NCBI GenBank assembly: GCA_041158505.1
Contig: JBEBBG010000007.1
Coordinates: forward strand, 27,879-91,878
Reading direction: 5' to 3'
Length of the DNA: 64,000 nt
From: Candidatus Parcubacteria bacterium
GTDB lineage: Bacteria > Patescibacteriota > Minisyncoccia > Phycocordibacterales > JAACPR01
Shown: positions 1 through 64,000 of the stretch, one piece after another
Numbering within the stretch: position 1 is the first letter of the stretch
Layout of the letters: each line of letters starts with the position of its first letter
Notes under the pieces: model-generated
The model's database searches: none
What the model saw: only the letters and a program-made list of their open reading frames with translations
What the model was told of the DNA's origin: nothing
Made by a program: the position numbers and the translations under genes

Positions 1-509
1 TTAGCTACCTTCGCGAACCAGTTGAGCACGTTCTCGTTGTTACCATTGATGCGCTCTTTTCGCTTCCTGATTATGCAATTCGGGAACGCATACTACGAAT
101 TCTGCTTCGATTACGAAGCCGAGCAAGTAAACGCTTTTTTGTTGCAACACGCAGAGCCGATGACAAGCTCTTTGAGTATGCACGTCAAGGAAACCTTGCA
201 GATTTCTATCGAGAAGAATTTAAAGACCGTAAACAATTTCTCTACCCGCCATTTGCAAAACTCATCAAACTTTCTGTCGCGGGGACCCCTAAAGCAACCG
301 AGGATGCGATGCTTGCTGCAAAGGAGCTTCTAAAGCCACACGCGCTACTCGTCTACCCCGCGTTTACTGAACGACAACGCGGCGTCGCTGTCTGGCACGG
401 TTTGCTGAAGCTAAAGCCAGACGAGTGGCCAAATGATGAGCTCCACCGAAAGCTAACATCACTACCGCCACAATTTAAAGTACTCATTGACGCACCAAGC
501 CTCCTCTAG
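1..509 (+). CDS. priA: Primosomal protein N' (PriA), C-terminal fragment; the gene starts upstream of the window. The reading frame begins at nt 3.
   Basis: Translating the frame from nt 3 gives ...DFYREEFKDRKQFLYPPFAKLIKLSVAG...ERQRGVAVWHGLLKLKPDEW...VLIDAPSLL*. This matches the PriA C-terminal domain motifs (YPPF, and R-G-x-x-x-W near the C-terminus). The ORF track split it over two frame-1/frame-3 calls. Confidence 0.6.
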   Translation, partial: SYLREPVEHVLVVTIDALFSLPDYAIRERILRILLRLRSRASKRFFVATRRADDKLFEYARQGNLADFYREEFKDRKQFLYPPFAKLIKLSVAGTPKATEDAMLAAKELLKPHALLVYPAFTERQRGVAVWHGLLKLKPDEWPNDELHRKLTSLPPQFKVLIDAPSLL

Positions 510-547
510 CTGCAACTTATATAAAAATCGTCTATACTGGGGCCACC

Positions 548-1069
548 ATGGCACCCCAGCCTATTATTCAAAACGGGCATAAAACGCTGCGCCAGATTGC
601 AGCCCCTGTTTCTGCTGCAGAATTTGGAACACCGAAGCTTGCAAGCATCATTGCCGACATGTTTGAAGCACTCAAGACGCAGCACGATGGTGTTGCCCTT
701 GCGGCACCGCAAATCGCTGTCAGCAAGCGCATCTTTGTGGTGAGCCCTCTCGTGCTGACAGATAAGCGCCGTGCGCAAGACACGCCGCTCATTTACATCA
801 ATCCAGTCATCACCAAACGATCACTCGATAAAAAGAAAATGGATGAAGGATGCCTTTCAGTGCGCCCGCTCTACGGCAAAGTGCGTCGGTCGACACGGGC
901 AACCGTCACTGCGTTTGATGAACATGGTAACGAATTCAGCATCACGGGTACCGGCCTGCTTGCACAAATCTTTCAGCACGAAATCGATCACCTCGACGGC
1001 ATTCTCTTTATTGATCATGCTACTGACATTGTTGCGCTTGGTGAATCTGAAGAGCCGCTCGTCAAATAA
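548..1069 (+). CDS. def: Peptide deformylase
   Basis: PDF motifs are present: G-V-A-L-AAPQI, EGCLS and HEIDHLDG. Length is 173 aa. Confidence 0.9.
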   Translation: MAPQPIIQNGHKTLRQIAAPVSAAEFGTPKLASIIADMFEALKTQHDGVALAAPQIAVSKRIFVVSPLVLTDKRRAQDTPLIYINPVITKRSLDKKKMDEGCLSVRPLYGKVRRSTRATVTAFDEHGNEFSITGTGLLAQIFQHEIDHLDGILFIDHATDIVALGESEEPLVK

Positions 1070-1070
1070 T

Positions 1071-1913
1071 ATGATCACCTTTGCTTTTTTTGGAACAGAT
1101 ACGTTTAGCATTACCGTACTTGAGGAATTACGTGCTGCACAGCTGCTACCCAAGGTTATTGTGACAGCGCCGCCGCGGCCGCAAGGCCGCGGCTTGGAGC
1201 TAACCCCATCCCCCGTTGCGGTATGGGCTCAAGCGCACAGTATTGAAACCCTCACCCCCGAAGTACTTGATGCTGCATTTATTCAAACAATGGGTGCGAA
1301 GTTTGATCTCTTCGTGCTGGCATCGTATGGGCTTATCATTCCACAGCACGTACTCGACATCCCCCGACACGGCACGCTTAACGTGCACCCGTCACTACTT
1401 CCAAAATATCGCGGCGCATCCCCGATTGAATCAGCAATGCTCAATGACGATAAAGAAACAGGTGTCACGGTAATGCTCATGGACAACAAAATGGATCACG
1501 GTCCAATCGTTGCGCAAGAAGTAGTACGCTTTGATACCTGGCCACAAAAACCAGTCGCCGAAGAAACGCTCGCAAAAGCCGGCGGTCGCCTGCTTGCCGC
1601 AACAATTCCAGAGTGGATTGCTGGCAACATTACTGCACGGCCTCAAGCGCACCGTGATGCAACCTTCACCCGCAAGCTCGTTAAAGCAGACGGTGAACTC
1701 AACCTCGCCGATGACCCGTACAAAAACTTTCTTAAAATCCAAGCATTCACGCCATGGCCTGGCACCTTCTTCTTTACCGACGTGCACGGCAAAACGATGC
1801 GCGTAAAAATCACTAGTGCCACATACGAAAACGGACAATTAAAAATCCTCCGGGTGGTACCCGAAGGACGAAAAGAAGTTGACTACGACGTATTTCTTGG
1901 ATCAAACGCGTAG
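1071..1913 (+). CDS. fmt: Methionyl-tRNA formyltransferase
   Basis: Starts MITFAFFGTD two nt after the def stop. Contains NVHPSLLPKYRGASPI and a C-terminal Fmt domain. The ORF track extended the ORF upstream through def in another frame. Confidence 0.85.
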   Translation: MITFAFFGTDTFSITVLEELRAAQLLPKVIVTAPPRPQGRGLELTPSPVAVWAQAHSIETLTPEVLDAAFIQTMGAKFDLFVLASYGLIIPQHVLDIPRHGTLNVHPSLLPKYRGASPIESAMLNDDKETGVTVMLMDNKMDHGPIVAQEVVRFDTWPQKPVAEETLAKAGGRLLAATIPEWIAGNITARPQAHRDATFTRKLVKADGELNLADDPYKNFLKIQAFTPWPGTFFFTDVHGKTMRVKITSATYENGQLKILRVVPEGRKEVDYDVFLGSNA

Positions 1914-1930
1914 CGTATACCTTTTACTTT

Positions 1931-2581
1931 TTACTGTGTGACGACGACTGACTGGAGCACGATTGGCTCAACAGGTACATCGCGTTGGTTTCGCTCGGCT
2001 TGTGAAATCGCCATCACCACATCCATTCCCTCAATCACACGTCCAAAGACTGCATGCTTTCCATCGAGGAAGGTGTTGTCTGCAACGTTAATGAAGAATT
2101 GGCTGCCGTTGGTGTTTGGTCCAGCATTTGCCATTGAAATCGTACCGGTCACATTTGAAAGGCCTGGCACAATTTCATCTGCAAACTTGTATCCTGGACC
2201 ACCCGTTCCCCACATTGCCTGCTTACTATCATCCTTCGTGAGCGGATCACCACCCTGGATCATAAATCCATCAATCACGCGGTGAAACTTTGTGTTGTCA
2301 TAGAACCCTTCTCCTGCGAGCTTCGCAAAGTTACTTGCTGTTTGTGGCGTTCTATCGCTATAAAGTTCAAGAACAATCGTTCCTTTATTTGTTGTAATCG
2401 TTGCTTGCATTGTTTTTTGTTCGGTTACTGCTAGTGGTTGCGTACTCGTTGCTGTGGTTGTAGCAACGTCTGCTGGCATCGTGGTTTCTTGTGGCGCATC
2501 TGCGGCTGGCTTGTAGAGGACCAGGACACCAATGAGCACAGCGACAAGGATGATTGCCGCAATTGCGACTGCTTGTTTCAT
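1931..2581 (-). CDS. Cyclophilin-type peptidyl-prolyl cis-trans isomerase with an N-terminal membrane anchor
   Basis: Contains FHRVIDGFMIQGGDP and the cyclophilin fold signature. An N-terminal hydrophobic helix is followed by a Thr-rich linker. Confidence 0.85.
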   Translation of the reverse strand: MKQAVAIAAIILVAVLIGVLVLYKPAADAPQETTMPADVATTTATSTQPLAVTEQKTMQATITTNKGTIVLELYSDRTPQTASNFAKLAGEGFYDNTKFHRVIDGFMIQGGDPLTKDDSKQAMWGTGGPGYKFADEIVPGLSNVTGTISMANAGPNTNGSQFFINVADNTFLDGKHAVFGRVIEGMDVVMAISQAERNQRDVPVEPIVLQSVVVTQ

Positions 2582-2598
2582 AACGGTGTGGGATGTAG

Positions 2599-2967
2599 TT
2601 ACTTTCCGGTAAAGAAGCGCTTGATGGCTCGACCGCCTCGTTTGTAGAGCGCATCTTTCTTACTCTGACTGCGGCGAATCACCTTGCTAATTTCGTCTTT
2701 GACTGCATCGATTGCTGCGGTTACGCTTCCAGCTTTTGCAGATGCGCGGTACACACGACCGTCCATCGTTGCATTTACTTCGGCGCGATACACGTCACCT
2801 TTACTGTGGTGTCGTGAATCAAGGGCAACTTCAACTTCTGCAAGAATTTCCTGATCACCTTGCGGCGCCAAAAACTTCTCAATCACCTGTAACTTCTCGT
2901 GGACCTGACGGCTAATATCTGGCGTCAAATCCACCTGTTTTGTTTTGATGTGAAAATTTACAGTCAT
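2599..2967 (-). CDS. hpf: Ribosome hibernation promoting factor / RaiA family
   Basis: 122 aa with the HPF/YfiA fold pattern (basic C-terminus). It sits next to translation genes. Confidence 0.75.
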   Translation of the reverse strand: MTVNFHIKTKQVDLTPDISRQVHEKLQVIEKFLAPQGDQEILAEVEVALDSRHHSKGDVYRAEVNATMDGRVYRASAKAGSVTAAIDAVKDEISKVIRRSQSKKDALYKRGGRAIKRFFTGK

Positions 2968-2987
2968 ACACTCATAGTATACTCTGC

Positions 2988-3218
2988 TTACCCCTCATCT
3001 GGAAGCTCGACTGAAAGCAGCTTTGATGGCGAATGATGCCCCGAGACAATGCGGATCTGGCCCGCCTCAGGAAAGTGCTCGCGAATGATTTCAAGAACCC
3101 GCGCATTTGCCATATTTCGCTCAGCGGGCTCCTTAATTCGAACAGAAACATGTGTGGCATCGAGCGCCTCGACCACCTCTTCTTTGGCATGAGCAACGAC
3201 CTTTACGTGAATATACAT
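2988..3218 (-). CDS. DUF167 (YggU-like) small protein. It is the internal-Met portion of the 177-aa ORF.
   Basis: MYIHVKVVAHAKEEVVEALDATHVSVRIKEPAERNMANARVLEIIREHFP...IRIVSGHHSPSKL matches the DUF167/YggU pattern (xKANxAL...IVSGxxSRxK). The upstream part of the ORF overlaps the tRNA/intron antisense and is not counted as coding. Confidence 0.5.
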   Translation of the reverse strand: MYIHVKVVAHAKEEVVEALDATHVSVRIKEPAERNMANARVLEIIREHFPEAGQIRIVSGHHSPSKLLSVELPDEG

Positions 3219-3361
3219 ACGCGTACTATACCCCGTTTGGCGGACAGGTCTAGACAGCTCCCCAATCGGTTGGTACGATAACGGGCACACCAGCTTTGTG
3301 GCGGCCACGCACACGTGCACGCCAAACCAAAGCTGGTGCAGGTTCTCCAAAAACCACATAT

Positions 3362-3692
3362 TCCCCTGTAGCTCAGCGGTAGAGCAATCGACTGTGTCAC
3401 AAGTGTTTAAACACAAAGACCATACGCAGCTTCCAGTACGAAAGTCTGGTCGAAAAACGAGGTGAATTGCTGGAAGCCCATACATGAAAGTGTACGGGTA
3501 ATCAGCAGCCAAGCCGTACATTTACGGAAGGTTCAGAGACTATCTCGAAAGAGAGTAGTTCGCATCACGCGCACGAAGCGCCTCGCACCTACGTTCAAGT
3601 AATTGAATAAGGTGATGATATAGTCCATCCCTAGAAGTAATTTTAGGATTAATGTAATCGATTGGCCGCAGGTTCGAATCCTGCCGGGGGAG
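3362..3692 (+). tRNA. tRNA-Asn(GUU), split by a group I intron. Exon 1 is 3362-3395, exon 2 is 3655-3692, with a G discriminator and no encoded CCA.
   Basis: Joined exons give UCCCCUGUAGCUCAGCGGUAGAGCAAUCGACUGU|UAAUCGAUUGGCCGCAGGUUCGAAUCCUGCCGGGGGAG. This is a canonical cloverleaf: 7-bp acceptor, GCUC/GAGC D-stem, AUCGA/UCGAU anticodon stem, anticodon loop CUGUUAA, and T-arm GCAGG-UUCGAAU-CCUGC. It is near-identical in layout to bacterial tRNA-Asn. Confidence 0.7.
3396..3654 (+). ncRNA. Group I self-splicing intron (259 nt) in the anticodon loop of tRNA-Asn, between anticodon nt 35 and 36
   Basis: The 5' exon ends in U (3395) and the intron ends in G (3654, omega-G). Conserved P7 elements are present: R-like GTTCAGAGACTA at 3530-3541 and S-like (GATG)ATATAGTCC at 3613-3626, which allow GACUA/UAGUC pairing. 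A possible IGS, GCAG at 3433-3436, is complementary to the exon CUGU. The intron is too short to carry an ORF. Confidence 0.6.
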
Positions 3693-5222
3693 CATAGAAG
3701 TGATTTTAGACCCAGAAGAAGCTTTTACCGCATTGGTAAAGGCTTTTTTTGGTTCGAAAGTATTTTCATCCAAAATGAGTTTTTCATAGAGCTTTCGAAC
3801 TGGTGTTTTTAGCTCGTATTCCACCTTTCCGTCTTTGAGACTGATGTGTTTGAAGAGATGCTTCAAAAGCATACGCTTTTCAGCAGGCGTTCTCTTTGAG
3901 TAAATTTCTTTTGCCCTTGAAGCCAATTCAAGGATATTGAGACCTATCTCAAAGTATTCAGCTTCCTGCGTCTTGAGGCGTTCTAGCTGGGTTGTAAGAG
4001 CCTTTTGCTCATCAATAAGCACTTTGTGTTTACCAGTCCAAAACTCATCTGAAATAACCCCTGAAAGCTTGTCATCATAAAGCCTGTCAATTTTTACCTG
4101 AACCGCTTTGTATTGGGAATTGAGGCTATTTAGGACTGACTCTTTGTAGGCAACTTCTTCTGAGTGATTTGCCTTTATCTTTTCCCTGATTTGTTCAACA
4201 TCAGTCTTGGTAAGCTTGGCAAAAACATCCATCACGTTTACCAAACCTGACTCGATTACTTCTTCACGAGTGTATTTCTTTTGCTTACAGTCTTTGTAGT
4301 GATTACAGTGACAGTAAACGTGACCTTTTTGTATTTCCGAAGTGATACCTCCTCCACACTCACCACAAGTAATCATCTTGGAGAACAGGAACTCCTTTCG
4401 AAGATAGAATGGTGCTTTCTTTCTAATCCTGATTTCTTGGATTTGGTCATAGGTCTCTTTTGTGATGAGTGGTTCGTGGTCACCTTTCATCAGTTTTCCT
4501 TTCCAAGTAAACGCACCGTAATTGAAAGTATCTCCAAGCAATCTCTCAATCTGACTCTTGTAGAGTTTCTTTCCGTATCGAGTCCTCACGCCACTATCAG
4601 TAGCCATTTTGAGCAGAGCTTTCATTGAGTACTGACCTGTGGCATATGACTCAAGCAATTTCTTTACTGCAAGATTGGTTTCTGGGTCTTTGATGAAATG
4701 CTTTCTACCTTTTTCACCAACACTTTGGTATCCATACTTGAAAGAGCCAGGGTACATCCCTTGAGAAGCTTTCTCGTTCAATCCTTTGTGCACTTCTTCG
4801 GATAGATTATTTGTGTAGAAGCGAGCAATAGCTACTTTCATATCCCAAACAAGATTCTCGTGAGCACGAGTATTCTTATTCACAATAAAATTCTCTTTGA
4901 CGAAGTGAATGGTTCTGTCAGAGCTTTCCTGAACCCAATCGTTTACGGTAGCCGCATCTTTGAGATTTCGAGTAAGACGGTCAATCTTTTCACACAGGAT
5001 ATTTTCAATATCGTGCTTAGATGCATACTCAAGCATTTCATTGAAGATTGTTCTTATTTGCTTACCACTTGCTGACTCACTAATGCGAAAGATTTTAGCG
5101 ACTTTGAAACCTTTCTTTTCTGCATAATCCTCAAGCAGTTTCTGTTGAGCATCGAGAGAATAACCTGTATCTTCTTGTTCTCTTGATGACACTCGACAAT
5201 AAATAACGCAATTTGACTTCAT
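3540..5222 (-). CDS. Large serine recombinase (resolvase domain, recombinase domain, zinc ribbon, coiled coil)
   Basis: The N-terminus IYCRVSSREQ carries the catalytic Ser of the resolvase fold. A CGECGG...CHC zinc ribbon and a long coiled-coil tail follow. The last ~55 codons read antisense through tRNA exon 2 and the intron P7-P9 region, so the true C-terminus is uncertain. The gene is AT-rich. Confidence 0.85.
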   Translation of the reverse strand: MKSNCVIYCRVSSREQEDTGYSLDAQQKLLEDYAEKKGFKVAKIFRISESASGKQIRTIFNEMLEYASKHDIENILCEKIDRLTRNLKDAATVNDWVQESSDRTIHFVKENFIVNKNTRAHENLVWDMKVAIARFYTNNLSEEVHKGLNEKASQGMYPGSFKYGYQSVGEKGRKHFIKDPETNLAVKKLLESYATGQYSMKALLKMATDSGVRTRYGKKLYKSQIERLLGDTFNYGAFTWKGKLMKGDHEPLITKETYDQIQEIRIRKKAPFYLRKEFLFSKMITCGECGGGITSEIQKGHVYCHCNHYKDCKQKKYTREEVIESGLVNVMDVFAKLTKTDVEQIREKIKANHSEEVAYKESVLNSLNSQYKAVQVKIDRLYDDKLSGVISDEFWTGKHKVLIDEQKALTTQLERLKTQEAEYFEIGLNILELASRAKEIYSKRTPAEKRMLLKHLFKHISLKDGKVEYELKTPVRKLYEKLILDENTFEPKKAFTNAVKASSGSKITSMLPRQDSNLRPIDYINPKITSRDGLYHHLIQLLERRCEALRARDANYSLSR

Positions 5223-5487
5223 AAATATATTTTAGCTTAGTTTTTGATAATACTCACCCCTTTTCCTAATGATTTCATAGGAAATAAGAGAGATGTTTAT
5301 GTAGCCAGAATTGTGATAGTGACCTCCAAAGTTCCTCCAGATAAGCTAGTCTTTTTGACTTGGCGTTTCGCTTCTCCTTATTTTCTTTGAGGTTGTATCG
5401 GAGCATATCCGATGCAGGTCAGACGGCTGGGTGGCAAGGGGGCAACCATTTTCCCAGCTTTCGCACCTGAACCTGATATGCAACTTA

Positions 5488-5530
5488 TTGTTTGGTTTTG
5501 AGATTGAGCCGTAGTCTCAAAACTTTTAGC
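5488..5530 (+). terminator. Intrinsic terminator (9-bp stem GTTTTGAGA/TCTCAAAAC followed by TTTTAGC) with no annotated upstream ORF
   Basis: The hairpin is read directly from the sequence. Confidence 0.4.
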
Positions 5531-6309
5531 AGACTTGTTTAGCCTCTTTGTCGTGAAAAGAGGGTTCTTCTGACATTGTGATTAGCTTGCTCTCGCAAGA
5601 CTCTGGAAAAGGCTCTCCGTCAGCCAGAGAAGAGCCTTTTTCAATTTCCTGCGAATTAGAAAGTCTATGCTTTTTAGCATCTTCAAAATCAAATTGAGCC
5701 AACAGGTCAAAGAAACCCGCTAGCTCGGTGATAGAATCGTTGTTTGATTTTGATTGGCTGACTATTTCCATATCGCTACCAACTGGAGCGAGAAATATGT
5801 CTGCCTAATACAAAACGCGAACCATTAGGACAAGACGCATTTCTGCATCTAAGAGTCCATCGGTTCGCGTTCCCAATCTTTCAAGTTTCAGTCTGGCAAT
5901 TGAGTTCCTCCGACATCAAAAGTGTTAGACTTGAAACCACTGAACTGGGTGTGGCTTAGCAATAGTATGTATTCAGTTGTAACTAAATTTTAGCACAGGA
6001 TTATGTGAGCTCAAGTGGAAAATACAGAGCAACACAAAAGGATTTATATGACTAGAAAAGGGTTCAATAGACCCATATAGTAAAAAGGTATTTTCTGTTA
6101 TAATTTGCAGGACAACTGAATATGTCGACCTAACCCTTAGGGATTTTCTCTAAGGTATGGTCAAAAACGCGACGAACATAAAAACCCCATCATTAGGGCG
6201 TTCGTCGCGTTGTATCTGGAAACGGATATAGAGACCTTCGGGTCTTCCTAGTGGTGGGATTTTTGTGTCTCAGCCCTAGGTATTATCAATAAAATCGCGA
6301 CGAACGATT

Positions 6310-6495
6310 ATGACTACAATAAATTTAGGTCTGTTTATTTGGGGCTTATTACTTACGCTCCAAGTAATGCAAAATATGAAGCGGATAGATAAGCTTAGTT
6401 GGGACTTGGCTCATAAAATGGACAAGCCAGAAGAAGAAACTCCAACTGAAAAGTTTATGCGTGAGAGAAAGGAGAAGACAGAAACTAAAGGGTAG
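6310..6495 (+). CDS. Small hypothetical membrane peptide (61 aa)
   Basis: One N-terminal transmembrane helix and a charged tail. It is convergent with, and overlaps by 11 nt, the HTH gene. Confidence 0.3.
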   Translation: MTTINLGLFIWGLLLTLQVMQNMKRIDKLSWDLAHKMDKPEEETPTEKFMRERKEKTETKG

Positions 6496-6886
6496 CTTTG
6501 GCAATTTTTTGAGCAAACATTTCATCAAACATCTTCTTACTCCTATCCATAGACTCACGGAGTTCCTCACTAATTTCCTGACTCTCAACTCTCTGGGAGA
6601 ACTCATTTTTATATTTACGCTCAAGCCACCACGCTGAGGCTTGCCAGCTTTTCTCAGAAGCCTTTTCGATGTTCTTGATGTGTCTTCTTTTACACTCAAT
6701 CTCTTTTTGTCTTATTTGTTCTGAAAAGTCTGAATTCTGACGCTTCCACAACGACAAAGTATCCTCGCTAATTCCAGCAAGGATTGAGGCATCACGTTGA
6801 GTGAGACCATCAGCAATAGCATCAAGAATTATCTTGATAGTAGTGGGTGTTGCCTTATATGATTTTGGAATAAGAGGCTTTGCCAT
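6485..6886 (-). CDS. HTH DNA-binding protein, terminase small subunit (Terminase_2)-like
   Basis: IKIILDAIADGLTQRDASILAGISEDTLSLWKRQNSDFSEQI...SWQASAWWLERKYKNEF resembles the phage TerS-type HTH. Its start lies 3 nt after the protease stop, so it is likely co-transcribed. Confidence 0.5.
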   Translation of the reverse strand: MAKPLIPKSYKATPTTIKIILDAIADGLTQRDASILAGISEDTLSLWKRQNSDFSEQIRQKEIECKRRHIKNIEKASEKSWQASAWWLERKYKNEFSQRVESQEISEELRESMDRSKKMFDEMFAQKIAKATL

Positions 6887-6888
6887 AT

Positions 6889-9180
6889 TTATTTGTTTTC
6901 AACTCTAACTTCAGATTCAACCCGTATCTTGATTGGAACCAGTGCGTCATACTTGTTCACTATTTTTGAGTAGACATCAATGGACTCCTCAGAGCTTTCA
7001 ACGGTCAAAACAACAGCAAACCTGATTTTCCTGTTCTTATATCGAGTACCTCTTTCAAAGGCGTGTATATGAAAGAAAGGGTTGTCTATGTTCTCGATTT
7101 TCTTTCCTAAAGTTCGTGTATCAACGCTGTCCCATTTCAGGTCGGCACGCAATTCGTCTTCTGGAGCATAGGGTGCAGGAGCAGAATCAGGCACGGGAAA
7201 TTCAGACTGTTCCCAACCTGCATCAAGGAGACTTTGTACTTGAGCCGATTCGGTTCTCAAGTCCAGCACCTGCTTGCGTTCACCTTTCTTACTAAAACGA
7301 TATTTCTTTGAATTTGGATACAGGGTCATTACCACTGACGAAGCTGTATAGTCGTCAGGACTTTGCGGGTCAATTGCCGTTGATACAGCAATAGTCCATC
7401 TGAAGTTTACTTTGCCTCGGTCAATTGCATCATCCCAAGGTATCGTAAATTCAGCATATTTTTTTGGAAGCAATTCACCTTTGTATATCAGGGTGTAAGA
7501 ATTGCTTTTACAGGTTACGATTTCATCTACTGTTTCAGCCAAAATACCGTGACCCGTTTCATTGCTATGCTTCTTCTCTTCGGAGTCAGCACTGTGAATG
7601 AGGAGTGCTCTTGCGACAAGGGGGTCAATAGCACCGTCACTGTATCCAACTAACTGTCCTGCATATCCAGCGACAATAGGACTTGCAAAGCTTGTGCCTT
7701 GATTCCAAGCTTTCTCATTCAAGTTATGTGCAACAAGATGGATAGGGTGCTGGTCGCATCCTCCAAACGCCAATAGGTCTGGCTTTAGTTTATTACCCTC
7801 ACGCCCAGGACCTTTACAGCTATAAGGAGCACGAATTATCTTCCCATCTTTCTTTGTGTAAGAACCGATTCCTAGACCATTTGCCATATCTGAGGGGGCT
7901 TGTATTCTTCCAGCTGAACCACTGAGATGTCCGTCATTTCCTACAGCTACCGTAAAGAGCACATTCAATTTCGCACTGAGTAAATCGCAGGCAAAAGTGA
8001 ATCGTGAAATCAAATCATCTACAATCGGTCCCTTTGGACCAAGGCTGAGGTTCCAAACTTTTATATGCGGATTGAGAGGGACTGTCTCTTCAATCTCATC
8101 AATGATTTCGTATAGGTCTGGGTCGGAGGTATTTTGAACAGGAAGTACACGGAAGCTTTTGACACTAACCTTTGGAGTAGGGAGAGTATCGCTTGCCGAA
8201 TAATTATTTATTGCACCAAAAAGAACTGCTCCTGAAACTTGAGTTCCGTGATTTATGAATGCATCCGCTGATGCTTCTGTTGTCAGGTCTTCATTCTCAA
8301 CAAAACCTTGTAGGTATGGACTATCTTCTTTCACACCACCATCGAAGATTCCCACTACAACATCAGCCTTTTCTCCTGATGCAGGCGTTGGTCCACCACT
8401 AATAGAGCCTCCTCGGCTTACAGTCGGCAAATCACGCAAATCCATCGTATGGAGCGTTCTTAGTGGGTTGTATTCCGCAACAGTAGCAACAGTCTTCTTG
8501 GTCCCATACAAGCTCACAAAGGTGATGCCAGATTCGTATTGTTTATAACGAACTCTTCCCAAATCTACTCCTGACTTCTTTAGAAGCTCAAGAAAGTTAT
8601 TGAGTGCTTCTTCTTTGTCTTTTTCAAAAGGATGCAGAACTGCTTCTAGTCGCCCCTCGGTCCAATCACTTGGAATCCCTAGAATTTGTTCTTCAGATTC
8701 AAGCGTATCCACTGATTTGATTGTTCTAACATCATACGCAAAGCCTTTTGTTACAAAGGCTTCTTCCTGGCTGATTTTTTGTTCAAGCTCATTCAAGCCA
8801 CGCTCAGTTGTTCTGACGAAAAACAATTTACCAGTTTCTTCAATACCGTCTTCCTCAGGAGAATTTTCACGCCAGATTCTTGAACCGATTTCTTCTACCT
8901 CACCATTTCTAGAAACCGCAGAGAAAAGGTCTCCAGGATAGTAACTTTTTGCTGAAAATTCAGGATGCATTCTCACACAAACAACGAATTCGTGTGGGAG
9001 CTTTTTATCCGCAGGGATAGTACTGAGCTTCTCTCGGGTCTGGGTGATGTCTGACAAAATTTTTGTTCTTGCCACATCATAGGAAAGAGCAGGCTCCTTT
9101 GAAGAGCCTCCGACTCTTTTCGTGATTGGTTTTGTATATATTTCTCCTTTGTAGAGAATTGGTCGGCGGTTATTTTCCAT
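6889..9180 (-). CDS. S8 family (subtilisin-like) serine peptidase, 763 aa, with extra N- and C-terminal domains
   Basis: The catalytic triad is in the correct order: VVVGIFDGGV (Asp), HGTQVSG (His) and GTSFASPIVAG (Ser). Confidence 0.85.
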   Translation of the reverse strand: MENNRRPILYKGEIYTKPITKRVGGSSKEPALSYDVARTKILSDITQTREKLSTIPADKKLPHEFVVCVRMHPEFSAKSYYPGDLFSAVSRNGEVEEIGSRIWRENSPEEDGIEETGKLFFVRTTERGLNELEQKISQEEAFVTKGFAYDVRTIKSVDTLESEEQILGIPSDWTEGRLEAVLHPFEKDKEEALNNFLELLKKSGVDLGRVRYKQYESGITFVSLYGTKKTVATVAEYNPLRTLHTMDLRDLPTVSRGGSISGGPTPASGEKADVVVGIFDGGVKEDSPYLQGFVENEDLTTEASADAFINHGTQVSGAVLFGAINNYSASDTLPTPKVSVKSFRVLPVQNTSDPDLYEIIDEIEETVPLNPHIKVWNLSLGPKGPIVDDLISRFTFACDLLSAKLNVLFTVAVGNDGHLSGSAGRIQAPSDMANGLGIGSYTKKDGKIIRAPYSCKGPGREGNKLKPDLLAFGGCDQHPIHLVAHNLNEKAWNQGTSFASPIVAGYAGQLVGYSDGAIDPLVARALLIHSADSEEKKHSNETGHGILAETVDEIVTCKSNSYTLIYKGELLPKKYAEFTIPWDDAIDRGKVNFRWTIAVSTAIDPQSPDDYTASSVVMTLYPNSKKYRFSKKGERKQVLDLRTESAQVQSLLDAGWEQSEFPVPDSAPAPYAPEDELRADLKWDSVDTRTLGKKIENIDNPFFHIHAFERGTRYKNRKIRFAVVLTVESSEESIDVYSKIVNKYDALVPIKIRVESEVRVENK

Positions 9181-9181
9181 A

Positions 9182-10315
9182 TTATTCTTGTTTAGCTATA
9201 TGGTACTGAACTCCACCTGGACTGAATCCTGTGATTTCGGCTAACTCTCTTACAGTGATTTCATTTCCCAACATCTGTTTAGCTAGTATGCAAAATTTTC
9301 CTTTGGTGTCTTTATCGTTTGTATATGCTTCTACGGCGTGAAGAATTGCCTTTGGCATATCCTCATCTTTCAAGACAACTCTACGCTTGATATTTTCAGC
9401 CAAACGACATAGGTCAGCAGGGCTTCTATTCACCAGTAACTCCGCTACTGCGGGCATAAAAGCTTCGTCTTTCTTGGACAAAAATTCTCCTAACTCGTTT
9501 TTTAGAATCTGAATTCTCTCATTCTGCTCTGGTAGACCTAGCTCAAGAACGTGGTCAAAACGTCTCCATATTGCTCGGTCCAAGAGTTCAGGGTGATTGC
9601 TTGTAGCAATAACTACCGATGAGACTGGCCACGATTCAAGCTCCATAAGCAAAACGTTCACAACTCTTTTGATTTCTCCCAAGTCAGTGGAGTCATCTCG
9701 TCTTTTAGCAATTGCATCAAACTCATCCAGCAAAAGAACAGCTGAACTTTGTCGGGCATATTCCAAAACTTTCTTTAGGTTTTGCCCCGTCTTTCCCAAT
9801 AGGCTTGAAATACTTGTAGACAAATCTAAAACTATCAAATTCTTATTCAAAGCTGATGCTATGTATCGAGCAAGCATCGTCTTGCCTGTACCAGGTAGTC
9901 CTGTGAGCAGGAGTCCTGTGGAAGGCTTGATACCTTTATCGAGCAAGTGAGATATTTTTTCTCTCTCGTGCAAAAAACTATCAACAACCTCTTTCAAAAC
10001 TGGGCTTAGAATTGGAAAGGTGTTGCGTTCAGTATCTGGAGGGAAAATAGTTGCCATCTCCAGTCGACTATCTGAATCAGTGGGGATAGGAGTGTTCACA
10101 CCTCGTGTGAAAGATGGGTTGAGAGAGTGGGAGCTTAGTGTAAAAATTATTTTCTTTGCCAACTCAGGCTCAGAAGCTTTTATCAATCGAGATAGATTGA
10201 GTGCATATGCTTCTACTTCGTCATTCTTCTTTTTCAGACCTGAAATAATCAGGTCAATCAGAGTCTTATCGTATGCTGAAACTTTAGTTGTTTTTTTGGT
10301 CATATGTAAATTCAC
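9182..10315 (-). CDS. Classic AAA+ ATPase with a C-terminal HTH
   Basis: Walker A is GLPGTGKT, Walker B is LLLDEFDA, and the second region of homology is SNHPELLDRAIWRRFD. The C-terminus ITVRELAEITGFSPGGVQYHI is HTH-like. Its stop is 2 nt before the protease start. Confidence 0.85.
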   Translation of the reverse strand: MNLHMTKKTTKVSAYDKTLIDLIISGLKKKNDEVEAYALNLSRLIKASEPELAKKIIFTLSSHSLNPSFTRGVNTPIPTDSDSRLEMATIFPPDTERNTFPILSPVLKEVVDSFLHEREKISHLLDKGIKPSTGLLLTGLPGTGKTMLARYIASALNKNLIVLDLSTSISSLLGKTGQNLKKVLEYARQSSAVLLLDEFDAIAKRRDDSTDLGEIKRVVNVLLMELESWPVSSVVIATSNHPELLDRAIWRRFDHVLELGLPEQNERIQILKNELGEFLSKKDEAFMPAVAELLVNRSPADLCRLAENIKRRVVLKDEDMPKAILHAVEAYTNDKDTKGKFCILAKQMLGNEITVRELAEITGFSPGGVQYHIAKQE

Positions 10316-10357
10316 TAAACAAAACTACATAAATACCCTTATATACATACGATATCT

Positions 10358-11149
10358 TTGTTTAGTAAATTCATTATATTATCTATAACTAAACAAGTAC
10401 AGTATTTTCTGTGGAAAAGTGCACGCTATACCAGTAATTCTTGCATCTGTCCTAATGCAATATTTGGAAACGGATATTCCTCTGCCCAATTCACGGTTCG
10501 TAAATCGTCTACAAGAGCGAGCATGCAAATATTAATAGAGCCAATTATAAACGATAAGATCCAACAGGACATAGTACAAGGTGAAAAATTTTTCCTGAGC
10601 TTGCGCGTGACAAATAAAACAATTACTCCTAGTGAAAATTTTACAATTGAATCAATGGTCTTGTTTTATAAACAGTCGGATATTGTAGACGATTGTGAAA
10701 ATAAAAGTTATTTTATAAGAAAATTAAACCCTGATGAATCTTTAACATTAGAAATAGGGTATTTTGTCGCAATTGTACATGGATTAATCAGTTTAAAAAT
10801 AAATGCTCGGTCAGAAAATAATACTCCAATAAGCTTTTTACAATCCCAGCATAAAATTGGAACTAAGCAAATAATCAACAATCCTAACGAATGGATTGAT
10901 TTTCTGTGGGTAGAAAGTAAGAGTGAGAACAATCAGAAAAAAACTAATATTATTACTTTGTGGTTGAACATATTATTGCTTTTTATTGCATCCATTCAAA
11001 TACAGGAAAAGATTAATATTCAAGATTTCTTTAAAAACGTAATCTTTAAATCTAATACATACAAAGAATCAGATTTTCTAGTATTAATTTTAAGTATATT
11101 GATTTCATTAAGTGCTTTAATTTTCTTTAAAAAGAAAGATAGATTCTAA
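10358..11149 (+). CDS. Hypothetical protein, very AT-rich (~28% GC), with a C-terminal TM helix. The true start may be the internal Met near 10520.
   Basis: Only the ORF itself; no recognisable domain. Confidence 0.3.
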   Translation: MFSKFIILSITKQVQYFLWKSARYTSNSCICPNAIFGNGYSSAQFTVRKSSTRASMQILIEPIINDKIQQDIVQGEKFFLSLRVTNKTITPSENFTIESMVLFYKQSDIVDDCENKSYFIRKLNPDESLTLEIGYFVAIVHGLISLKINARSENNTPISFLQSQHKIGTKQIINNPNEWIDFLWVESKSENNQKKTNIITLWLNILLLFIASIQIQEKINIQDFFKNVIFKSNTYKESDFLVLILSILISLSALIFFKKKDRF

Positions 11150-11176
11150 AAATAAGCCAAATATAACAACCCACTG

Positions 11177-11208
11177 CACTGGTTCGAGCCAAACGCAGTC
11201 CGCGGAGC
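11177..11208 (+). repeat. Cassette-boundary repeat, copy 1 (CACTGGTTCGAGCCAAACGCAGTCCGCGGAGC)
   Basis: First of 10 co-oriented copies of the 32-34-nt motif. It precedes the first cassette. Confidence 0.8.
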
Positions 11209-11271
11209 ATCTGAAAAATACCTTTTAATCAATAACGAGTAGAATTTCAAAGCTTTTGCTATACTGCCGAT

Positions 11272-11982
11272 ATGAAATTCGATAAAACTAAACTAGAGGA
11301 GTATCTCAAAGCATTCTTTCAAGAATACGAAGTAAACGGTCTGCTTTCTGTGTACCTGTGGGGTTCAATCACTACAGGCGAATTTGCTATTGAGACAAGT
11401 GATATAGACATTATCGCAATAGTTAGACCAGAGCATTCAATTGACCAATCTGCTATCAAAGAAAAACTTAATGCATGTTTTGATGATTTCAAACATTTCG
11501 GATTTAACGTAATCAGAGAAGATGAACTAACAGAAGGAGTCGGGAAAGAAAGTTCAATTACCACGGTGATACATCCACGGATACTTCTTGCTGATATGCG
11601 AGATTGGAAGCACGTGTTTGGAAATAACTACTCAATTAGCAGCTTTACGACGAACCCTCCACTGCCAGATGAATTAATCGGTTTGGAAATAAAGAAAATA
11701 ATCAGAGACGGTTGGAACGATTCAGCAAATGTGGGAGACAATTTTGTACAATATCATCTCAAGGGAATTATGCGAATCATTTACTATACTCAACTCAAGC
11801 GTCATGAACACTTCCCTTTTTCTTACACAAACATAAGACAGAAAGCCAACAAAGAAGAAGCCAATCTAATTGACTTTTTTTATGAGAACAAAGAAAAGGG
11901 ATACAGTAAACAACACCTCTTAGAGAATAAGTTTTTAGTAGACTCCTATATAAAGAAAATGATAGAGGAGTTTACAAAATAG
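11272..11982 (+). CDS. Nucleotidyltransferase-fold protein (ANT/AadA/Lnu-like, Pol-beta superfamily)
   Basis: LWGSITTGEFAIETSDIDIIAIV matches the GS-x9-13-DxD nucleotidyltransferase signature. Its 236-aa size is similar to aminoglycoside and lincosamide nucleotidyltransferases. Confidence 0.55.
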   Translation: MKFDKTKLEEYLKAFFQEYEVNGLLSVYLWGSITTGEFAIETSDIDIIAIVRPEHSIDQSAIKEKLNACFDDFKHFGFNVIREDELTEGVGKESSITTVIHPRILLADMRDWKHVFGNNYSISSFTTNPPLPDELIGLEIKKIIRDGWNDSANVGDNFVQYHLKGIMRIIYYTQLKRHEHFPFSYTNIRQKANKEEANLIDFFYENKEKGYSKQHLLENKFLVDSYIKKMIEEFTK

Positions 11983-11994
11983 TCACAAACTCAA

Positions 11995-12026
11995 CACTGG
12001 TTCGAACTAAACCAAGTCCGCGGAGC
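11995..12026 (+). repeat. Cassette-boundary repeat, copy 2
   Basis: CACTGGTTCGAACTAAACCAAGTCCGCGGAGC. Confidence 0.8.
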
Positions 12027-12094
12027 GCGGTTGACAAAGTAAAAATCTAGTGATAATTTCCAAACGGTCTTAGTTCAACAAAAACCAAACGTCA

Positions 12095-12430
12095 ATGACA
12101 GGAATCAGAAAACCATCGGACGGAATCGTCGCGCTTACCTGTGAACCCGATGCATCCCCCGTTGCACAGCTAGCCGATACAGCAGAAGCCACTGCTTGGA
12201 CCGAAGAGGTGCTCGCGGCAATTACAAAGGAGCTCACAGATCCACGTAATGCCTACCGCGCACCAGAACATCCCCTGCGAGCTTACCTGGATTCACTCAA
12301 GCTGCTGTTGGAGAAACTTCAGACGAGGCAGCCCGTCGAGCTCTGGGAAGTGCATCGGGAGTTAGCAAGGGCAAACTCTCAGTTTCACGACGACAGTTTT
12401 ACCGAAGCGTGCACGCTGCTGTTCGGATAA
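12095..12430 (+). CDS. Hypothetical cassette protein (111 aa, ~55% GC)
   Basis: An ORF between two repeats, followed by a terminator. Confidence 0.4.
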   Translation: MTGIRKPSDGIVALTCEPDASPVAQLADTAEATAWTEEVLAAITKELTDPRNAYRAPEHPLRAYLDSLKLLLEKLQTRQPVELWEVHRELARANSQFHDDSFTEACTLLFG

Positions 12431-12501
12431 ATTCACAGCCGCCCAACATGCTACCCCTACTTATCAAGCAAGGGGTACGCTTTTTCTTTTCTACCCCACC
12501 A

Positions 12502-12533
12502 CACTGGTTCGAGCTAGCTCAAGTCCGCTGAGC
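12502..12533 (+). repeat. Cassette-boundary repeat, copy 3
   Basis: CACTGGTTCGAGCTAGCTCAAGTCCGCTGAGC, preceded by a hairpin and TTTTTCTTTTCTACCCC. Confidence 0.8.
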
Positions 12534-12674
12534 TCTTGTAAATAAAAAATATAATTTAGTCTCTACATACTATAGTTCTTGATACTCACCTATTTTTGTT
12601 TAGTTTTCCACATACACAAATGGACCCATGATTAATGAGGCCATTTATGTATAAAACTACTTATACAAGTTATA

Positions 12675-13052
12675 CTATTGAACAAGCATAACGCCGCTAT
12701 GTACGCCTAAGTTGTAGGCTGTTCTAAGTGCTTCGGCTAGTGAGTTGGCCATAACACTGGTGCGTTGACCTGAAGTGTTTATAAACTCATACACGTGCGC
12801 CCCTTGTCCCATCGAAACTTGGCCACCAGCAATAGAAGTATCACCTCTCACAAGCATAACGCCACTATGTACGCCTAAGTTGTAGGCTGTTCTAAGTGCT
12901 TCAGCTGATGAATTAGCAACAACACTAGTGCGTTGATTTGAACTGTTTATGAACTCATACGTAGAAGCTTCCGCAAAATTTGCAGATCCTAGAGTTAGCA
13001 TAAGCGCACCTAACATAAACAATCCCGATGCAACATTTGTTTTTTTATTCAT
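12675..13052 (-). CDS. Secreted hypothetical protein with an internal ~56-aa tandem duplication
   Basis: Signal peptide MNKKTNVASGLFMLGALMLTLGSANFA. The two repeats are YEFINSSNQRTSVVANSSAEALRTAYNLGVHSGVMLV and YEFINTSGQRTSVMANSLAEALRTAYNLGVHSGVMLV. This is the only minus-strand gene in the array. Confidence 0.5.
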   Translation of the reverse strand: MNKKTNVASGLFMLGALMLTLGSANFAEASTYEFINSSNQRTSVVANSSAEALRTAYNLGVHSGVMLVRGDTSIAGGQVSMGQGAHVYEFINTSGQRTSVMANSLAEALRTAYNLGVHSGVMLVQ

Positions 13053-13533
13053 CTTTTTTTATTATTATTTTTTAATAAGCAAAGATATCTACTACATTTT
13101 TTGATAAAATATCAAAATGCATAGTCTTCAATATTTGAGAGTTACAGATAGTTTTTATAAATAACTGTAATAGACAAAATAGATTTTCAACCACTAATCT
13201 ATATTTTCGATAGATGCTCTTGCTACATATAAAAGTGTATACAATATATTGACAAAAAGCAAGTTTAATTGCATTATGACACACAAATACCAACCATACT
13301 AATCTCACCCTTTCTATTTACCCTCTTCCAATTCAAAGTTCTGTTTTTATTTCTCCTCTCCCGAACTAGTTCAAACGGAAGTAGACTCATTAGCACGCGT
13401 GGGTCTTTTTCTTTCTTGTTGAACGATACGAGTACACACTCAGCGCGGCATACACCCATCCTTGACTTCCCCACCTTTTAAAACTAATGTCGTTTAAGAT
13501 CCTAGACACACCACACAACCCACTTACAGAATC

Positions 13534-13800
13534 ATGAGTGATACCGTTACACGCATTGGTGACATGAACGCAATCCGCTGGCTTCTCGTCATGCGCCAAA
13601 GTGATGGCGACATTATTGTTCGGATTGTACAAGAGGGCGAAGTCGTCGGAGGAGAAGACTATGGCAATCCAATGGTTCCTTCTGCGGAAGTCGAATTCTG
13701 CCTTAGTGGCGGCAGGAGCAAGCACACTCGTGTAGCACTGCTTGCCTTAATGGAAGCAATGGAGCGAGATAACCAAGAACGCCCCATACCCTACGACTGA
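13534..13800 (+). CDS. Hypothetical cassette protein (88 aa)
   Basis: An ORF with a terminator at 13831-13867. Confidence 0.35.
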   Translation: MSDTVTRIGDMNAIRWLLVMRQSDGDIIVRIVQEGEVVGGEDYGNPMVPSAEVEFCLSGGRSKHTRVALLALMEAMERDNQERPIPYD

Positions 13801-13874
13801 ACCGCGAGAAGCAGCCCAAATACTCACACAGCCTCTGAACCCCAAACGTCAGAGGTGTTTTCTTTTCTACCCCA

Positions 13875-13906
13875 CACTGGTTCGAGCGAGTTGCAGTCCG
13901 CGGAGC
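13875..13906 (+). repeat. Cassette-boundary repeat, copy 4
   Basis: CACTGGTTCGAGCGAGTTGCAGTCCGCGGAGC. Confidence 0.8.
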
Positions 13907-13978
13907 ACTTTGACAATTTCTTAATTTAGTTTTAAAGTTTTTTCTAGACAAAAAATAACATCAACCTGAAAGGAGGCA

Positions 13979-14356
13979 TTGATGCCAGAAGATATTTACG
14001 ATTTAGAGGGTGAGGCAAGCTCCTTTGGAGATTACATTAACGCTTGGTACTTGCCAATTAGCAACCTTATGTCACGGCGAAAACAATGGGATGAAGCAAC
14101 CCTATTCAACTGGATAGAAGCTCATCCCATACAATCATTCACCTTGAGGTACGGGGGTGGCAAAAGTTCTTCAATGGAATGGTGTTTCACCAAATACCCC
14201 ACTCGAGTAGCTCGCCTAGATAGACTCTCCGAACTAGCCAACTCGTGCAAGGACATCACGGAGTTTAAGCGTATCTGCAATGAACTTTTTCGATTGGTGA
14301 ATGGTAGAGTTGCGTTTCCTGGAGAATTGTACAACCCCGACCTACTTGAATTGTGA
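13979..14356 (+). CDS. Hypothetical cassette protein (125 aa)
   Basis: An ORF followed by a terminator and repeat. Confidence 0.4.
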   Translation: MMPEDIYDLEGEASSFGDYINAWYLPISNLMSRRKQWDEATLFNWIEAHPIQSFTLRYGGGKSSSMEWCFTKYPTRVARLDRLSELANSCKDITEFKRICNELFRLVNGRVAFPGELYNPDLLEL

Positions 14357-14418
14357 AACAAGCCTCGCGAAGCTTCGACTTCGGTTGGGACTTTCGTGTT
14401 TTTCTTTCTACCCCACCA

Positions 14419-14450
14419 CACTGGTTCGGACTAGCTCAAGTCCGCGGAGC
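14419..14450 (+). repeat. Cassette-boundary repeat, copy 5
   Basis: CACTGGTTCGGACTAGCTCAAGTCCGCGGAGC. Confidence 0.8.
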
Positions 14451-14503
14451 CCTGACTTAAATCTTATCTTTCAATTGTATTCGGAACTGCTAAGATTAAT
14501 TAC

Positions 14504-15112
14504 ATGAAAATCATTTTGACCATAATTACAGTGCTATGCATTTGTGCTGCTTCTATTTTATATTTTTCACCGAAAACAGAGACTGAAACAACAATGAGTA
14601 CTTGGAAAACGTACACAAATACATTTTATGGTTTTACCCTTAAGTATCCTCGTGACATGTTTGTACTAGGGTGGCCCCTCGATTTTGAAATACACCAACC
14701 CTTACCAACTGAAAATGGTTACAATAATCAAATATTTATTACTCCATCAAGAACGATAAGCGATGTAGATCGTGATTACATGGCAATTCGTTTTGCCGAA
14801 GATGTGCGCAATGATACCCGCTCAATTCAGCAGCATTTCAAAGAAGATGCCCGATTCGTGACACACAATGTAGAAGATATAAGAACAATTAACGGTGTTG
14901 ATTTTATTTTTATAAGAACTGAACAAGGTGATTCAATCGCATATTTCAAAGTAAATGGCTACATTTTAAGCGCTGAGATGGACAAAAATTTCCCCAGCCA
15001 GGAACTGTTCATGGAAATCCTAGACACATTTGAAGTTGTGCCCAAAACTAAGCAAGAGATAGATTCTAATGTTTTTCCAAAAGGACCACCTAAAATTGAT
15101 GGCAGCATTTAG
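14504..15112 (+). CDS. Hypothetical membrane-anchored/secreted cassette protein (202 aa)
   Basis: An N-terminal TM/signal sequence. The gene is AT-rich. Confidence 0.4.
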   Translation: MKIILTIITVLCICAASILYFSPKTETETTMSTWKTYTNTFYGFTLKYPRDMFVLGWPLDFEIHQPLPTENGYNNQIFITPSRTISDVDRDYMAIRFAEDVRNDTRSIQQHFKEDARFVTHNVEDIRTINGVDFIFIRTEQGDSIAYFKVNGYILSAEMDKNFPSQELFMEILDTFEVVPKTKQEIDSNVFPKGPPKIDGSI

Positions 15113-15158
15113 AATTGACTCAATATTCTAGCTTGGTCAACATTTTAATACCCCACCG

Positions 15159-15190
15159 CACTGGTTCGAGCGAGCGTCAGTCCGCAAAGC
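15159..15190 (+). repeat. Cassette-boundary repeat, copy 6 (variant ending CGCAAAGC)
   Basis: CACTGGTTCGAGCGAGCGTCAGTCCGCAAAGC. Confidence 0.75.
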
Positions 15191-15253
15191 TACCATTTGA
15201 CATATTATATTAAATATGTTTTTATTTTGTAAATTCAACAGAAGGAGTAACAA

Positions 15254-15640
15254 TTGAAAAGAAAGAAGAAAACAAAAGGAGTTTTGGGAGACCAAGGAGT
15301 AAAGATCAAGCAGCCAGTGCCAACAACAACCATTTCTCAAGAGGGGATTGCCTCCAGAAAACCACTGAGAAGATTTGGTATCAACTTCAGGCACAGAGGA
15401 CACTACTTCTGGTTTCTGGTTTCGACAACAATCTTGCTTGCAAGCGTTGTCGCCAGTGGTGTCGGCGGTAATCCAGTTTGGATTTCCATGGCTGGACTCT
15501 TTTTCCTCCAATCTAGCCTGGCGGCTGTTTTCGATACCAGAATGGGCACACGGGAGACCAGGTTATTCTCGGTTGACTGCATATGGTTCAACGGCCTGAT
15601 GGGAGGGATTTGCATCTTTATCACGAAAATATTCTTTTAA
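15254..15640 (+). CDS. Hypothetical membrane cassette protein (128 aa)
   Basis: Predicted TM helices. Confidence 0.35.
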   Translation: MKRKKKTKGVLGDQGVKIKQPVPTTTISQEGIASRKPLRRFGINFRHRGHYFWFLVSTTILLASVVASGVGGNPVWISMAGLFFLQSSLAAVFDTRMGTRETRLFSVDCIWFNGLMGGICIFITKIFF

Positions 15641-15730
15641 TGATTTGCCGATTTTTCAAGATAAATCGGAAGAGGCCCCTGATTACGTTACGTAATTCAC
15701 GGGGCTTTCGTGTTTTTCTTTTCTACCCCA

Positions 15731-15762
15731 CACTGGTTCGAGCGAGCGTCAGTCCGCGGAGC
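15731..15762 (+). repeat. Cassette-boundary repeat, copy 7
   Basis: CACTGGTTCGAGCGAGCGTCAGTCCGCGGAGC. Confidence 0.8.
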
Positions 15763-15835
15763 AAATATTGACTTAATCAAAAATAAGTGCTATAAAAAAT
15801 ACAACTGTTTTTTCCAATTCAACCCCCTTTTAACA

Positions 15836-16393
15836 ATGAAAACATTTCTGGTAACAGACAGGTTCTCTGAGTACCTACAGGGGGTCAAAGACCTCCAAGC
15901 AAGAAACCACAAGGACGTCGTCGGGACGAGCGAGCGAGGATTCCTAACCTGCCAGTTTTCAGTTGAAGAAATCGGCCGATTTGCTAGCGAAGCTGGCATT
16001 ATCGTCGTGACAGACGATAATGGGAGTCGAGTTCTCGGCTACAACATCCTCCTGACCATCGAGCGGACTCTCACCTACCCTGCGTACAGAGGTTTGGTGC
16101 ATGCTTACCAAGAGCTGCGTCCTGAATGCGATTTGTCAAAGGTGCTGTTGGCACGACAGTACTGCGTTGACGAAAGTGCAAGAGGTGGCCCTGCGGTGAA
16201 GTCTCTATACGACGTCATGCGGTCAAAGGTGTGCATTCCTCACGGGTACACATACTCAATCGGTGAAATCGATGAGCGCAACCGCATCAGCATGGTGGCA
16301 GCAAGAAGACTCCTGGGTTACACATTTATCGGCTCTTACCAGTCCGATGGAATAACCTGGAACATCGGAGAACGTCTTGAAATCCCTGCTTGA
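15836..16393 (+). CDS. Hypothetical cassette protein (186 aa from the internal Met MKTFLVTDR)
   Basis: The ORF-track start at 15710 lies inside the preceding repeat/terminator, so the Met at 15836 was chosen. Confidence 0.4.
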   Translation: MKTFLVTDRFSEYLQGVKDLQARNHKDVVGTSERGFLTCQFSVEEIGRFASEAGIIVVTDDNGSRVLGYNILLTIERTLTYPAYRGLVHAYQELRPECDLSKVLLARQYCVDESARGGPAVKSLYDVMRSKVCIPHGYTYSIGEIDERNRISMVAARRLLGYTFIGSYQSDGITWNIGERLEIPA

Positions 16394-16469
16394 TGTCGAC
16401 GACAGTTTCAACCCCGCCCAGTAGCGCAAGCGAACGGCGGGGTTCATCTTTTTTATTTCTACCTCATCA

Positions 16470-16500
16470 CACAGGTTCGAACCAACCCAAGTCCACAGAT
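16470..16500 (+). repeat. Cassette-boundary repeat, copy 8 (degenerate)
   Basis: CACAGGTTCGAACCAACCCAAGTCCACAGATC. Confidence 0.55.
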
Positions 16501-16544
16501 CAAAATTGACTAAAATATAAAATATCTATAGCGTGTGATGGAGC

Positions 16545-16877
16545 ATGAAAGAACCTCTACCAGACATAACCCTGGAGGTGTGGCGAGACAAGGAACTCAT
16601 GTACCATTGCCGTACACACTTCAACAAAATTAAGCAGACTCAAAACCCTGCTCCCGTCCCCACCATTGACCAGTTGTTGACACTCATTACCAGCGTAATC
16701 AACTCAACTGACTCGATGATTATGCCAATACCAGAAACTGCTATCGATGAAAGATTTAAGCCTGTTGATGTTCAGGTTATAAACCAAAGAGAGCATCCAT
16801 TGGAAAGCGGGGACTTGGAAGCAGTAAAGGAGTGCGTCTTGCAATCCGAAGCAAATTGGTTTGATGAGAGTTTGTAA
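16545..16877 (+). CDS. Hypothetical cassette protein (110 aa)
   Basis: An ORF between repeats. Confidence 0.4.
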   Translation: MKEPLPDITLEVWRDKELMYHCRTHFNKIKQTQNPAPVPTIDQLLTLITSVINSTDSMIMPIPETAIDERFKPVDVQVINQREHPLESGDLEAVKECVLQSEANWFDESL

Positions 16878-16943
16878 TATTTTAAACTAAACCCTTGTAG
16901 CCGCGTCGACTTTCCACAGTTGCGTGGTTTTTCTTTTCTATTC

Positions 16944-16976
16944 CACGCTGATTCAAACCAACCTCAGTCCGCGGAG
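16944..16976 (+). repeat. Cassette-boundary repeat, copy 9 (degenerate)
   Basis: CACGCTGATTCAAACCAACCTCAGTCCGCGGAG. Confidence 0.55.
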
Positions 16977-17035
16977 ACCTTGTAAAGCAACGTAAAAAAA
17001 ATTTATTTAACAAATAATTTTGATAAAATTCTCTT

Positions 17036-17314
17036 ATGAAGAAAAATTTTAAATCACAGGGAGCAGTAAAACTATTTCCACAAAAAGGTGGATGGGTGTA
17101 TTTGCCAGTAAAACAAACTTATTCTGATTTAGGAATTACAAAACCCAAATGGGGTTTGGTTCCAGCAACAATTACAATCGGAAACACTACTTGGAAAAAA
17201 TCACTTTTACCAATGGGAGACGAAACTTTATTCATTGCTTTAAATGAAAAAGTAAGAAAAGCTGAAAATATAAAAATTGGAGATACAATAACAGCTACTT
17301 TTACATTAGATTAG
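17036..17314 (+). CDS. DUF1905-like small protein
   Basis: KGGWVYLPV...GLVPATITIGNTTWKKSLLPMGDETLFIALNEKVRKAENIKIGDTITATFTLD matches the DUF1905 pattern. Confidence 0.5.
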   Translation: MKKNFKSQGAVKLFPQKGGWVYLPVKQTYSDLGITKPKWGLVPATITIGNTTWKKSLLPMGDETLFIALNEKVRKAENIKIGDTITATFTLD

Positions 17315-17399
17315 TTCTGAAGTACTAGATTCGGAAGAAACCCCTGATTACGTAAGGTAATTCAACGGCTTTCGTGTTTCTCTTTTCTACCCCACCGCA

Positions 17400-17428
17400 C
17401 TGGCTTGATCCAGCCTCAGCTGCTTGTA
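17400..17428 (+). repeat. Cassette-boundary repeat, copy 10 (degenerate; last in the array)
   Basis: CACTGGCTTGATCCAGCCTCAGCTGCTTG. Confidence 0.5.
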
Positions 17429-17488
17429 ACTATTTACAATTCAGTATTTTTATGTTTTTATACTGCCTGGCTATTGTACCCACACATC

Positions 17489-18415
17489 ATGAAAAAAACG
17501 TCTGTTACCATAATTGTAACCCTCACCATCCTAATCTTGTGCCTTTGGCACTACCAAAGGATCAAGGTCGTGCCAACTACCCCTTCACCGGCATCAACCG
17601 TGGAAACACAGGTGGTGGAGACACCGCCGGTGGTAAACCCTCTCCAAGGGATTGCCTCGATCGAGCAGACACTCACACAACTGAACGCCTCGCTCGACCT
17701 GCTCGAACGAGAAGCGAGCACCGATGCGCTGCTGATGAAGTTCATTCGCGAATACCGCGAACAGCAAATCTCGGCAGTGGACTTTGACACGAGTTTCAAG
17801 AAGCTGCGTGACATGCCTGTCGATATCATCCCGATGTTGCACATGGCATACGGCATCAGCGACGAAGATGCATCCCATGTCACCGCTCTGCAACAGAATA
17901 TCGCGGAGATTGTCCGCAACAAGCACACCTTGTTCTGGACGGAAGATTTCTGCGGCGGAAAGGTTGTTACCAAGGAGAACGCGTGGGAGGAAGTCCGAAC
18001 GGAATTCCAGAACACAACCATCCCGATGACTACGAATGATTTGAGCAAGGCATCGATTGATGCCTACCTTGAACAAATTCGGCCTTTCTCGGCTGCTCAG
18101 CAAGTCATCCATGAGCCCGGAGTAACCACGGTGATGGGCGGCGACTATCGCCCACTCAAAAACATCCACCAGAGACTGCTGGAGTACGCTGCTCATGCCG
18201 ATCGTGGCACACTGCCTTCCGCCCTTGACCCCAGAAGGATGCCCCTGCTCCGCACCGTGCTGAGTAAAGGCCGTGACCTCTACCTGCTTCGGTACATTGC
18301 CGAGCATGGCAGCCAGGAACCACAGGTGATCGTCTTCGGCGCCGCCCACACGGAACACCTCAGTGAACTGCTGAGCTTCTACCAAGCAGGCGGGCAATTT
18401 CTGGTCATCCAGTGA
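17489..18415 (+). CDS. Hypothetical TM-anchored protein (308 aa from MKKTSVTII), ~57% GC. A possible TraB/GumN/ChaN-like C-terminal GxxH motif is seen, at low confidence.
   Basis: N-terminal TM helix; C-terminal VIVFGAAHTEHL. It is followed by a hairpin at 18421-18457 plus a U-tract, but no repeat. Confidence 0.4.
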   Translation: MKKTSVTIIVTLTILILCLWHYQRIKVVPTTPSPASTVETQVVETPPVVNPLQGIASIEQTLTQLNASLDLLEREASTDALLMKFIREYREQQISAVDFDTSFKKLRDMPVDIIPMLHMAYGISDEDASHVTALQQNIAEIVRNKHTLFWTEDFCGGKVVTKENAWEEVRTEFQNTTIPMTTNDLSKASIDAYLEQIRPFSAAQQVIHEPGVTTVMGGDYRPLKNIHQRLLEYAAHADRGTLPSALDPRRMPLLRTVLSKGRDLYLLRYIAEHGSQEPQVIVFGAAHTEHLSELLSFYQAGGQFLVIQ

Positions 18416-18534
18416 AAATGGATCACGTCCGACGCAAGGAAGTTCCTCGCGTCGGACACTTTTTCTTTTCTACTATAATTCTGAGTGTATGCAGAAACCT
18501 TGACGAACCACCTGCGTAGGGGTAGCGTTGTGAT

Positions 18535-19056
18535 ATGGAGCACCTTTCAGAAAGTGGTAGCAGACCACCAAACAATCAAATCATCTGCACCCTGGTCTAC
18601 CCCATCCAGGATATGCAAGTACTCCTTGCAAAAAAGAGGCGGAAAATTGGGGTTGGTCTCTGGAATGGCTGGGGCGGAAAAGTTGAGAAAGACGATACCT
18701 CAGTCAGAGCGGCAGCGGCTCGCGAACTGTTTGACGAAGCAAGATTGCATGTTGACCCTGCTGCGCTAGACTACCGTGGCAAAGTCACCTTCTACAACAA
18801 AGATGCTGCTATGCCAGTGGTTGTCGTCCATCTCTTTCTAGCGACTGAATGGTCGGGAGAGGTTACTGTCGAGGAAACTGAGATGAGTGATCCTACGTGG
18901 TGGCCGATCAAAGAACTACCGTTTGATGAGATGCCCGCATCAGACTACGATTGGCTGCCATTAATCTTGGACGGTCATACCATTGAGGCAACAGCGTGGA
19001 ATGGTCCAAATCAGCGGTCGATCTCGAAACCAACCGTCGTACGCATCATTGAGTAA
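18535..19056 (+). CDS. NUDIX hydrolase
   Basis: Nudix-box-like GGKVEKDDTSVRAAAARELFDEARL. Confidence 0.65.
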   Translation: MEHLSESGSRPPNNQIICTLVYPIQDMQVLLAKKRRKIGVGLWNGWGGKVEKDDTSVRAAAARELFDEARLHVDPAALDYRGKVTFYNKDAAMPVVVVHLFLATEWSGEVTVEETEMSDPTWWPIKELPFDEMPASDYDWLPLILDGHTIEATAWNGPNQRSISKPTVVRIIE

Positions 19057-19149
19057 CACCGGCTTTTGTCAGTGACTCGTTGGTGTTTTTCTTTTTAGAA
19101 AACTTGACACTTGTGTTTAAGTGTTATATTTTTTACTAAATTCTTTCAC

Positions 19150-19629
19150 ATGAAGACCACCCTCTACGCCCTCATCGGGATTGTTCTCTACGCAATCCAA
19201 AACGCAATCATTGATGTGAAATTGAAGCAGTACTCCCCGACGGGTATTTTGCTCGGTTTCTACATCATCCTCTTGCCGCTCGCCCTAGGCTTGTTCCTCT
19301 GGCAAAAGGCATCTGGGCAACCAGTCGGCATTCCTACGGGCAAACCCTTCTTGATCCTGTCGTTGGTCGCGGTGATGTTTTTCATCGCCGACTTCTTCTA
19401 CATCGGCGCATACACGAGTGGAGGCAACGTGGTGACGGTCACCATTTTGCTCTCCCTCATGCCTGTCATCGGCGGGATCATCAAGTTCTTTTGGGTACGT
19501 GACGTGCCCAATGGATGGCAGGTGACAAGCTTCGGCTTTGCTCTGATTGCGGTTATTTGCATCGCAATCGGTAATACCCGAAAAACCCCTGCCGCCGAAG
19601 ATTCTCCGGCACAAGAACAAAGTCCCTGA
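19150..19629 (+). CDS. Hypothetical small multi-pass membrane protein
   Basis: About 4 predicted TM helices. Start chosen at MKTTLYALIG. Confidence 0.4.
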   Translation: MKTTLYALIGIVLYAIQNAIIDVKLKQYSPTGILLGFYIILLPLALGLFLWQKASGQPVGIPTGKPFLILSLVAVMFFIADFFYIGAYTSGGNVVTVTILLSLMPVIGGIIKFFWVRDVPNGWQVTSFGFALIAVICIAIGNTRKTPAAEDSPAQEQSP

Positions 19630-19759
19630 TTGCCCTCTCTCGCAACCACCGCTCGTAGTTGCGAGGCATTTTCTTTCACCGCATACCGTCCTACAGCGAA
19701 ACTGCACATACGCATCAATGTATGCTATTGTCTTTTTCAAACAACCCTTGCTCTTCTAT

Positions 19760-20096
19760 GGAAACAAGATTGAAGTTTTTTACTCAAGGTTGCCCTGTGT
19801 ACCCTCGGCCAATCACGGATGATGAGCAATCAGATGTTCTCCGTGTGTTACATGCAGTATGGCCGCCAGAGCCGCTATTTGTTGCACTAGATTCAAGAAT
19901 CAAGCAATCAGAAGCAGAAATTCTTGAAGAGGGGGTGCGCCATCCTCAAATCGTCATGTTAGCATATGCTGATGGTAGACCGTTCATGATTCGATATGAA
20001 GGAGAGGCAGGCTCGCAACCCTTAGCCGTCTCTGCACATTGGCTCATAATCGCACTCGAAGACCCTGACTCAGAGGACGACACATGCCTATTTTGA
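19760..20096 (+). CDS. Hypothetical protein (start uncertain)
   Basis: The ORF only. Confidence 0.25.
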
Positions 20097-20148
20097 CCGG
20101 GGTTTTTTCTTTTTATACAGCCTGTGCTAGGGTGTTTGGTAAACAATT

Positions 20149-20760
20149 ATGATACCAACGCTCTTTCTCGATATCGATGACACACTCCTCAGTCACACAC
20201 CCTTGGCACGTGATTTCATTCTCGACCAGTATGGTTTGGAACTGCCTCAGGATTTTCACTCGGGGTACGACCTCTTTGGTATGGTGGAAGCTCACCTGTC
20301 CCCTGAACGAAAACTCTTGAAATATGATTTCTGGGCACACTACACCGACAACTTCTTACTCTCTCGAGATCCTCGATACAAGCACGAACCGCTTCCTGGT
20401 GCTACCGAAACGGTTGCGGCACTTTCGTGCAAGTATGATCTCTGGGTTGTAACTGCACGACCATGTATCTGCAAAGAGGTTACGGAGGACACGCTCGATC
20501 AGTTTTTCCCAAACTGCTTTCAGGGTATCCACTTCGTATGGAAACGGGAAGGCGGCAAACATACCGAACGCCCAAAACGGGACTTCATTACAGAAATTGG
20601 TAGCGGACTCGCGCTGATTGATGACAATCCTGAGCAGATTATTGCCGCTCAAAGCGCAATCGAACCAGTTCTCTTTGATCCGCACGATCACCACCGTAAT
20701 CATCCAGAAATCAAGGTTCGGGTGAAAAGTTGGAGCGACATCGCTGACCGGTTTTTGTGA
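20149..20760 (+). CDS. HAD superfamily hydrolase
   Basis: Motif I is LFLDIDDTLL (DxDxT). Confidence 0.6.
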   Translation: MIPTLFLDIDDTLLSHTPLARDFILDQYGLELPQDFHSGYDLFGMVEAHLSPERKLLKYDFWAHYTDNFLLSRDPRYKHEPLPGATETVAALSCKYDLWVVTARPCICKEVTEDTLDQFFPNCFQGIHFVWKREGGKHTERPKRDFITEIGSGLALIDDNPEQIIAAQSAIEPVLFDPHDHHRNHPEIKVRVKSWSDIADRFL

Positions 20761-20772
20761 GGATATGTTTGT

Positions 20773-20812
20773 GGGCCGGCGCGCGAAGCGCGCCGGCCCC
20801 TTTTCTTTTCAA
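20773..20812 (+). terminator. Intrinsic terminator (GGGCCGGCGCGCGAAGCGCGCCGGCCCC followed by TTTTCTTTTC)
   Basis: Perfect GC-rich hairpin plus U-tract. Confidence 0.7.
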
Positions 20813-20849
20813 AACAAAACTGACAGCCACTACTCTCAGTGCGCGTCTA

Positions 20850-22550
20850 TTACCCCCGTATAAACAACCGTGCGAAACGAATATCCTCAAACGAGTACTG
20901 CCCGCCGAGCTTTCGGTGTACTGCCGTTAATCGAAACTCCTCCATGCCACGAGATGCATCACGAACGTCCTCACACATCTGCGCAAATTCATCAGTATCT
21001 GGCGCGAGGTATGCAACATCATCTGCCGTGAGCGCACCCTCATCGAGTAACCGTTCCAAGTGCGACAAAATCGTTCCCGAGGTGAGCTTTCGCGTGCTAA
21101 TGATTTTTTTGAGGGGCACCTGTTCAAGCACAAGTTCTTTGGTTAGTTCAAAGGTTGTTTTCTTTGCACCATCTTCACCGCGAACCTCCTGCTCACTCGC
21201 ACCAATCTTACGCAAAAATGAACGGTGCAGCTCATCGTACGTCTGCGCATCCGTGCGCGAGCATTCGGCGCATACGCGCGTCGAATGCTCGCGCAACCAC
21301 CCATCAACATCACGTACCTGCTCATGCACACGAAGTGCCATTGGGTTAAATCCTTTAAGCAGCAACCCATCGAGCGTTCGCAATCGTGACAACGCAACGT
21401 ACCCCTGCCCCGGCACAAATGCATTGCTCAAATCAACGACTGCTCGATCGAGCGTCATGCCCTGACTCTTGTGAATTGTTACTGCCCACGCAAGCTTCAG
21501 CGGCACCTGCCCAATTTCACCGAGCACCTTACCACCATCCTCCACAGACCAGCTCTGCGGTGACGCAACAAATCGCTCACCAGTTTTTGTAACCACCACG
21601 GGATACCCTCCCTCAAACCCAACCACCTCACCGGTTGTTCCATTGACGTATCCAGCAACAGGATTATTTTTTACAAACATCACCAGCGCGCCTTTCTTTA
21701 CCACCAATCGCTCAGGGGCAAGCGCACCACGCTTGAGCGCATCAATCACGTGCGGCTTTCCGCTTGCCGTCATGAGGTACACCTGCTCATCAGCATTGAG
21801 GGCTTGCAATTTTTTCCCATTAAATGAATCAACATTCACATTGTGCGTATAGAGCTTCGTCACGTCTTCTGGCTCATCGGTAATAATTCTCGATCGCAAC
21901 ACCTCAACGGTTTGTTCGCTTGGCTCTCCATCACGAAGTTCATTGAGGAGCGTCGCGAGCGCATCGTCGCCTTGTCGAAACTGCGTCTTGAGGTAGCACG
22001 TATGCATGTCTGCTGCTTTCCATGCGCGCGACGTAAATGCAAAAGGTGTCTGCACCTCCGGTTCATCATCAAAGAAAATTGTTTGGACCTCCTGTGTAGT
22101 GCGTCGTTTCTCAATCGGCGGCAGCTGGAAAAAGTCGCCCGAGCATACCACTTGCATGCCACCAAATGGCGCATCGACTCGGGTAAACATACGTGCGACC
22201 TGATCAACCGTATCGAGCGTCTGCGCAGACAGCATCGAGACTTCATCAATCACGAGCACCTTTGCTTTCTCAAATCGTTTGTGGAGGTACGCCTTTTGCG
22301 AGAGCATATCAAGCTCATACTCACTGAGCGAATCACGAATACCAATCCCCGCCCATGAGTGAATGGTCATGCCCTTGAGGTGTGTTGCAGCGATGCCAGT
22401 AGATGCGGTTACGGCAACCTCGACACCGCGCGAGCGCAAAAAAGAAATATACTCATTGAGCACGTGTGTCTTTCCAGAACCTGCCGGACCGGTTAGAAAC
22501 ACGTTTTTACCGAGCTTGAGTACCTGGAGCGCTTCCTGCTGCGTCATCAT
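20850..22550 (-). CDS. PIF1/RecD-like ATP-dependent DNA helicase
   Basis: Walker A is GPAGSGKTHV. Also TASTGIAA...TIHSWAGIG, a Walker B VIDEVSML, and a C-terminal UvrD_C-like region. Confidence 0.8.
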   Translation of the reverse strand: MMTQQEALQVLKLGKNVFLTGPAGSGKTHVLNEYISFLRSRGVEVAVTASTGIAATHLKGMTIHSWAGIGIRDSLSEYELDMLSQKAYLHKRFEKAKVLVIDEVSMLSAQTLDTVDQVARMFTRVDAPFGGMQVVCSGDFFQLPPIEKRRTTQEVQTIFFDDEPEVQTPFAFTSRAWKAADMHTCYLKTQFRQGDDALATLLNELRDGEPSEQTVEVLRSRIITDEPEDVTKLYTHNVNVDSFNGKKLQALNADEQVYLMTASGKPHVIDALKRGALAPERLVVKKGALVMFVKNNPVAGYVNGTTGEVVGFEGGYPVVVTKTGERFVASPQSWSVEDGGKVLGEIGQVPLKLAWAVTIHKSQGMTLDRAVVDLSNAFVPGQGYVALSRLRTLDGLLLKGFNPMALRVHEQVRDVDGWLREHSTRVCAECSRTDAQTYDELHRSFLRKIGASEQEVRGEDGAKKTTFELTKELVLEQVPLKKIISTRKLTSGTILSHLERLLDEGALTADDVAYLAPDTDEFAQMCEDVRDASRGMEEFRLTAVHRKLGGQYSFEDIRFARLFIRG

Positions 22551-22627
22551 AGTACACCGATTTTACCACGCAGCACGACTGCCGTATTGATTGACGGGCT
22601 AAAACATCCAACGTACGGTGCTGTCTT

Positions 22628-23278
22628 TTAATCAACCTGCGGCGGCCTAAAGAAGATGCGCTCTGGCAATCGATTACCCTTACAGCGTGCAACGCGGCGC
22701 GCAAACTGTTTGCCTCGTTTCTCACACGCTGCCAGTACTGCCACGTCCTCAAACGCGCGAACGTTTCCTGTGTAGTAGGCACCTAGCACATGTGCACCGT
22801 AGTACAAGAACACGCCACGCAACCAGAACGACGGAAAAGCAAAAAAGACAAGCTTCTGTGCCCAGCGCGGTGTACCTCCTGATACCAAAAAGTACGTTCG
22901 TAAGAATCCAAGCTTCCCAACCGGCTGATTGAAGCGATTTCGCTTCGTCATATCGAGGGCAAAGAAGCGCATGCGGTCAATGAAGTTTTTCAAATGCGCA
23001 GGAATTGAGAAGTTGTATGTCGGCGCTGCAATAACCAACCCTTGTGATGCTTGTATGCGAGCCGTAAGCTCACGAAACGCTCCCTCGTGCGACTGCGGAC
23101 CTGTACTGTTTTCAAACGTGTACGTATCAATAAGCACATCGGCCAAGTACACCTTCTCGACGCTCACGCCTGGCACCGTCTGTACACCACGAATGAACGC
23201 ATCGAGCATGCTATCTGAATTTCTACCCCGCGATGGCGAGCATGCAAGCGCAATAATTGTCACTGATATGTCTGTCAT
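22628..23278 (-). CDS. Flavodoxin-like fold NAD(P)H-dependent oxidoreductase (FMN reductase-like)
   Basis: The N-terminus IIALACSPSRG and the overall pattern. Confidence 0.55.
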   Translation of the reverse strand: MTDISVTIIALACSPSRGRNSDSMLDAFIRGVQTVPGVSVEKVYLADVLIDTYTFENSTGPQSHEGAFRELTARIQASQGLVIAAPTYNFSIPAHLKNFIDRMRFFALDMTKRNRFNQPVGKLGFLRTYFLVSGGTPRWAQKLVFFAFPSFWLRGVFLYYGAHVLGAYYTGNVRAFEDVAVLAACEKRGKQFARRVARCKGNRLPERIFFRPPQVD

Positions 23279-23355
23279 GCGAAGCAGTATAGCACAGACA
23301 CAGTAATTTGACTTTTATTATTTTTATAGCATTTTATATGCTAACCTGAGTACCT

Positions 23356-23682
23356 ATGAAAAATCCATCCGGAAAAAAACGTAAAGGGACACACACGACC
23401 TACACCGAAGCCGCCGGCAAGGTCGCCGAAAAGCTTGCGCGTTCAGATACGATCTCGAGCATTGTTGCAGGTGTTATCACCCCCGGCCTCAAAAGCTCAA
23501 AACGCAGTGTGAAAGTCATTAAAAACCCAACAGGGGCACTCCTTGTTAAAGTACGTGATGTTACCACCATCATGGAAGTACACGTCATTGGCAAAGACTA
23601 CGATGCCGCCATCGCAAAAATTGAGGAGATTGCGAAGGAATTACACATGGACTTCAAGTTGGAAGACCGTACCGGCGCCTAA
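23356..23682 (+). CDS. Hypothetical protein (108 aa)
   Basis: An ORF with a terminator-like U-tract downstream. Confidence 0.35.
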   Translation: MKNPSGKKRKGTHTTYTEAAGKVAEKLARSDTISSIVAGVITPGLKSSKRSVKVIKNPTGALLVKVRDVTTIMEVHVIGKDYDAAIAKIEEIAKELHMDFKLEDRTGA

Positions 23683-23710
23683 GTCGGTACTTTTTCTTTT
23701 AGGTGCAGTA

Positions 23711-24460
23711 CTATGCCTTCTTTACGAATCCTTCGATTGCCTTGAGTGCCTCAACAGGAACCATGTAGACAACAGTATTACTCTGATCTGAAGACATATC
23801 GTTGATTGATTGTAATGTACGAAGGTGTAGTGCACCAGGAGTTGCGGCAAGCATTGCTGCAGCCTTTGCAAGGTTTTCTGATGCAGCAAGCTCTCCTTCT
23901 GAGGTAATGATCACCGAACGTTTCTCTCGTTCTGCCTCTGCTTGCTTACCAATAGTTCGCTCGAGTTCAGGTGGCAGACTTACATCCTTGAGCTCTACAT
24001 TTTGCACCTTGAGTCCCCACGCATCTGTTTCGGTATCAACGATTTCGCGAATACGATCGGCAATCTTGTCTCGGCTTGAGAGCAGTTCATCAAGCGTCAC
24101 TTCACCAACGATATTTCGCATCGTCGTCTGCGCATACTGAGAAATTGCATACTTAAAATCTTCTACCTCAAGAATCGCTTTCTGTGCATCACCGACCTTG
24201 TAGTAGATAACAGCATTCACGCGAACTGAAACGTTGTCTCGTGTAATGGCATTTTGATCTGGCACATCAACAGCTTTAGTGCGCACATCCACTTTCTGGT
24301 AGTGCTGAATAACTGGGAACACCAGTCGCCACCCTGGCTGCATCACTGAACTGAACTTTCCAAGTGTAAACTTCACACCCCGCTCATACTGATTTACCTG
24401 GCGAATGCTCACCACAATAATCACCAAAACCACAATAAGGATAAAAACTCCCATAGACAT
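23711..24460 (-). CDS. SPFH/band 7 (stomatin/prohibitin-like) membrane protein
   Basis: An N-terminal TM helix followed by the SPFH signature (YERGVKFTLGKF...NVSVRVNAVIYYKV). Confidence 0.8.
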   Translation of the reverse strand: MSMGVFILIVVLVIIVVSIRQVNQYERGVKFTLGKFSSVMQPGWRLVFPVIQHYQKVDVRTKAVDVPDQNAITRDNVSVRVNAVIYYKVGDAQKAILEVEDFKYAISQYAQTTMRNIVGEVTLDELLSSRDKIADRIREIVDTETDAWGLKVQNVELKDVSLPPELERTIGKQAEAEREKRSVIITSEGELAASENLAKAAAMLAATPGALHLRTLQSINDMSSDQSNTVVYMVPVEALKAIEGFVKKA

Positions 24461-24696
24461 ACGTTACGTTTATATATTCCTAGCATACGGTGTTGTGCGC
24501 AAAACGTACACATTGACTTTTTTAATAAATGTAGTATTTTAATAGACATGTTGCATCGCAACGTACAGCAGAACAAAACGCAAAACCGCTACATGTCAGT
24601 GGCGGATATTCTCATTGCGCGTGTCTGGGCGACTCCCCACACACTTGTGTCTAGCTGTAACGTTTGTACTCGGTAAATACCCTTTCTCCGCGATAA

Positions 24697-24740
24697 AAAC
24701 GCTCCAGCTCGACAGAAGCTGGAGCGTTTTCCGTTTCTTG
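24697..24740 (+). terminator. Intrinsic terminator (AACGCTCCAGCT-loop-AGCTGGAGCGTT followed by TTCCGTTTCTT) closing an ORF-free ~190-nt region
   Basis: 12-bp perfect stem. Confidence 0.6.
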
Positions 24741-24763
24741 TTGAGCACATACACACTAACCCA

Positions 24764-25360
24764 TTGTTCCTTATCACCATGAAAGATAAACCCGAACTGA
24801 CCTTCCGTACCGGTTTCCGCGTACGGCTCCGTCTGCTCACTGCAGACGATGCAGTGACACTGACCACCTGGATGAATGATCCAGAAACAACGCAGTACAT
24901 CACCCAGTACCTACCCAAGACGCTTGAAGCCGAGCATGCATGGATTGAGTTGCTCTACAAGAACGACAAAGACATCGTGTTTGGGATCGAGCACATCGAA
25001 GATGACACGCTCATCGGCGTTATTGGGTTGCACCACATTCAGTACCGTCACGGTACCGCCTCAACGGGCGCGACGATTGGCAGCAAAGATCACCTCGGCA
25101 AAGGGTATGGTAGCGAGGCAAAAATGCTCTTGCTCAAGTACGCCTTCGATACGCTTAACCTGCGCAAGATTGGCGCCCGCGTGTACGCCTTTAACGGCCG
25201 CTCGCTGCGATACCAAGAGAAGTGCGGTTACCGCGTAGAAGGAGTGCTCAAAGAGCAGCATTTCATCAATGGTGAATACCACGATGAGGTGCTGCTGGCA
25301 GTCCGTCGCGAGGATTGGCTGCCCATCTGGGAGAGGTACCAGAGCACCGGGACCGTCTAA
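24764..25360 (+). CDS. GNAT family N-acetyltransferase (RimJ/RimL-like)
   Basis: GNAT motif A region HLGKGYGSEA and the RimJ-like N-terminus. Confidence 0.75.
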   Translation: MFLITMKDKPELTFRTGFRVRLRLLTADDAVTLTTWMNDPETTQYITQYLPKTLEAEHAWIELLYKNDKDIVFGIEHIEDDTLIGVIGLHHIQYRHGTASTGATIGSKDHLGKGYGSEAKMLLLKYAFDTLNLRKIGARVYAFNGRSLRYQEKCGYRVEGVLKEQHFINGEYHDEVLLAVRREDWLPIWERYQSTGTV

Positions 25361-25502
25361 GACGGTCCCTTTTTCTTTGTAGCTTATGCACAGGCAGCCC
25401 CCTTGACGACTTTTACATATATGCTATTTTAATCCCCGACCGACCCACGTTCCTTCTCACAACCCATCCGAGGAGTGCGTGTGTCACTATCCTAACAAGC
25501 CT

Positions 25503-25973
25503 ATGAAGAAGTCCAGTCCCATCCTGCTGTTGGGGGCGATGATCGCCCTGTCCGCTTACTTGCTGCCGAACCTCGGTGCCGCCGACGACCTGCCCGATCG
25601 CGATGTCTCCATCGCCCTCGCCGTGCCGGACATCAGCGACAACTACATCGCGTACGACATCCAGAAGCCGGCCGATCCCGTCGCCATCTTCCAGCGTGAC
25701 GAGTTCAACGATGCGATCATCAGCCTCAGTGCCGCCAGCTACGTCGAGAAGAATCCGGCCAAGAAGGCCACCGACACCAGCTACAGCACCTACGGCACCT
25801 TGAAGCAGACCTACGGCACCAACGGCTACAGCCACACCGGCGTCATCCACGACACCATCGCCGGCCACTGGAGTATTCGCGAAGCCAACAACGGCCTCGT
25901 CTACTACGACGACACGAGTACCGGCCTCGCCCTCCTCGGCACCCACGCTGCCCCGACGGTCCTCCAGACCTGA
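25503..25973 (+). CDS. Small secreted hypothetical protein, high GC (~63%)
   Basis: Signal peptide MKKSSPILLLGAMIALSAYLL. Strong GC3 bias, unlike its neighbours. Confidence 0.45.
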   Translation: MKKSSPILLLGAMIALSAYLLPNLGAADDLPDRDVSIALAVPDISDNYIAYDIQKPADPVAIFQRDEFNDAIISLSAASYVEKNPAKKATDTSYSTYGTLKQTYGTNGYSHTGVIHDTIAGHWSIREANNGLVYYDDTSTGLALLGTHAAPTVLQT

Positions 25974-26197
25974 TGGGCCGCCGTGAGGACGTCTCCGCGT
26001 CCTCACTCAATCGAAGCTCCTCCCCGCGCTCGTCGCGGCGAGGGCTTTTTTCTTTCCAAAACCTATTGCACTGCTTCCTACTGTATTACGCCCTGCGTCC
26101 CACCATTTGCGCCGCATATATAAAAAATAAAAAACATCTCTAGACACACTCAAAAAATACATCGACATGTATCATCACCTCACACAGACTGTACTGC

Positions 26198-26893
26198 ATG
26201 GAGTACCCAAAAGAAATTGTCCTCGTCAGGCACGGGGAGTCTGAAGCAAATGTATTATCAAGTGAAGAACGCACAAAGCTCGATAGCAGCACCAAAGATT
26301 ACGGCCTCACCCCTCGTGGCAGAATGCAGGCACGAGAAACAGGTGCATACCTAAGGAAAACATACGGCACATTTGATGCGTACTATGCATCGTTTTGTCG
26401 GCGCACCAGAGAAACTCTCGAGCTGATGTATCCAGAGGCACGAATTACCGAAGATGCACGCATTGCCGAAGCGCAGCGTGGCATCTGGCACGCGATGCCG
26501 GAAGCCGCAATCGATGCATGCTTCCCCTATGAACGGGCTCGTCGCGAGAAAGAGGGTCTGTACTACTATCGCCCCTTTGGTGGAGAAAATTGGCCAGACT
26601 TAGAAAACAGAATTCACAGCTTTATTGAAACGCTCTTTCGGCTGCATCGAGGGCAACGGGTGCTCCTGTGCGTACACGGTCACTGGCACATGGCGTTTGA
26701 GCGCATCATGCACAACTTCAGCACTGATGAGCTCATCCGCAGGTATCGAGAAGACGTCGCACCAAATGGATCGGTTACCGTATACAAAGGTGCGCTGATA
26801 AACGGTAGGCCGCAACTCGTACTCGCCAAGCAAACCTTTGCCCCACACGCTATACCCCTCGCAAAATCTCAATTTCAGCACCAACCGCGTTGA
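26198..26893 (+). CDS. Histidine phosphatase family protein (phosphoglycerate mutase-like)
   Basis: Contains LVRHGESEAN (RHG motif). Confidence 0.75.
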   Translation: MEYPKEIVLVRHGESEANVLSSEERTKLDSSTKDYGLTPRGRMQARETGAYLRKTYGTFDAYYASFCRRTRETLELMYPEARITEDARIAEAQRGIWHAMPEAAIDACFPYERARREKEGLYYYRPFGGENWPDLENRIHSFIETLFRLHRGQRVLLCVHGHWHMAFERIMHNFSTDELIRRYREDVAPNGSVTVYKGALINGRPQLVLAKQTFAPHAIPLAKSQFQHQPR

Positions 26894-28382
26894 GACGTTC
26901 TGCAATCTCTTCATACCCTCGCTTGATTGAGTACACGTTTCGCAGAATTGACGTTCCCTCTGCAGCGAGCATTGCAATCATCACGATAACTGCAGGACGC
27001 AACGCTGGTGGACACACAATCTGCGCAGCCTTGAGTGACGTCTTGCCATGAATAAAGACACGATGCGGATCAGCGAGTGTAATCTGTGCACCAAGACGAT
27101 TCAGCTCGGTAAAGTAGATTGCTCGATTTTCCCACATCCAGTCATGGATGAGCGTTTGTCCCTCTGCCTGCGTCGCAATTGGTACAAAAAATGGCAAGTT
27201 GTCGATATTGATACCTGGGTATGGCAGTGCATGAATCTTATCCTCCAGAGCATGCAGCTGTGATGGCTTTATGGTGATATCAACAAGCGCGGTGCGTCCA
27301 TTGAGAGCCATGTAGGGCTTCGAGAGCTTGTACGATTGCCCCATCTTCTGCAATTTCAGCAACTCGAGACGCAAAAACTCAATCGGACAACGAGTTATGG
27401 TGAGTGTTGATTTGGTAACAATTGCAGCAGCTAAAAACATCATCGACTCAATTGGATCTTCACTAATATGCACTTCAACATCTTGGTCAATATCACTACC
27501 TCGTCCATGCACGGTGAGTGTCGACGTGCCGATACCATCAATCTGCACGCCCAGCTGCTCCAAAAAGAAGCAAACGTCCTGCACCATGTAGTTTGAGGTA
27601 GCAAATCGAAGTGTCGTTGTACCCTTAATCCCCGCTGCAGCAACGAGCAAGTTTGTGGTGGCAGTATCACTCGCTTCGTAGAGTACAATGTCGGCCGGTT
27701 TAAGTCCTTTGTGACTAATGTGATACGCACTATCCTTGGTATCAATCGAGACCCCCATCTCCTCGAGACCATACTGATGCGCTGCAATCGTGCGCGCACC
27801 CATCTTACATCCACCACTAAACGGCAACGAGAATGATGGCGTCCGATGAATCAAGCTACCAATACCCATCAAAATTGAGCGGATTCGTTTTGCTGAGTCA
27901 AGGTTCATACCTTTCAGGTTGTACTTCGCAGGTGGCGTAATCGCTAAGTCTTTCTCATTGAGCCATCGTGCCGACACACCAATGCTCTCAAACACTTCAA
28001 GCACGCGTGCAACCTCCTCGATTCGTGGCACCGAACGAAGCGTCGTTGTTCCTTTGTTGATGAGCGCCGCGAACATGAGGTGCAATGCACCGTTCTTTGA
28101 AGTATTCGTGGCGATTGATCCCGAAAGCTTTCGTCCACCAGTGATCTTAAAATCAATTGAATCTTGGACCGAAATGATTTTATGATTGAGAACCTCGCTA
28201 ATCTTTGCCAACTCAGCTGTAGTGAAATTCTGCTTGCCCGCCTCCATGCGTGCCACAGCGCTTTGCGAGGTGCGTAACCGCTTTGCAAGCTCTCCTTGGG
28301 TGAGTCCGTTACGCTGTCTGAGTAATTTGATAAAGGTACCGAGCTTTTCTTGGTCGCTCGTTGATTGCTGTGTCTTTCCCAT
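26850..28382 (-). CDS. murA: UDP-N-acetylglucosamine 1-carboxyvinyltransferase fused to an N-terminal XRE-type HTH (~60 aa)
   Basis: The N-terminus LRQRNGLTQGELAKRLRTSQSAVARMEAG is a Cro/C1 HTH. From about aa 66, DFKITGGRKLSGSIATNTSKNGALHLMFAALI aligns to the MurA N-terminus. The catalytic Cys is in GGCKMGARTI. Confidence 0.85.
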   Translation of the reverse strand: MGKTQQSTSDQEKLGTFIKLLRQRNGLTQGELAKRLRTSQSAVARMEAGKQNFTTAELAKISEVLNHKIISVQDSIDFKITGGRKLSGSIATNTSKNGALHLMFAALINKGTTTLRSVPRIEEVARVLEVFESIGVSARWLNEKDLAITPPAKYNLKGMNLDSAKRIRSILMGIGSLIHRTPSFSLPFSGGCKMGARTIAAHQYGLEEMGVSIDTKDSAYHISHKGLKPADIVLYEASDTATTNLLVAAAGIKGTTTLRFATSNYMVQDVCFFLEQLGVQIDGIGTSTLTVHGRGSDIDQDVEVHISEDPIESMMFLAAAIVTKSTLTITRCPIEFLRLELLKLQKMGQSYKLSKPYMALNGRTALVDITIKPSQLHALEDKIHALPYPGINIDNLPFFVPIATQAEGQTLIHDWMWENRAIYFTELNRLGAQITLADPHRVFIHGKTSLKAAQIVCPPALRPAVIVMIAMLAAEGTSILRNVYSIKRGYEEIAERLNAVGAEIEILRGV

Positions 28383-28416
28383 GCATGCAATATATCACAT
28401 ATGATATAGTTACCGT

Positions 28417-29430
28417 ATGAAGATTGTGGAAAATTACTCACTGCACACACACAGCGCGATGCGTACCGGCGGCACAGCACGCTACGCCGCCTCGCTTGAA
28501 ACAGTACAAGATGTGCAAAAACTTGCGACATTTGCTCAAAAAAACAACCTACCGCTCCATGTCATTGGTGAAGGAACCAACACGTTTTTTGGGGACGGCG
28601 TACTCCCTATTGTGGTCGGCAACATGTGCCTTCGTGGCATTACCATTCTTGAAGAAACCTCTACCCAAAGCGTGGTAAACGTTGCCGCAGGCGAAGTCTG
28701 GGACGAACTCGTCGCGTGGTCAGTTACTCGAAATCTGTCTGGGATTGAGGCGCTCTCCCTCATTCCAGGCACCGTAGGTGCAGCGCCGATTCAAAACATT
28801 GGCGCATACGGACGCGAGTTTAAAGACGTGTGCCACTCAGTAACTGTGTACGATTGCGCGTCAGCGGAGATTCGAACACTTTCACGAGACGAGTGCCATT
28901 TCGCCTATCGCGACAGTATCTTTAAGCAGCGGCCTGGTGTATACGTTGTCCTCGGCGTCACAATCATACTGTCAAAAGCATCCCCAGAAATGCCAACATA
29001 CAAAGATGTGGTTGAATACTTTGGTAATGAGACAGCACCAACCGTTGCAGCAATTCGCGAAGCCATCTGCACCATTCGCATGCGTAAGCTTCCCGATTAT
29101 AAAACTACTCCAAACCTTGGCTCTTTTTTCAAAAATCCAATTATAGACGCGGCGGCATTTGCAGCACTCACCAGCACGCACGGCGAAGTACCCCACGCAC
29201 CGCTTCTTGATGGACAGATAAAATTATTTGCAGGTTGGTTGATTGAGCAGTGTGGGTTAAAGGGTGCTGCAGTTGCCGGGCTTATCGTATATGAAAAAAA
29301 TGCCCTCGTGCTCACAAACCCGCAGCGTTTGTCATACACATCGGTTCGTAATGCAGAAGAGCTTATTCGTACTGCAGTGCGTGAACGCTTTGGTGTAACA
29401 CTCGAGCGTGAGCCTATCCTTATTTCTTAA
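28417..29430 (+). CDS. murB: UDP-N-acetylenolpyruvoylglucosamine reductase
   Basis: FAD-binding N-terminus and C-terminal MurB domain. It is divergent from murA. Confidence 0.85.
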   Translation: MKIVENYSLHTHSAMRTGGTARYAASLETVQDVQKLATFAQKNNLPLHVIGEGTNTFFGDGVLPIVVGNMCLRGITILEETSTQSVVNVAAGEVWDELVAWSVTRNLSGIEALSLIPGTVGAAPIQNIGAYGREFKDVCHSVTVYDCASAEIRTLSRDECHFAYRDSIFKQRPGVYVVLGVTIILSKASPEMPTYKDVVEYFGNETAPTVAAIREAICTIRMRKLPDYKTTPNLGSFFKNPIIDAAAFAALTSTHGEVPHAPLLDGQIKLFAGWLIEQCGLKGAAVAGLIVYEKNALVLTNPQRLSYTSVRNAEELIRTAVRERFGVTLEREPILIS

Positions 29431-29462
29431 TCTCACACCTGCATCCTACTGCGCTGCATATA

Positions 29463-30185
29463 CTACATAGCACTCGTTGGTTTTTTTGACGGCATAGAAA
29501 GCGCACCCTCAAGTGTGTAGTCACCGACAATCGTGCGCCGTAATCCACCAAGTGTCGCCGGTAGTCCAAGTCGTCGCCCCATCTCCTCTGCGAGCGATCG
29601 AATGTACGTGCCGCTCCCCACTGCAATTGTTGCACGTACGTGCACTCGCCCGTCCTCAGCAAAGATATCGGTAATGGTCCACGCATCAACACGCATCTTT
29701 TTCAGCGGAACATCTACATGCTGGCCACGTCGTGCCCGCTTGTAGAGCGGCACACCATCACGCTTAATTGCAGAGAATGCGGGGACCGGCAACTCATGAG
29801 TGCCAACAAGTGAAGCTGCGGCTGTTTCAATACGTTTTTCTAGTTCAGGAGTCAGCAACACATCTATCGCCGCAATAATCTCACCCTCCATATCACCAGT
29901 TGTCCGTTGCTCACCCAGGATAATGTGTGCCTCGTACGTTTTATCGAGCTTAATCAAGGTGGCCAATTGCTTTGTCCCCTTTCCAATACCGAGAATCATC
30001 AGTCCTGATGCAAGTGGATCAAGTGTCCCCGCATGCCCCACTTTTACGTTAGCATGTCCGGCTTCACGAAGTAGCCGCCTCACGTATCCGACAACACCAA
30101 ACGAGGTAACACCAACCGGCTTATCCACAGTCAGTATTTCTGGAACTGGGGCATCTGGCTTTATGTATGGCCCTGTATTGTTCAT
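29463..30185 (-). CDS. truB: tRNA pseudouridine(55) synthase
   Basis: Contains GHAGTLDPLASG, including the catalytic Asp. Start taken at MNNTGPY. Confidence 0.85.
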   Translation of the reverse strand: MNNTGPYIKPDAPVPEILTVDKPVGVTSFGVVGYVRRLLREAGHANVKVGHAGTLDPLASGLMILGIGKGTKQLATLIKLDKTYEAHIILGEQRTTGDMEGEIIAAIDVLLTPELEKRIETAAASLVGTHELPVPAFSAIKRDGVPLYKRARRGQHVDVPLKKMRVDAWTITDIFAEDGRVHVRATIAVGSGTYIRSLAEEMGRRLGLPATLGGLRRTIVGDYTLEGALSMPSKKPTSAM

Positions 30186-30340
30186 AGAAAGTATGTAAAA
30201 ACAAAAATAGTGAATATGCAAGTTGCGGTGCGTCGCAACGGGCGTACGATTAAATCTAATAAGACGCTTAGCTCTTTCTGGATTTCATCCTTTAGGAGTG
30301 AGGCGTCTTTTTCTGATTAACTCGAACTACTCGAATACCC

Positions 30341-30799
30341 ATGAAGAAGATCCACACCCTGCTTATCGCAATCATCGCCATTGTGGCAGCCGCATTCCTG
30401 CAGCATCGCGGATACGCCGATGACCAGCCCACGCCGACCGCCGCACCTGCCACGACTGCCGAAGTGACCGGTCCTCCGACGCCCGCCGCAACGCCGACCC
30501 AACCGATTCGCCCCGCGCGAACCTTCGCTTACGCCGGCGAGCTGCAGCAAATCCTGGCAAAAGCCACTGGTGGTGACGGAGAAGTCGTGACGCTCTCGGC
30601 CGGCTGCGCGCTTGAAACGCACTCCGATGGAAGCTACACCGACATCTCGTCGCCCGAGCATCCCAAGGCCTACGGCCCCGACAACACCTACATCGATGTC
30701 GCGGTCATGACGCCAGAGGAAATCGCCAAGGCACCCATGTCGGCCCGTCGCACGCTCGAGCTGCTCGCTACGGCCGCCTCGGACGAAGACGCTGGGTGA
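30341..30799 (+). CDS. Small secreted hypothetical protein, high GC (~65%)
   Basis: Signal peptide MKKIHTLLIAIIAIVAAAF followed by a Pro/Thr/Ala-rich region. Confidence 0.45.
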   Translation: MKKIHTLLIAIIAIVAAAFLQHRGYADDQPTPTAAPATTAEVTGPPTPAATPTQPIRPARTFAYAGELQQILAKATGGDGEVVTLSAGCALETHSDGSYTDISSPEHPKAYGPDNTYIDVAVMTPEEIAKAPMSARRTLELLATAASDEDAG

Positions 30800-30900
30800 C
30801 AAGTACCCTCCCGCGTGTCCGGATGAAACCCTCATCGTTTGAAGCCCTGCCTGGACCACCAGCGCAGGGCTTCTTCCTTTTTATTTGCAAGCGCACGCTT

Positions 30901-32385
30901 CTATGACAGCAATGACTCGCCCGTCATGCTCGCTGGTACGCTAAGCCCAAACAATTGTAAAATCGTTGGCGCAATATCTCGAAGCGTTCCATCATGCATT
31001 GCTGCGCCTTGCTTTGTTACGATTGCTGGCACTTTGTTAAGGGTGTGTGCAGTATGCTTTTCACCGGTGCTCACATCAACATTCACCTCTGCATTACCGT
31101 GGTCTGCGGTCACAAACGCAACACCACCTCGTGCATGGAGCGCTTCAAGCACTCGTTTAAGCTCACGATCAACCGTCTCAACAGCAGTTACAATCGCTGG
31201 CACATTTGCGGTATGGCCAACCATGTCAGGGTTTGCGAAGTTGATGAAAATGAAATCAACACCCGCATTGATCCGAGCAATCGCTTCATCTGCAATCGCT
31301 TCTGCGCGCATCTCGGGAGCCTCATCATGTGTTTTTACATCCTTGCGGCTCTGAAGCATAACGTGCTCTTCGCCCTCATGTGGCGTTTCCTTGCCACCAT
31401 TCAAGAAGTAGGTTGCGTGCGGAAACTTTTCTGTTTCTGCAATGTGCGCTTGTGTAAGGCCTGCGAGTGAAACCTCTTGCGCGATGGTTGTCTCAATTGC
31501 AATTGGTGGAAATGCAACGGGGCAGCTATACTCCTTTGAGTACTCGGTGAGCGTTACGAAGCACAGATTCATATCATCAGCGCGAGCAAGAATGCGCTCG
31601 GTGAGCATACGTGCCCGATCAGCTCGATAGTTGAAGAAGAACACCGCATCCCCCTGCTCAATCGGCACCTCTTTAAGCAAAAATGGTTCCACGTGCTCAT
31701 CCGTTTTTCCGGTTGCGTGCTGCGAAGCAATCTCCTCCTCTGGCGTAACCTGACAAATAGTCCCTTCACAGTGGAAGAGCATCTTTTCGACACGCTCAAC
31801 TCGGTCCCAGTTGTTGTCCCGATCCATTGCAAAGTACCGGCCAGAAATGCTGCAAATGGTTCCGATACCAGCTTCCTGCGTCACTGCGGTTATTTCTGCA
31901 ATATCTTTAATTGAATCGTATGGAGATGCATCGCGGCCATCAGTAAAGAGGTGCAGGTATACATCCGCAGCCCCCTTCTCTTTTGCCATTCGCAAGAATG
32001 CAAGCAAATGATCCTGATGCGCGTGTACGCCACCCTTACCGATAAGGCCAACGACATGCAGCTTTGAACCGTTTGCGCTGGTATGCGTAAAGAGTCGATT
32101 GAGTACTTCATTTTCGACAAATGAACCATCAGCAACTGCCTTATTGATACGAACCAGATCAGTATCAATTACCTTTCCTGCACCAATGGTGGTGTGTCCA
32201 ATCTCACTGTTGCCAATTTGGCCATGTGGCAATCCGACATGTTCGCCTGAAGCCTCAAGGAGGCCGTGTGGATACGTATTCCAGAGGTAGTCGAAGTATG
32301 GCGTCTGTGCGAGTGCAACAGCATTATGCTCAGGGTCTTCGCGATACCCCCAACCATCAAGAACAATGAGTGCAACCTGCTGCAT
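30901..32385 (-). CDS. gpmI: 2,3-bisphosphoglycerate-independent phosphoglycerate mutase
   Basis: iPGM motifs are present (VLDGWG, HTTIGAG, ADHGN). Confidence 0.9.
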   Translation of the reverse strand: MQQVALIVLDGWGYREDPEHNAVALAQTPYFDYLWNTYPHGLLEASGEHVGLPHGQIGNSEIGHTTIGAGKVIDTDLVRINKAVADGSFVENEVLNRLFTHTSANGSKLHVVGLIGKGGVHAHQDHLLAFLRMAKEKGAADVYLHLFTDGRDASPYDSIKDIAEITAVTQEAGIGTICSISGRYFAMDRDNNWDRVERVEKMLFHCEGTICQVTPEEEIASQHATGKTDEHVEPFLLKEVPIEQGDAVFFFNYRADRARMLTERILARADDMNLCFVTLTEYSKEYSCPVAFPPIAIETTIAQEVSLAGLTQAHIAETEKFPHATYFLNGGKETPHEGEEHVMLQSRKDVKTHDEAPEMRAEAIADEAIARINAGVDFIFINFANPDMVGHTANVPAIVTAVETVDRELKRVLEALHARGGVAFVTADHGNAEVNVDVSTGEKHTAHTLNKVPAIVTKQGAAMHDGTLRDIAPTILQLFGLSVPASMTGESLLS

Positions 32386-32390
32386 AATCG

Positions 32391-33701
<1,311 letters not shown>

Positions 33702-33845
33702 TTACTCCTATATATAATGAGCATCTAGTATAAACCTGCCTCAGGCAAAAAGACAATGGCTAGCCCGAAATTGCAGCACAACAGAACATCGTGGTGAAAT
33801 GCACCTATAACCAGCGGCGGTCATGGTGTACTATAGAAAGTACGT

Positions 33846-35069
33846 ATGCAACCATTCGCACTAGCAGGCATTGCAGATATTCCACTTGCGTTTAAAACCA
33901 TGACCGCATGGGAAGTCCTCGACATTCTCCTTGTTGCCATTGCACTCTACATCATCATTCTTTTTGTGAAGCAAACAAAATCGCAGTTTATTTTGGTTGT
34001 GACCCTGTCACTGATTGTTGTTGCCTTTGTTGCACAAAATGTAAACCTATCCCTAACTCGAGCGCTCGTGCAACCAATTGCAACGCTCGTGTTCATTATT
34101 ATTGCGATTGTTTTACAACGTGAAATCCGGCAGTTTTTCCGTTGGGTAATGGTTGGGAAAAATTTTCTTCGCGGTTCAGTCCAAACACAACTTCACAAAG
34201 CAACGTTTACCGAAGTCGCAGACGCACTCACGCACATGAGCGAGCATCGCATTGGTGCCATTATTGTTTTTCCTCGACGGCAGGACGTTGATGATATGCT
34301 CTCAGGCGGACAACCGCTCGACGGGACCGTTTCAAAAGAAGTGCTGCTTAGTATCTTTGATAGCAGTTCGCCAGGGCACGATGGCGCGGTCATCATTGAA
34401 AGCAACCGCATTCGACTGTTTGGAGTCCACCTTCCCCTTGCGCAGCAGTATACAAACTACAGAAAAGCAGGTACCCGTCATCGAGCAGCTGCAGGCATTA
34501 CCGAAGGTACTGATGCGGTTGCATTTGTTGTGTCTGAAGAACGTGGCACGATAAGCGTTTTCAAAAATGGAAAAGCAGCAACGCTCGAAACGACCGATGC
34601 GCTCCTACGCGAACTCACAAAACTATCTGGCGAAGCATCTAACGTAGAAAGCACATTCTGGCACTACTTCTTTCGGCAAAATGCTGGTGCAAAACTAAGC
34701 TCGCTAGCGCTTGCGTGCATCATGTGGCTCGTACTCTTTGCACAAACAGGTGTTGTAAAAAAAGATATTGCAGTACCCATTGCGTTCCAGCTACTCTCTC
34801 CAGACTACCAACTCATCACTGAGCCTGGTGCGACAGAAGTAACCGTCACCATTCAAGGCAAGAGTAATGATATCGCGGCCTTTGATACCTCGAAGCTTCA
34901 AGCGCGCGTTGACGCAAAAGAACTTGGACCAGGAACACACACCGTTGACCTAACACCAGAAAGCATTAGTGTCCCTGCCTTCATCAGTGTCACCCGCATT
35001 GAACCAGAAGCAGTTACTGTTCGTATTGCTGAAGCCGTACCAACAGAGCAAGAAGCTCCTACTGAGTAG
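33846..35069 (+). CDS. cdaA: Diadenylate cyclase CdaA fused to a YbbR-like (CdaR) C-terminal domain
   Basis: 3 N-terminal TM helices. The DAC domain carries DGAVII and GTRHRAAAGITE...FVVSEERG. It is followed by an extra TM helix and a YbbR-like beta domain. Confidence 0.8.
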   Translation: MQPFALAGIADIPLAFKTMTAWEVLDILLVAIALYIIILFVKQTKSQFILVVTLSLIVVAFVAQNVNLSLTRALVQPIATLVFIIIAIVLQREIRQFFRWVMVGKNFLRGSVQTQLHKATFTEVADALTHMSEHRIGAIIVFPRRQDVDDMLSGGQPLDGTVSKEVLLSIFDSSSPGHDGAVIIESNRIRLFGVHLPLAQQYTNYRKAGTRHRAAAGITEGTDAVAFVVSEERGTISVFKNGKAATLETTDALLRELTKLSGEASNVESTFWHYFFRQNAGAKLSSLALACIMWLVLFAQTGVVKKDIAVPIAFQLLSPDYQLITEPGATEVTVTIQGKSNDIAAFDTSKLQARVDAKELGPGTHTVDLTPESISVPAFISVTRIEPEAVTVRIAEAVPTEQEAPTE

Positions 35070-35107
35070 GCCGTGCAGAGCAACAGAAGCTCTGCTATGC
35101 TCAATGT

Positions 35108-35995
35108 ATGAAACATGCATATTGGGTACGTGTTGGCGCTTTTGTGGCTCTAGCACTCATTACGGGAACATCACTGTGGTACACCTGGGACACTCGAACG
35201 ACCACTGCGACTCAACTAGCCACGCTTGAATCAGATCGAGCAAACCTGTCACAAAAAGTTACCGACCTGGAATCTCTCCTCATTGCACTACAATCTGAAA
35301 GTACCACTATCAGCGATACGCTCAAGGAAGCAGCGAGTAAATCGGAAACACTTGAGCAAGCCTTTGATCGGGTCAACAGCAACGTTGAGACACTCGAAAA
35401 GCTCACGACCACTGATGAAGAGTTACTACAAAAGTACTCAAAGATTTATTTCCTCAATGAGCACTACGTTCCGACAGAACTAGAAACAATTCCTTCAGAG
35501 TACACCTACAACAAAGAACGTACCTACGAGATACACGAGCAGGTCTGGCCATACCTTGAAGATCTGCTTGATGCGGCCCAGGAAGATGGTATCGACATAC
35601 AAATCATTTCTGCATTTCGTTCATTTGGTGAGCAGGCGCAGCTCAAGGGTGCGTACACTGTTACCTACGGTTCAGGTACTGCAAATCAGTTTTCTGCTGA
35701 TCAAGGTTACTCAGAACATCAGCTTGGTACCACGGTAGATTTCACCACCACCAAGGTCGGGGCGACCTTTTCTGGGTTTGCAAAAACAGAAACGTACGCA
35801 TGGCTCCTCGATAACGCACACAAGTTTGGGTTTATTCTTTCCTACCCTGACGGCAATGACTACTACCAGTTTGAACCGTGGCATTGGCGCTTTGTGGGCA
35901 CCAAACTTGCGCGAGATCTACATCGTAAAGAACTCGACTTCTACGACATGTCACAACGAGATATTGACGCGTACATTGTTGACCTTTTTGAGTAG
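35108..35995 (+). CDS. VanY-like D-alanyl-D-alanine carboxypeptidase (peptidase M15B) with an N-terminal TM helix and coiled coil
   Basis: Contains SAFRS, SEHQLGTTVDF and EPWHWRFVG. Confidence 0.7.
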   Translation: MKHAYWVRVGAFVALALITGTSLWYTWDTRTTTATQLATLESDRANLSQKVTDLESLLIALQSESTTISDTLKEAASKSETLEQAFDRVNSNVETLEKLTTTDEELLQKYSKIYFLNEHYVPTELETIPSEYTYNKERTYEIHEQVWPYLEDLLDAAQEDGIDIQIISAFRSFGEQAQLKGAYTVTYGSGTANQFSADQGYSEHQLGTTVDFTTTKVGATFSGFAKTETYAWLLDNAHKFGFILSYPDGNDYYQFEPWHWRFVGTKLARDLHRKELDFYDMSQRDIDAYIVDLFE

Positions 35996-36020
35996 TAGAC
36001 GCGGCGGTAGTGTGTAAAAA

Positions 36021-36058
36021 GAAAAAGCGGCGCGGGGCATTCGCCCCGCGCCGCTTTT
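36021..36058. terminator. Bidirectional intrinsic terminator (GCGGCGCGGGGCATTCGCCCCGCGCCGC flanked by A and T tracts)
   Basis: Perfect 12-bp GC stem between convergent genes. Confidence 0.75.
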
Positions 36059-36060
36059 AA

Positions 36061-36165
36061 CTACTTTCGCTTCTTTGCTGCTGGCTTCTTAGTTGCCTTC
36101 TTCGCAGTTGCCTTCTTTGCAGGAGACTTCTTTGCTGCTGGCTTCTTTGCTTTTTTTGTTGCCAT
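36061..36165 (-). CDS. Small lysine/alanine-rich basic protein (34 aa, MATKKAKKPAAKKSPAKKATAKKATKKPAAKKRK), histone H1/Hc1-like. Not in the ORF track.
   Basis: A clean ATG..TAG ORF just upstream of the bidirectional terminator, with repetitive KK(P)AAKK periodicity. Confidence 0.4.
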   Translation of the reverse strand: MATKKAKKPAAKKSPAKKATAKKATKKPAAKKRK

Positions 36166-36295
36166 TTTGATGGACTTACACTGATAAAGCATGGCGACCC
36201 TAGTTCTGGGGATTGCTCCCTACGATGTCGGATTCGACATGTACATCTATTGTATGTTGTCTGCAGAAAAAAAGTGAACTATACACAACAAACCT

Positions 36296-37402
36296 GTGAA
36301 TATCTTTTTTGCATGCGTGCACATGATACACTCACTAGTAATGAAGCGTGCGGTAACGCAAACAAAAAAATTTATCGAAACGAATAATCGTTTCATCATG
36401 CCAGCAGTACTCCTTCTCGGTTTCATTGTCGACTACTTTACCTTCAATCGTGTCGACCAACTCTTTGATAACCTTGTACTCCTCGCGTACGTCATACTTG
36501 CCGCTGGATCTCTCGTTGCACTTTACGGCACAAAAACATCTGCGCGCATTGCACGCATCGCACCTTTTACATTTCAGTATGCAATTGGAGGTCTTTTTAG
36601 TGGCCTTTTCATCTTCTACTTTCGAAGTGGCAGCATAAGTGTTAGCTTCCCTTTCCTCATTGTCCTCTTTGTGCTCATGCTGGGAAGCGATTACTTTTAC
36701 AAACGTTTTCCTAAAGCAAGCTTCCAGCTCGTTGTCTTTTACGTGGCGCTTATCTCCTACGCAAACCTTGTTGTTCCAACCTTTACGAAACACATGAGCC
36801 TGTGGACATTTGTGGGGGCAACCCTTCTTTCGGGCGCGGTCATGTATGGGTTTGTTTCATTGCTTGATCGACCACAGTCGCTGATTCGAGGCGTGCACCG
36901 CACGCAGGTTGAACGTCGCCTCATCGCGACCACTATCATTTTTGCGCTTCTGTACGTAACCAACATCATTCCTCCTATTCCGCTTTCTATGAAAGCAGGT
37001 ATCGTTGGGTATGGTATTACACGAACAAGTGATAGTGGCTACTACGTATCTGCAGAAGAAGCTCCATGGTACCTGCCTTTTAGTACGCACGGCACAACGC
37101 TGCACACGAGAGGTCCTGTGTATGCATTTACGTCAATTTTTGCTCCAACAGAACTTGAGACGACAATTATCCACGAGTGGCAACGTTTTGATGATACAGA
37201 GGGTTGGGTTACGACGAGCCGAATCCCAATGAACATTACCGGAGGACGTGAAGATGGGTTTCGTGGCTACTCCCTTTCAAACAACCTAACTCCTGGATCA
37301 TGGAGAGTTACTGTCCGAACAAGTCGAGGGCAAGTTGTCGGCCGAATTCGTTTTGAAATTAGTGAAGACCAGACACAAAAACGAACATCTGTTGTGTACT
37401 AA
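36296..37402 (+). CDS. Multi-pass membrane protein with a C-terminal DUF2914-like beta domain
   Basis: About 7 TM helices. C-terminus GWVTTSRIP...PGSWRVTVRTSRGQVVGRIRFEI. Confidence 0.45.
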   Translation: MNIFFACVHMIHSLVMKRAVTQTKKFIETNNRFIMPAVLLLGFIVDYFTFNRVDQLFDNLVLLAYVILAAGSLVALYGTKTSARIARIAPFTFQYAIGGLFSGLFIFYFRSGSISVSFPFLIVLFVLMLGSDYFYKRFPKASFQLVVFYVALISYANLVVPTFTKHMSLWTFVGATLLSGAVMYGFVSLLDRPQSLIRGVHRTQVERRLIATTIIFALLYVTNIIPPIPLSMKAGIVGYGITRTSDSGYYVSAEEAPWYLPFSTHGTTLHTRGPVYAFTSIFAPTELETTIIHEWQRFDDTEGWVTTSRIPMNITGGREDGFRGYSLSNNLTPGSWRVTVRTSRGQVVGRIRFEISEDQTQKRTSVVY

Positions 37403-37447
37403 TGGGCACGGCTTGTACTGAACCCTCACTCGTGTAAAATTGCTGGT

Positions 37448-37816
37448 ATGTCAAAACGACTCCTTTTTATCGCTAAACGCTCAGACGCTGCAACCTTCTT
37501 ACCTATCTTTGAAAAGCAGGGCCTTGAGATATTTCTAACTGAGAACTTCACCGAAGCAAAAGTAAAGGCGTTAGAGTGGCACCCTGGGGTTATTGTTTTC
37601 CTTGTCCCCGTGTACTGGGAGTCAATTGTAGATTTCGTAAAGGAAGTTCGTGCTGTTCCAGAAATGAAGAAGAGTGGAATTATTTATATTGGTAAATTAA
37701 TTGAAGGAGCTGAGCTAACGCTGCTACAGCACTACGACGTAAAAACAATGGCACTAGGACCCGTACCTCAAGAGGAGATTGCTCGTTTTATTGTCGATAT
37801 GTTTCCAAAGTGGTAG
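37448..37816 (+). CDS. Hypothetical protein (122 aa), possibly a degenerate receiver-like fold
   Basis: The ORF only. Confidence 0.35.
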   Translation: MSKRLLFIAKRSDAATFLPIFEKQGLEIFLTENFTEAKVKALEWHPGVIVFLVPVYWESIVDFVKEVRAVPEMKKSGIIYIGKLIEGAELTLLQHYDVKTMALGPVPQEEIARFIVDMFPKW

Positions 37817-37830
37817 TAATCAAGTAGTGA

Positions 37831-38073
37831 TTACTCCTTTGCACCACAACAAGAAGTACAACTTCTCGTTTGTTTGCAAACACACCCTCCTCGAACATAG
37901 GTTACGATGAGTACTAACGCCGCAAATCCAGAAAAGACAGCAAGAATGCGACTCAAAAAACCCTCCATTCCAAAAACGGAATCGATAATATTAATTTCAA
38001 ATAAACCAACGACACCTGCGTGAAGGGCCGCTACCAACACGATACCGTACGCAATTTGTATTACAATCTTCAT
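37831..38073 (-). CDS. DUF378-like small membrane protein with a Cys-rich C-terminus
   Basis: MKIVIQIAYGIVLVAALHAGVVGLFEINII resembles the DUF378 N-terminus. Confidence 0.4.
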   Translation of the reverse strand: MKIVIQIAYGIVLVAALHAGVVGLFEINIIDSVFGMEGFLSRILAVFSGFAALVLIVTYVRGGCVCKQTRSCTSCCGAKE

Positions 38074-38219
38074 ACAAAAAGTATACCACTATACACCTAG
38101 AACATCGTCAGTTTAAAACTTGATGGTGCTCGAAGATAGTTGAAGAGTCGACTTTTGCGAAGCGCCTGCTTTGCTAGTCTATTTTTGCGTGTTTGAAAGT
38201 CTTTGAACATATGCATTTC

Positions 38220-38249
38220 GTTACTCATGTAATGTATGCATACAGTGTA
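38220..38249. promoter_or_regulatory. Palindromic operator candidates upstream of lexA: GTTACTCATGTAAT and the perfect palindrome TGTATGCATACA
   Basis: Read from the sequence, 110-140 nt upstream of the lexA start. Confidence 0.3.
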
Positions 38250-38362
38250 CTTTTTGTTTGTACAGTTTGTCAACTTTTCTAGATATAAGTACATGTGGAT
38301 AAGTATTTGACTTTTTTAAGGAATCGCCTACAGTTAGGTACATATACAGTAAATAACATCGT

Positions 38363-38998
38363 ATGCACCGCATTCAAGAAAAACTTCTCCAAAGTATTGG
38401 CAGCAGCGGCTTGACCGGTATGACGCTACGCCAAATTGGAGAATTGGTTGGAGAAAAATACCCACAAAAAATTAAACATCACCTCGACCAGCTCGAGAAA
38501 CGAGGCCTCATAAAAATCGACAAGGCCACGAAGCACATTACTCGTGTTACCCGAGGTGCAGTTAAGGACACCACCCTTCTGTCTGTACCCATTGTTGGTG
38601 CGGCAAACTGCGGTCCTGCAACTATCTTTGCAACAGAAAACATTCAAGGCTACATTAAAATTTCAAAAAACATTCTTAAAAAATGTAAGAATATTTTTGC
38701 AATTCGAGCCCAAGGTTTCTCAATGAATAAAGCAATTATCGATGGAAAAACCATTGAAGACGGCGACTACCTCATTATCGATGCAGATAACAAGACTCCA
38801 CGGACTGGCGACATCGTTCTTTCGGTCATTGATGACATGGCAAACGTTAAGCGGTATATTTGGGATGAGCAAAATAACCAAGTTGTATTGGCCTCAGAAT
38901 CAACACAGCACATTCCACCGATCTTCATTCACGAAGACGACAGCTTCATGGTCAACGGAAAAGTCATTCAGGTTATCAAAGCTCCAAAGTTCGCTTAG
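38363..38998 (+). CDS. lexA: LexA-like repressor (wHTH plus S24 peptidase)
   Basis: N-terminal winged HTH. Cleavage-site-like AANCGP, catalytic Ser in GFSMNKAII, and Lys in VKRY. Confidence 0.8.
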   Translation: MHRIQEKLLQSIGSSGLTGMTLRQIGELVGEKYPQKIKHHLDQLEKRGLIKIDKATKHITRVTRGAVKDTTLLSVPIVGAANCGPATIFATENIQGYIKISKNILKKCKNIFAIRAQGFSMNKAIIDGKTIEDGDYLIIDADNKTPRTGDIVLSVIDDMANVKRYIWDEQNNQVVLASESTQHIPPIFIHEDDSFMVNGKVIQVIKAPKFA

Positions 38999-39015
38999 TA
39001 ATTTAGGAAATAGAA

Positions 39016-39432
39016 ATGAAAATTATTGATGAGTTTAAAACCTTTGCAATCAAAGGTAATGCGGTTGATTTAGCAGTTGGTGTGGTTATTGGTGCTGCGT
39101 TCGGCAATATCGTAACCTCATTTGTTGAAGACATTATTACCCCACTCCTTGGGCTCATTACTGGTGGTATTGATTTCTCAGACAAAGCGCTTATCCTCAA
39201 ACGTGCTCTTGATGGCACCGCGGCGGTAACACTTAATTATGGTGCCTTTATCACCGTTGTCATCAACTTTTTGATTGTAGCCTGGGCAATCTTTTTGGTT
39301 GTGAAAGCAATCAACAAGCTCAAAGAGCAAGGCGAAAAACCATGCGAACCATGTGAGCCAGAAAAACCTACTGTTCCATCTCCAGAAGTTGTATTATTGC
39401 AAGAAATCCGAGACTCACTTCGCTCTCGATAA
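39016..39432 (+). CDS. mscL: Large-conductance mechanosensitive channel
   Basis: [33 protein letters not shown] is a canonical MscL N-terminus. Confidence 0.9.
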
Positions 39433-40380
39433 AGCTTTTTTAAAAGCTTCAACCATTGGCACGGCCTCCGGGTCGCGCTTTTTGGTTTCTGCCAATCGAA
39501 GGGAAACCCAATCGGCAATTGCGAGTGAAGCAAATGCTCGCGCGAGTGTGCTTTCCCCCTCAAGAGGTACCTGTGTAACACTGTACCCAACTTCCTCTAA
39601 CATCTCTGAGAGAACGCGCATGCGTCGCTGAATGCCTGAATGATCGTGCTCATCAGTAAGCATAATAAAGTGGTACGTTCCGTCTCCAGCACCAAACCCC
39701 TGCATTTCATTGTGATTTGCCTCTGGCAATACGTTATAAAAAGCTGGTATTTTACCTGTTTCATTAAGCTTAATTTTCCAGGTATACGCCAACGCCACAT
39801 TTTTAACTGAGGCGTATATCACAGGTGTTGCATTTCCAATCGCTGTTGCGATTTCCTCACCGCGCGCTTGGTACGTTTCGGCTCGAAACGTCTCACCAAG
39901 AACATGCATATCTCCAACACAAACTGGTTCATGGACCGCTGTTGCAAGGGCGATAAGCATATACCCTAATGCAGCCCTCGGCTGTACGCCGGTGCTTGGC
40001 AAAATAATATGCGGCACATGCTGTTTTTGCGCAAAAGCAAGTAGTGCACCGCCCGTTGTGATAATGAGAAGCGGCAAATGTCGATCGAGTGCGGCCTCAG
40101 CAAATGAGATAGTTTCTTCGGTGTTTCCAGAATACGAACACGCAATATGAAGACTTGATTCGAGAAACTCCTCATCGTATGGCGGCAGATCATATGAGCG
40201 GTGCACGTACACATTGACTCCTTGTTTCCAAAGCTTAAGCAGACCTGCCGCAAGATGAGACCCGCCCATACCACCTAGTATGTACTGCTTGTATGGACCG
40301 TGGAGACCATCGGCATGTACGATCTCCGGAACGTATGAAAATTGCTCATGTGTTCGACGTACGGCTTCTTGCATGCTCAT
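39415..40380 (-). CDS. Bifunctional phosphoglucose/phosphomannose isomerase (SIS domain, PGI/PMI family)
   Basis: SIS-domain pattern and the size of archaeal-type PGI/PMI. Confidence 0.7.
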
Positions 40381-40392
40381 AGTGATGATTTA

Positions 40393-41025
40393 TTAGGCTA
40401 GTGTTCTTAGTATAGCTCGGACTGGTCCACCCTCAACGTTAAGCAAACGTAGAGGTAGACAAATAAGTTCGTACTGCCCCGCCGCAACATCCTTAAGGCA
40501 AAGACCTTCAATAACAGGAATGCCTTGAGCAAGGAGCGAGGTGTGTGCACGATTATCAGGAGAACCACGCTGCTTGATTGAGAGATAATCAATACCAAAA
40601 AGTGTAATACCTGCGCTAGCGAGTATATCTGCAGCATCCCCAGAAAGTGCCACGAAGTCTTCAAGAAAGACATCCATGCCTCGTGCACTATTTGAAGTTT
40701 TTACCAAGACACGTTCACCAGCGGCAACAGAACCAATATCATCAACAGTAACGAGTTCGCCCGGCCCTCGATGACTAGCATCAATGACTCTACATGGACC
40801 CACAAAGCGCTCCAGAGGGATTGAATCGAGATCAGCAGCACCAGGAAAGACATGTAGTGGTGCATCAACGTGTGTTGCTGTATGCGTTCCAAAACTTACC
40901 AACGACAAGTTGCTCGATGCGCCATCGGCAATTGATGCATAAGGTGTGATATGTACAGGGGCATTTTTTGGGTACACAATCATACCGTCGTGGACACCGT
41001 ACGAAATATCAATAATTTTTTGCAT
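40393..41025 (-). CDS. Cyclase family protein (kynurenine formamidase-like)
   Basis: Contains GTHTATHVDAPLH (HxGTHxDAPxH motif). Confidence 0.7.
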   Translation of the reverse strand: MQKIIDISYGVHDGMIVYPKNAPVHITPYASIADGASSNLSLVSFGTHTATHVDAPLHVFPGAADLDSIPLERFVGPCRVIDASHRGPGELVTVDDIGSVAAGERVLVKTSNSARGMDVFLEDFVALSGDAADILASAGITLFGIDYLSIKQRGSPDNRAHTSLLAQGIPVIEGLCLKDVAAGQYELICLPLRLLNVEGGPVRAILRTLA

Positions 41026-41031
41026 AGTAGT

Positions 41032-41946
41032 TTACTTTTTAGGCGTGACAGCTACATCATGCCCTCCAAACTGATTTCGAAGCGCTGAAACAACCTGTCC
41101 CGTGTAGGATGGATTAGTTTGTGATGCTTCTCGAAACGCAAGTGAGCCCTCGATGATTGGAACAGGAACACCAGTACGTTTTGCGGCCTCAACAGTCCAA
41201 AGACCTTCCCCGGAGTGAGACACTTTTCCTGAAATACCTGGAAGGTCGGGCCCATGCGCAGTAAATGCTTTGTGGAGCCACCCCACCAATCGAGATTCAA
41301 TAACTGAGCCTGTATTGTAGACACGCGCAACTTCAGTCAGATCAATTGAAAATTCAGGAGCTCGGCGCAACACTTCAAACCCCTCACCAATCGCCTGCAT
41401 CATGCCGTACTCAATACCGTTGTGTACCATTTTGACAAAATGACCGGCTCCATGGCCTCCCATGTATCCGTACCCGCCTGGAATGCTGCAATCCTTGAAC
41501 AGGGCTTCACACTGCTCGAAATCAGCACGTTCACCGCCAATCATCATGCACGCGCCATGACGAGCCCCAGAAGGGCCTCCAGAGACACCCACATCTAGAA
41601 ACCGAAGTCCTGCGGCGCGCAGTCGCTCAGCCCGCTTGATTGTCTCGAGGTACGGAGAGTTTCCTCCATCGATAACGAGATCACCTGCAGTTAGTAGTGG
41701 TAGTAACTCATCAAGAACACCATCAACAGACTGCCATGGCACCATAAGCCAAATGACGCGCGGTGCCGGCAAGGCCTCCACGAGCTCGGCGTACGACAGT
41801 GCCGGCACCGCGCCAAGCGCCGCCGCACGCTCAACGGGTTCCTTACTTCTATTGGTCGCCACTACCGCATAGCCGCGTTCAAGCAGCTGCTCAACCATTC
41901 CCATCCCCATTTTTCCAAGTCCAACGTATCCAAGTTTCATATACAC
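41032..41946 (-). CDS. gnd: 6-phosphogluconate dehydrogenase, short (NAD-binding, ~300 aa) form
   Basis: Rossmann N-terminus MKLGYVGLGKMGMGM and the 6PGDH C-terminal pattern. Confidence 0.8.
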   Translation of the reverse strand: MYMKLGYVGLGKMGMGMVEQLLERGYAVVATNRSKEPVERAAALGAVPALSYAELVEALPAPRVIWLMVPWQSVDGVLDELLPLLTAGDLVIDGGNSPYLETIKRAERLRAAGLRFLDVGVSGGPSGARHGACMMIGGERADFEQCEALFKDCSIPGGYGYMGGHGAGHFVKMVHNGIEYGMMQAIGEGFEVLRRAPEFSIDLTEVARVYNTGSVIESRLVGWLHKAFTAHGPDLPGISGKVSHSGEGLWTVEAAKRTGVPVPIIEGSLAFREASQTNPSYTGQVVSALRNQFGGHDVAVTPKK

Positions 41947-43328
41947 TACATACTACCGTTAATCGTACCCGCCTGCACCCCTTGCTCGTACGTGATCAAT
42001 GGCAGCATGTGCCATTGTGCGAGGATTGGCATAATAAGCGCCCACTGGGCATGCACCTCCGCGGTCGAAATGAAAAGTGTCTGATCGCCACGTAGCGCGT
42101 CAAAGAGTACTCGTTCGTAAGCATCAGGTAATCGTTCAACCTCAAGTGGGTACGCAAAGGAGAGTTGCCGTGTCTCTACCTCACTTGCAAAACCGGGCCG
42201 TTTTACAAAGAACGAGATACTAATACCTTCATTTGGTTGCACCATAAACGTAATGACATTGCGCAAATCAGGGGCACCAGGACGAGGACGGAAAGTAACA
42301 GTAATACGTGCCGCAGTTTCTGCCAGTGCCTTACCACTCTCAAGTGTAAACGTTGTTCCTTTCCAGCGCGGCGTTTGTATTGCCACATTGATACGAAAAA
42401 AAGTTTCTGTTACTGATTCCGCATCGACTCCAGGCTCATCACGGTACCCTGCATACTGCCCACGGATAACAGAAGTGTCGAGCGAACCTTCGAGCACTGC
42501 GTGCTCAAGTGCTGCGGCACGTGCAGCGCGAACGGTCTGCGCATCCATAACAAGCGGATCCTCCATGGCAATCAGAGCGAGCATCTGCAAAATATGATTT
42601 TGCCCCACGTCGCGCAGCGCACCAAGCCCATCATAGAAATGCGCACGTTTCTTGATACCAAATGATTCATAGAGTGCGATGTGTACATGTTCAATATGTT
42701 CACTATTCCACAAAGGTTCGAAGAGAGCGTTTTTGAAACGAAACGCCAAAATATTCTGCAGCGTTTCTTTTGCCAGGTAGTGATCGATTCGAAAAACCTG
42801 ATCTTCATGAAAGAGCGTTCCTAGTCGCGCGTCCAAGTACGCTGCATGTTCCGCATCATCACCGAATGGTTTTTCAACTAATACTCGTGTCCATGCCTGA
42901 CTGTCTCCATGTTCCCTACATGGCATGGTCAACCCCGCAGCTGCAATATTTGTAAACACATCATCATAGAGCGCAGGTGGTACCGCCAGGTAAAAAAGTT
43001 TACTACTACAACCACCACGATCAGTGTCGAGCTGATGCAAGTACGCAGCAAGCTCATCGTAAGAAGCTTTATTCGTTAAATCTCCTTGAAAATATGCTCC
43101 TGAGGCAATAAATGATGCAGGCGCCTGAATATCCTTAGCCGCAACAGAACGTTCTATAAACGCTTGGTACTCGGCATCGCTAAGCGGTTTTCGAGAGAAT
43201 CCAACAATACGAACATCACGTGGCAAACAATCCCGCAGCGCCATATCGGCAAGTGCGGGCAAGAGTTTAAGCTCAGCCAAATCGCCTGTACCTCCAAAAA
43301 TAATAATGGTAACGGGTTGCTGTTCCAT
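41946..43328 (-). CDS. zwf: Glucose-6-phosphate dehydrogenase
   Basis: IIIFGGTGDLA, RIDHYLAKE, and the size. Confidence 0.9.
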   Translation of the reverse strand: MEQQPVTIIIFGGTGDLAELKLLPALADMALRDCLPRDVRIVGFSRKPLSDAEYQAFIERSVAAKDIQAPASFIASGAYFQGDLTNKASYDELAAYLHQLDTDRGGCSSKLFYLAVPPALYDDVFTNIAAAGLTMPCREHGDSQAWTRVLVEKPFGDDAEHAAYLDARLGTLFHEDQVFRIDHYLAKETLQNILAFRFKNALFEPLWNSEHIEHVHIALYESFGIKKRAHFYDGLGALRDVGQNHILQMLALIAMEDPLVMDAQTVRAARAAALEHAVLEGSLDTSVIRGQYAGYRDEPGVDAESVTETFFRINVAIQTPRWKGTTFTLESGKALAETAARITVTFRPRPGAPDLRNVITFMVQPNEGISISFFVKRPGFASEVETRQLSFAYPLEVERLPDAYERVLFDALRGDQTLFISTAEVHAQWALIMPILAQWHMLPLITYEQGVQAGTINGSM

Positions 43329-43333
43329 AGACG

Positions 43334-44191
43334 TTACGAGCCACTTCGAATTTCGTGCTCGAGCGCTTTAATTTTTTGTTCAAGCTGCTCTCGATCATGT
43401 TCAAGAGATGGGATACTCTTTTCTGCTCCCTCATGTCGCGTCTCGCTACGAGCAACAACGTCGCGAGCTTCTTTTGCTTGGTGTTCTTCACGAGTTAATG
43501 AAGCTTTAAGCTGTCGAATGGCACTCTCATGCTCATCACGCTCACTCATAAGCTGTCTCAGAGAAGACTCATGCTGTTCCAACTCTTTAAGCATCGCTCG
43601 TGTCTCAGCCTCAGTTTGCGCTTGCGTGCGCTCTTGTGATGTCACTTCTGTCATAATACGGGACCGCTGAGCTTCAATTGCATGCAGGGCACGTTCAGCC
43701 TGAGAAAGTTCTGCGAGCAGCTGCCGATGCCTTGTTTCTGCAGCATGAGCGTCAGTATCAAGCTGACGTAGACGATCTTTTAGTTGTGTGAGTTGACGAG
43801 CAACATCAGACCCAGCATCGCGGGAACGAAGCGATTTCAAGCGAGCCACAAAGCCTTCTTCTTTGCCAAGTGCGAGCATGATGCGCTTATGCTCACCAAC
43901 CGCCTCGTTAAGCTTTGCTGTTAAATCAAGCACCGCTCGCTGCTCGTGCTCAAGCGCAATTCGGCCCTGTGACTGCGTTGACTTAGTACGGCGCTCTGTA
44001 ATTTGTAGACGCTGTATTTCGCGTTCAATGACAGACAAGCGTGAGCGCAACGCATTGAGCTCACGTGTAGCAACCGCCTTTCGGAGTGTCGCCTCTCGTT
44101 CCTCTTGCTTCTTTTTCTTCAGCGCAAGCGTTTGCAAGGCTCGGGGATCGATACCTCGTTTCGCTGCTGCATCATCTAGAAAACCAGCCAT
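43334..44191 (-). CDS. Hypothetical coiled-coil protein
   Basis: Charged heptad-like sequence throughout. Confidence 0.45.
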   Translation of the reverse strand: MAGFLDDAAAKRGIDPRALQTLALKKKKQEEREATLRKAVATRELNALRSRLSVIEREIQRLQITERRTKSTQSQGRIALEHEQRAVLDLTAKLNEAVGEHKRIMLALGKEEGFVARLKSLRSRDAGSDVARQLTQLKDRLRQLDTDAHAAETRHRQLLAELSQAERALHAIEAQRSRIMTEVTSQERTQAQTEAETRAMLKELEQHESSLRQLMSERDEHESAIRQLKASLTREEHQAKEARDVVARSETRHEGAEKSIPSLEHDREQLEQKIKALEHEIRSGS

Positions 44192-44197
44192 AGGACC

Positions 44198-44956
44198 TTA
44201 TTCTACCACAAGCCCTTCACGGACCGCCCGAGCGTTGACGAATGAGCAATACTCACACGTATCACTTGGGCGCGGCAGCGTGGCACTATCGAGCGTCTCT
44301 TTAATCTTAAAAATAGTATCCTCTACCCACACTGGATCTCCATCGTATGGAATAAGCGTTACCTCAAATTCGAGTCTGCCATCAAAGGCGGCCGCATCAG
44401 TCTTACCGTTTGCGTACACAAAATACCCCGTGCTTGCAACACTAAATCCAAGCTTTCGCAAAAGCCACTGGTACACCTCCATTTGACGCTTGTACCCCTC
44501 TTTCCATTTATCATCAAGAGAAATTTCACCCTCTTTACTCGTCGATTTGTAATCGACAACGAGTAACTCACCTTTTGGTGTCACCCAAATATCATCAACT
44601 GCTCCGGAAATAATCATGCCCGTACCATCATGTACGTACTGCACGCCTTCAAAGTTTTCGCGCCACGTATCCAGCTGCGGGTGTTGGAATGGAACCGCGT
44701 CCACTCCGTACGCCTGCATGAGTGGATGTGCCGTACCAGCCACACGATGCGTATCGAACTCTTTCTTAAAGAGTGTGTCAACCGCAGTATTAAGTAAGAA
44801 TGAGGGAAACTGAGGTCGCTTAACACCAAGCTTATTATCGAGGTAGAAGCAGCGAGGACACTCAACAAAAAGGTCGATTTTTGAACGCGATAATTTCCAA
44901 TTTGGGCCACCGTAGTTCCATCTACGGTCTCGTGGTTTTTGGGTTGGGTGTAGCAT
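44198..44956 (-). CDS. PD-(D/E)xK nuclease superfamily protein (Cas4/RecB-like fold) with a C-terminal Cys cluster
   Basis: DDIWVTP...VVDYKST, then CEYC. Confidence 0.55.
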   Translation of the reverse strand: MLHPTQKPRDRRWNYGGPNWKLSRSKIDLFVECPRCFYLDNKLGVKRPQFPSFLLNTAVDTLFKKEFDTHRVAGTAHPLMQAYGVDAVPFQHPQLDTWRENFEGVQYVHDGTGMIISGAVDDIWVTPKGELLVVDYKSTSKEGEISLDDKWKEGYKRQMEVYQWLLRKLGFSVASTGYFVYANGKTDAAAFDGRLEFEVTLIPYDGDPVWVEDTIFKIKETLDSATLPRPSDTCEYCSFVNARAVREGLVVE

Positions 44957-44979
44957 ACGGTAGTTAGTCTACCACGTGC

Positions 44980-47900
44980 CTACTCGGTCGTCCTCCCTCC
45001 CTTACCTGGCCATCGCATATAGAGCATTGGCACCAAAAGCAGTGTTACAACAACCGCAAAGGTTAGTCCGAACATAATGGCGTACGCCAGTGGTGACCAT
45101 AAATCAGAAGCAAACGTAAGGGGAACCATACCAATAATAGTAGTAAGTGATGTTAAGAGAATCGGGCGCAATCGACTAACTGCTCCTTCAAGCACAATGT
45201 CACGCATCCTCCAGTCTGGATTATCAATGCGAAGCTTGTTCATTCGATCAATGAGAATAATTGAATTGTTTACGACAATTCCAGAGAGCGCGATAAATCC
45301 CATGAGTGACGGGAACGAGAGCGCTTTACCAGAGAGCGCAAGTCCAGCAAACACACCAATGAGCGATAGCGGCACAATCGCGATGATGTACCACATCTGT
45401 CTAAATGAAGCGAACTGCAGTACCAAGATGGCCGCGATTGCAATTAATCCCACGACAAGTGATAGCGCCATTTCTTTAAATGCCTGTGTAGACTCTTCTG
45501 TCTCGCCACCAATCTCCATAGTTACACCCTGCGGCAATTCGACCGCCTCCATTCGTTCAAGAAATCCTGCGGTTACTTCTCCTACGGTACTACCTGGTGC
45601 AACGTCAGCGGTAACATTACTGATTCGTTGACCATCTTCGTGCTGAATACTCTGCACACCCCGTCCAACAGTTGATGTAACGAGTGACCCCATCAGCACT
45701 GGACCTTGTGGTGTGCTGACCTGCAACGCCTTAACCGCGTCGAGGGTTGCTTGGTTTGTTGTCTCTGGTGTCGTGAACTGCTGATTAACATCGAGCTTTA
45801 CAATCACATCGATATCTTCTCCATTCGCTTTAATACTTGTTGCTTCTGTACCAAAGAGTGCCGTACGAAGCGTAAATGCAATACTTGCAGCATCAAGTCC
45901 AACCTGACTTGCGCGCGCACGATCAACAGAAAGCTGAAACTCCGAGGTGTCGCTCTTATTACTTGTATCAACTGATATCGCTCCAGGCGTTTCTTTGAGC
46001 ACTTCTGCTGCCTGGTTTGCGACAAGTGCGAGCGTATCGAGATCGTCACCAAGAAACTTTATGGCAATCGGCTTCCCTGTCGCTGGCCCATTATTTGGCT
46101 GCGACGCACGGACATCAGCCGTTGCGATTGGTGCAAGGTCTGCTTGCAGACGTGCCAAAATCTCACTTGATGTCTCTTCTCTATCCTTACGGAGAACGAG
46201 CGTCACATTTGCCAACTTTTCATTAAGACCTCCGCCAGCGCCAAACTGACTACCTCGACCTACCTCAACCAAGAATGACTCAACCTCGGGATAGGTCAAT
46301 ACAATTTCTTCAACCTGCCGGGCAACTAAATCTGTCTCTGCGAGCACAACACCTTCAGCGCGTTCAATTTCAATAAAGAGAAAATCGATATCTTCTTGAT
46401 CAAAAAAGATTACTTTAATTGCACCCGTAAAAGGAAGTACCAACGCAAGAATAAAAGCAACCACCATGCCCCACATAAATCGCTTTTGCGATTGAGTGTT
46501 ATCAAGGAAATTCCCAAGTAAGTCTCTGTACCAGCGCTCAAAACGGTTCATGTAGACTTCTTGCTTAGTCTCAATGGCGTTCTCCGGGCGTGCTTTGAGG
46601 AAGACCGCGGACACGAGAGGAACAAAACCGAGTGCCACAATCAACGATGCGAGCAGTACAAAGATAATCGTAAACGGAATACCTGAAATAAATTGTCCCG
46701 AGACACCACTAACCAAGAAGAGTGGTGCAAACACAGCAATTGTAGTAAGTGTGCCTGTAGTAATTGGATAATGGAATTCCTTGATTGTTTCGAGAGCAGC
46801 AGCTTCGTTTGATGATGCCGTACGGAGTTTTGCGTGCACTGCTTCAGTTACCACAATTGCCGCATCCACGAGCACGCCCACCGACAAAATCAGTGAGAAC
46901 AGTGAGATAAAGTTGATGGTATTTCCAGAGTAGTAGAGACCGATGAAGGCAATCAAAAATGAAATTGGAATTGAAAGTCCAGCAATGACAGCTTCTCGCC
47001 ACCCAAGGGCAAGAAAGAGCACGAGCATGACGAGGGCAACCGTTTGCAGCGCGCTTGAAGACAAATTACGCAAATCCTCTTTAATAAACTCTCCGTTATC
47101 GAAGGTGATCAGGTATGGAGTATCACTCAGCAAACTACCCTCAAGCTCAGTGAGGTGTGCTCGTACTGCATCTGAAATACGCGTCACGTCGCCTCCTCCT
47201 TGTTTAAAAATAGACAATGAAACTGCTGGCTCTGATGGAACACCGTCAATCGAAACGCGCGCGTACGTACTTACCGGACTTGTACCATCCGCAACGAGCG
47301 CAATGTCTCGAATATACACTGGCTGCCCACCGCGAGTAGTCACCGTGATATTGGCGAGCTCCTGCGGGTCAGTAATAGCACCTTGAAACGCCACGTTATA
47401 CTGCGTACCCGAAAGTTCAATCGAACCAGCTGGAAGTGAGCTGTTGGCTGCCTGTACCGCACGCACAACATCCGTGATACCGATACCAAAAGCCAGAAGC
47501 GCTTCTTGATTAACAATGATTTGTGCCTCTCGTGTAGGCACACCACTAATTGAAATCTTTGATACTCCCGGGACCTTTAGAAGCTCAGATTCGACATCTT
47601 CTGTCAGCGCAATCAGTGATGTAACTGGCAAATCAGAAACCAGTGAAACTGTCATGATTGGTTGATCAATAAAGTTTACGTCTGTCACCAAAGGATCCTG
47701 AGCATCGCTTGGTAAATCTCCTTTGATCTTATCGATCTCATCTTTAACATCTTGCAACGACTGATCAATATCAGCCCGAGCATCGAACTCAACCGTCACT
47801 GATGAAATACTCTCGCGCGATACCGATGTCACCCGCTTCACATCATCGAGCGTACCTTCAAGCGCCGTTTCAATTTCATTGGTGATGAGCTCTTCAACGT

Positions 47901-48075
47901 CAACTGCCGAAGCGCCTGGATACACCGTACTTACCACCACGACAGGCACACGCACTTCCGGCGATGATTCTCGAGGAATTGAAATAAGACCAATCGCACC
48001 AAAAATAACGAGCGCAATGAGCACAATGTAGCTAAACTCTCTATTTTTAAGAAAAAAGCTCCAGACGTGATGCAT
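44980..48075 (-). CDS. RND (AcrB/HAE1-type) efflux transporter permease
   Basis: 1031 aa with 12 TM helices and two large loops. AcrB-like motifs. Confidence 0.9.
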   Translation of the reverse strand: MHHVWSFFLKNREFSYIVLIALVIFGAIGLISIPRESSPEVRVPVVVVSTVYPGASAVDVEELITNEIETALEGTLDDVKRVTSVSRESISSVTVEFDARADIDQSLQDVKDEIDKIKGDLPSDAQDPLVTDVNFIDQPIMTVSLVSDLPVTSLIALTEDVESELLKVPGVSKISISGVPTREAQIIVNQEALLAFGIGITDVVRAVQAANSSLPAGSIELSGTQYNVAFQGAITDPQELANITVTTRGGQPVYIRDIALVADGTSPVSTYARVSIDGVPSEPAVSLSIFKQGGGDVTRISDAVRAHLTELEGSLLSDTPYLITFDNGEFIKEDLRNLSSSALQTVALVMLVLFLALGWREAVIAGLSIPISFLIAFIGLYYSGNTINFISLFSLILSVGVLVDAAIVVTEAVHAKLRTASSNEAAALETIKEFHYPITTGTLTTIAVFAPLFLVSGVSGQFISGIPFTIIFVLLASLIVALGFVPLVSAVFLKARPENAIETKQEVYMNRFERWYRDLLGNFLDNTQSQKRFMWGMVVAFILALVLPFTGAIKVIFFDQEDIDFLFIEIERAEGVVLAETDLVARQVEEIVLTYPEVESFLVEVGRGSQFGAGGGLNEKLANVTLVLRKDREETSSEILARLQADLAPIATADVRASQPNNGPATGKPIAIKFLGDDLDTLALVANQAAEVLKETPGAISVDTSNKSDTSEFQLSVDRARASQVGLDAASIAFTLRTALFGTEATSIKANGEDIDVIVKLDVNQQFTTPETTNQATLDAVKALQVSTPQGPVLMGSLVTSTVGRGVQSIQHEDGQRISNVTADVAPGSTVGEVTAGFLERMEAVELPQGVTMEIGGETEESTQAFKEMALSLVVGLIAIAAILVLQFASFRQMWYIIAIVPLSLIGVFAGLALSGKALSFPSLMGFIALSGIVVNNSIILIDRMNKLRIDNPDWRMRDIVLEGAVSRLRPILLTSLTTIIGMVPLTFASDLWSPLAYAIMFGLTFAVVVTLLLVPMLYMRWPGKGGRTTE

Positions 48076-48078
48076 ACA

Positions 48079-49701
48079 CTACTGTACCGTTACTGCTTGC
48101 CCCTCTTTAAGACCGCGCGCGTCTCGAACAATCATATCGGTTGGCGTTAGACCATTGGTAATGATAATACCTTCACCAATAATTGAACCGATACTTACTG
48201 GTAACGCAACGAGCTTACCGTCGACTACCGTAAAGACAACGTTTCCATCAGTGGTAATTTTGAGAGCACTCAACGGAATCGTAATCACTCCATCAACTGC
48301 AGGTGTTGCGGTAACCGTGCGAGAAATTGAAAGTGCAACTGATTGTCCATTTGCAAACGGTGCATCTCCATCAACGCCGACAGCAACTTCTACTTTGCCT
48401 GTTTGTCGATTAACAGCAGGCGCGATTCGTGTCACCACTCCCTTGTACGTACCTTCAATAGAAACAGCAGCCCCAACAGCCACCGTCTTTCGATCTTGTT
48501 CATTAATAGAAGTAATGATTTCAAGCGCGCTATTATTTGCAACCATTGCGACCTCTTGCAATGGACTCACAAAATCACCTCGCTTGATATCAAGCTGATT
48601 CACTTCACCGGTAATAGGACTGCGAATGATTGTTTTTTCAAGCGACGCTTGTGCTGCAAGCACCCCAGCTTCTGCTTGAGTAACTTGCGCCTGGACAAGC
48701 TGCAGATCCTCGCCGCCGCCATTTGCTGCATCAATCTGACTACGAAGTGCATTGTATGAACTGACGAGACTGGTAAGTGATGCATTAACGCTTGAGCGCG
48801 CAATAGAAATATCAGAACGCCACTTATCAATGGTTCCCTGTGAAAGTCCGTTGTTTGGCTCAAAACCGTTTACCACCAGCGCCATGTTATCGAGGAACGT
48901 TCGTGTCTGCTCAAGGTTTCGTTGAGCAGTTAGCACGTACACAATGAGTGCATCGGTGCTCGAAACTGATTGAATAGACCCAAGCGACGCTGTCCACTCT
49001 GCAAACATGGTATTGAGCTCGGCACGCTGCTGCTGTGCGGTTTGCCGAATAAAGTAATCACTCGATGCAGTGGTAATTTCTGGGGTGCCGGTTTCAGCAT
49101 CTTTAATGAATTGATCGGCCTTATTGCGAACTGCGTCATCAGCAGTTGTAAATGAGCTGCGTACTGCCTCTTTAATCAACGTTCGTGAATCCTCTGAACC
49201 ATTCTGGAGCTTTGCGAGTTGTGCCTGAGCACCCTGGAGCACCCCTTGTGCACGAAGCACCTCTGCACGCTGCGCCGCATTCTCAACTTCAGCAATAATC
49301 TCTCCAGCTCGAACACTACTTCCCACCTCTTTGTTTACACGAGCAATTTCACCAGACGCTTCGGTGCGAATAATTGCTTCGGATTGTGATTCCACTTGCC
49401 CAATTGTTGGTAACGGCACAGTACCATGTGCGAGATCAAAAACACGTACAAGCTCAACTTGTTTTTGAGCAGGGGCAACAGGCTGCGCTGCTTCTTCCTG
49501 CCGAAGAAACGCCATGCGTCCAGCAATAATAACGATAAGCACTGCTGCGACATACAGAATACGTCGCCCCTCTTTTGAGTTCCAGAAACGTCGAATAGCC
49601 ATATACTGCTCATTCTGACACGTAAGACCTGTTTGGTCTAGAGAAAGAAATGTCCGATCAAAAGTCCAAGTGCAAGCCCAATTGCCGCGCCATAGAGCCA
49701 C
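48079..49701 (-). CDS. Efflux RND periplasmic adaptor (MFP/HlyD family) with an N-terminal extension
   Basis: Coiled-coil hairpin plus a beta-barrel pattern. It sits directly upstream of the RND pump. Confidence 0.75.
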   Translation of the reverse strand: MALWRGNWACTWTFDRTFLSLDQTGLTCQNEQYMAIRRFWNSKEGRRILYVAAVLIVIIAGRMAFLRQEEAAQPVAPAQKQVELVRVFDLAHGTVPLPTIGQVESQSEAIIRTEASGEIARVNKEVGSSVRAGEIIAEVENAAQRAEVLRAQGVLQGAQAQLAKLQNGSEDSRTLIKEAVRSSFTTADDAVRNKADQFIKDAETGTPEITTASSDYFIRQTAQQQRAELNTMFAEWTASLGSIQSVSSTDALIVYVLTAQRNLEQTRTFLDNMALVVNGFEPNNGLSQGTIDKWRSDISIARSSVNASLTSLVSSYNALRSQIDAANGGGEDLQLVQAQVTQAEAGVLAAQASLEKTIIRSPITGEVNQLDIKRGDFVSPLQEVAMVANNSALEIITSINEQDRKTVAVGAAVSIEGTYKGVVTRIAPAVNRQTGKVEVAVGVDGDAPFANGQSVALSISRTVTATPAVDGVITIPLSALKITTDGNVVFTVVDGKLVALPVSIGSIIGEGIIITNGLTPTDMIVRDARGLKEGQAVTVQ

Positions 49702-49755
49702 CCTTGTCGATGTGTGAGTTGTCGTACACCAAGTCTCATAGTAATACCTATTCTA

Positions 49756-51339
49756 CTATGGTTTTAGCATGCGTACCAACTTTTTTGCACGACGCTCCAT
49801 TGCGTCGACGTACTGCGTGATATCAGCCACAGCGTCGACCCCTGCGTCAGTCACAACATAGTGTCCATCAAACTGCATTGCTTCAACAAAGCGACGATCA
49901 TGCGACACTGCAATAATCGTTCCTGAAAATTGTCGAAGAGCCTCTTCAAGTGCCGCAGTCGCTTCGACATCGAGATGGTTTGTTGGTTCATCAAGAATGA
50001 GCGTATTAACCTGCATCGCCGCAAAGTATGCAAAGAGTAGACGCGCTCGGTTACCTGGACTGAGTGCCTTGATTGGCACCCCTGCCGCAACTTCTGAAAT
50101 ACCAAAATGCAGCAAGTGATTTTGAATAAGCTCACGATCCGCATCGATGTGTGCGCGCAAAAAGCCGATTGCGGTCTTGTCTTTTGGTAGCGACTCATGT
50201 TCTTGCATGAAATTACCAAACCGCACCCCAGAACCAATGTGCCGTTCACCAGATTTTGGCGGCACCATGCCAGTGATTGTTTTTAGAATAGTTGTTTTGC
50301 CAGACCCATTTGGACCAACGATACAAATACGGCGACCGTATCGTGCATCAAGAGAGAATGGTCCGACCGAAAATCCATGTTCGTACCCACAAATGATATC
50401 TTTGCAGACAATGTCTGTTGTTCCTGATTCAACCACAGCGTCAACTGCAAGTGAAAGTGTCCGTCGCTCTTGCGGTTTCGCAATGAAATCCATCCGCTTA
50501 ATACGACGATAGGTTATCTTTGCCTCATGAAATGATTTTCCTGCACGATTCTGCTTAAAGCCTTGCAACATTTTGTCATTATCGCTTGTCTTCCACGAAG
50601 ATCCGGCGCGGCCACGCTCCTGCTTATAGACTGCCAATTGCTTCAATCGTCCGAGTTCTTCTTGTTGTAACTCGTGCTCATGTGTTAAACGAGCATGCTC
50701 CTTTGCTCGCTCTGCCAAGTAATCTGAGTACCGCGCATTTGAAACATGTAGCTCATGCGTGTGCCAATCAATTTCAAATACCTTATTACTGACCGCATCA
50801 AGAAACGCTCGATCATGAGAAACAATAATGCACGCAATGTCGAGCGTTTGCAGGTAATCTTCAAGCCAAATGAGCGCAGGCAAGTCGAGGTTGTTTGTCG
50901 GCTCATCGAGGAGCAGCAAATCGGCATCTTGCAAAAGCATCTGCGCAAGAAACACTTTTGTTTTTTGTCCACTACTCAAGCTGCCAATTCGTTGCTCGAG
51001 CACTTGTTCAGGGAGCATAAAACCAGCAAGAAATACTGAGACCTTACGCCAGAATGCATCATCGGGAGCATCCGTAGCCGATGCCAATATATCTTTTACG
51101 AGAACATTACTCTGGGCGTGCGGGTCTTGTGGCACGTACGCAATCTTTGTGTCATCACGAGCCTGGAGCACGCCATTTGAGTACGATTCTTCTCCGGCCA
51201 AAATCCGTAGCAGCGTCGTCTTTCCCGAACCATTAAAACCCGTCAGCGCAACCTTATTGCCCCGTTCTAGGTTAAAAGAGATTTTATTGAGTACTACGTG
51301 ATCACCGAAGTACTTTGAAAGCTTGATAACTCGAAGCAT
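49756..51339 (-). CDS. ABC-F family ATPase (tandem ABC domains, no TMD)
   Basis: Two Walker A sites (GFNGSGKTT, GPNGSGKTT) and two LSGG signatures. Confidence 0.85.
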   Translation of the reverse strand: MLRVIKLSKYFGDHVVLNKISFNLERGNKVALTGFNGSGKTTLLRILAGEESYSNGVLQARDDTKIAYVPQDPHAQSNVLVKDILASATDAPDDAFWRKVSVFLAGFMLPEQVLEQRIGSLSSGQKTKVFLAQMLLQDADLLLLDEPTNNLDLPALIWLEDYLQTLDIACIIVSHDRAFLDAVSNKVFEIDWHTHELHVSNARYSDYLAERAKEHARLTHEHELQQEELGRLKQLAVYKQERGRAGSSWKTSDNDKMLQGFKQNRAGKSFHEAKITYRRIKRMDFIAKPQERRTLSLAVDAVVESGTTDIVCKDIICGYEHGFSVGPFSLDARYGRRICIVGPNGSGKTTILKTITGMVPPKSGERHIGSGVRFGNFMQEHESLPKDKTAIGFLRAHIDADRELIQNHLLHFGISEVAAGVPIKALSPGNRARLLFAYFAAMQVNTLILDEPTNHLDVEATAALEEALRQFSGTIIAVSHDRRFVEAMQFDGHYVVTDAGVDAVADITQYVDAMERRAKKLVRMLKP

Positions 51340-51373
51340 GTAGCTACCCTAGCACACCCTGTGGCTTTTTTCC

Positions 51374-52579
51374 TTATACTGTTGGCTGATCCTGTGCAGG
51401 GCCACCATTTGCAGCAGGTGTATCACCGTCATCTTCCCGATGACGAATCGCAAGGAGAAATAGCCCAACAAAGACAGCAGTAGCAACCCCAAGTGCAACC
51501 CAAACGAGCCACGGGTACCGCTCAGTCACACGACTTTCTTCCCCATCACAGACGTCACCTATACCATCGGTATCAGTATCTGCCTGATCTCGATTTGGTA
51601 CCTCGTGGCAATTGTCGGCAGCATTGACGTGACCATCTAAATCAAAATCATCACAGACATCACCGCGTCCATTTTCATCAATATCTTCCTGTTCTTCATT
51701 CGCATGTCGTGGACAGTTATCGTTTGCATCAGTTCGACCATCCATGTCAGAGTCCGCAGGTATGTAGAGAGGGTTCAGTTGACCCGCAGCGATAGAACCT
51801 TTTTGCACAGCCATTGCCGCACGCAAATCTCCTATCTCACCAAGCTGTTGATCCAAGATGACTTCAGGATTATAGAAGAGTGTGTAGTTACGCCCTGGAT
51901 ATGCCAAAAAACGAATCGGAACGTCCATGTACAAATCTGCTTCAGTTTGGAAAGCAAGTTCTGTAAGGCGGAGCGGCTGCTTGTATACAAGTGTCACCTC
52001 CCACACGCTTCCTTCTGTTTTTGGAAACACGATGCTATTTCCTGTCGGTGCAACTGGAGACAGTACGTACTTCATTCCCTCAGGAGTACCGACCTTAATA
52101 GAAACGAGTGTTGGCCGCACAACATACTGTGCAAGCGACATGCTCAGTTCATCACTAACGATTGGACGCTCAAACGTATACCGAAGGGTAACCCGGCTAT
52201 CGGCGCTTGCTGCATCAATTTCAAAATCAACGTGTGCGTCATGACGTTTATCAACGAGTGCCGACAGCTCAGCGTCCACCTGATCAATACGTTGTACTGA
52301 CACTGGCTCAACCGGAGAAGCGTTGCCCGTAATAAATGGAACAAACACTTCTTCTGTTTGATTGTACAGTCCGAGCGATTGACCTTGCTGCATGTAACCA
52401 GGCACCATAATGTCGACAGCTGTAGGTACAGAAATCTCTGGAATCGTTATGGTTGCTGCAGACGCAAAGCTTTGGAGCACTTCTTGCACACCCGCGTAAG
52501 TAGGTGTCGCAAGCAGCAGGCCACTCAAGACAGCTGCGTAAAACAATACAATCCTCTTATACATACGCGCCTTAGACAT
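51374..52579 (-). CDS. Secreted protein with thrombospondin type-3 Ca-binding repeats and a C-terminal TM anchor
   Basis: Signal peptide. Repeated D-x-D-x-DG-x-x-D-x-x-DNC units, then a C-terminal hydrophobic helix. Confidence 0.6.
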   Translation of the reverse strand: MSKARMYKRIVLFYAAVLSGLLLATPTYAGVQEVLQSFASAATITIPEISVPTAVDIMVPGYMQQGQSLGLYNQTEEVFVPFITGNASPVEPVSVQRIDQVDAELSALVDKRHDAHVDFEIDAASADSRVTLRYTFERPIVSDELSMSLAQYVVRPTLVSIKVGTPEGMKYVLSPVAPTGNSIVFPKTEGSVWEVTLVYKQPLRLTELAFQTEADLYMDVPIRFLAYPGRNYTLFYNPEVILDQQLGEIGDLRAAMAVQKGSIAAGQLNPLYIPADSDMDGRTDANDNCPRHANEEQEDIDENGRGDVCDDFDLDGHVNAADNCHEVPNRDQADTDTDGIGDVCDGEESRVTERYPWLVWVALGVATAVFVGLFLLAIRHREDDGDTPAANGGPAQDQPTV

Positions 52580-54296
52580 TGTGGTGATTATTACGTCGAA
52601 TAAAGGTTGTACTCACGAGTAGAATACCAATGACAAGGAAGGTAACAATTCTAAGCGCTAGCGGCATTTGCCACACATCAATAATCAAGAGACGAATGAT
52701 AACGAGCAGCAGAACAATAAATCCAAACGTTTTGAGTGCGCGCTGCTCGGTTGTTCTTCCTCGCAGGTAGGTAACAAGACCAATGATGGTGTAGAGCGCG
52801 AGTGAAATCATCGTTGCCACATCGTCAGTAAAGAGTGCGTGTGTTGCCAACCAAACATACGCAAATCCGTAAAAGGCCGCCGCCGAAAGATTCCAGATGT
52901 ACGCAGTTCGGACAGCTGAGGCAGTTGTACCAGGAACGTATCGAGCTGCAAGAAATCCACCAACAGCTAACAGCATAATCGTTGTAAGCAAGACAACAGC
53001 GCCATCTTGATGTGCAACCCCGTTATACCAGCTTGATGCAAACAAGCTACCAAATGCTGCCAGCACAGGCACCACCATCACCACTGAAAGCCGTGCGGTA
53101 TGCGGAAGACTTTTTGTTACAACGAACGTAAGCATCGTAACGATAGCCGCCTCAAGGATGAAGGCGATTGTAAGTACCGGCCCGCTCAACTCAATTGCGG
53201 TGGCAACACCAAGGAAGAGGATTGCAATGAGGCCATACATGTAGAAGAAGGTTTGTCGCTTAGCTGCGGCAGATACATACAAGCTACCTGCGGCAAAAAT
53301 AATCATCCAACCTGCAAGAAGTAAGCTCTGCAGTTCCGCAACAACAAGCCCAAGCGTCACGCTTAAAATAAGGAGTGCGTTACCAACCGCAATGGTGCCT
53401 GCCCCTGAGCCTCGCTCCTGCTGACTACGAACAACCGTAAATACGTTTGTTGTAAAGAATACAAGTGAGAGTAGTGATGTAATGACGACCACGGCAGTTC
53501 GGTCACTATCAGCAACCATATCACCAAACATGAACGGTAGTGCATACAAGAAGACGCCGAGCAGTGTAGCAACTGCGACGCTGCCCCATCCACGAAGCAC
53601 TGAGAGCCACACGAATCCAAGGGTGACTACACCAAGGTAACTAAAGAGTCCGACAGCAGAAGGTTCTGGCGTGTGCGTAAAGAGCGGCGCACAAAGTGCA
53701 ATCAATGCACCAAATACAGCCAGGCGTTCAAGATTCCATTTGTACGCAAGCACCGCAACGTACGCTGCAACAAGCACGCTAATACCGAGCACACTAATCG
53801 GATCAAGGAAGTTGTACACTGTTCGCGCAGCGTATGCAGTAATGAGCACAATTGCAGATCCAAGCACCACGAGCACTTGCGCCTCGCCCTTGCGAACCGC
53901 CATTCGCCATGCACCAAAGGCACAGAGCGCAGCACCAAAAACAAACCCGAGCAAAATGCGTCCAACTGGACCAATCCAATTATGGACAAACGCATAGCTT
54001 ACGAACCACCCAAAGGCGATCAAGATAAACAGTACACCGAGTTTTGAAAGCCAGTTCTCTTTGATCCATGCGCCAAGTGCATTTTCGGAATCGACGTCTG
54101 CTTGTGGCGCAGCAGGAGCCATTGGCATACCAGGTGGCGTACCGACGGCTTGCGGCATTGTTGGAAGCACAATAGGAGCCGATGTTGGAATAACGGCTTG
54201 CCCACTTCCACGTTCGAGACGCTTGATTCGATCGCTCAGCGTGCCAACTTTTATAAAGAGGACAACGAAGAGTATTACCCAGAGAAGATGAAACAT
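52572..54296 (-). CDS. DUF2339-like polytopic membrane protein
   Basis: A short N-terminal coiled coil, then ENWLSKLGVLFILIAFGWFVSYA and more than 14 TM helices. Confidence 0.5.
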   Translation of the reverse strand: MFHLLWVILFVVLFIKVGTLSDRIKRLERGSGQAVIPTSAPIVLPTMPQAVGTPPGMPMAPAAPQADVDSENALGAWIKENWLSKLGVLFILIAFGWFVSYAFVHNWIGPVGRILLGFVFGAALCAFGAWRMAVRKGEAQVLVVLGSAIVLITAYAARTVYNFLDPISVLGISVLVAAYVAVLAYKWNLERLAVFGALIALCAPLFTHTPEPSAVGLFSYLGVVTLGFVWLSVLRGWGSVAVATLLGVFLYALPFMFGDMVADSDRTAVVVITSLLSLVFFTTNVFTVVRSQQERGSGAGTIAVGNALLILSVTLGLVVAELQSLLLAGWMIIFAAGSLYVSAAAKRQTFFYMYGLIAILFLGVATAIELSGPVLTIAFILEAAIVTMLTFVVTKSLPHTARLSVVMVVPVLAAFGSLFASSWYNGVAHQDGAVVLLTTIMLLAVGGFLAARYVPGTTASAVRTAYIWNLSAAAFYGFAYVWLATHALFTDDVATMISLALYTIIGLVTYLRGRTTEQRALKTFGFIVLLLVIIRLLIIDVWQMPLALRIVTFLVIGILLVSTTFIRRNNHHNV

Positions 54297-54297
54297 A

Positions 54298-54678
54298 TTA
54301 TTGTGTTAGCTGATCATCACCAAAATTGTACGGCGCATTATTAGGATCAAACGGCTGACCGCAGGAAGTCATTGTTCGCTGTTCCTTGTCTGCGACGGTC
54401 ACCCGTTCGCCGGCAAAGAGGTAGCTGTACCGGTCATCGTCATACTGTGTTCGAGGAACATCCTCCTTACTGACAGTACGCGCAAGAACACCATCAACCA
54501 CAACTCGCATCGTGGTATCGCTCATAAATTCGGCCACAAAGTACGTACCATCCTCACAGATAAAAGATACCGCATTCGTTACCACAGCATTTGTCTGCTG
54601 CCCTGTTGGTTTTGCTAAAAATAGAAATAAACCGGCAACGACGATGAACAGTGCAGCAACGATGGGTTTCCACTTCAT
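54298..54678 (-). CDS. Membrane-anchored hypothetical (weak MliC-like)
   Basis: N-terminal TM/lipoprotein-like sequence, two Cys, 126 aa. Confidence 0.3.
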   Translation of the reverse strand: MKWKPIVAALFIVVAGLFLFLAKPTGQQTNAVVTNAVSFICEDGTYFVAEFMSDTTMRVVVDGVLARTVSKEDVPRTQYDDDRYSYLFAGERVTVADKEQRTMTSCGQPFDPNNAPYNFGDDQLTQ

Positions 54679-54763
54679 GGGTAACAGTTAGTACTAATAC
54701 ACTAATGAAAGCACACGCTCGCGCGTGTGCAACCATGCTATCCAGTTTCTAGAGAAACAAGAA

Positions 54764-54907
54764 TTACTTTTTATCTGCTGCAAGTGCTTTCTTTCGAGCA
54801 GCCGGCTTCATTGCCTTAAGCTCGAGCATGCGCTTTTTTGCAGCCATTCGCTTTGGACTCTTCTTTTTTGGTGTGGTTTTCTTCAAACCAGTTGGTCGTT
54901 TTGCCAT
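54764..54907 (-). CDS. Small lysine-rich basic protein (47 aa, MAKRPTGLKKTTPKKKSPKRMAAKKRMLELKAMKPAARKKALAADKK). Not in the ORF track.
   Basis: A clean ATG..TAA ORF in an otherwise empty intergenic gap. Confidence 0.35.
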   Translation of the reverse strand: MAKRPTGLKKTTPKKKSPKRMAAKKRMLELKAMKPAARKKALAADKK

Positions 54908-55240
54908 AACAGAAAGACTATACCTTACTTTATAAACTTAGTACAGCACTATGAACGCATGTGTTCAGCTTGCTCGCGCGCACAATCAACACCTTCACAC
55001 GGTCGGTCATGATCCCAACGCACACCCTTTGTATCGTTATACCAAGCAAGCGTCACAACAAGTAGCGCGAAAAATACAAGCACGAGCCACAGCACGGGTA
55101 CTTTTTTAATGTTTTTCATATGGATACAGTATAACGCGCAGATAGTTGTTGCACACAATACAGTCCACAAAAAGAAAATGCCGCGGACCGGAGGTCCGCG
55201 GCGATGAGACAGCGAGCAGTCGATGACCACCTCAACTGTC

Positions 55241-56263
55241 TCAGCGGTCGAACTGCGCGTCGAAGACGATATTCGACGGCGGAAAGTCCAGCTTCCGCAC
55301 GAATGCCGCCGATTCGGTGGCACCGAACTCACGATCCATCCCACCGTCTTCCCACTCGACCGACAGCGGCCCTTTGTAGCCGATGTCGTTCAGCGCACGG
55401 ATGATGCGCTCAAAGTCGATCCGGCCGCGCCCAACGGACTTGAAGTCCCAGAAGCGCTTGCGGTTGTGGAAGTCGACGTGACCACCGAACACTCCGGCAT
55501 CAGTCGGCACATTGGACCACCAGACGTCCTTCATGTGGACGTGGTTGATGCGGTCGGCGAAGCGGTAGATGAATTCGACGTAGTCGACACCCTGGTAGGC
55601 GAAATGGCTCGGATCATAGTTGAACCCGAACGCCGGATGGTAGTCAATCGCAGCAAGCGCGCGCTCGGCCGAGGCGATGTCGAAGGCGATTTCGGTCGGA
55701 TGGACCTCCAGGGCGAATTTCACACCGTTCTCCTTGAAGACGTCCATGATCGGACCGAAACGGCGAGCAAAATCCTTGAAGCCTACATCGATCTGCCCCG
55801 GAAGCACCGGCGGAAACGAGTAGACGAGGTGCCAGATCGAGGATCCAGTGAAACCGTTCACCACGCTGACGCCGAATTTCTTGGCGGCCACGGCAGTGCA
55901 CTTAAGCTCCTCAGCGGCGCGCTGGCGCACACCTTCGGGATCGCCGTCGCCCCAGATGTGGTCCGGGAGAATTTGCTGGTGGCGATCATCGATGTTGTCG
56001 CAGACGGCCTGTCCGACGAGGTGCGTGGAGATGGCGTAGCATTTCATACCACGCTCATCGAGATAGGTACGTTTTGCGGCACAATACTTCGGATCGGATT
56101 GGGCTTTGGCGACATTGAAGTGATCACCCCAGCAGCAGAGCTCGACACCCTCATAGCCCATCGCTTTTGCCGTGGGCACGATGGTTTCAAACGGGAGATC
56201 GGCCCACTGGCCGGTGAAAAGAGTGACAGGGCGCCCCGTGGACGTGGAGGTGGAATTGTTCAT
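55241..56263 (-). CDS. Sugar phosphate isomerase/epimerase (xylose-isomerase-like TIM barrel), high GC
   Basis: TIM-barrel pattern ([15 protein letters not shown]). About 60% GC. Start taken at [12 protein letters not shown]. Confidence 0.7.
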
Positions 56264-56540
56264 AGAGTCGGAGATATGGATTGATGGTGAGAACGAATAC
56301 GAAGCGCGACACAACCATGTGTTAGCTCGTAAGAACGTTTGGCAAAATACTACACATATTTTAAGGTTTGTCGAGTCTCCCCGTGAACCACACTCCTCTC
56401 TATAGATAGACAGACTGCGGCCATATTGACTCCCCCGTCAAACCAACGTAGAGTTCCTCCGGAATGCACGGGACCGTGCAGCACAAGAAAAACTCAATAC
56501 TGGTGGGCAGCCAGGGTAAAAAACGCCGCTTCGTTGTTGT

Positions 56541-57752
56541 ATGAAAACTCTACGAAAAATTCGAATTGGCATGGTCGGTGGCGGCCCTGGCGCCTTCATC
56601 GGCGCAGTCCATCTGCGTGCCATGGCACTCACAGGCAGTTTCGAACTTGTCTGCGGTGCATTCAGCTCGGACCCCGAGAAATCGAAAGCACGGGGCGCAG
56701 AGCTTCGTCTCCCAACGGAACGTGTCTACGATTCCTGGAAGGAAATGCTCGACATGGAGGCGAAACTTCCCAAAGGAGAACGGATGGATGCGGTTGTCAT
56801 TGTGACACCCAACCATCTTCACTTCGACGTTGCCCTCGCGGCAATCAAACGAGCCTTTCACGTCATCTGCGACAAACCTGCAACACATCGGCTCGAGGAT
56901 GTTCTGGCGCTGGAACAGCGATGGCAGCAGGTCTGCGCCGAACGCTTTGACAGGGGCAGAGAAGAACCAATTTTCTGCATCACGCACAACTACACCGGCT
57001 ACCCGATGGTGCGGCAGGCACGCTCCATCATTGCCAGTGGCGAACTCGGAAAAGTTCGCGCCATCAGAGCTCGCTATCTGCAAGGATGGCTTGCCACTTC
57101 CCTCGAGCACACCGGTCAAAAGCAGGCGGACTGGCGTACTGACCCTGAACGCTCAGGTGCGGCCGGCGCAATCGGAGACATTGGCGTCCACGCCTACAAC
57201 CTGATGCGCTTCATCTGCCCCAAACTGGAGGTGAATGAACTTTGCGCTGATCTCCGTACCGCAGTCAGGGACCGGAGACTCGATGACAACGCTTCGATTT
57301 GGTTGGACTTGGGCGTGGAAGACCAGGTCCATGCTTCAATCGAAGTCTCCCAGGTTGCCGTCGGTCACGAAAACGATCTCGAGATTGAAATCGACTGTGA
57401 ACGAGGCGGGCTCTCCTGGAGACAGGAAGAGCCCAATAGCCTCTACGTTCATCGGCTCGATGGCCCAAGTCGTATCGAACGCGCGAGCGCTGGCTACCTG
57501 CACGAATCTGCTCTGAAGAGCTGCATGCTGCCTCCTGGACATACTGAAGGATTCCTGGAGTCATTTGCGAACATCTACGTCGCCTTTTCGCAGCAGTTCC
57601 ACGGCAACACTGACAATGGAGGTTTGGCCTCACTGATGCCTTCCATGGCGGAGGCGGTCGAGGGCATGCGGTTCATTGCAGCGTGTGTTCAAAGCTCTGA
57701 CAGTGGCCTTAGCTGGGTTAACCCAAGCACACTGGTGTCTGACACTGAGTGA
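56541..57752 (+). CDS. Gfo/Idh/MocA family oxidoreductase, high GC
   Basis: N-terminal Rossmann IRIGMVGGGPGAFIGAVH and the C-terminal GFO_IDH_MocA_C pattern. Confidence 0.85.
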   Translation: MKTLRKIRIGMVGGGPGAFIGAVHLRAMALTGSFELVCGAFSSDPEKSKARGAELRLPTERVYDSWKEMLDMEAKLPKGERMDAVVIVTPNHLHFDVALAAIKRAFHVICDKPATHRLEDVLALEQRWQQVCAERFDRGREEPIFCITHNYTGYPMVRQARSIIASGELGKVRAIRARYLQGWLATSLEHTGQKQADWRTDPERSGAAGAIGDIGVHAYNLMRFICPKLEVNELCADLRTAVRDRRLDDNASIWLDLGVEDQVHASIEVSQVAVGHENDLEIEIDCERGGLSWRQEEPNSLYVHRLDGPSRIERASAGYLHESALKSCMLPPGHTEGFLESFANIYVAFSQQFHGNTDNGGLASLMPSMAEAVEGMRFIAACVQSSDSGLSWVNPSTLVSDTE

Positions 57753-57885
57753 GAAGCAACACCTTCCCCATCCACACCCACCCCCGGCTCGTCCGCGGGT
57801 GGTGTTTTTCTTTTCTACGCTACCTGCTGCAGAACTTTTTTCAGCCTGTCTGTCTGTTTACCGCATGCTACAATAGTGACACTTT

Positions 57886-58584
57886 ATGAAAAGTGGCGAA
57901 CACTTCTATGGAGAAACTGGTAACGCAGCAGAGCGAGCACACTTTGGATCAACAGACCCCGTTGCTACTCGTTCATCTATTGAACGTCTGCTTACAGACA
58001 CCAAACAGTCACTCGAGCGCGCAGGCCGTGCAGCTGACTATCGCGCCAATGTGATTCCCAACCTACTCGATGGTATACAGCCGTACACTGATTTCCCTAA
58101 AAGTCTTGCCATCGCACGGAGATTACAGCAGCCAGGAAGCAATCCAGAGCAACCTAGTGCTGCCTACGCGCAAGCACTTCGTTCTCGAGTAGAACAGATT
58201 GTTCGTGCCATGAATCCACACGTCACGCGTGTCGCATTTTATACTGCATGCTCACCTGTCGAAATTAATGGCGTTCACATTCGTCTCAATGCTGACCAGT
58301 ACCACAGTACTGATGCGTTTCTTGATATTTTTGACAATGACCCAAAGCGCCCAAATCTCGACTTTCCTGAGCGACGCGCCACGATCACCATCGACGGCAC
58401 CATCAATCCGCATAAGGCAGACGACCAGAATTCAAAAGCAAACATTGTAACGCTCTTTCCTCAAAATCTAGATCCGCAAATTGACATTCGCTCTTTTCAA
58501 GAGTTTGTACATGGAGAAGCAACGAAAGTTGCAGAGCACTACGAAAGTATTACTGGAAAACGAAAACGTAGTGGAACTGCCTAA
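57886..58584 (+). CDS. Hypothetical protein (232 aa)
   Basis: The ORF only. Confidence 0.35.
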   Translation: MKSGEHFYGETGNAAERAHFGSTDPVATRSSIERLLTDTKQSLERAGRAADYRANVIPNLLDGIQPYTDFPKSLAIARRLQQPGSNPEQPSAAYAQALRSRVEQIVRAMNPHVTRVAFYTACSPVEINGVHIRLNADQYHSTDAFLDIFDNDPKRPNLDFPERRATITIDGTINPHKADDQNSKANIVTLFPQNLDPQIDIRSFQEFVHGEATKVAEHYESITGKRKRSGTA

Positions 58585-58613
58585 TCTTGACACATTGTTA
58601 TAAAAGAAGCATT

Positions 58614-59081
58614 ATGCAAGACAAATACATGAACTCTTCAGATCCCCACATCCCACCCAACGAAGCGTCTGTTGTTGCCCGAGCCTTCGGCACAACTGCG
58701 ATACTACCGCGTTTACCACGCGCATGGTTTAACAGTGCGCGGACTAAACATCCCGAACATGCAGTGCTCTACTGTACGCGCTGTGGTCAGATGTCTCGGG
58801 TACATCCAGACAAGGTCACCTCGTTACTTCAGCTCGTCATGGTTCCACCTGACATGCCTGACGAACAGGTGCCCACTGGGCACGATGTCCTCTTGCCGAG
58901 ATTTGATCCGGCAACGCAATACATTTGTGCAGCAAACACCTGCCCCACATGCATGGCAGGCGCTGACGAGCTCGCGCTGATACACCTCACCATCGACACG
59001 CCGGATGACACGATTCCCGAAGAAGATTCGGAAGACGAGGCCAGTGGTACTGCAGCTGAGGACAGCACAATCGTTGCGTAG
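58614..59081 (+). CDS. Hypothetical zinc-ribbon-like protein (CTRCG...CPTC)
   Basis: Two CxxC pairs. Confidence 0.35.
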   Translation: MQDKYMNSSDPHIPPNEASVVARAFGTTAILPRLPRAWFNSARTKHPEHAVLYCTRCGQMSRVHPDKVTSLLQLVMVPPDMPDEQVPTGHDVLLPRFDPATQYICAANTCPTCMAGADELALIHLTIDTPDDTIPEEDSEDEASGTAAEDSTIVA

Positions 59082-59189
59082 CACCGCCCCGGCTCGTCCG
59101 CAGGTGGTGTTTTTCTTTTAATATCGAAACTATCAACAACAAGCACTTTTTTGCGTGTAGGAGTCGTACACGAAATGTTGCTCGATACT

Positions 59190-59732
59190 TTATAATCCAA
59201 AGAAACCAATCAAGATGGTAGCAACCCAACTACATGCAGAAAGCGCGCCAGAAACAAGAAGCATGTGTTGCTCTGATTTCTGAAGCATCGCATATGGCCC
59301 AACGGTCGCCTTCTGCATAAGTTTTCCAATAAAGAGGCCGTTCAATACAAGCGTTGCTACAAATGCAAGCTTTGCATAGAAGAGAGGGTTTTCAAGCATC
59401 ACCGCCCACATTGGAATAGTGATCAGTGCTCCCGTAATGATGAGAAGTACTAAACCAATAGTGACAATCCAGTGGGTCCAAGCTAGTGTTTTTGCCGGAA
59501 GTGTTTGTTTTCGTCCAGTCATATACTGAAACCCCATGTGGTCAGCGTACAAAATGACAGGAGCAACGATAATGAGCAAAACAAGGTGCAATGTAATCAA
59601 GTCCATACTAGTTGAGTGAACCAATAAAGTATCCTTCGAGCGTACGTTCTGGTCGTGATTCGCCACCATGTTGCCCTTCAAACGTGCTCGTTCCATCCTT
59701 TCCACAAATACGTAGAATATTTTTGGCACCAC
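59190..59732 (-). CDS. Hypothetical membrane protein (start uncertain)
   Basis: Multiple TM helices. Confidence 0.35.
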   Translation of the reverse strand: MVPKIFYVFVERMERARLKGNMVANHDQNVRSKDTLLVHSTSMDLITLHLVLLIIVAPVILYADHMGFQYMTGRKQTLPAKTLAWTHWIVTIGLVLLIITGALITIPMWAVMLENPLFYAKLAFVATLVLNGLFIGKLMQKATVGPYAMLQKSEQHMLLVSGALSACSWVATILIGFFGL

Positions 59733-60159
59733 CTGGGTGACGTGAGATGTACGCGGTCAAATCGTATACATTGCCATTAATGATTGACCAGCACGACTGC
59801 TCTGAATTATGGAGCGCAACAGTCGCTGTCGTGTATCCTGTTTGTGCAGGCACAGGTTCTGGCTCAGGAGTAGGAGTTGGAGTAGGTGTTGGAGTAGGTG
59901 TTGGAGTAGGTGTTGGTGCTGGAGTAGGAGTCACCACAGGAGTCGAATCTGTGGGGGTCGAAGCTGGTTTTGCAACCGCGACTACTTCTGTTGTAGATGT
60001 CGCGATAGTCGCTGTTGTTGTAGCTACTTCTTCTGTTACAACAACGTCATCAAGTGGTCCATCAAGTGTCTTTGTTGCAAGTGGCGAAACAATAAAATAC
60101 GCACCAGTAAAAACCGCAAAGATAGCAATCACGCTACCAAGTAACCATTTTGTATTCAT
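59608..60159 (-). CDS. Cytochrome b5-like heme-binding domain protein with an N-terminal TM anchor and a (TP)n linker
   Basis: C-terminal VYDLTAYISRHPGGAKNILRICGKDGTSTFEGQHG (HPGG cyt-b5 motif). The linker is PTPAPTPTPTPTPTPTPTPEPEP. Confidence 0.65.
   Translation of the reverse strand: MNTKWLLGSVIAIFAVFTGAYFIVSPLATKTLDGPLDDVVVTEEVATTTATIATSTTEVVAVAKPASTPTDSTPVVTPTPAPTPTPTPTPTPTPTPTPEPEPVPAQTGYTTATVALHNSEQSCWSIINGNVYDLTAYISRHPGGAKNILRICGKDGTSTFEGQHGGESRPERTLEGYFIGSLN
59859..59931. repeat. Hexanucleotide microsatellite (GGAGTAGGTGTT units) encoding the (TP)n linker of the cytochrome-b5 protein
   Basis: Direct tandem repeats read from the sequence. Confidence 0.8.
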
Positions 60160-60179
60160 ACCAATTTAGTGTAACGCCC

Positions 60180-60560
60180 CTACCCCTGCACCTCAATCAC
60201 AAACCCGCCAACTGCCATGCGCTTCATATCGAATGGCATCTCCATTTTCTTGGTTGCATACTTCTCATCAAAGAATGCCATCACCTGCTTGTTCACCTTT
60301 TTTCGGTCTGCCTTTGATGCATACGTAATGTATGAAAACCACACTTCTTCATCTGGCTTTGCTTTTGCCATTTTTGGAAAGTTGAAGGTGACCTGATCAA
60401 GCATCATGTCATCTGCTCGACACTCTTTGTAATCAATCGCACCAAACTTCAACCACACCTGCGATGCCTCCTTTGCTATCTTTTTGTATGCGGCACGCTT
60501 GCTCTTTGGAATAGTGAGTACGAATCCGTCAACGTACATTTCTTTTTTATTTGTTGTCAT
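60180..60560 (-). CDS. DUF1428 (YbaA-like) protein
   Basis: MYVDGFVLTIPKSKRAAYKKIAKEASQVWLKFGAIDYKEC matches the DUF1428 N-terminus. Confidence 0.55.
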   Translation of the reverse strand: MTTNKKEMYVDGFVLTIPKSKRAAYKKIAKEASQVWLKFGAIDYKECRADDMMLDQVTFNFPKMAKAKPDEEVWFSYITYASKADRKKVNKQVMAFFDEKYATKKMEMPFDMKRMAVGGFVIEVQG

Positions 60561-60756
60561 GTGTCTATAGTACCAAACGATTTCGCACGACTCAAAAATC
60601 CTGTACTTTTATAGAATATGTGGTAAAAATACTCGCGACTATATCCTGCAGACCGAAACGGAAATCTCGGTATTGTGAGGTTCAGTTCTCTCACATACTG
60701 CAGGAAACGCTACAAAAAAACGGCTTTAGAAAGGAGCCACGCATAGAAATCAACCC

Positions 60757-61661
60757 ATGAGCACCCTGAAACTTCACAATGCAACCTGGCCCGGCATCGT
60801 CGGGAAAGGATTCGACGGAGGACAAGAATCCCCCATCTCCCTTGCCCGCATGATCGAACGTACCGCCGCGGCAGATGCTGACGGCGAATCGTTTGAGGGA
60901 ATCGACCTCATCCTGCAAGTGCCCCACATCGACCCGGATGGCGGTGAGGACGAACTGGACCGAGTGGCAGACCTCATCAATGGCGAGAACCTGAGCGTCG
61001 GCACCCTCGCCGCCCCCGTCTGGAGTCCCTACGGAGGATCCGCCATGGGAAGCGCCAAGGAACGCGATCGTTTTCTGGCGGCGGTCAAACGCGCCTGCGA
61101 GATTGCAGGCTTCTTCGACCACCACACGCACCGTACCAACAACGTCATCCGCATCGACTCCGCCGAATTCGGCATCAGCAAGTGGAAACGCAAACCCGCG
61201 GTTTACTCGCAACGCATCATCGATACGTTCCAGGAAGCAGCACGGATCGCCGAAGGTTACGGACAGCGGCTCGCTGCCGAAGGAGAAATCTGCTGGGCTG
61301 GTATGCACAGCTGGCGCGACATGCTCGACATCCTCGAAGGTGTGGACATGCCTGGACGCTTCGGTTTCCAAGCAGACCTCGCCCACACCTACCTCTACCT
61401 CCTCGGATACAACGCTCCGGAGCACGCACTGCTTGCACCCGGATACTCCGACGAGGAATTCTGGTCAGCGTACGAGATCATGACCGATGCGCCCAATACT
61501 GGCTCAAAGGGGCCGGTAAACGCCGCATCAAGCACATTTGCTGGGACGGCTGCATGTTCCCGAACGCAACGCTGGAAGACCAAAGTACCTGGAACAAGAT
61601 CCTCGATACGATGGTCGAGGTACGCTATGCGTACGAAGAAGAACGGAACTCCGATCAGTGA
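60757..61661 (+). pseudogene. Sugar phosphate isomerase/epimerase (TIM barrel), high GC, with an apparent 1-nt frameshift near 61495-61505
   Basis: The protein-like frame runs 60757 to ~61500 (...[10 protein letters not shown]). It then continues in the +2 frame ([28 protein letters not shown]...EEERNSDQ*), ending at 61661. The original frame past 61500 reads through a terminator and the antisense of the next gene. Confidence 0.55.
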
Positions 61662-61742
61662 CCGGCGAACCCATCCGAAAGCGTTCGCGCGTTTCCTGCG
61701 CAAACATTGGCACCGAGGCGATTCCGCCTTGGTGCTTTTTCT

Positions 61743-62198
61743 TTACACGAGCAATGTCGCCACAAACGCAATGATCAAATACGTGATGAGGTTATACGCC
61801 GCGTCTGAGAAAAATTTCTTCCACGCGAGTGATCCATCAACATTTGCCCAGAGCAAGTTCTGTCCAATCATTGGCACGGTGAACGCAAGCCAAATCATGA
61901 CAACATACGAGTAGGTCGCCTCTGCCGGTCCACCAGCATACACGGTGTACCATGTTACGAATCCAATAAAGAATGATGTAATAAACGAGAGCAACATCTG
62001 CAAGCTATACGTCTTCCACATCTTTGGTTTTGCGGCAGCCATGAGCGCATCCTTTTCTGCCGCTGAGAGCTTGTCAAACCCGAGAAATCGCATGTGCAAC
62101 TTCCCCATTGGAGTCTTGTCGTTGTACCATAGTGTTCCGGTAACTGCGCTAATAATCGCCCCGATAATGCCAATGATGATTGCTGTTGTCATGAACAT
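61743..62198 (-). CDS. DUF1761-like small membrane protein
   Basis: GTLWYNDKTPMGKLHMRFLGF and 4 TM helices. Confidence 0.45.
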   Translation of the reverse strand: MFMTTAIIIGIIGAIISAVTGTLWYNDKTPMGKLHMRFLGFDKLSAAEKDALMAAAKPKMWKTYSLQMLLSFITSFFIGFVTWYTVYAGGPAEATYSYVVMIWLAFTVPMIGQNLLWANVDGSLAWKKFFSDAAYNLITYLIIAFVATLLV

Positions 62199-62227
62199 AT
62201 TGTATCAAAATTGAAGTGTTTTTCGAA

Positions 62228-62536
62228 CTAGCTCGATATGTACTTCAACAGATTCCGTGTATCTTTATCCGTCTCCCAGTACGCGAGTATCTGCTGCCGA
62301 AGCTCCTGGTGCTGCGGGTAGCCAGTATCAGCAACTCCCTCGGGAAGCAAATCCCGGCACTCCACATTCAGCAAAGCGGTCAACGCTTCTTTCAGATCAT
62401 TGTATTTTTGTTTGCCCAACCGTTCTTCTTGAGTACTGCCAAATGCATACCAGGTATAGAAGTGCCAAAGCTTGTGCATCGCAGTCCTTCGTGGATGATG
62501 AAGACTTTTTTCATGGGATGTGTAGTAGTGTGCCAA
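62228..62536 (-). CDS. Hypothetical protein
   Basis: The ORF only. Confidence 0.3.
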   Translation of the reverse strand: MAHYYTSHEKSLHHPRRTAMHKLWHFYTWYAFGSTQEERLGKQKYNDLKEALTALLNVECRDLLPEGVADTGYPQHQELRQQILAYWETDKDTRNLLKYISS

Positions 62537-62625
62537 CAGCTTACACCTTTAGGTAGGGGTAGTATAGCAAAATGAGGGCACTTTAAAGAAAAAGGGGTGG
62601 GATATTCTTACCACCTCCCACTTGA

Positions 62626-63300
62626 TCACCGAGATCTCCGTTTCTTCATGAAGACATAGGTGACATTGTCACTTGTGGCTAGATAATCGGAGGTATCGAC
62701 ACGACCGGTACGAAACTCCCTACCCGTACCATCGGTGTAGAGTAATGCCTGCCGGGTTTTGCCGCGGGATCCCGAGCGCCTGTACGTGAAGTTGATAGGC
62801 TGATGCATGATAACCAACCCACCAAACAGACCTTCGACCTGACGGAATATTTCAGCATCACTCAGCGCAATGGCCAAGGCCAACTTTGGTGGAGGTACCC
62901 TGAGACCCAGGGTGAGTGCCAGAGACCGGATGTTTTTCTGACTCCGGTCACATTTCGGCAAGGTTGCCGCGGGGATACCCACCGGATAATACCATTTGGT
63001 ATCAGGGGTTTCCTCTGACGCCAACAGCGCCGGCAACATGTCGATCTCGTCATCATGCCAATATTCCGTGGTCTTTCTGTGGAAATAATCCCAGCTCCCG
63101 AATCGTTTTTGCAGATCCGCAAGATTGGTTGGAATATTTGCCGACACTCGTGGAAAATCAACGAGTTCGACTTGGATCTCGAGTTGTGTCGTCACCCGAC
63201 GCGTCGTCGAGCCTACTTGATCATGAATTGTTTTCAATGTTCCTCCTTTGGTTTTCAATTTGGTTCTTTTACCGTCAATAAAGTACCGTGCATTTTGAGA
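62626..63300 (-). CDS. Hypothetical protein (the ORF-track N-terminus runs into tRNA-Gln and is not credible; the true start is unknown)
   Basis: ORF 62626-63447 minus the part overlapping the tRNA. Confidence 0.3.
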   Translation of the reverse strand, partial: SQNARYFIDGKRTKLKTKGGTLKTIHDQVGSTTRRVTTQLEIQVELVDFPRVSANIPTNLADLQKRFGSWDYFHRKTTEYWHDDEIDMLPALLASEETPDTKWYYPVGIPAATLPKCDRSQKNIRSLALTLGLRVPPPKLALAIALSDAEIFRQVEGLFGGLVIMHQPINFTYRRSGSRGKTRQALLYTDGTGREFRTGRVDTSDYLATSDNVTYVFMKKRRSR

Positions 63301-63375
63301 GATGTCAATATCATGGAGAAAATGATTTACCATCACGAGCTGTGTACCGACGCAACACGTGCTACCTCTTGTTTG

Positions 63376-63446
63376 CTGCCCGACAAGGATTCGAACCTCG
63401 ATAGCCAGGACCAAAACCTGGAGTCCTACCATTAGACGATCGGGCA
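63376..63446 (-). tRNA. tRNA-Gln(UUG)
   Basis: The reverse complement folds as follows: acceptor UGCCCGA/UCGGGCA, D-arm GUCU-AAUGGUA-GGAC, anticodon stem CCAGG/CCUGG with loop UUUUGGU (anticodon UUG), and T-arm with GGUUCGAAUCC. Confidence 0.75.
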
Positions 63447-63462
63447 ATGTTTTTGTGTGGTC

Positions 63463-64000
63463 TTACTCCCCCGCAACGTTCACGAGCGCAAGCTCAAGTG
63501 GGAGCTGCGGCACCGCACTGCGCCCTACCATACCATGCGCGCTTAAGAGTTCCAAGAGTACCGCACTCGTTACTTTTGCACCCGCATCACTCGCAAGCTT
63601 CTTCAAAAACACCATGTCCTCCTCAGAAAATGAGTCCGTGAGCTGCTTCTCGCGAGACGCCGCAAATCGCAGCAAGAGCACTGCACGCACCTTTGCAAGT
63701 GATAGCTCCAGAAACACTTTCATGTCGATGTTTGCGTCTGCTGCTTGGCCAACAGCGGTTAGTCCTTGATCGAGCTTCCCATATGCGAGTGCTGCAACGT
63801 AGTCGTTCACGAGCTGTCCCTTTGGTGCCCCGGTCACACGCTCAACTTCATCGACGGTAATCGTTTTATCACCAGATGAGCTGAGCACCTTTTGCAAGGT
63901 ACTGTGCGCATCTCGAAATGACCCATCACCAAGGAGCGCAATCAAATCCGCAGCGCTAGCCTCGAGCGTACACCCCTCGGCCTTTGCCGTCTTCTTAATC
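63463..64000 (-). CDS. dnaX: DNA polymerase III subunit gamma/tau (clamp loader), 3' portion. The gene continues beyond the window end.
   Basis: The frame is open to the window edge. LLGDGSFRDAHSTLQKV matches the DnaX sensor-2 region (GDxRDALSLLDQ), followed by the DnaX C-terminal domain. Confidence 0.55.
   Translation of the reverse strand, partial: IKKTAKAEGCTLEASAADLIALLGDGSFRDAHSTLQKVLSSSGDKTITVDEVERVTGAPKGQLVNDYVAALAYGKLDQGLTAVGQAADANIDMKVFLELSLAKVRAVLLLRFAASREKQLTDSFSEEDMVFLKKLASDAGAKVTSAVLLELLSAHGMVGRSAVPQLPLELALVNVAGE

Follow-up and report, generated by a model that had tools for sequence, protein, structure and literature searches.

Positions 3362–3692 of the window, i.e. the whole 64,000 nt stretch of DNA analyzed here, almost certainly represent a chromosomal tRNA-Asn(GUU) gene of a member of the Patescibacteria (CPR) that is interrupted between U35 and U36 by a 259 nt IA-type group I intron without an open reading frame. 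The support comes from the sequence itself, its fold, the covariation of its helices and its homology to an intron that has been proven to self-splice. The window originates from the MAG annotated by NCBI as 'Candidatus Parcubacteria bacterium' RL150 and is identical to a JGI metagenome contig. The class of intron is not new. It was described in 2020 and its self-splicing was shown in 2025–26, and the window is a new example. The element with a split recombinase gene that is adjacent to the tRNA gene is more unusual than the intron. The coordinates of these features are given in Table 1.

Table 1. Features of the tRNA-Asn gene, its intron and the adjacent integrative element, in window positions.
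Feature	Positions	Strand	Evidence or remarks
tRNA-Asn(GUU) 5′ exon: acceptor, D-arm, anticodon stem, loop nt 32–35 (CUGU)	3362–3395	+	ARAGORN; 34/34 vs intron-less L126 tRNA-Asn
Group I intron, 259 nt, IA-type, without own ORF	3396–3654	+	Rfam RF00028, structure, covariation, MFE z = −5.8
tRNA-Asn 3′ exon: U36 A37 A38, anticodon stem, variable loop, T-arm, acceptor, discriminator	3655–3692	+	ARAGORN; differs from L126 in T-arm only
P1: CUGU/GU 3392–3397 with ACGCAG 3424–3429	3392–3429	+	structure, covariation
P1a: small 4-bp hairpin in P1 loop	3403–3414	+	
P2: hairpin, GAAA loop	3433–3449	+	all 6 pairs changed on both sides; 84% of cells paired
P3	3458–3464 / 3579–3585	+	98.5% paired; 4 pairs with compensatory changes
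P4, encloses P5	3468–3473 / 3502–3507	+	Rfam, structure, covariation (compensatory changes in P4); MFE fold
P5	3477–3498	+	Rfam, structure, alignment; MFE fold
P6	3508–3509 / 3531–3532	+	
P6a	3514–3527	+	5/5 pairs compensatory; 93% paired
P7: GAGACUA (bulged A3537) with UAGUCC; pseudoknot with P3	3536–3542 / 3621–3626	+	sequence, structure
P7.1	3543–3554	+	all pairs with compensatory changes
P7.2	3558–3574	+	all pairs with compensatory changes
P8	3586–3614	+	9/11 pairs compensatory
P9: hairpin, then UAAUG with omega-G 3654	3630–3647	+	6/7 pairs compensatory
Large serine recombinase, integrated-form ORF, 560 aa	3540–5222	−	
attL core GAGCAT: last 3 nt of tRNA plus 3 nt; left junction	3690–3695		same hexamer ends attR
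Integrative element, 6,829 bp, at 3′ terminus of tRNA-Asn	3696–10524		
LOOT RNA, between recombinase and next ORF	6127–6246	+	Rfam RF03000, 81.8 bits vs cut-off 46.4
IetS: S8 subtilase, 763 aa	6889–9180	−	PADLOC 1e-62
IetA: AAA ATPase, 377 aa	9182–10315	−	PADLOC 2e-85
attR core (10519–10524) and displaced last 30 codons of recombinase, ALVDDLRTVNWAEEYPFPNIALGQMQELLV, with stop	10426–10524	−	equivalents in L126/L127, L129

ARAGORN with the intron search on displays tRNA-Asn(gtt) i(35,259) at positions 3362–3693. The host tRNA with its GUU anticodon, the insertion between anticodon nt 35 and 36 and the intron length of 259 nt are therefore as given in the original prediction, and the same is true of the exon U at position −1 and the terminal G of the intron: the 5′ exon ends with U3395 (...CUGU), the intron ends ...AAUG with the omega-G at G3654, and the 3′ exon begins UAAUCGAU. 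In-silico splicing of 3362–3692 gives a clean 73 nt tRNA-Asn cloverleaf with anticodon GUU. The discriminator base is G3692 and the next letters are CAT, thus CCA is not encoded. The spliced sequence is identical at 68 of 73 positions to the uninterrupted tRNA-Asn of L126, which is found at a syntenic yggU-hpf-fmt-def locus, and all five differences are in the T-arm. Since the L126 gene is an intron-less orthologue, this match is an independent check on the exon junction. Default ARAGORN reports only a tRNA-Gln in the window and misses the split tRNA-Asn. A second tRNA-Asn was not found in the 64 kb window with ARAGORN and Rfam.

For many relatives, ARAGORN and tFind read the gene as a tRNA-Thr(UGU) with an intron at 33/34. 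Both registers can be reconstituted in 47 or more related loci, and the Thr reading is often the one chosen by published tools as listed in Table 1 of PMC13011429. In the window, however, the shift of two bases makes the intron end in A and not in G, and because of this the splice register is unambiguous; a search for U(−1)/G(omega) junctions gave no Thr candidate in the window. The 68/73 match of the tRNA body is to an intron-less tRNA-Asn, and splicing at 35/36 has been shown experimentally for a homologue (PMC13011429). A tRNA-Thr has practically no chance of being the correct assignment here, and the gene is treated below as tRNA-Asn(GUU) split at 35/36.

A weak promoter-like site is present upstream of the tRNA-Asn at 3251–3279. 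Downstream of it, the spacer that separates yggU from the tRNA has a long inverted repeat, CACCAGCTTTG...CAAAGCTGGTG, at 3290–3340 (+). Directly 3′ of the tRNA a 10-bp hairpin at 3720–3744 is followed by seven T's; this was seen by eye and is absent from the output of the scan tool. A mechanical open reading frame of 177 aa at 2988–3521 (−), which runs over the tRNA 5′ exon and into the intron, extends yggU (DUF167) in the upstream direction; as called, the yggU gene is only 76 aa long and is at 2988–3218.

The Rfam model RF00028 (Intron_gpI) matches positions 3364–3647 over its full length (model positions 1–253) with 80.8 bits and E = 6e-19. The gathering score of the model is 50 bits and the match is far beyond chance. 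The group I identity that had been proposed is thus borne out by the Rfam model and by a covariation-supported P1–P9 fold, two checks that had been suggested together with the proposal. The P7 hallmark strings are also present as originally described, GTTCAGAGACTA at 3531–3542 and ATATAGTCC at 3618–3626. For the fold, the Rfam alignment was combined with manual pairing, and every pair was checked as standard. All helices from P1 to P9 are standard-paired, as are P7.1 and P7.2, and the P3–P7 core is foldable. A plain MFE fold (−86.1 kcal/mol, z = −5.8) recovers P3, P4, P5, P6, P7.1, P8 and P9. P7 would be the guanosine-binding helix.

P7.1 and P7.2, which lie between P7 and the 3′ strand of P3, are a hallmark of subgroup IA; Rfam aligns this stretch as an insertion. 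From these two helices and the published classification of the relatives the intron appears to be of the IA type. The 5′ splice site is after U3395, which forms a U·G wobble with G3426 of the IGS inside a 6-bp P1. The IGS GCAG is at 3426–3429 and not at 3433–3436 as first given, a displacement of 7 nt. The exon side of P1 has only 4 bp, after which there is an A·C mismatch. A convincing P10 pairing could not be drawn for the window intron.

Species-representative genomes were scanned with the P7...P7′ motif at IA-type spacing, and this gave at least 120 loci, mostly in Patescibacteria MAGs. When the U(−1)/G(omega) junctions were rebuilt and the spliced products submitted to ARAGORN, at least 79 of the loci listed were found to have a tRNA-Asn(GUU) split at 35/36. 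The introns in these 79 loci are 212–630 nt long and 26 of them are long introns (524–630 nt). By analogy with the long tRNA-Asn introns in PMC13011429, the 26 probably carry an HNH homing-endonuclease open reading frame. An HNH-like open reading frame was read in four long-intron relatives (L125, L011, L080 and L130), where it occupies the P1 loop immediately 5′ to the IGS. At the position of the window P1a, L024 has a hairpin that covaries. The contents of the P1 loop are consistent with gain or loss of an endonuclease.

Covariation was assessed with 47 short homologous tRNA-Asn introns (alignment A1). Standard pairs are present in 85.6% of cells compared with 71.5% in shuffles, and none of 500 shuffles reaches the observed value. 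Slid registers give 34–43% of cells paired. Changes on both sides are found for 51 of the 77 pairs, and P2, P3, P6a, P7.1, P7.2, P8, P9 and the +1 pair of P1 covary, the last with GC in 20, AU in 12 and CG in 11 homologues. The four exon pairs of P1 and the U·G wobble are invariant in 47/47 homologues and the omega-G is an invariant column. P7 is invariant as well, which is because the P7 motif is the pattern with which the homologues were retrieved.

Self-splicing of the window copy would proceed by the two standard transesterifications. The precursor would be transcribed as a single RNA, in which the intron folds into P1–P9 with P7.1 and P7.2. An exogenous guanosine bound in P7 would attack after U3395, opposite G3426. 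The terminal G3654 would then take the place of the guanosine, and ligation of the exons would give a 72 nt tRNA body to which CCA is added. We infer that the locus is the only tRNA-Asn gene of the cell and that splicing is needed for Asn decoding.

It is very improbable that the intron is a dead relic in a tRNA pseudogene whose work is done by another tRNA-Asn gene. The core helices, the U·G pair, the omega-G and the conserved junctions are all intact, the same architecture is maintained by compensatory changes in the 47 relatives, and the conservation of the exons equals that of the intron-less orthologue. This is set against three points which would fit a relic, namely that the part of the genome in view is only 64 kb, that the exon side of P1 is short and followed by a mismatch, and that the intron has no homing endonuclease. 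An intact intron in a working tRNA-Asn gene is thus the reading that is followed here.

The nearest genome locus among those listed is L024, from a Saccharibacteria MAG, where the intron is also present at this locus, with 79% identity over the whole intron-containing gene. The genes def, fmt, PPIase, hpf and yggU are collinear in the window and L024. A tRNA-Asn in the same synteny is also found in L126, L128 and L129. The 35/36 intron is present in the window, L024 and L128 and absent in L126 and L129, where the gene is uninterrupted. The comparison is of value because it shows related CPR genomes with and without the intron at a single syntenic locus.

The open reading frame that converges on the tRNA gene displays Resolvase, Recombinase and zinc-ribbon domains (PF00239, PF07508, PF13408). 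Its codons 512–560 read the antisense of the tRNA 3′ exon and of 115 intron nt (3540–3654), and its stop codon, TAG at 3540–3542, is the complement of the 'CUA' of P7. Four homologues (P0003, P0045, P0058 and P0116; 543–548 aa) keep a C-terminus of the form LLAL.DDFRTI.W..EYP.P, and a peptide of this type is encoded in the window at 10426–10518 (−) (E = 1e-11). When attL and attR are joined in silico the result is an in-frame protein of 541 aa, which aligns over positions 1–541 with P0003 (545 aa) at 70% identity and essentially end to end with P0045, P0058 and P0116. The shared GAGCAT cores together with the rejoined in-frame protein thus point to an element of 6,829 bp with a recombinase gene that is predicted to span attP. 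Integration would replace the last 30 codons of this gene by antisense-tRNA codons.

Displaced C-terminal fragments in the predicted orientation are also found in L126/L127 and L129. The exact 541 aa attP form had no match in the protein collection. The predicted junctions are AAGAGCGAGCATAGAAGTGATTTT for the reconstructed attP and CCGGGGGAGCATGCAAATATTAATAG for the reconstructed empty attB. A metagenome scan for the empty attB of this strain gave two related loci only, and both are occupied by a recombinase. No description of an attP-spanning serine recombinase at a tRNA in Patescibacteria was found in the literature searched, which is weak evidence of novelty. The predicted cargo of the element is the IetAS defence gene pair, the LOOT RNA and two small open reading frames. 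Nothing usable was found in the literature on the LOOT motif.

Recombinases that are convergent to the tRNA and abut it are found in at least 13 scanned loci and in both metagenome loci, and in the further homologue loci examined a tRNA-Asn is at the site in 4 of 4. Among the best 120 homologues, 102 have a tail that is the antisense translation of a tRNA acceptor and T-arm. The tail stops in 71 of these at an ending of the type '...LLRG' plus stop, and in 31 it reads on through '...DSNL...'. The '...LLRG' stop of L126 is a TAG in the antisense of the T-stem. In intron-less hosts the read-through ends at a TAA that is the complement of U35-U36-A37 ('...RPIA' or '...RPID' plus stop). In the window, at 3652–3657 (−), the intron splits this TAA into TA and C, and as a result the open reading frame of the recombinase runs on for 38 codons into the intron antisense. 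The integrated recombinase open reading frame thus appears to have no stop codon of its own, and the intron status of the host gene would set its length.

The uninterrupted open reading frame of 560 codons passes through 3540–3693 and has been deposited as protein MEY2640852.1, which could be taken to mean that this region primarily encodes the recombinase C-terminus and that its RNA features are secondary. However, the tail is a by-product of integration, as the native C-terminus is at 10426–10518 and rejoining restores the 541 aa protein. Three of 13 recombinase-linked loci have another frame with respect to the tRNA (L079 and L080 share one frame and L118 has a third), and the stop is set only by the host tRNA, i.e. 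by the T-stem TAG, the anticodon-loop TAA or a stop in the intron. A primarily protein-coding role is hardly credible on this evidence, and 3540–3693 is regarded as part of the tRNA-Asn gene and its intron. A wider proposal is that a family of small integrative elements, Patescibacteria-wide in distribution, uses tRNA-Asn, with or without the intron, as its attachment site, and that the swap of the C-terminus may be an undescribed integration/excision switch in serine recombinases with which the intron interferes. This is a tentative suggestion and is rather unlikely to hold in full.

Several other arrangements were considered and rejected. One is a crossover at GGTTCGAA, a motif found downstream of the tRNA at a distance of 58 nt, with GGTTCGAACC at 16474 as its partner (junction FEPV followed by two stops). 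It is ruled out by conservation as protein, among elements, of the segment between this motif and the tRNA, and by the displaced C-terminus at 10426–10518 with its GAGCAT core. Carriage of the tRNA 3′ half or of the intron by the element was rejected, since neither the 3′ exon nor the intron occurs twice in the window; it is also contradicted by the 86%-identical recombinase P0001, the tail of which is the antisense of a different, intron-less tRNA-Asn. Protection of attB by the intron was likewise considered and rejected. A NUDIX gene at 18.5 kb as the island boundary is superseded by attR at 10524, and the NUDIX of L126 is inside the element.

The region beyond attR (10.5–17.4 kb) has a low GC content. 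It contains ten direct copies of a 55 nt repeat, D1, at 11157–17432 (+) with a spacing of 452–1373 nt. The D1 consensus is ...CCCCACCACACTGGTTCGAGC.AGC.CAGTCCGCGGAGC and D1 ends ...GTCCGCGGAGC, which resembles a tRNA 3′ end. Most copies are located after a terminator-like hairpin with a T-tract and before a promoter-like TTGACA element and a small gene on the plus strand, and the layout is cassette-like. A Pfam match was found for one of ten D1-associated products tested. No match to D1 was found in viral contigs. D1 was also considered as att or P-arm sites, as it shares the CAC..GGTTCG..(18 nt)..GAGC spacing with the window P arm. This was rejected, since the two have unrelated interiors, conservation of the motif does not extend to the P arms of L126 and L129, and a promoter-like TTGACA follows each repeat.

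Two further repeats were observed. A 111 nt direct repeat has two copies at 12682–12792 and 12850–12960, which are 88% identical, 168 nt apart and within an open reading frame at 12675–13052 (−). The exact sequence TTTTCTTTTCTA occurs right after GC-rich hairpins at 12482, 13858, 15714, 16929, 18461 and 57806 (+), both in and outside the island. With up to 2 mismatches there are 27 matches compared with 8.5 expected. It resembles a terminator T-tract that is characteristic of this genome.

The intron is significant mainly for annotation. Default tRNA finders miss this intron-split gene, and genomes of this kind therefore seem to be without a tRNA-Asn and are rated incomplete, a point that is also made by Nakagawa et al., who find that standard tools miss or mislabel Patescibacteria tRNA introns (PMC13011429). 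The window enlarges by one sequence a family whose self-splicing has already been shown. The neighboring element could matter more than the intron. It is compact and precisely delimited, both attL and attR are defined, attP and attB can be reconstructed, and its target is a conserved tRNA end in organisms that have almost no genetic tools.

The number of known types of bacterial tRNA group I introns increased from 4 to 21 with the work of Williams (2020, bioRxiv 10.1101/2020.01.27.920355), and according to Nakagawa et al. (PMC13011429) the 'Asn.4Ug' type is already included there. In 95 complete Patescibacteria genomes, 15 of 22 tRNA introns are in tRNA-Asn(GUU) at 35/36 (Nakagawa et al., mSystems 2026, PMC13011429). 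This is the commonest tRNA intron in Patescibacteria and its self-splicing was shown in vitro, the tRNA-Asn intron gene of GCA_016700035.1 being spliced precisely at 35/36. Of 28 introns at this position 25 are of subgroup IA, and none of the Patescibacteria tRNA introns was placed in IC (PMC13011429). The original prediction held an Asn(GUU) host with an insertion at 35/36 to be unusual. That premise is out of date because the type was published in 2020, with splicing in vitro shown later and characterization by Nakagawa et al. in 2026.

The intron-containing gene of the window is 76% identical to the validated GCA_016700035.1 gene and 71–75% identical to three other genes of Table S3 of PMC13011429. 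From the published Asn 35/36 class and the identity to its members, the window intron is a new member of that class. The Patescibacteria Asn.4Ug introns and the window intron have the same tRNA, insertion site, U(−1)/G(omega) junctions and P7.1/P7.2 architecture as well as a CPR host, and share the conserved strings GCAGC (IGS), GGTGAATTGC, AAGGTTCAGAGACTA, AGCGCC and GATGAKATAGTCC. They differ in the P1 loop, where the relatives have either an HNH homing-endonuclease open reading frame or nothing and the window has the 4-bp P1a. The window copy also belongs to a different species, on a metagenome/MAG contig, with a Saccharibacteria MAG as its closest relative.

The classical tRNA introns are those of Leu(UAA) at 34/35, fMet at 33/34, and Ile(CAU) and Arg(CCU) at 36/37, and they are of subgroup IC3. 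Like the window intron they are small, lack an open reading frame, are located in the anticodon loop and display the P7 and J8-7 core sequence, and the same two-step guanosine-initiated mechanism is presumed for both. However, they are found in other tRNAs at other insertion positions and have no P7.1/P7.2. The window gene is 63% identical, over aligned positions, to the Nostoc tRNA-Leu gene with its IC3 intron.

The integrative element may be compared with the SSV1-type integrases of archaeal fuselloviruses. In these, attP is inside the integrase gene, and integration into a tRNA gene splits the integrase gene. The window element is similar in that its recombinase gene would span attP and is partitioned at a tRNA gene, with the displaced piece at the other end of the element. 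It differs from SSV1 in its enzyme, a bacterial large serine recombinase in place of a tyrosine integrase, in the displacement of no more than the last 30 codons, and in the position of the crossover, which lies at the 3′ terminus of the tRNA (core GAGCAT) and not within the tRNA body.

What the first reader, a model, noticed from the sequence alone, without database searches (positions are those of the whole stretch)
6485..10315. Three-gene minus-strand operon (ATPase, protease, HTH) as a candidate defence or abortive-infection module
The three genes are tightly coupled (2-nt and 3-nt gaps) and lie in a low-GC island beside a serine recombinase: a classic AAA+ ATPase with a C-terminal HTH (9182-10315), a 763-aa S8 subtilisin-like protease (6889-9180) and a TerS-like HTH protein (6485-6886). 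A protease coupled to an NTPase is the logic of several antiviral systems, such as Avs/AVAST NTPase-protease systems, CHAT/Lon-linked systems, and PADLOC or DefenseFinder candidate systems. A terminase-small-subunit-like DNA-binding partner could provide phage-DNA or packaging sensing. The protease has catalytic D-H-S in canonical order plus roughly 270-aa N-terminal and 190-aa C-terminal domains of unknown function.
Basis: partly seen in the sequence, partly recalled or inferred. Interest (0 to 1): 0.8.

Follow-up and report, generated by a model that had tools for sequence, protein, structure and literature searches.

The report
Known IetAS defence pair on mobile island
The ATPase and protease genes are a new copy of the already known IetAS toxin-antitoxin and anti-phage system, carried as swappable cargo on a small integrative island of a Parcubacteria (CPR) bacterium, and the third "HTH" gene belongs to the island's own backbone rather than to the defence system.

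Summary
The three ORFs exist as described, with small corrections: the gaps are 1 and 2 nt, and ietA probably starts at the ATG at 10303.

The ATPase and protease match the PADLOC models IetA (1.7e-85, full length) and IetS (1.1e-62). All catalytic motifs are intact, and the pair shows the canonical abutting A-then-S order. This is the known IetAS system: a plasmid toxin-antitoxin, a Gao-2020 defence system and an abortive-infection system. Its molecular mechanism is still unknown.

The 133-aa gene is a real terminase-small-subunit homologue, but it is not an IetAS component:
- The three closest IetAS loci (76-95% identity) lack it.
- None of 161 loci with a homologue of it carries IetS.

In its close CPR relatives it is always followed by a large serine recombinase and a tRNA or tmRNA gene, usually with a LOOT RNA in between. 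The slot upstream of it holds different defence systems in each element.

The finding therefore lies inside a roughly 6.9-kb integrative element (about 3655-10524) inserted at a tRNA-Asn gene that also carries a group I intron.

Verdict: a new member of a known kind. The element backbone and a neighbouring 10-copy repeat array are the novel side observations.

The parts
9182..10303 (-). ietA: classic-clade AAA+ ATPase of 373 aa (the ORF can be extended to the GTG at 10315). It has an N-terminal three-helix bundle, an AAA module and a C-terminal HTH. It is the antitoxin or controller of IetS.
   Evidence: PADLOC IetA PDLC02196, 1.7e-85, residues 16-375 of a 374-position model. Pfam AAA, 1.3e-28. 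Motifs. Nearest solved relatives are Cdc48/p97. AlphaFold model pLDDT 85. Public gene calls give 373 aa.
6889..9180 (-). ietS: cytosolic S8 subtilase of 763 aa. It has a conserved N-terminal propeptide-like region (about 1-265), a catalytic domain (273-545) and a C-terminal beta-sandwich (about 555-750). It is the toxin or effector.
6485..6886 (-). Terminase-small-subunit-like HTH protein of 133 aa. It is a backbone gene of the integrative element, not part of IetAS.
   Evidence: phrog_4102 'terminase small subunit', 1.3e-19. 7 of 10 distant homologues have a large terminase immediately downstream. 134 close homologues, almost all from CPR metagenomes. Always followed by a large serine recombinase and a tRNA or tmRNA in close relatives. 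Absent from the closest IetAS loci.
6127..6246 (+). LOOT RNA (Rfam RF03000), antisense to the backbone genes. It is a conserved element-backbone feature.
   Evidence: 81.8 bits against a gathering score of 46.4. Present in 8 of 9 close sibling loci and in L166.
5526..5771 (-). 81-aa ORF of unknown function, a backbone gene shared with sibling element L005.
   Evidence: 75% identity over 81 aa in L005, in the same position between the HTH gene and the recombinase. No Pfam, PHROG or PADLOC hit.
3540..5222 (-). Large serine recombinase (integrase). The ORF reads antisense through the tRNA 3' exon and into the intron, so the last roughly 40 codons are probably fortuitous.
   Evidence: Resolvase 2e-25, Recombinase 1.1e-12, Zn_ribbon_recom 6.6e-06. 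phrog_95 integrase, 3.2e-71. 50-51% identical to the recombinases of L005 and L012.
3362..3694 (+). tRNA-Asn(GUU) gene that serves as the integration site. Exon 1 is 3362-3395, the group I intron is 3396-3654 and exon 2 is 3655-3694.
   Evidence: Rfam Intron_gpI, 80.8 bits. The two exons align contiguously to the intact tRNA-Asn of L012 and L086. Sibling elements end at tRNA-Asn(GTT).
10436..10524 (-). Conserved block of about 90 nt at the far end of the cargo. It is the probable distal attachment site (attL) of the element.
   Evidence: nhmmer 87-88 bits, found only in the window, L005 (3921-4010) and L012 (5489-5576), at the equivalent position in each. Begins with a stretch that resembles a tRNA 3' end and shares 17 nt with LOOT hairpin 3 (repeat D11).

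Best explanation
Shown here:
- Window 6889-10303 encodes a two-gene IetAS system. IetA is a classic-clade AAA+ ATPase. IetS is a cytosolic subtilase with propeptide-like and beta-sandwich accessory domains.
- It is the cargo of a roughly 6.9-kb integrative element (about 3655-10524) inserted at the 3' exon of a tRNA-Asn gene in a Candidatus Parcubacteria genome.
- The element backbone is, in order: large serine recombinase, 81-aa ORF, LOOT RNA, TerS-like HTH gene. Sibling elements keep this backbone and carry other defence systems in the slot where IetAS sits here.

Taken from published work on IetAS homologues:
- IetS is a toxic protease held in check by active IetA.
- A phage protein (for example SPbeta YosG, for the B. 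cereus system) releases the toxicity.
- Infected cells stop growing before phage are released, which is abortive infection.
- The same toxin-antitoxin logic makes loss of the carrier element costly, so the pair also stabilises the island.

Inferred here:
- IetA acts as a hexameric unfoldase-type regulator that binds IetS.
- The N-terminal propeptide-like region of IetS is the likely regulatory handle.
- The TerS-like protein is the element's own DNA-binding factor. It most likely works in excision control, or in packaging hijack at element sequences near LOOT and the attachment sites.
- It is co-transcribed with ietAS only because the cargo abuts its start codon.
For: IetAS identity:
- HMM matches; intact motifs.
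- Abutting A-then-S order, as in the Rhizobium and Enterococcus plasmid loci.
- N- and C-terminal domains shared with plasmid IetS.
- The pair is co-inherited: L166 at 95/91%, L167 at 87/85% and L169 at 81/76% identity for A/S.
- 23 of the 29 best IetS hits share their longest-contig length with an IetA hit.

The third gene is backbone:
- 0 of 161 loci with an HTH homologue have IetS.
- 8 of 8 evaluable close loci have the HTH gene followed by a 516-572-aa serine recombinase and then tRNA-Asn, tRNA-Glu or tmRNA.
- LOOT is present in 8 of 9 close loci.
- DNA homology to L005 covers 6859-6507 and 6313-5088 but not ietS.

Swappable cargo: PDC-M68B/ABC-3C, PIN-TPR-GreABC, AriA-like ATPase, AlwI restriction-modification, EcoRII/GmrSD and MzaB-like.

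Element ends: tRNA-Asn and the conserved distal block.

Host: P0001 is annotated as Candidatus Parcubacteria.

Literature:
- Toxin-antitoxin and antitoxin roles, and mechanism still unknown: PMC13069673.
- SGI1 homologue that maintains the island: PMC5006074.
- Abortive infection and the YosG trigger: 10.1101/2022.08.27.505566.
Against: - No experiment exists on this locus. Toxicity, anti-phage activity and the IetA-IetS interaction are extrapolated from homologues that are only 25-30% identical to the plasmid systems.
- The 2-nt gap and the absence of a detectable terminator or promoter between ietS and the HTH gene mean that the HTH protein is probably co-expressed with IetAS here. A local functional link cannot be excluded.
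- The element boundaries are inferred. No empty site or circular junction was found.
- L166 has LOOT but no HTH gene, so the backbone is not invariant.
- The role of the TerS-like protein (excision factor, regulator or packaging) is not resolved.
Confidence: 0.85

Rival explanations
1. This is a true three-component system. The TerS-like HTH protein is a functional partner of IetAS, acting as a phage-DNA or packaging sensor or as a transcriptional regulator. It would be analogous to the helicase acquired in ietHAS.
For: A 2-nt gap with no intervening promoter or terminator. IetAS can acquire essential extra components, as ietHAS shows (PMC13069673). The third protein really is a TerS homologue.
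Against: The closest IetAS loci have no homologue of it. 0 of 161 loci with an HTH homologue have IetS. The same HTH gene sits next to at least seven other unrelated cargo types. The DNA homology breakpoint lies at the 5' end of the HTH gene. The small ORFs downstream of ietS in L167 and L169 are unrelated to it.
Confidence: 0.07
2. In this genome IetAS acts mainly as an addiction (post-segregational killing) module that stabilises the integrative element, rather than as anti-phage immunity.
For: IetAS was first described as a plasmid-stability toxin-antitoxin system, and the SGI1 homologue maintains an integrative island. Here it sits inside a small element that would otherwise be easy to lose.
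Against: In sibling elements the same slot holds restriction-modification systems and other defence systems, not classical addiction modules only. This points to selection for defence. IetAS homologues do protect against phage. The two roles are not exclusive.
Confidence: 0.3
3. The element is a minimal phage satellite (PICI-like). The TerS-like protein redirects a helper phage's packaging machinery to the island, and IetAS is its defence payload against competing phages.
For: A TerS homologue without any TerL, next to an integrase, in a 7-9 kb island with a defence-cargo slot. PICIs and SaPIs are known to encode TerS homologues and to carry defence genes (own knowledge).
Against: No replication, primase, repressor or capsid-remodelling genes were found. 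The only other backbone parts are an 81-aa ORF and the LOOT RNA. 6.9 kb is small for any known packaging unit. No helper phage is known.
Confidence: 0.2
4. This is a housekeeping protease/ATPase pair, for example mycosin/EccA-like, belonging to a secretion system or to protein quality control.
Against: The locus lies in a low-GC mobile element. There are no secretion genes nearby. IetS has no signal peptide (sequence). Distribution is patchy across CPR, Bacteroidota and plasmids. The specific IetA and IetS HMMs score far better than generic ones.
Confidence: 0.01

Closest known systems
IetAS of Agrobacterium pTiC58, the founding toxin-antitoxin pair (protease toxin IetS, AAA ATPase antitoxin IetA)
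   Same: Same two-gene order with abutting ORFs. Same protein sizes (about 373 and 740-765 aa). Same full-length domain architecture. Rhizobiaceae plasmid homologues align over 99% of IetS. Roles as described in PMC13069673 and PMC5006074.
   Different: Only about 25-30% identity to the plasmid versions. Here the pair is on a chromosomal serine-recombinase island in a CPR bacterium, not on a conjugative plasmid.
IetAS anti-phage systems (Gao et al. 2020; B. cereus m1293 and E. coli ECOR52 homologues)
   Same: Matches the PADLOC IetA and IetS models built for this defence family. The expected mode is abortive infection triggered by a phage protein. The protease active site is required for defence.
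   Different: No phenotype has been tested here. The host phages of CPR bacteria, and the trigger, are unknown.
SgiAT (S026/S025) of Salmonella Genomic Island 1
   Same: An IetAS homologue carried on an integrative mobilisable island, which it stabilises. This is the same kind of genomic setting.
   Different: SGI1 uses a tyrosine integrase and is about 43 kb (own knowledge). The element here is about 6.9 kb and uses a large serine recombinase.
ietHAS (Liu-DS4), a three-gene IetAS variant with an SNF2 helicase
   Same: Shows that IetAS can recruit an essential third gene.
   Different: The third gene here is a TerS-like HTH, not a helicase, and it is not conserved with IetAS.
Phage-inducible chromosomal islands and other satellites with defence hotspots (PICI/SaPI, P4-like)
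   Same: An integrase plus a TerS homologue plus a variable defence-cargo slot in a small island at a tRNA gene.
   Different: No replication, repressor or capsid-redirecting genes. Serine rather than tyrosine integrase. Contains a LOOT RNA. Satellite behaviour is untested.

Membership tests
IetAS defence / toxin-antitoxin system | IetA-family classic AAA+ ATPase | tested here: met
   PADLOC IetA, 1.7e-85, full length. The next non-IetA model (TRIP13) scores only 6e-18. Walker A and B, sensor-1 and Arg fingers are invariant.
IetAS defence / toxin-antitoxin system | IetS-family S8 protease with the family's N- and C-terminal extensions and an intact Asp-His-Ser triad | tested here: met
   PADLOC IetS, 1.1e-62. 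95-99% length coverage against plasmid IetS. D280, H311 and S497 are invariant.
IetAS defence / toxin-antitoxin system | Adjacent, co-directional ietA-then-ietS genes forming one unit | tested here: met
   1-nt gap. Same arrangement in L166, L167, L169, L171 and L172.
IetAS defence / toxin-antitoxin system | The protease is toxic, the ATPase neutralises it, and the pair protects against phage | not testable with these tools
   Known only for homologues.
Proposed three-gene ATPase-protease-TerS system | The third gene co-occurs with the pair across genomes | tested here: not met
   No HTH homologue within 7 kb of the three closest IetAS loci. 0 of 161 loci with an HTH homologue contain IetS.
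Avs/AVAST (STAND NTPase with fused effector) | STAND-type NTPase with a repeat sensor and a fused or adjacent effector | tested here: not met
   STAND Pfam hits are far below their cut-offs (nSTAND3 20.8 against 27.2 bits; NACHT 19.5 against 26.7). AAA PF00004 scores 100.5 bits. The nearest solved relatives are Cdc48/p97. No PADLOC Avs hit.
ESX/type VII mycosin-EccA module | Membrane-anchored mycosin inside a secretion-gene cluster | tested here: not met
   No secretion genes in the neighbourhood. The N-terminus is hydrophilic. The locus lies in a mobile island.
Large-serine-recombinase integrative element | Recombinase with Resolvase, Recombinase and Zn-ribbon domains at the edge of an island inserted at a tRNA or tmRNA gene | tested here: met
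   Domains. tRNA-Asn junction. Siblings.
Large-serine-recombinase integrative element | Defined attL and attR sites with demonstrable excision or an empty site | tested here: inconclusive
   A conserved distal block was found in three siblings. No empty site or junction was recovered.
PICI-like phage satellite | Integrase plus a packaging-redirection gene (TerS homologue) | tested here: met
PICI-like phage satellite | Replication or primase module, master repressor, and helper-phage induction | tested here: not met
   No such domains in any backbone ORF. Induction is not testable.
LOOT RNA (Rfam RF03000) | Covariance-model score above the gathering threshold | tested here: met
   81.8 bits against 46.4, full model 1-121.

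The most novel reading that the evidence does not exclude
The TerS-like HTH gene, the LOOT RNA and the large serine recombinase form the backbone of a previously undescribed family of miniature integrative islands (about 4-9 kb) in CPR bacteria. These islands target tRNA-Asn, tRNA-Glu or tmRNA genes. They behave as phage-satellite-like carriers of interchangeable defence systems, with LOOT serving as the element's regulatory RNA or packaging/recombination site. In this window the defence cargo (IetAS) has become transcriptionally fused to the TerS-like gene, so island mobilisation and abortive infection would be co-regulated.
Probability: 0.2. Interest if true: 0.65.

Novelty: new member of a known kind. 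Interest (0 to 1): 0.35.

Why it matters
For the finding itself the answer is mostly tidy rather than surprising. A standard PADLOC or DefenseFinder run would label these two genes IetAS, and CPR bacteria are already known to carry dense defence repertoires (PMC12259885).

The value lies in the context:
- It shows how an ultrasmall-genome bacterium acquires defence. The vehicle is a tiny serine-recombinase island whose single cargo slot is filled with a different system in each relative.
- It gives the orphan LOOT RNA family a consistent genomic home, between a TerS-like gene and a serine integrase.

Because the molecular mechanism of IetAS is still unknown, the conserved propeptide-like N-domain of IetS and the HTH tail of IetA are concrete handles for mutagenesis.

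Tried and rejected
- megablast of 3000-13000 against E. coli genomes gave no match.
- Brute-force splicing with ARAGORN to type the split tRNA was uninformative. Alignment to intact tRNA-Asn genes of sibling loci resolved it.
- I tested whether the 10-copy repeat (D1) is attC-like. RNAalifold found no conserved hairpin, so an integron attC reading was rejected.
- D1 was not found in any fetched locus or in IMG/VR.
- I looked for an empty integration site or strain variant through exact-protein look-ups of the two genes flanking the element. Only identical contigs were returned.
- A search for a second copy of the tRNA 3' end found only the gene itself.
- The small ORFs after ietS in L167 and L169 were checked as possible analogues of the third gene. 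They have no domains and no similarity.
- PDB sequence searches found no solved IetA or IetS.
- The promoter/terminator scan of 5200-10700 was not above shuffled expectation and gave no decisive signal.
- A first Rfam call failed because it exceeded the size limit.
- Avs/AVAST, CHAT/Lon and mycosin/EccA readings were considered and rejected on domain evidence.

Full report
OBSERVATION

The three minus-strand ORFs are present at exactly the stated coordinates. Reading the junctions gives TAA-T-ATG between the ATPase and the protease, and TAA-AT-ATG between the protease and the 133-aa gene. The gaps are therefore 1 and 2 nt.

The ATPase ORF can start at GTG 10315. However, public gene calls on identical contigs (373 aa) and the alignment of 49 homologues point to ATG 10303.

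Pfam gives AAA (1.3e-28) plus a weak C-terminal HTH_24 for the ATPase. It gives Peptidase_S8 (1.5e-29, residues 273-545) for the protease, and only a sub-threshold HTH_28 for the small protein. GC content is 0.40-0.43 in these genes against 0.49-0.50 in the flanks. A large serine recombinase lies at 3540-5222.

WHAT THE FIRST TWO GENES ARE

Against PADLOC-DB the ATPase matches IetA at 1.7e-85 over the whole model, and the protease matches IetS at 1.1e-62. The best non-Iet models are many orders of magnitude weaker.

The motifs are intact:
- IetA: Walker A G135LPGTGKT, Walker B D193-E194, sensor-1 N236, R247/R248.
- IetS: D280, H311, N415, S497, invariant in alignments of about 50 homologues.

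IetS homologues on Rhizobium, Agrobacterium, Enterococcus and actinobacterial plasmids align over 95-99% of the 763 residues. The N- and C-terminal 'unknown' regions are therefore part of the family architecture. Those plasmid loci are two-gene units, an AAA ATPase followed by an S8 peptidase.

No IetA or IetS structure is in the PDB. IetA's nearest solved relatives are Cdc48/p97-type classic AAA+ unfoldases.

AlphaFold models were built from the alignments:
- IetS: pLDDT 85, pTM 0.87.
- IetA: pLDDT 85, pTM 0.83.
- IetA shows an N-terminal three-helix bundle, the AAA module and a terminal three-helix HTH.
- IetS shows an alpha/beta N-region, the subtilase core and a C-terminal all-beta domain.

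WHAT IS KNOWN ABOUT IetAS

According to PMC13069673:
- IetAS was first identified as a plasmid-stabilising toxin-antitoxin system with the protease as toxin and the ATPase as antitoxin.
- Its anti-phage mechanism remains unknown.
- Protease activity is required for defence.
- ietA mutants cannot be cloned.
- A helicase-containing variant (ietHAS) exists.

PMC5006074 shows a homologous pair maintaining the integrative island SGI1. The preprint 10.1101/2022.08.27.505566 shows abortive infection by a B. cereus IetAS, triggered by SPbeta YosG. The pair in the window is thus a member of a named and experimentally validated family.

THE THIRD GENE

The 133-aa protein hits phrog_4102, 'terminase small subunit', at 1.3e-19. 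In 7 of 10 distant homologue loci the next gene is a large terminase.

It has 134 close homologues (mostly 60-87% identical), nearly all from CPR metagenomes. The identical sequence is annotated as Candidatus Parcubacteria.

I fetched 161 non-self loci encoding homologues. None contains an IetS homologue.

Conversely, the three closest IetAS loci have no homologue of the 133-aa protein within 7 kb, and their recombinases are only 24-27% identical to the one here. Their identities for IetA/IetS are:
- L166: 95/91%
- L167: 87/85%
- L169: 81/76%

The small ORFs that follow ietS in L167 and L169 are unrelated to the 133-aa protein.

DNA-level homology between the window and the sibling element L005 covers the HTH gene (6859-6507, 84%) and the LOOT/81-aa/recombinase region (6313-5088, 79%). 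It stops about 27 nt inside the HTH ORF and does not extend into ietS. The trio is therefore not a conserved unit.

WHAT THE THIRD GENE BELONGS TO

In all 8 close loci with enough downstream sequence, the HTH gene is followed in the same orientation by a 516-572-aa serine recombinase. Past the recombinase lies a tRNA-Asn(GTT), tRNA-Glu(CTC) or tmRNA gene, whose 3' end abuts or overlaps the end of the recombinase gene. An Rfam LOOT RNA lies between the HTH gene and the recombinase in 8 of 9 close loci and in the window (6127-6246, 81.8 bits). Its orientation relative to the HTH gene varies between elements.

The slot immediately upstream of the HTH gene holds different cargo in each element:
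- IetAS in the window.
- PDC-M68B/DUF2326 plus MC6 (an ABC-3C system) in L005.
- PIN-TPR-GreABC in L008 and L010.
- An AriA/NsnB-like AAA_15 ATPase in L011.
- AlwI endonuclease plus a LexA-fused Dam methylase in L012.
- EcoRII-C, Dcm and GmrSD_N in L086.
- A Panacea-like protein in L087.
- An MzaB-like ATPase in L089.
- Essentially nothing in L009.

A conserved block of about 90 nt marks the far end of the cargo in the window (10436-10524), L005 and L012. These are the three elements whose recombinases are about 50% identical. The block begins with a stretch that resembles a tRNA 3' end, in the same orientation as the tRNA-Asn. It also repeats 17 nt of a LOOT hairpin.

I therefore place the element at about 3655-10524 (6.9 kb), with IetAS as its only cargo. 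No empty site or circular junction could be recovered, so the boundaries remain inferred.

MECHANISM

Shown here: the identity of the parts and the modular architecture.

Taken from published homologues:
- IetS is a toxic protease that active IetA neutralises.
- A phage protein releases the toxicity.
- The result is abortive infection.
- The same logic penalises loss of the carrier.

Inferred:
- IetA acts as a hexameric unfoldase-type regulator on IetS.
- The propeptide-like region of IetS is the likely handle.
- The TerS-like protein is the element's DNA-binding factor, either an excision-directionality or regulatory protein, or a packaging hijacker as in PICIs.
- It is co-transcribed with ietAS here only because the cargo abuts its start codon. 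No promoter or terminator signal separates them.

RIVALS

- Three-component reading: disfavoured by the co-occurrence data, but not excluded locally (0.07).
- Addiction-module role: compatible with defence and plausible (0.3).
- Satellite reading of the element: attractive, but no replication or repressor genes were found (0.2).
- Housekeeping or secretion readings: rejected.

NOVELTY AND SCORE

The finding as stated is a new member of a known kind. Any PADLOC or DefenseFinder run would name it, and CPR defence repertoires have been surveyed already.

The more interesting products of the follow-up are these:
- The conserved TerS-like/LOOT/serine-recombinase backbone with a swappable defence slot.
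- The group I intron in the target tRNA-Asn.
- The adjacent array of ten terminator-core-promoter repeats separating ORFan genes.

Overall interest is 0.35.

Noticed in passing
window 6127-6246 (+); L005 8619-8738, L009 10399-10522, L010 11048-11172, L011 4571-4695, L012 10399-10519, L086 3910-4029, L087 10421-10542, L089 12034-12154, L166 6964-7088: LOOT RNA (RF03000), an orphan Rfam family, is a near-constant part of these CPR serine-recombinase islands. It lies 100-1700 nt downstream of the TerS-like gene and before the recombinase. Its orientation relative to the HTH gene differs between elements: it is inverted in L009, L012, L086 and L087 compared with the window, L005, L010, L011 and L089. 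L166 has LOOT right after ietS but no HTH gene.
   Followed up: partly
window 3362-3694 (+): The tRNA-Asn(GUU) gene used as the integration site is interrupted by a 259-nt group I intron (3396-3654, Rfam 80.8 bits) between anticodon positions 35 and 36. The two exons align contiguously with intact tRNA-Asn genes of L012 and L086. ARAGORN misses the gene.
   Followed up: partly
window 11157-17432 (+): Ten copies of a repeat of about 55 nt (core CACTGGTTCGAGC-N6/7-AGTCCGCGGAGC) lie just outside the element. Each follows the stop codon of a small ORFan gene, is preceded by a hairpin plus a T-run, and is followed by a TTGAC...TATAAT-like promoter. There is no conserved hairpin, so it is not attC-like. 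It is absent from all other fetched loci and from IMG/VR. It is cassette-like, and its function is unknown.
   Followed up: partly
window 10436-10524 (-); L005 3921-4010; L012 5489-5576: A conserved block of about 90 nt lies at the distal end of the cargo in the three elements whose recombinases are about 50% identical. It starts with a sequence that resembles a tRNA 3' end and contains a hairpin that repeats 17 nt of LOOT (6213-6229 compared with 10461-10477). It is the probable attL.
   Followed up: partly
window 3540-3700 (-): The serine recombinase ORF runs antisense through the tRNA 3' exon and about 115 nt into the group I intron before reaching a stop codon. This gives 560 aa, against 516-520 aa in the closest relatives. 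In L005, L167 and L169 the recombinase genes likewise overlap the tRNA 3' end by 13-40 nt.
   Followed up: no
L005, L008, L010, L011, L012, L086, L087, L089 (region upstream of the HTH gene): Each sibling element carries a different defence system in the same slot: ABC-3C/PDC-M68B, PIN-TPR-GreABC, an AriA-like ATPase, AlwI restriction-modification with a LexA-Dam fusion, EcoRII-C/Dcm/GmrSD, a Panacea-like protein and an MzaB-like protein.
   Followed up: yes
L167 5454-5489 and 9301-9336: In the IetAS locus that is about 86% identical, a 36-nt direct repeat (83% identity) brackets a 77-aa gene plus ietA and ietS. This suggests that the pair moves as a discrete cassette. A type II restriction-modification system (Eco57I-like methylase plus XhoI) follows.
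   Followed up: no
L167 15364-15439, L169 13891-13963, window 2282-3360: Islands with quite different serine recombinases (24-27% identity) occupy the same chromosomal site in related genomes. The site is tRNA-Asn next to DUF167/PF1765-like, HPF, fmt and def. It appears to be a recurrent integration hotspot.
   Followed up: partly
window 12675-13052 (-): A 125-aa ORF with a signal-peptide-like N-terminus contains an internal tandem duplication of 111 nt (12682-12792 and 12850-12960, 88% identity). It is the only minus-strand gene in the repeat array.
   Followed up: no
window 11272-11982 (+): A 236-aa nucleotidyltransferase-fold protein (NTP_transf_2, 1.7e-4) has weak PADLOC PDC-S09 hits (6e-5). 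It is the second cassette of the repeat array and may be a further defence or toxin-antitoxin component.
   Followed up: no

Follow-up and report, generated by a model that had tools for sequence, protein, structure and literature searches.

A tRNA-Asn gene, a recombinase element and an array of small gene units

The window, the whole stretch of 64,000 nt (64 kb) that was analysed, has on its plus strand a tRNA-Asn(GTT) gene in two exons (3362..3395 and 3655..3693), separated by a group I intron in the anticodon loop (3396..3654; Rfam RF00028 Intron_gpI, 80.8 bits, E 6.7e-21) whose boundaries were set by exon mapping. When joined, 3362-3395 and 3655-3693 form a 73-nt tRNA-Asn that is recognised by ARAGORN and is homologous to the intact tRNA-Asn in the related loci L026, L028, L040 and L045. 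The 3' end of exon 2 (3672-3693) reads GTTCGAAT-N9-GGAGC, an attB-type (short) arm. At 3690-3695, the core GAGCAT forms the left junction (attL) of a resident element of ~6.8 kb (~3696-10524) with a gene for a large serine recombinase (LSR; 3540..5222, minus strand; Pfam Resolvase 2e-25, Recombinase 1.1e-12, Zn_ribbon_recom 6.6e-6). In this integrated form, the LSR ORF crosses the tRNA 3' exon in antisense (...KITSMLPRQDSNLRP...). The family is very common in Paceibacterota, with 1269 homologues at E<1e-40, mostly from Paceibacterota/Patescibacteria. A small protein with a conserved FFDLLAxFDFED motif (5526..5771, minus strand) is always encoded beside this LSR family, as documented by blastp (E 1e-7 to 6e-21) for neighbours in the window, L045, L041, L047 and L050, and is a candidate directionality factor or regulator. 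Also on the minus strand are IetS (subtilase; 6889-9180; PADLOC 1.1e-62, Pfam Peptidase_S8) and IetA (AAA ATPase; 9182-10315; PADLOC 1.7e-85, Pfam AAA), which are anti-phage/plasmid defence cargo of the LSR element.

At the right end of the element, the minus strand encodes a split-off LSR C-terminal tail, MLALVDDLRTVNWAEEYPFPNIALGQMQELLV* (10426..10524), that matches the tails of attP-state LSRs in tblastn searches (P0053, E 3.9e-11; P0064, 64.5% identity, E 1e-10) and would rejoin the LSR ORF in an excised circle. The element's own P arm (attR; 10496..10524, plus strand) is GTTCGTAA-N14-CGAGC, with the same GAGCAT core (10519-10524) as at the tRNA junction; the site at 10496-10523 is related to, yet distinct from, the repeat of the adjoining array and is the arm of the resident recombinase itself. 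The serine recombinase had been described as merely nearby, 6 kb upstream, but its element abuts the array.

The array, all on the plus strand as annotated, consists of ~12 recombinase-less units, mostly of one gene each and closed by progressively eroded P arms. Cassette 0 (10523..11208) has a 208-aa membrane-like ORF (10523-11149, 29% GC; JGI gene call mapped from L031 9252-9878), whose ATG lies inside the core, and ends in repeat 1 (11177-11208). Cassette 1 (11209..12026) has a nucleotidyltransferase-like ORF (11272-11982) with orthologues in L026 (77% aa) and L040 (72%), followed by repeat 2 (11995-12026). Cassette 2 (12027..12533) encodes 111 aa (12095-12430, 55% GC) and closes with a hairpin, TTTTCTTTTCTACCCC and repeat 3 (12502-12533). 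The next interval, 12534-13906, was taken as one long cassette and is divided in two by an eroded repeat copy at 13364-13395, ACTAGTTCAAAC-N14-TAGCA, found by reading the sequence and with weak nhmmer support. Its first part, cassette 3a (12534..13395), has a 125-aa repeat protein encoded on the minus strand (12675-13052), at odds with the description of every unit as a plus-strand ORF, and homologues of this protein are present in the arrays of L029 and L025; cassette 3b (13396..13906) has an 88-aa ORF (13534-13800) and repeat 4 (13875-13906). Cassette 4 (13907..14450; 124 aa, 13982-14356) ends in repeat 5 (14419-14450), cassette 5 (14451..15190; 202 aa with an N-terminal hydrophobic segment, 14504-15112, 36% GC) in repeat 6 (15159-15190) and cassette 6 (15191..15762; 128 aa, membrane-like, 15254-15640) in repeat 7 (15731-15762). 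The repeats that close cassette 7 (15763..16501; 185 aa, 15836-16393) and cassette 8 (16502..16977; 110 aa, 16545-16877) are degenerate (repeat 8, 16470-16501; repeat 9, about 16946-16977), and that of cassette 9 (16978..17429; DUF1905 ORF, 17036-17314, 31% GC) strongly so (repeat 10, 17398-17429). Cassette 10 (17430..18499; 308 aa, 17489-18415, 53% GC; hairpin and TTTTTCTTTTCTAC) forms the distal end of the array, possibly, with low confidence, at an eroded 'type-2' site (18477-18499) whose likeness to the type-2 sites of L040 was judged by eye. The functional assignments made earlier stand for DUF1905 (Pfam, E 4e-15) and are weak for the nucleotidyltransferase (Pfam NTP_transf_2, E 1.7e-4). 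The GC content, previously given as ~28% to 58% for the cassettes, is 25% to 55% for their ORFs. Every cassette has a promoter-like box and usually also a terminator-like hairpin.

Spacing and antisense coding of the repeat

A search of both strands of the 64 kb for CACTGGTTCGAGC-N6-MAGTCCGCGGAGC, allowing <=3 mismatches, returned seven near-perfect copies, on the plus strand only, at 11177, 11995, 12502, 13875, 14419, 15159 and 15731; shuffled sequence gave 0 matches. With three co-oriented degenerate copies at 16470, ~16946 and 17398, the repeats noted earlier are real, eight of them exactly where first placed, and 16944 and 17400 are corrected to about 16946 and 17398. A TTTTCTTTTCTACCCC tract lies upstream of seven of the copies. 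The mismatches per copy, from the tRNA end outward, are 0, 1, 1, 0, 2, 2 and 0, followed by the degenerate copies; the greater erosion of copies farther from the tRNA is consistent with units having been inserted next to it. No copy was found outside the array in the whole window. When 185,579 species genomes were searched for the exact motif, one MAG had multiple matches, all inside one 8-kb stretch, and 22 other genomes had a single match each; in a metagenome scan, multi-copy matches sit in arrays. The motif is confined to one locus, as the earlier note had proposed to check.

The repeat, GTTCGARC-N14-GGAGC, resembles the tRNA-Asn 3' end, GTTCGAAT-N9-GGAGC, but with a different spacing: N9 separates the blocks in 7/7 tRNA-Asn genes examined and N14 in 27/27 strict repeat matches, whatever the 14-nt sequence. 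L028 has one and the same 12-mer, GTCCGCGGAGCA, in its tRNA and its repeat, displaced by 5 bp. In serine integrases, the attB zinc-ribbon motif lies 5 bp nearer the centre than its attP counterpart (Rutherford et al. 2013, PMC3783163), and the +5-bp offset between repeat and tRNA is this known half-site difference of LSRs. The 32-nt repeat is most readily identified as a half attachment site of the phage type, the P arm of an LSR attP.

Read in antisense, the repeats prolong the frame of the LSR gene by a C-terminal tail, LRGLxL[A/V]RTS.... Pairwise differences between repeats are synonymous in 31% of cases in the LSR frame versus 4-18% in the five remaining frames. The 'N6' comprises a variable codon and a Leu codon, the latter written with five synonymous codons over 28/30 distinct repeats; the motif's C/A ambiguity falls on the third position of the Leu codons CTG/CTT, a CCA indel is an in-frame codon, and CTACCCC supplies an in-frame stop through its CTA. 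What had been taken for a unit of ~60 nt, within the attC size range, is the antisense of an LSR C-terminal coding tail and its stop codon. The L045 repeats encode LQRWEDVRT..., similar to real LSR tails such as P0051, and the type-2 sites encode LLPLLDxFRTLNW. Among the 120 LSR homologues listed, most end in tRNA antisense and 5-7 have an attP-type tail; none of the 120 ends in the short tail of the window repeats, MLRGLxLARTSV(V)G*. An intact attP, with the LSR ORF running through a long-type arm, is present in L052, a contig of 6,979 nt that is probably circular given its 30-nt terminal overlap, and in L041, which has the same arrangement. The arm at 10496..10524 has the architecture of both these attP sites (GTTCTAAA-ATCGTCTGCCAACG-CGAGCA in L052), and the 6.8-kb size of the resident element is near that of the 6.98-kb circle.

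Anchoring and array content in related genomes

The array begins straight after the tRNA-Asn in the window, L026, L028 and L040, and this position holds in every relative with a visible array start; the anchor once proposed to be an attI is a tRNA gene. LSR elements adjoin tRNA-Asn in L045, L047, L048, L050 and L051, and arrays are present in L026, L028 and L040 without an LSR in the stretch available. The locus is fixed on the chromosome and variable in content, which differs between the window, L026, L028, L040 and L045. The window and L026 have flanking synteny and cassette 1 in common, with all other cassettes different, and a DUF6790 cassette is flanked by one set of neighbours in L025 and by another in L028. 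The cargo, which includes a toxin-antitoxin pair and kinase, NYN and NUDIX genes, looks integron-like. Comparison of the locus, a check suggested earlier, revealed differences between relatives but no polymorphism within the species, as the assemblies L031-L039 are all identical and no recombination event was observed; the cassette proteins checked are all singletons at 90% identity.

Probable serial insertion by a serine recombinase and competing explanations

We consider it probable that, in this tiny uncultured Paceibacterota/CPR bacterium, an LSR family has built a tRNA-Asn-anchored accretion array, which resembles an integron in collecting genes but is built on an LSR instead of the integron enzyme. 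The earlier description of units that share one orientation, mostly have a single gene and each end in a conserved recombination-type site is upheld, and the guess made with it, that a serine recombinase rather than IntI serves the array, is also supported. In the free circle, the LSR gene reads across attP, with a GAGCA(T) core between P', formed by the body of the LSR gene, and a P arm of ~27 bp, GTTCGARC-N14-(G/C)GAGC, whose antisense encodes the recombinase C-terminal tail. The target B arm would be the tRNA-Asn 3' end, with the recognition blocks 5 bp closer (GTTCGAAT-N9-GGAGC). Crossover in the core, which lies where the tRNA terminates, would leave the tRNA intact, split the tail off the LSR gene and put the P arm on the side of the insert away from the tRNA. 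Each later insertion behind the tRNA would displace older units outward, so that the tRNA is followed by the newest unit with its P arm and then by successively older units with theirs; the newest unit in the window would be the complete 6.8-kb LSR element with IetAS (about 3696-10524). The small units were presumably delivered by LSR recombination, either in trans or as passengers left behind when LSR elements used an alternative P arm, and cassettes may still be mobilised today.

The right-hand half-sites are poorly defined, as the starts of the small cassettes are unlike the LSR's P' and a mirrored motif (6-7 of 9) occurs in the closest LSR relatives only. Canonical LSRs require both half-sites and are not known to recombine attP with attL, so that repeated insertion into a tRNA site already in use would call for a looser right-arm specificity or another step. 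That the window and L026 share cassette 1 and nothing distal to it is not expected from insertion at the tRNA end alone and requires loss, exchange or independent deposition as well.

Alternatively, the units could be decay remnants of full LSR elements at tRNA-Asn that lost the recombinase and most genes by deletion, the single-gene units never having been mobile as such and the array being a graveyard rather than a gene-capture device. As every repeat encodes an LSR tail, each was once part of an LSR attP, and L026 has within its array an orphan long LSR tail with several genes and without an LSR; the eroded distal repeats and the lack of present-day polymorphism described above also fit. 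Decay is nevertheless unlikely, since every unit begins exactly at the core (GGAGC/A), followed by a promoter-like box 2-7 nt downstream or by a conserved ~70-nt leader that is also present directly behind the tRNA, and random deletions are not expected to end there a dozen times. The uniform one-gene length of the units and the DUF6790 unit between different neighbours in two arrays also argue against it.

Quite improbable is the proposal, modelled on the PeSL modules of T4-type phages, that the repeats have a regulatory or insulating role, as terminator, operator or promoter, and that homologous recombination without a dedicated recombinase shuffles them. TTGAC lies <=16 nt downstream of 11/34 repeats versus a 1.1% background, a hairpin and T-run precede many repeats, the GGTTCGAACC palindrome is found repeatedly in a second type of promoter, and homologous exchange between the 30-60-nt repeats probably contributes to reshuffling. 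However, the -35-like box lies anywhere from 2 to 7 nt after the repeat, no other promoter in the window has the motif, a generic promoter/terminator scan revealed no enrichment in the array region, and tRNA anchoring, the strict N14 versus N9 spacing and the antisense coding signature are left unexplained.

Still less probable is a tyrosine recombinase encoded elsewhere, a tRNA-targeting integrase or Xer-type enzyme, with the repeats as arm/6-bp spacer/arm core sites. Tyrosine integrases classically target tRNA 3' ends, a division of the motif into 13 + 6 + 13 nt is possible, and the L026 motif contains CGGACT-N6-AGTCCG; this inverted repeat is, however, missing from the window's own copies, the 'spacer' varies the way codons do, islands of tyrosine integrases duplicate the tRNA 3' end exactly and not as a +5-bp variant, and the data are explained by an LSR whose ORF is completed by a site of the same type. 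No IntI/Xer-like protein was detected in the 64-kb window, in agreement with the earlier note, or in 10 related loci. A classical integron array (CALIN) with IntI elsewhere in the genome and the repeats as unusual attC sites is hardly credible and already contradicted on its defining features: co-oriented, repeat-closed, small unrelated genes of mixed GC and, in L028, toxin-antitoxin genes would suit it, but no publication on such integrons in Patescibacteria was found, the cassettes have promoter-like boxes of their own and usually terminator-like hairpins, the repeats have no imperfect R''-L''/L'-R' palindrome or R''/R' cores and, when folded as single strands as the earlier note had advised for the bottom strand, gave inconsistent, differing structures on either strand (z -2.2 to +1.3), and their conservation is in sequence and spacing, not structure, with a mimic of the tRNA-Asn 3' end that encodes an LSR tail.

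Confinement of the repeats and the nature of the cassettes

The repeat that closes each cassette, CACTGGTTCGAGC-N6-MAGTCCGCGGAGC, was matched seven times when the 64-kb window was searched with up to three mismatches allowed, always on the plus strand, and was never matched in shuffled sequences. These seven near-perfect copies are located at 11177, 11995, 12502, 13875, 14419, 15159 and 15731. Half-motif searches and alignment added three degenerate plus-strand copies at 16470, ~16946 and 17398, so that all ten copies listed in the earlier note were recovered. An eroded extra copy (13364-13395) splits the single long unit in two, and a T-rich tract, TTTTCTTTTCTACCCC, sits before seven of the copies. 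A profile search of the 64-kb window detected nothing similar beyond the array region, with no copy outside 10496-18499, and an Rfam scan of 9-21 kb returned no family for the repeat. When one genome per species (n = 185,579) was scanned for the exact pattern, multiple matches were present in a single genome, a Candidatus Paceibacterota MAG in which all seven lie within one 8-kb stretch; the remaining 22 genomes have one match each. A scan of metagenomes added four more array-carrying loci, and a scan of a viral-contig collection gave no match to the motif. Confinement of the copies to one stretch of the window and one of the species-representative MAG argues against a dispersed REP or terminator-associated repeat, the alternative raised in the earlier note. 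Assemblies from four independent samples are identical to the window across the array, which is therefore not an assembly artefact. Exact-protein look-ups with three window proteins for strain-level cassette polymorphism retrieved identical assemblies only, and eight cassette proteins clustered at 90% identity were all singletons.

The units are mostly single ORFs of 0.45-1.1 kb, and the GC content of the cassette ORFs ranges from 25 to 55%, versus ~48-50% in the surrounding genome. Just two cassette ORFs have Pfam matches; these bear out the DUF1905 protein proposed from the sequence, and reduce the proposed nucleotidyltransferase to a weak NTP_transf_2 match. On a consensus reading, a TTGAC box lies 2-7 nt past the repeat in 11 of 34 repeats (background, 1.1%), and a GC-rich hairpin plus T-run lies ahead of most repeats. 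In a generic promoter and terminator scan the region was not enriched, with counts of 16 and 10 where 14.3 and 7.9 were expected, so the promoter and terminator calls depend on this position-specific reading. As predicted in this way, each unit seems to bring its own expression signals, in contrast to the promoterless cassettes of integrons.

The array had been interpreted as an integron, with attC sites closing its cassettes. As already remarked from the sequence, no IntI-like tyrosine recombinase was detected in the window: when XerD and IntI1 were used as phmmer queries, six-frame ORFs from the window and from six array loci gave no match at E ≤ 10, and Pfam searches identified no IntI-type enzyme in 20 flanking and cassette ORFs, nor among the matches listed for 49 other ORFs. 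DNA folding of seven repeats, on both strands, resulted in z-scores of -2.2 to +1.3 and no shared structure. The attC-like R''-L''/L'-R' fold is thus absent, the repeat being conserved in sequence and spacing rather than structure. An RNA or single-stranded DNA hairpin (ACTGG...CCAGT or CGGACT-N6-AGTCCG) was likewise rejected, as there is no consistent fold and no covariation, including none of ACTGG with the 3' part of the repeat in the variants at the related locus L028. With no IntI/Xer-like protein detected in the window or the related loci, no consistent fold, and predicted promoters and terminators of its own, the array is not an integron with attC sites.

The tRNA-Asn end and the repeat as probable arms of a serine recombinase site

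In the related locus L040, a tRNA-Asn gene lies just upstream of the shared nucleotidyltransferase gene, and the same tRNA is ahead of the arrays in L026 and L028. In the window, tRNA-Asn(GTT) has a 259-nt group I intron in its anticodon loop (3396-3654; Rfam, 80.8 bits), and ARAGORN missed this tRNA because the intron interrupts the loop; when the two exons are joined, a normal tRNA-Asn results. L048 and L051 have the 3' half only of tRNA-Asn, with intron-like sequence before it, a likeness from which a group I intron may be common in the lineage. The flanking order def, fmt, PPIase, hibernation factor, PF1765-like gene and tRNA-Asn is common to the window, L026, L045, L048 and L050. The sequence TAGAAGT(A/G)ATTTTAG occurs both at the intron 3' end (3632-3646) and just past the tRNA, in the P' arm of the large serine recombinase (LSR) (3695-3709), and so brackets the 3' exon.

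A T-loop block, GTTCGA, and a terminal block, GGAGC(A), are present both in the tRNA and in the repeat. They are separated by 9 nt in all seven tRNA-Asn genes and by 14 nt in all 27 strict repeat matches, which represent five lineages, and also in the attP sites of L041 and L052; the 14-nt spacing is constant although its sequence varies between lineages. In L028, the tRNA and the repeats have GTCCGCGGAGCA in common without a mismatch, shifted by 5 bp. According to Rutherford et al. 2013 (PMC3783163), the zinc-ribbon-domain motif of serine integrases spans positions 16-24 in attP half-sites and 11-19 in attB half-sites. As the spacing matches this 5-bp rule, the tRNA end looks like the B arm, and the repeat like the P arm, of one enzyme, and from the sequences the crossover looks to be near GG|AGCA. 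In the right arms, a mirrored motif (6-7/9) is found in close relatives only. An island of a tRNA-targeting tyrosine integrase was considered and rejected, as the repeats are no exact copies of the tRNA end, being 5 bp longer and different in T-stem and acceptor bases, and as searches of the window and six array loci detected no tyrosine recombinase. Crossing over in the T-loop, where GGAGCA would be the distal block, was also rejected: the tRNA would then contain the long arm and be destroyed, and the observed attL/attR layout speaks against it.

The window's LSR gene (3540-5222, minus strand) has the Pfam domains Resolvase (2e-25), Recombinase (1.1e-12) and Zn_ribbon_recom (6.6e-6), and its reading frame continues antisense into the tRNA 3' exon (...KITSMLPRQDSNLRP). 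This 560-aa ORF is absent from the JGI annotation. More than 1,200 homologues were found at E < 1e-40, largely in Paceibacterota/Patescibacteria. Among the best 120 of these, 28 read on into tRNA antisense sequence, most others stop within the acceptor antisense (...LLRG-stop, ...MLPR-stop), and five to seven have a longer tail, for example LLALADDFRTIDWVREYPFPTIALKEIRDLLIAT. All six integrated members inspected (window, L045, L047, L048, L050, L051) abut the 3' end of a tRNA-Asn. L052, on a 6,979-nt contig that has a 30-nt terminal overlap and so is probably circular, encodes a long-tailed LSR whose ORF passes through a long-type arm, GTTCTAAA-N14-CGAGCA, with the P arm, core and LSR 3' end all in one ORF. 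The LSR in L041 has the same layout, and this is the attP state predicted from the 5-bp offset; the circular form is that of a relative 54% identical, not of the window's own element.

Segment 10524-10429 of the window encodes, in antisense, the tail that the integrated LSR lacks (MLALVDDLRTVNWAEEYPFPNIALGQMQELLV, then a stop); attP-state tails match it at E 4e-11, and it is adjoined by a P arm, GTTCGTAA-N14-CGAGC, at 10496-10522. A core, GAGCAT, is common to both junctions, attL (3690-3695) and attR (10519-10524), and excision, joining 10524 to 3696, would restore the full LSR ORF in frame, ending ...KITSMLALVDDLRTVNW.... The tail and shared core place the right end of the element at 10524, making it ~6.8 kb, a size that fits the 6.98-kb circle. 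A right end at 11176, with the first repeat as its arm, had been considered and was replaced when the split tail was found. The cargo (6889-10315) is an IetA/IetS defence pair, an AAA ATPase and a subtilase (PADLOC, E 1.7e-85 and 1.1e-62), so that the element is a mobile defence island at tRNA-Asn. LSR tails are also present at the corresponding places in L045 and L050, and L026 has an orphan LSR tail inside its array, with no LSR there. On integration, the ~30-aa C-terminal tail of the LSR gives way to sequence antisense to the tRNA or to a premature stop, and on excision the tail is regained (3540-3700 and 10426-10524; L052, L041), a change that might take part in directionality control. Each of the five elements examined encodes, directly upstream of its LSR, a small protein with the sequence FFDLLA(R/K/Q)FD(F/Y)ED and no Pfam family (5526-5771, minus strand, in the window; L045, 9424-9684; L041, 9739-9999; L047, 5053-5271; L050, 9329-9514), which is a candidate recombination directionality factor.

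The repeats themselves carry the signature of such tails. On the antisense strand and in the frame of the LSR, the ten repeats of the window, like those of relatives, translate as (M/L)LRGLxL(A/V)RTSV(V)G-stop. The L045 repeats give LQRWEDVRT..., like the real tails of the LSRs P0051 and P0119, and type-2 sites, a second kind of repeat seen in L040 and possibly present in eroded form at 18477-18499 in the window, translate as LLPLLDxFRTLNW. When 30 distinct type-1 repeats are compared in pairs, synonymous changes make up 31% of the differences in the LSR frame, and 4-18% in the other five. The N6 of the motif comprises a hypervariable codon and a Leu codon, the latter in five synonymous forms; the C/A ambiguity of the motif is a Leu third position, a CCA indel is one codon, and the CTA of CTACCCC is a stop codon. 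An Xer/dif-like 13+6+13 site was rejected, as the spacer behaves as codons. This antisense coding signature ties every repeat to an LSR attP and, since the repeats encode an LSR tail, explains their conservation beyond a 25-bp half-site. On sequence grounds, the repeats are either fossil pieces of LSR coding sequence or coding ends that LSR genes still use; none of the 120 homologues listed has a type-1 tail.

Probable tandem accretion and its relation to known systems

The array is made up of one LSR element and, behind it, ~12 units that lack an LSR and end in a P arm; units closed by such arms are stacked in L026, L028, L045 and L050 as well. On the tRNA side the units are bounded by a B-type site, the tRNA itself, and from there on by one P-type site after another. 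The complete element is in the newest position, and the repeats erode distally. Content differs between relatives that share flanks and one cassette. The window and L026 have nothing in common distal to their shared cassette, and a DUF6790 cassette has different neighbours in L025 and L028; in L025 its downstream site is partly deleted. Each unit would have arrived by LSR recombination at the tRNA end. As every small unit starts precisely at the core, with a TTGAC box or with a ~70-nt conserved leader that is also present directly behind the tRNA, site-specific delivery fits better than random decay. A simple route to such units would be excision of an LSR element by way of another P arm, with cassettes lost or gained in the process. 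Against growth at the tRNA end, canonical LSRs are not known to use attL as a target, the right half-sites are weakly defined, and, as noted above, the window and L026 share nothing beyond their common cassette and a type-1 tail is missing from the LSRs listed.

It is possible, but in our judgement rather unlikely, that LSR elements act as shuttles for single-gene cassettes. Once integrated at tRNA-Asn, an element could leave via any downstream P arm, and so gain the intervening cassettes, or via an internal arm, and so leave its distal cassette behind. Each cassette end-site would then also serve the recombinase as one of several possible final coding segments, and this would account for the coding constraint on the repeats. 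If cassettes do move in this way, the arrays would constitute an integron-like capture system, with a serine recombinase on a mobile element and a tRNA docking site, widespread in CPR bacteria.

The known kind of process involved is site-specific tandem accretion. In composite SCC islands, elements pile up in tandem with direct repeats, and recombinase-less pseudo-elements are included. As in SCC/SCCmec, the basic features of which are those of a cassette chromosome of staphylococci mobilised by Ccr LSRs (PMC12648241), the LSR described here inserts at the 3' end of a conserved housekeeping gene that is kept intact, and tandem elements separated by direct repeats share an array with recombinase-less units. 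Common ground with Ccr itself is the LSR architecture. Unlike SCC, the target is tRNA-Asn rather than rlmH/orfX, the host is a CPR bacterium, the units are single genes of 0.45-1.1 kb as opposed to elements of 10-60 kb, and the LSR ORF runs across attP, which makes every repeat a fragment of C-terminal coding sequence too. With integrons, including sedentary chromosomal integrons and CALINs, the arrays share a fixed platform, co-oriented and mostly single-gene cassettes each with a 3' recombination site, and a cargo of unknowns, toxin-antitoxin systems and small secreted proteins that varies among relatives; a newest-proximal polarity, as in integrons, is also suggested. They differ in having a serine rather than a tyrosine recombinase, double-strand sequence-motif sites with no attC fold, a tRNA-gene anchor, predicted promoters and terminators of their own in place of Pc, and a recombinase that is on a mobile element and missing from some arrays. 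In mechanism the nearest analogue is the SCC composite island, and in architecture the integron.

Phage serine integrases (A118/LI, Bxb1, phiC31) have the same Resolvase, Recombinase and zinc-ribbon domains, attL/attR flanks and a core of a few bp, and in them too the P arm has its distal block 5 bp farther from the centre than the B arm (Rutherford 2013). Here, in contrast, there are arrays rather than one prophage per site, insertion is at a tRNA 3' end and divides the integrase gene, and the right half-sites are loosely conserved. Tandem islands of tyrosine integrases and CIMEs similarly accrete at tRNA 3' ends, with direct repeats related to the tRNA end and recombinase-less units that could be mobilised in trans, but the repeats described here are offset by 5 bp and are not copies of the tRNA end, the enzyme family is different and the units are single genes. 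No description of an integron-like or LSR-tRNA system in Patescibacteria was found in the searchable literature. The genomes of CPR/Patescibacteria are tiny, and opportunities to exchange genes are considered scarce in these bacteria. A recurrent locus dedicated to accretion behind tRNA-Asn, served by an LSR family with over 1,200 homologues, would be a main route by which they acquire accessory and defence genes, and illustrates that integron-like architecture can arise on a non-tyrosine recombinase. The natural att sites illustrate the 5-bp attP/attB geometry of serine integrases, alteration of the integrase C-terminus on integration may bear on directionality control, and compact tRNA-targeting recombinases with defined sites are of the kind sought for genome engineering.

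Leaders and further features of the related loci

The second leader (~70 nt) follows the tRNA and some repeats (L026, ~11140-11230, minus strand; L028, 128-200; L025, 10170-10225, minus strand; L040, 440-480). It ends in a perfect palindrome, AAGGTTCGAACCTT, fused to an extended -10 element (TGGTATAAT). A GGTTCGAAC block is common to the att arm and the leader promoter, and its location inside a predicted promoter suggests binding by the recombinase or a regulator. L050 has a type-1-like P arm (3757-3783, minus strand) between its LSR and a long tail (2267-2356) that is the best match to LSR tails; this arm is either an internal cassette site, as the pick-up and drop-off of cassettes needs, or a sign of two stacked elements.

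The L041 LSR, 73% identical to that of the window, has an intact attP and is encoded within a much larger genome, on a 391-kb contig (Ga0609857_000033), and the same protein is also present on a 3.78-Mb contig. Nearby are genes for a Bacteroidota-style tyrosine integrase, LigD, RadC and a Dam methylase, and no tRNA, a setting which may mean that another mobile element carries it or that it has spread to hosts outside the CPR. In the window array, a minus-strand cassette ORF (12675-13052; 125 aa) contains a duplicated 111-nt segment, whose two copies (12682-12792 and 12850-12960) are 88% identical. The L029 and L025 arrays include homologues of this ORF, always oriented against the array direction.
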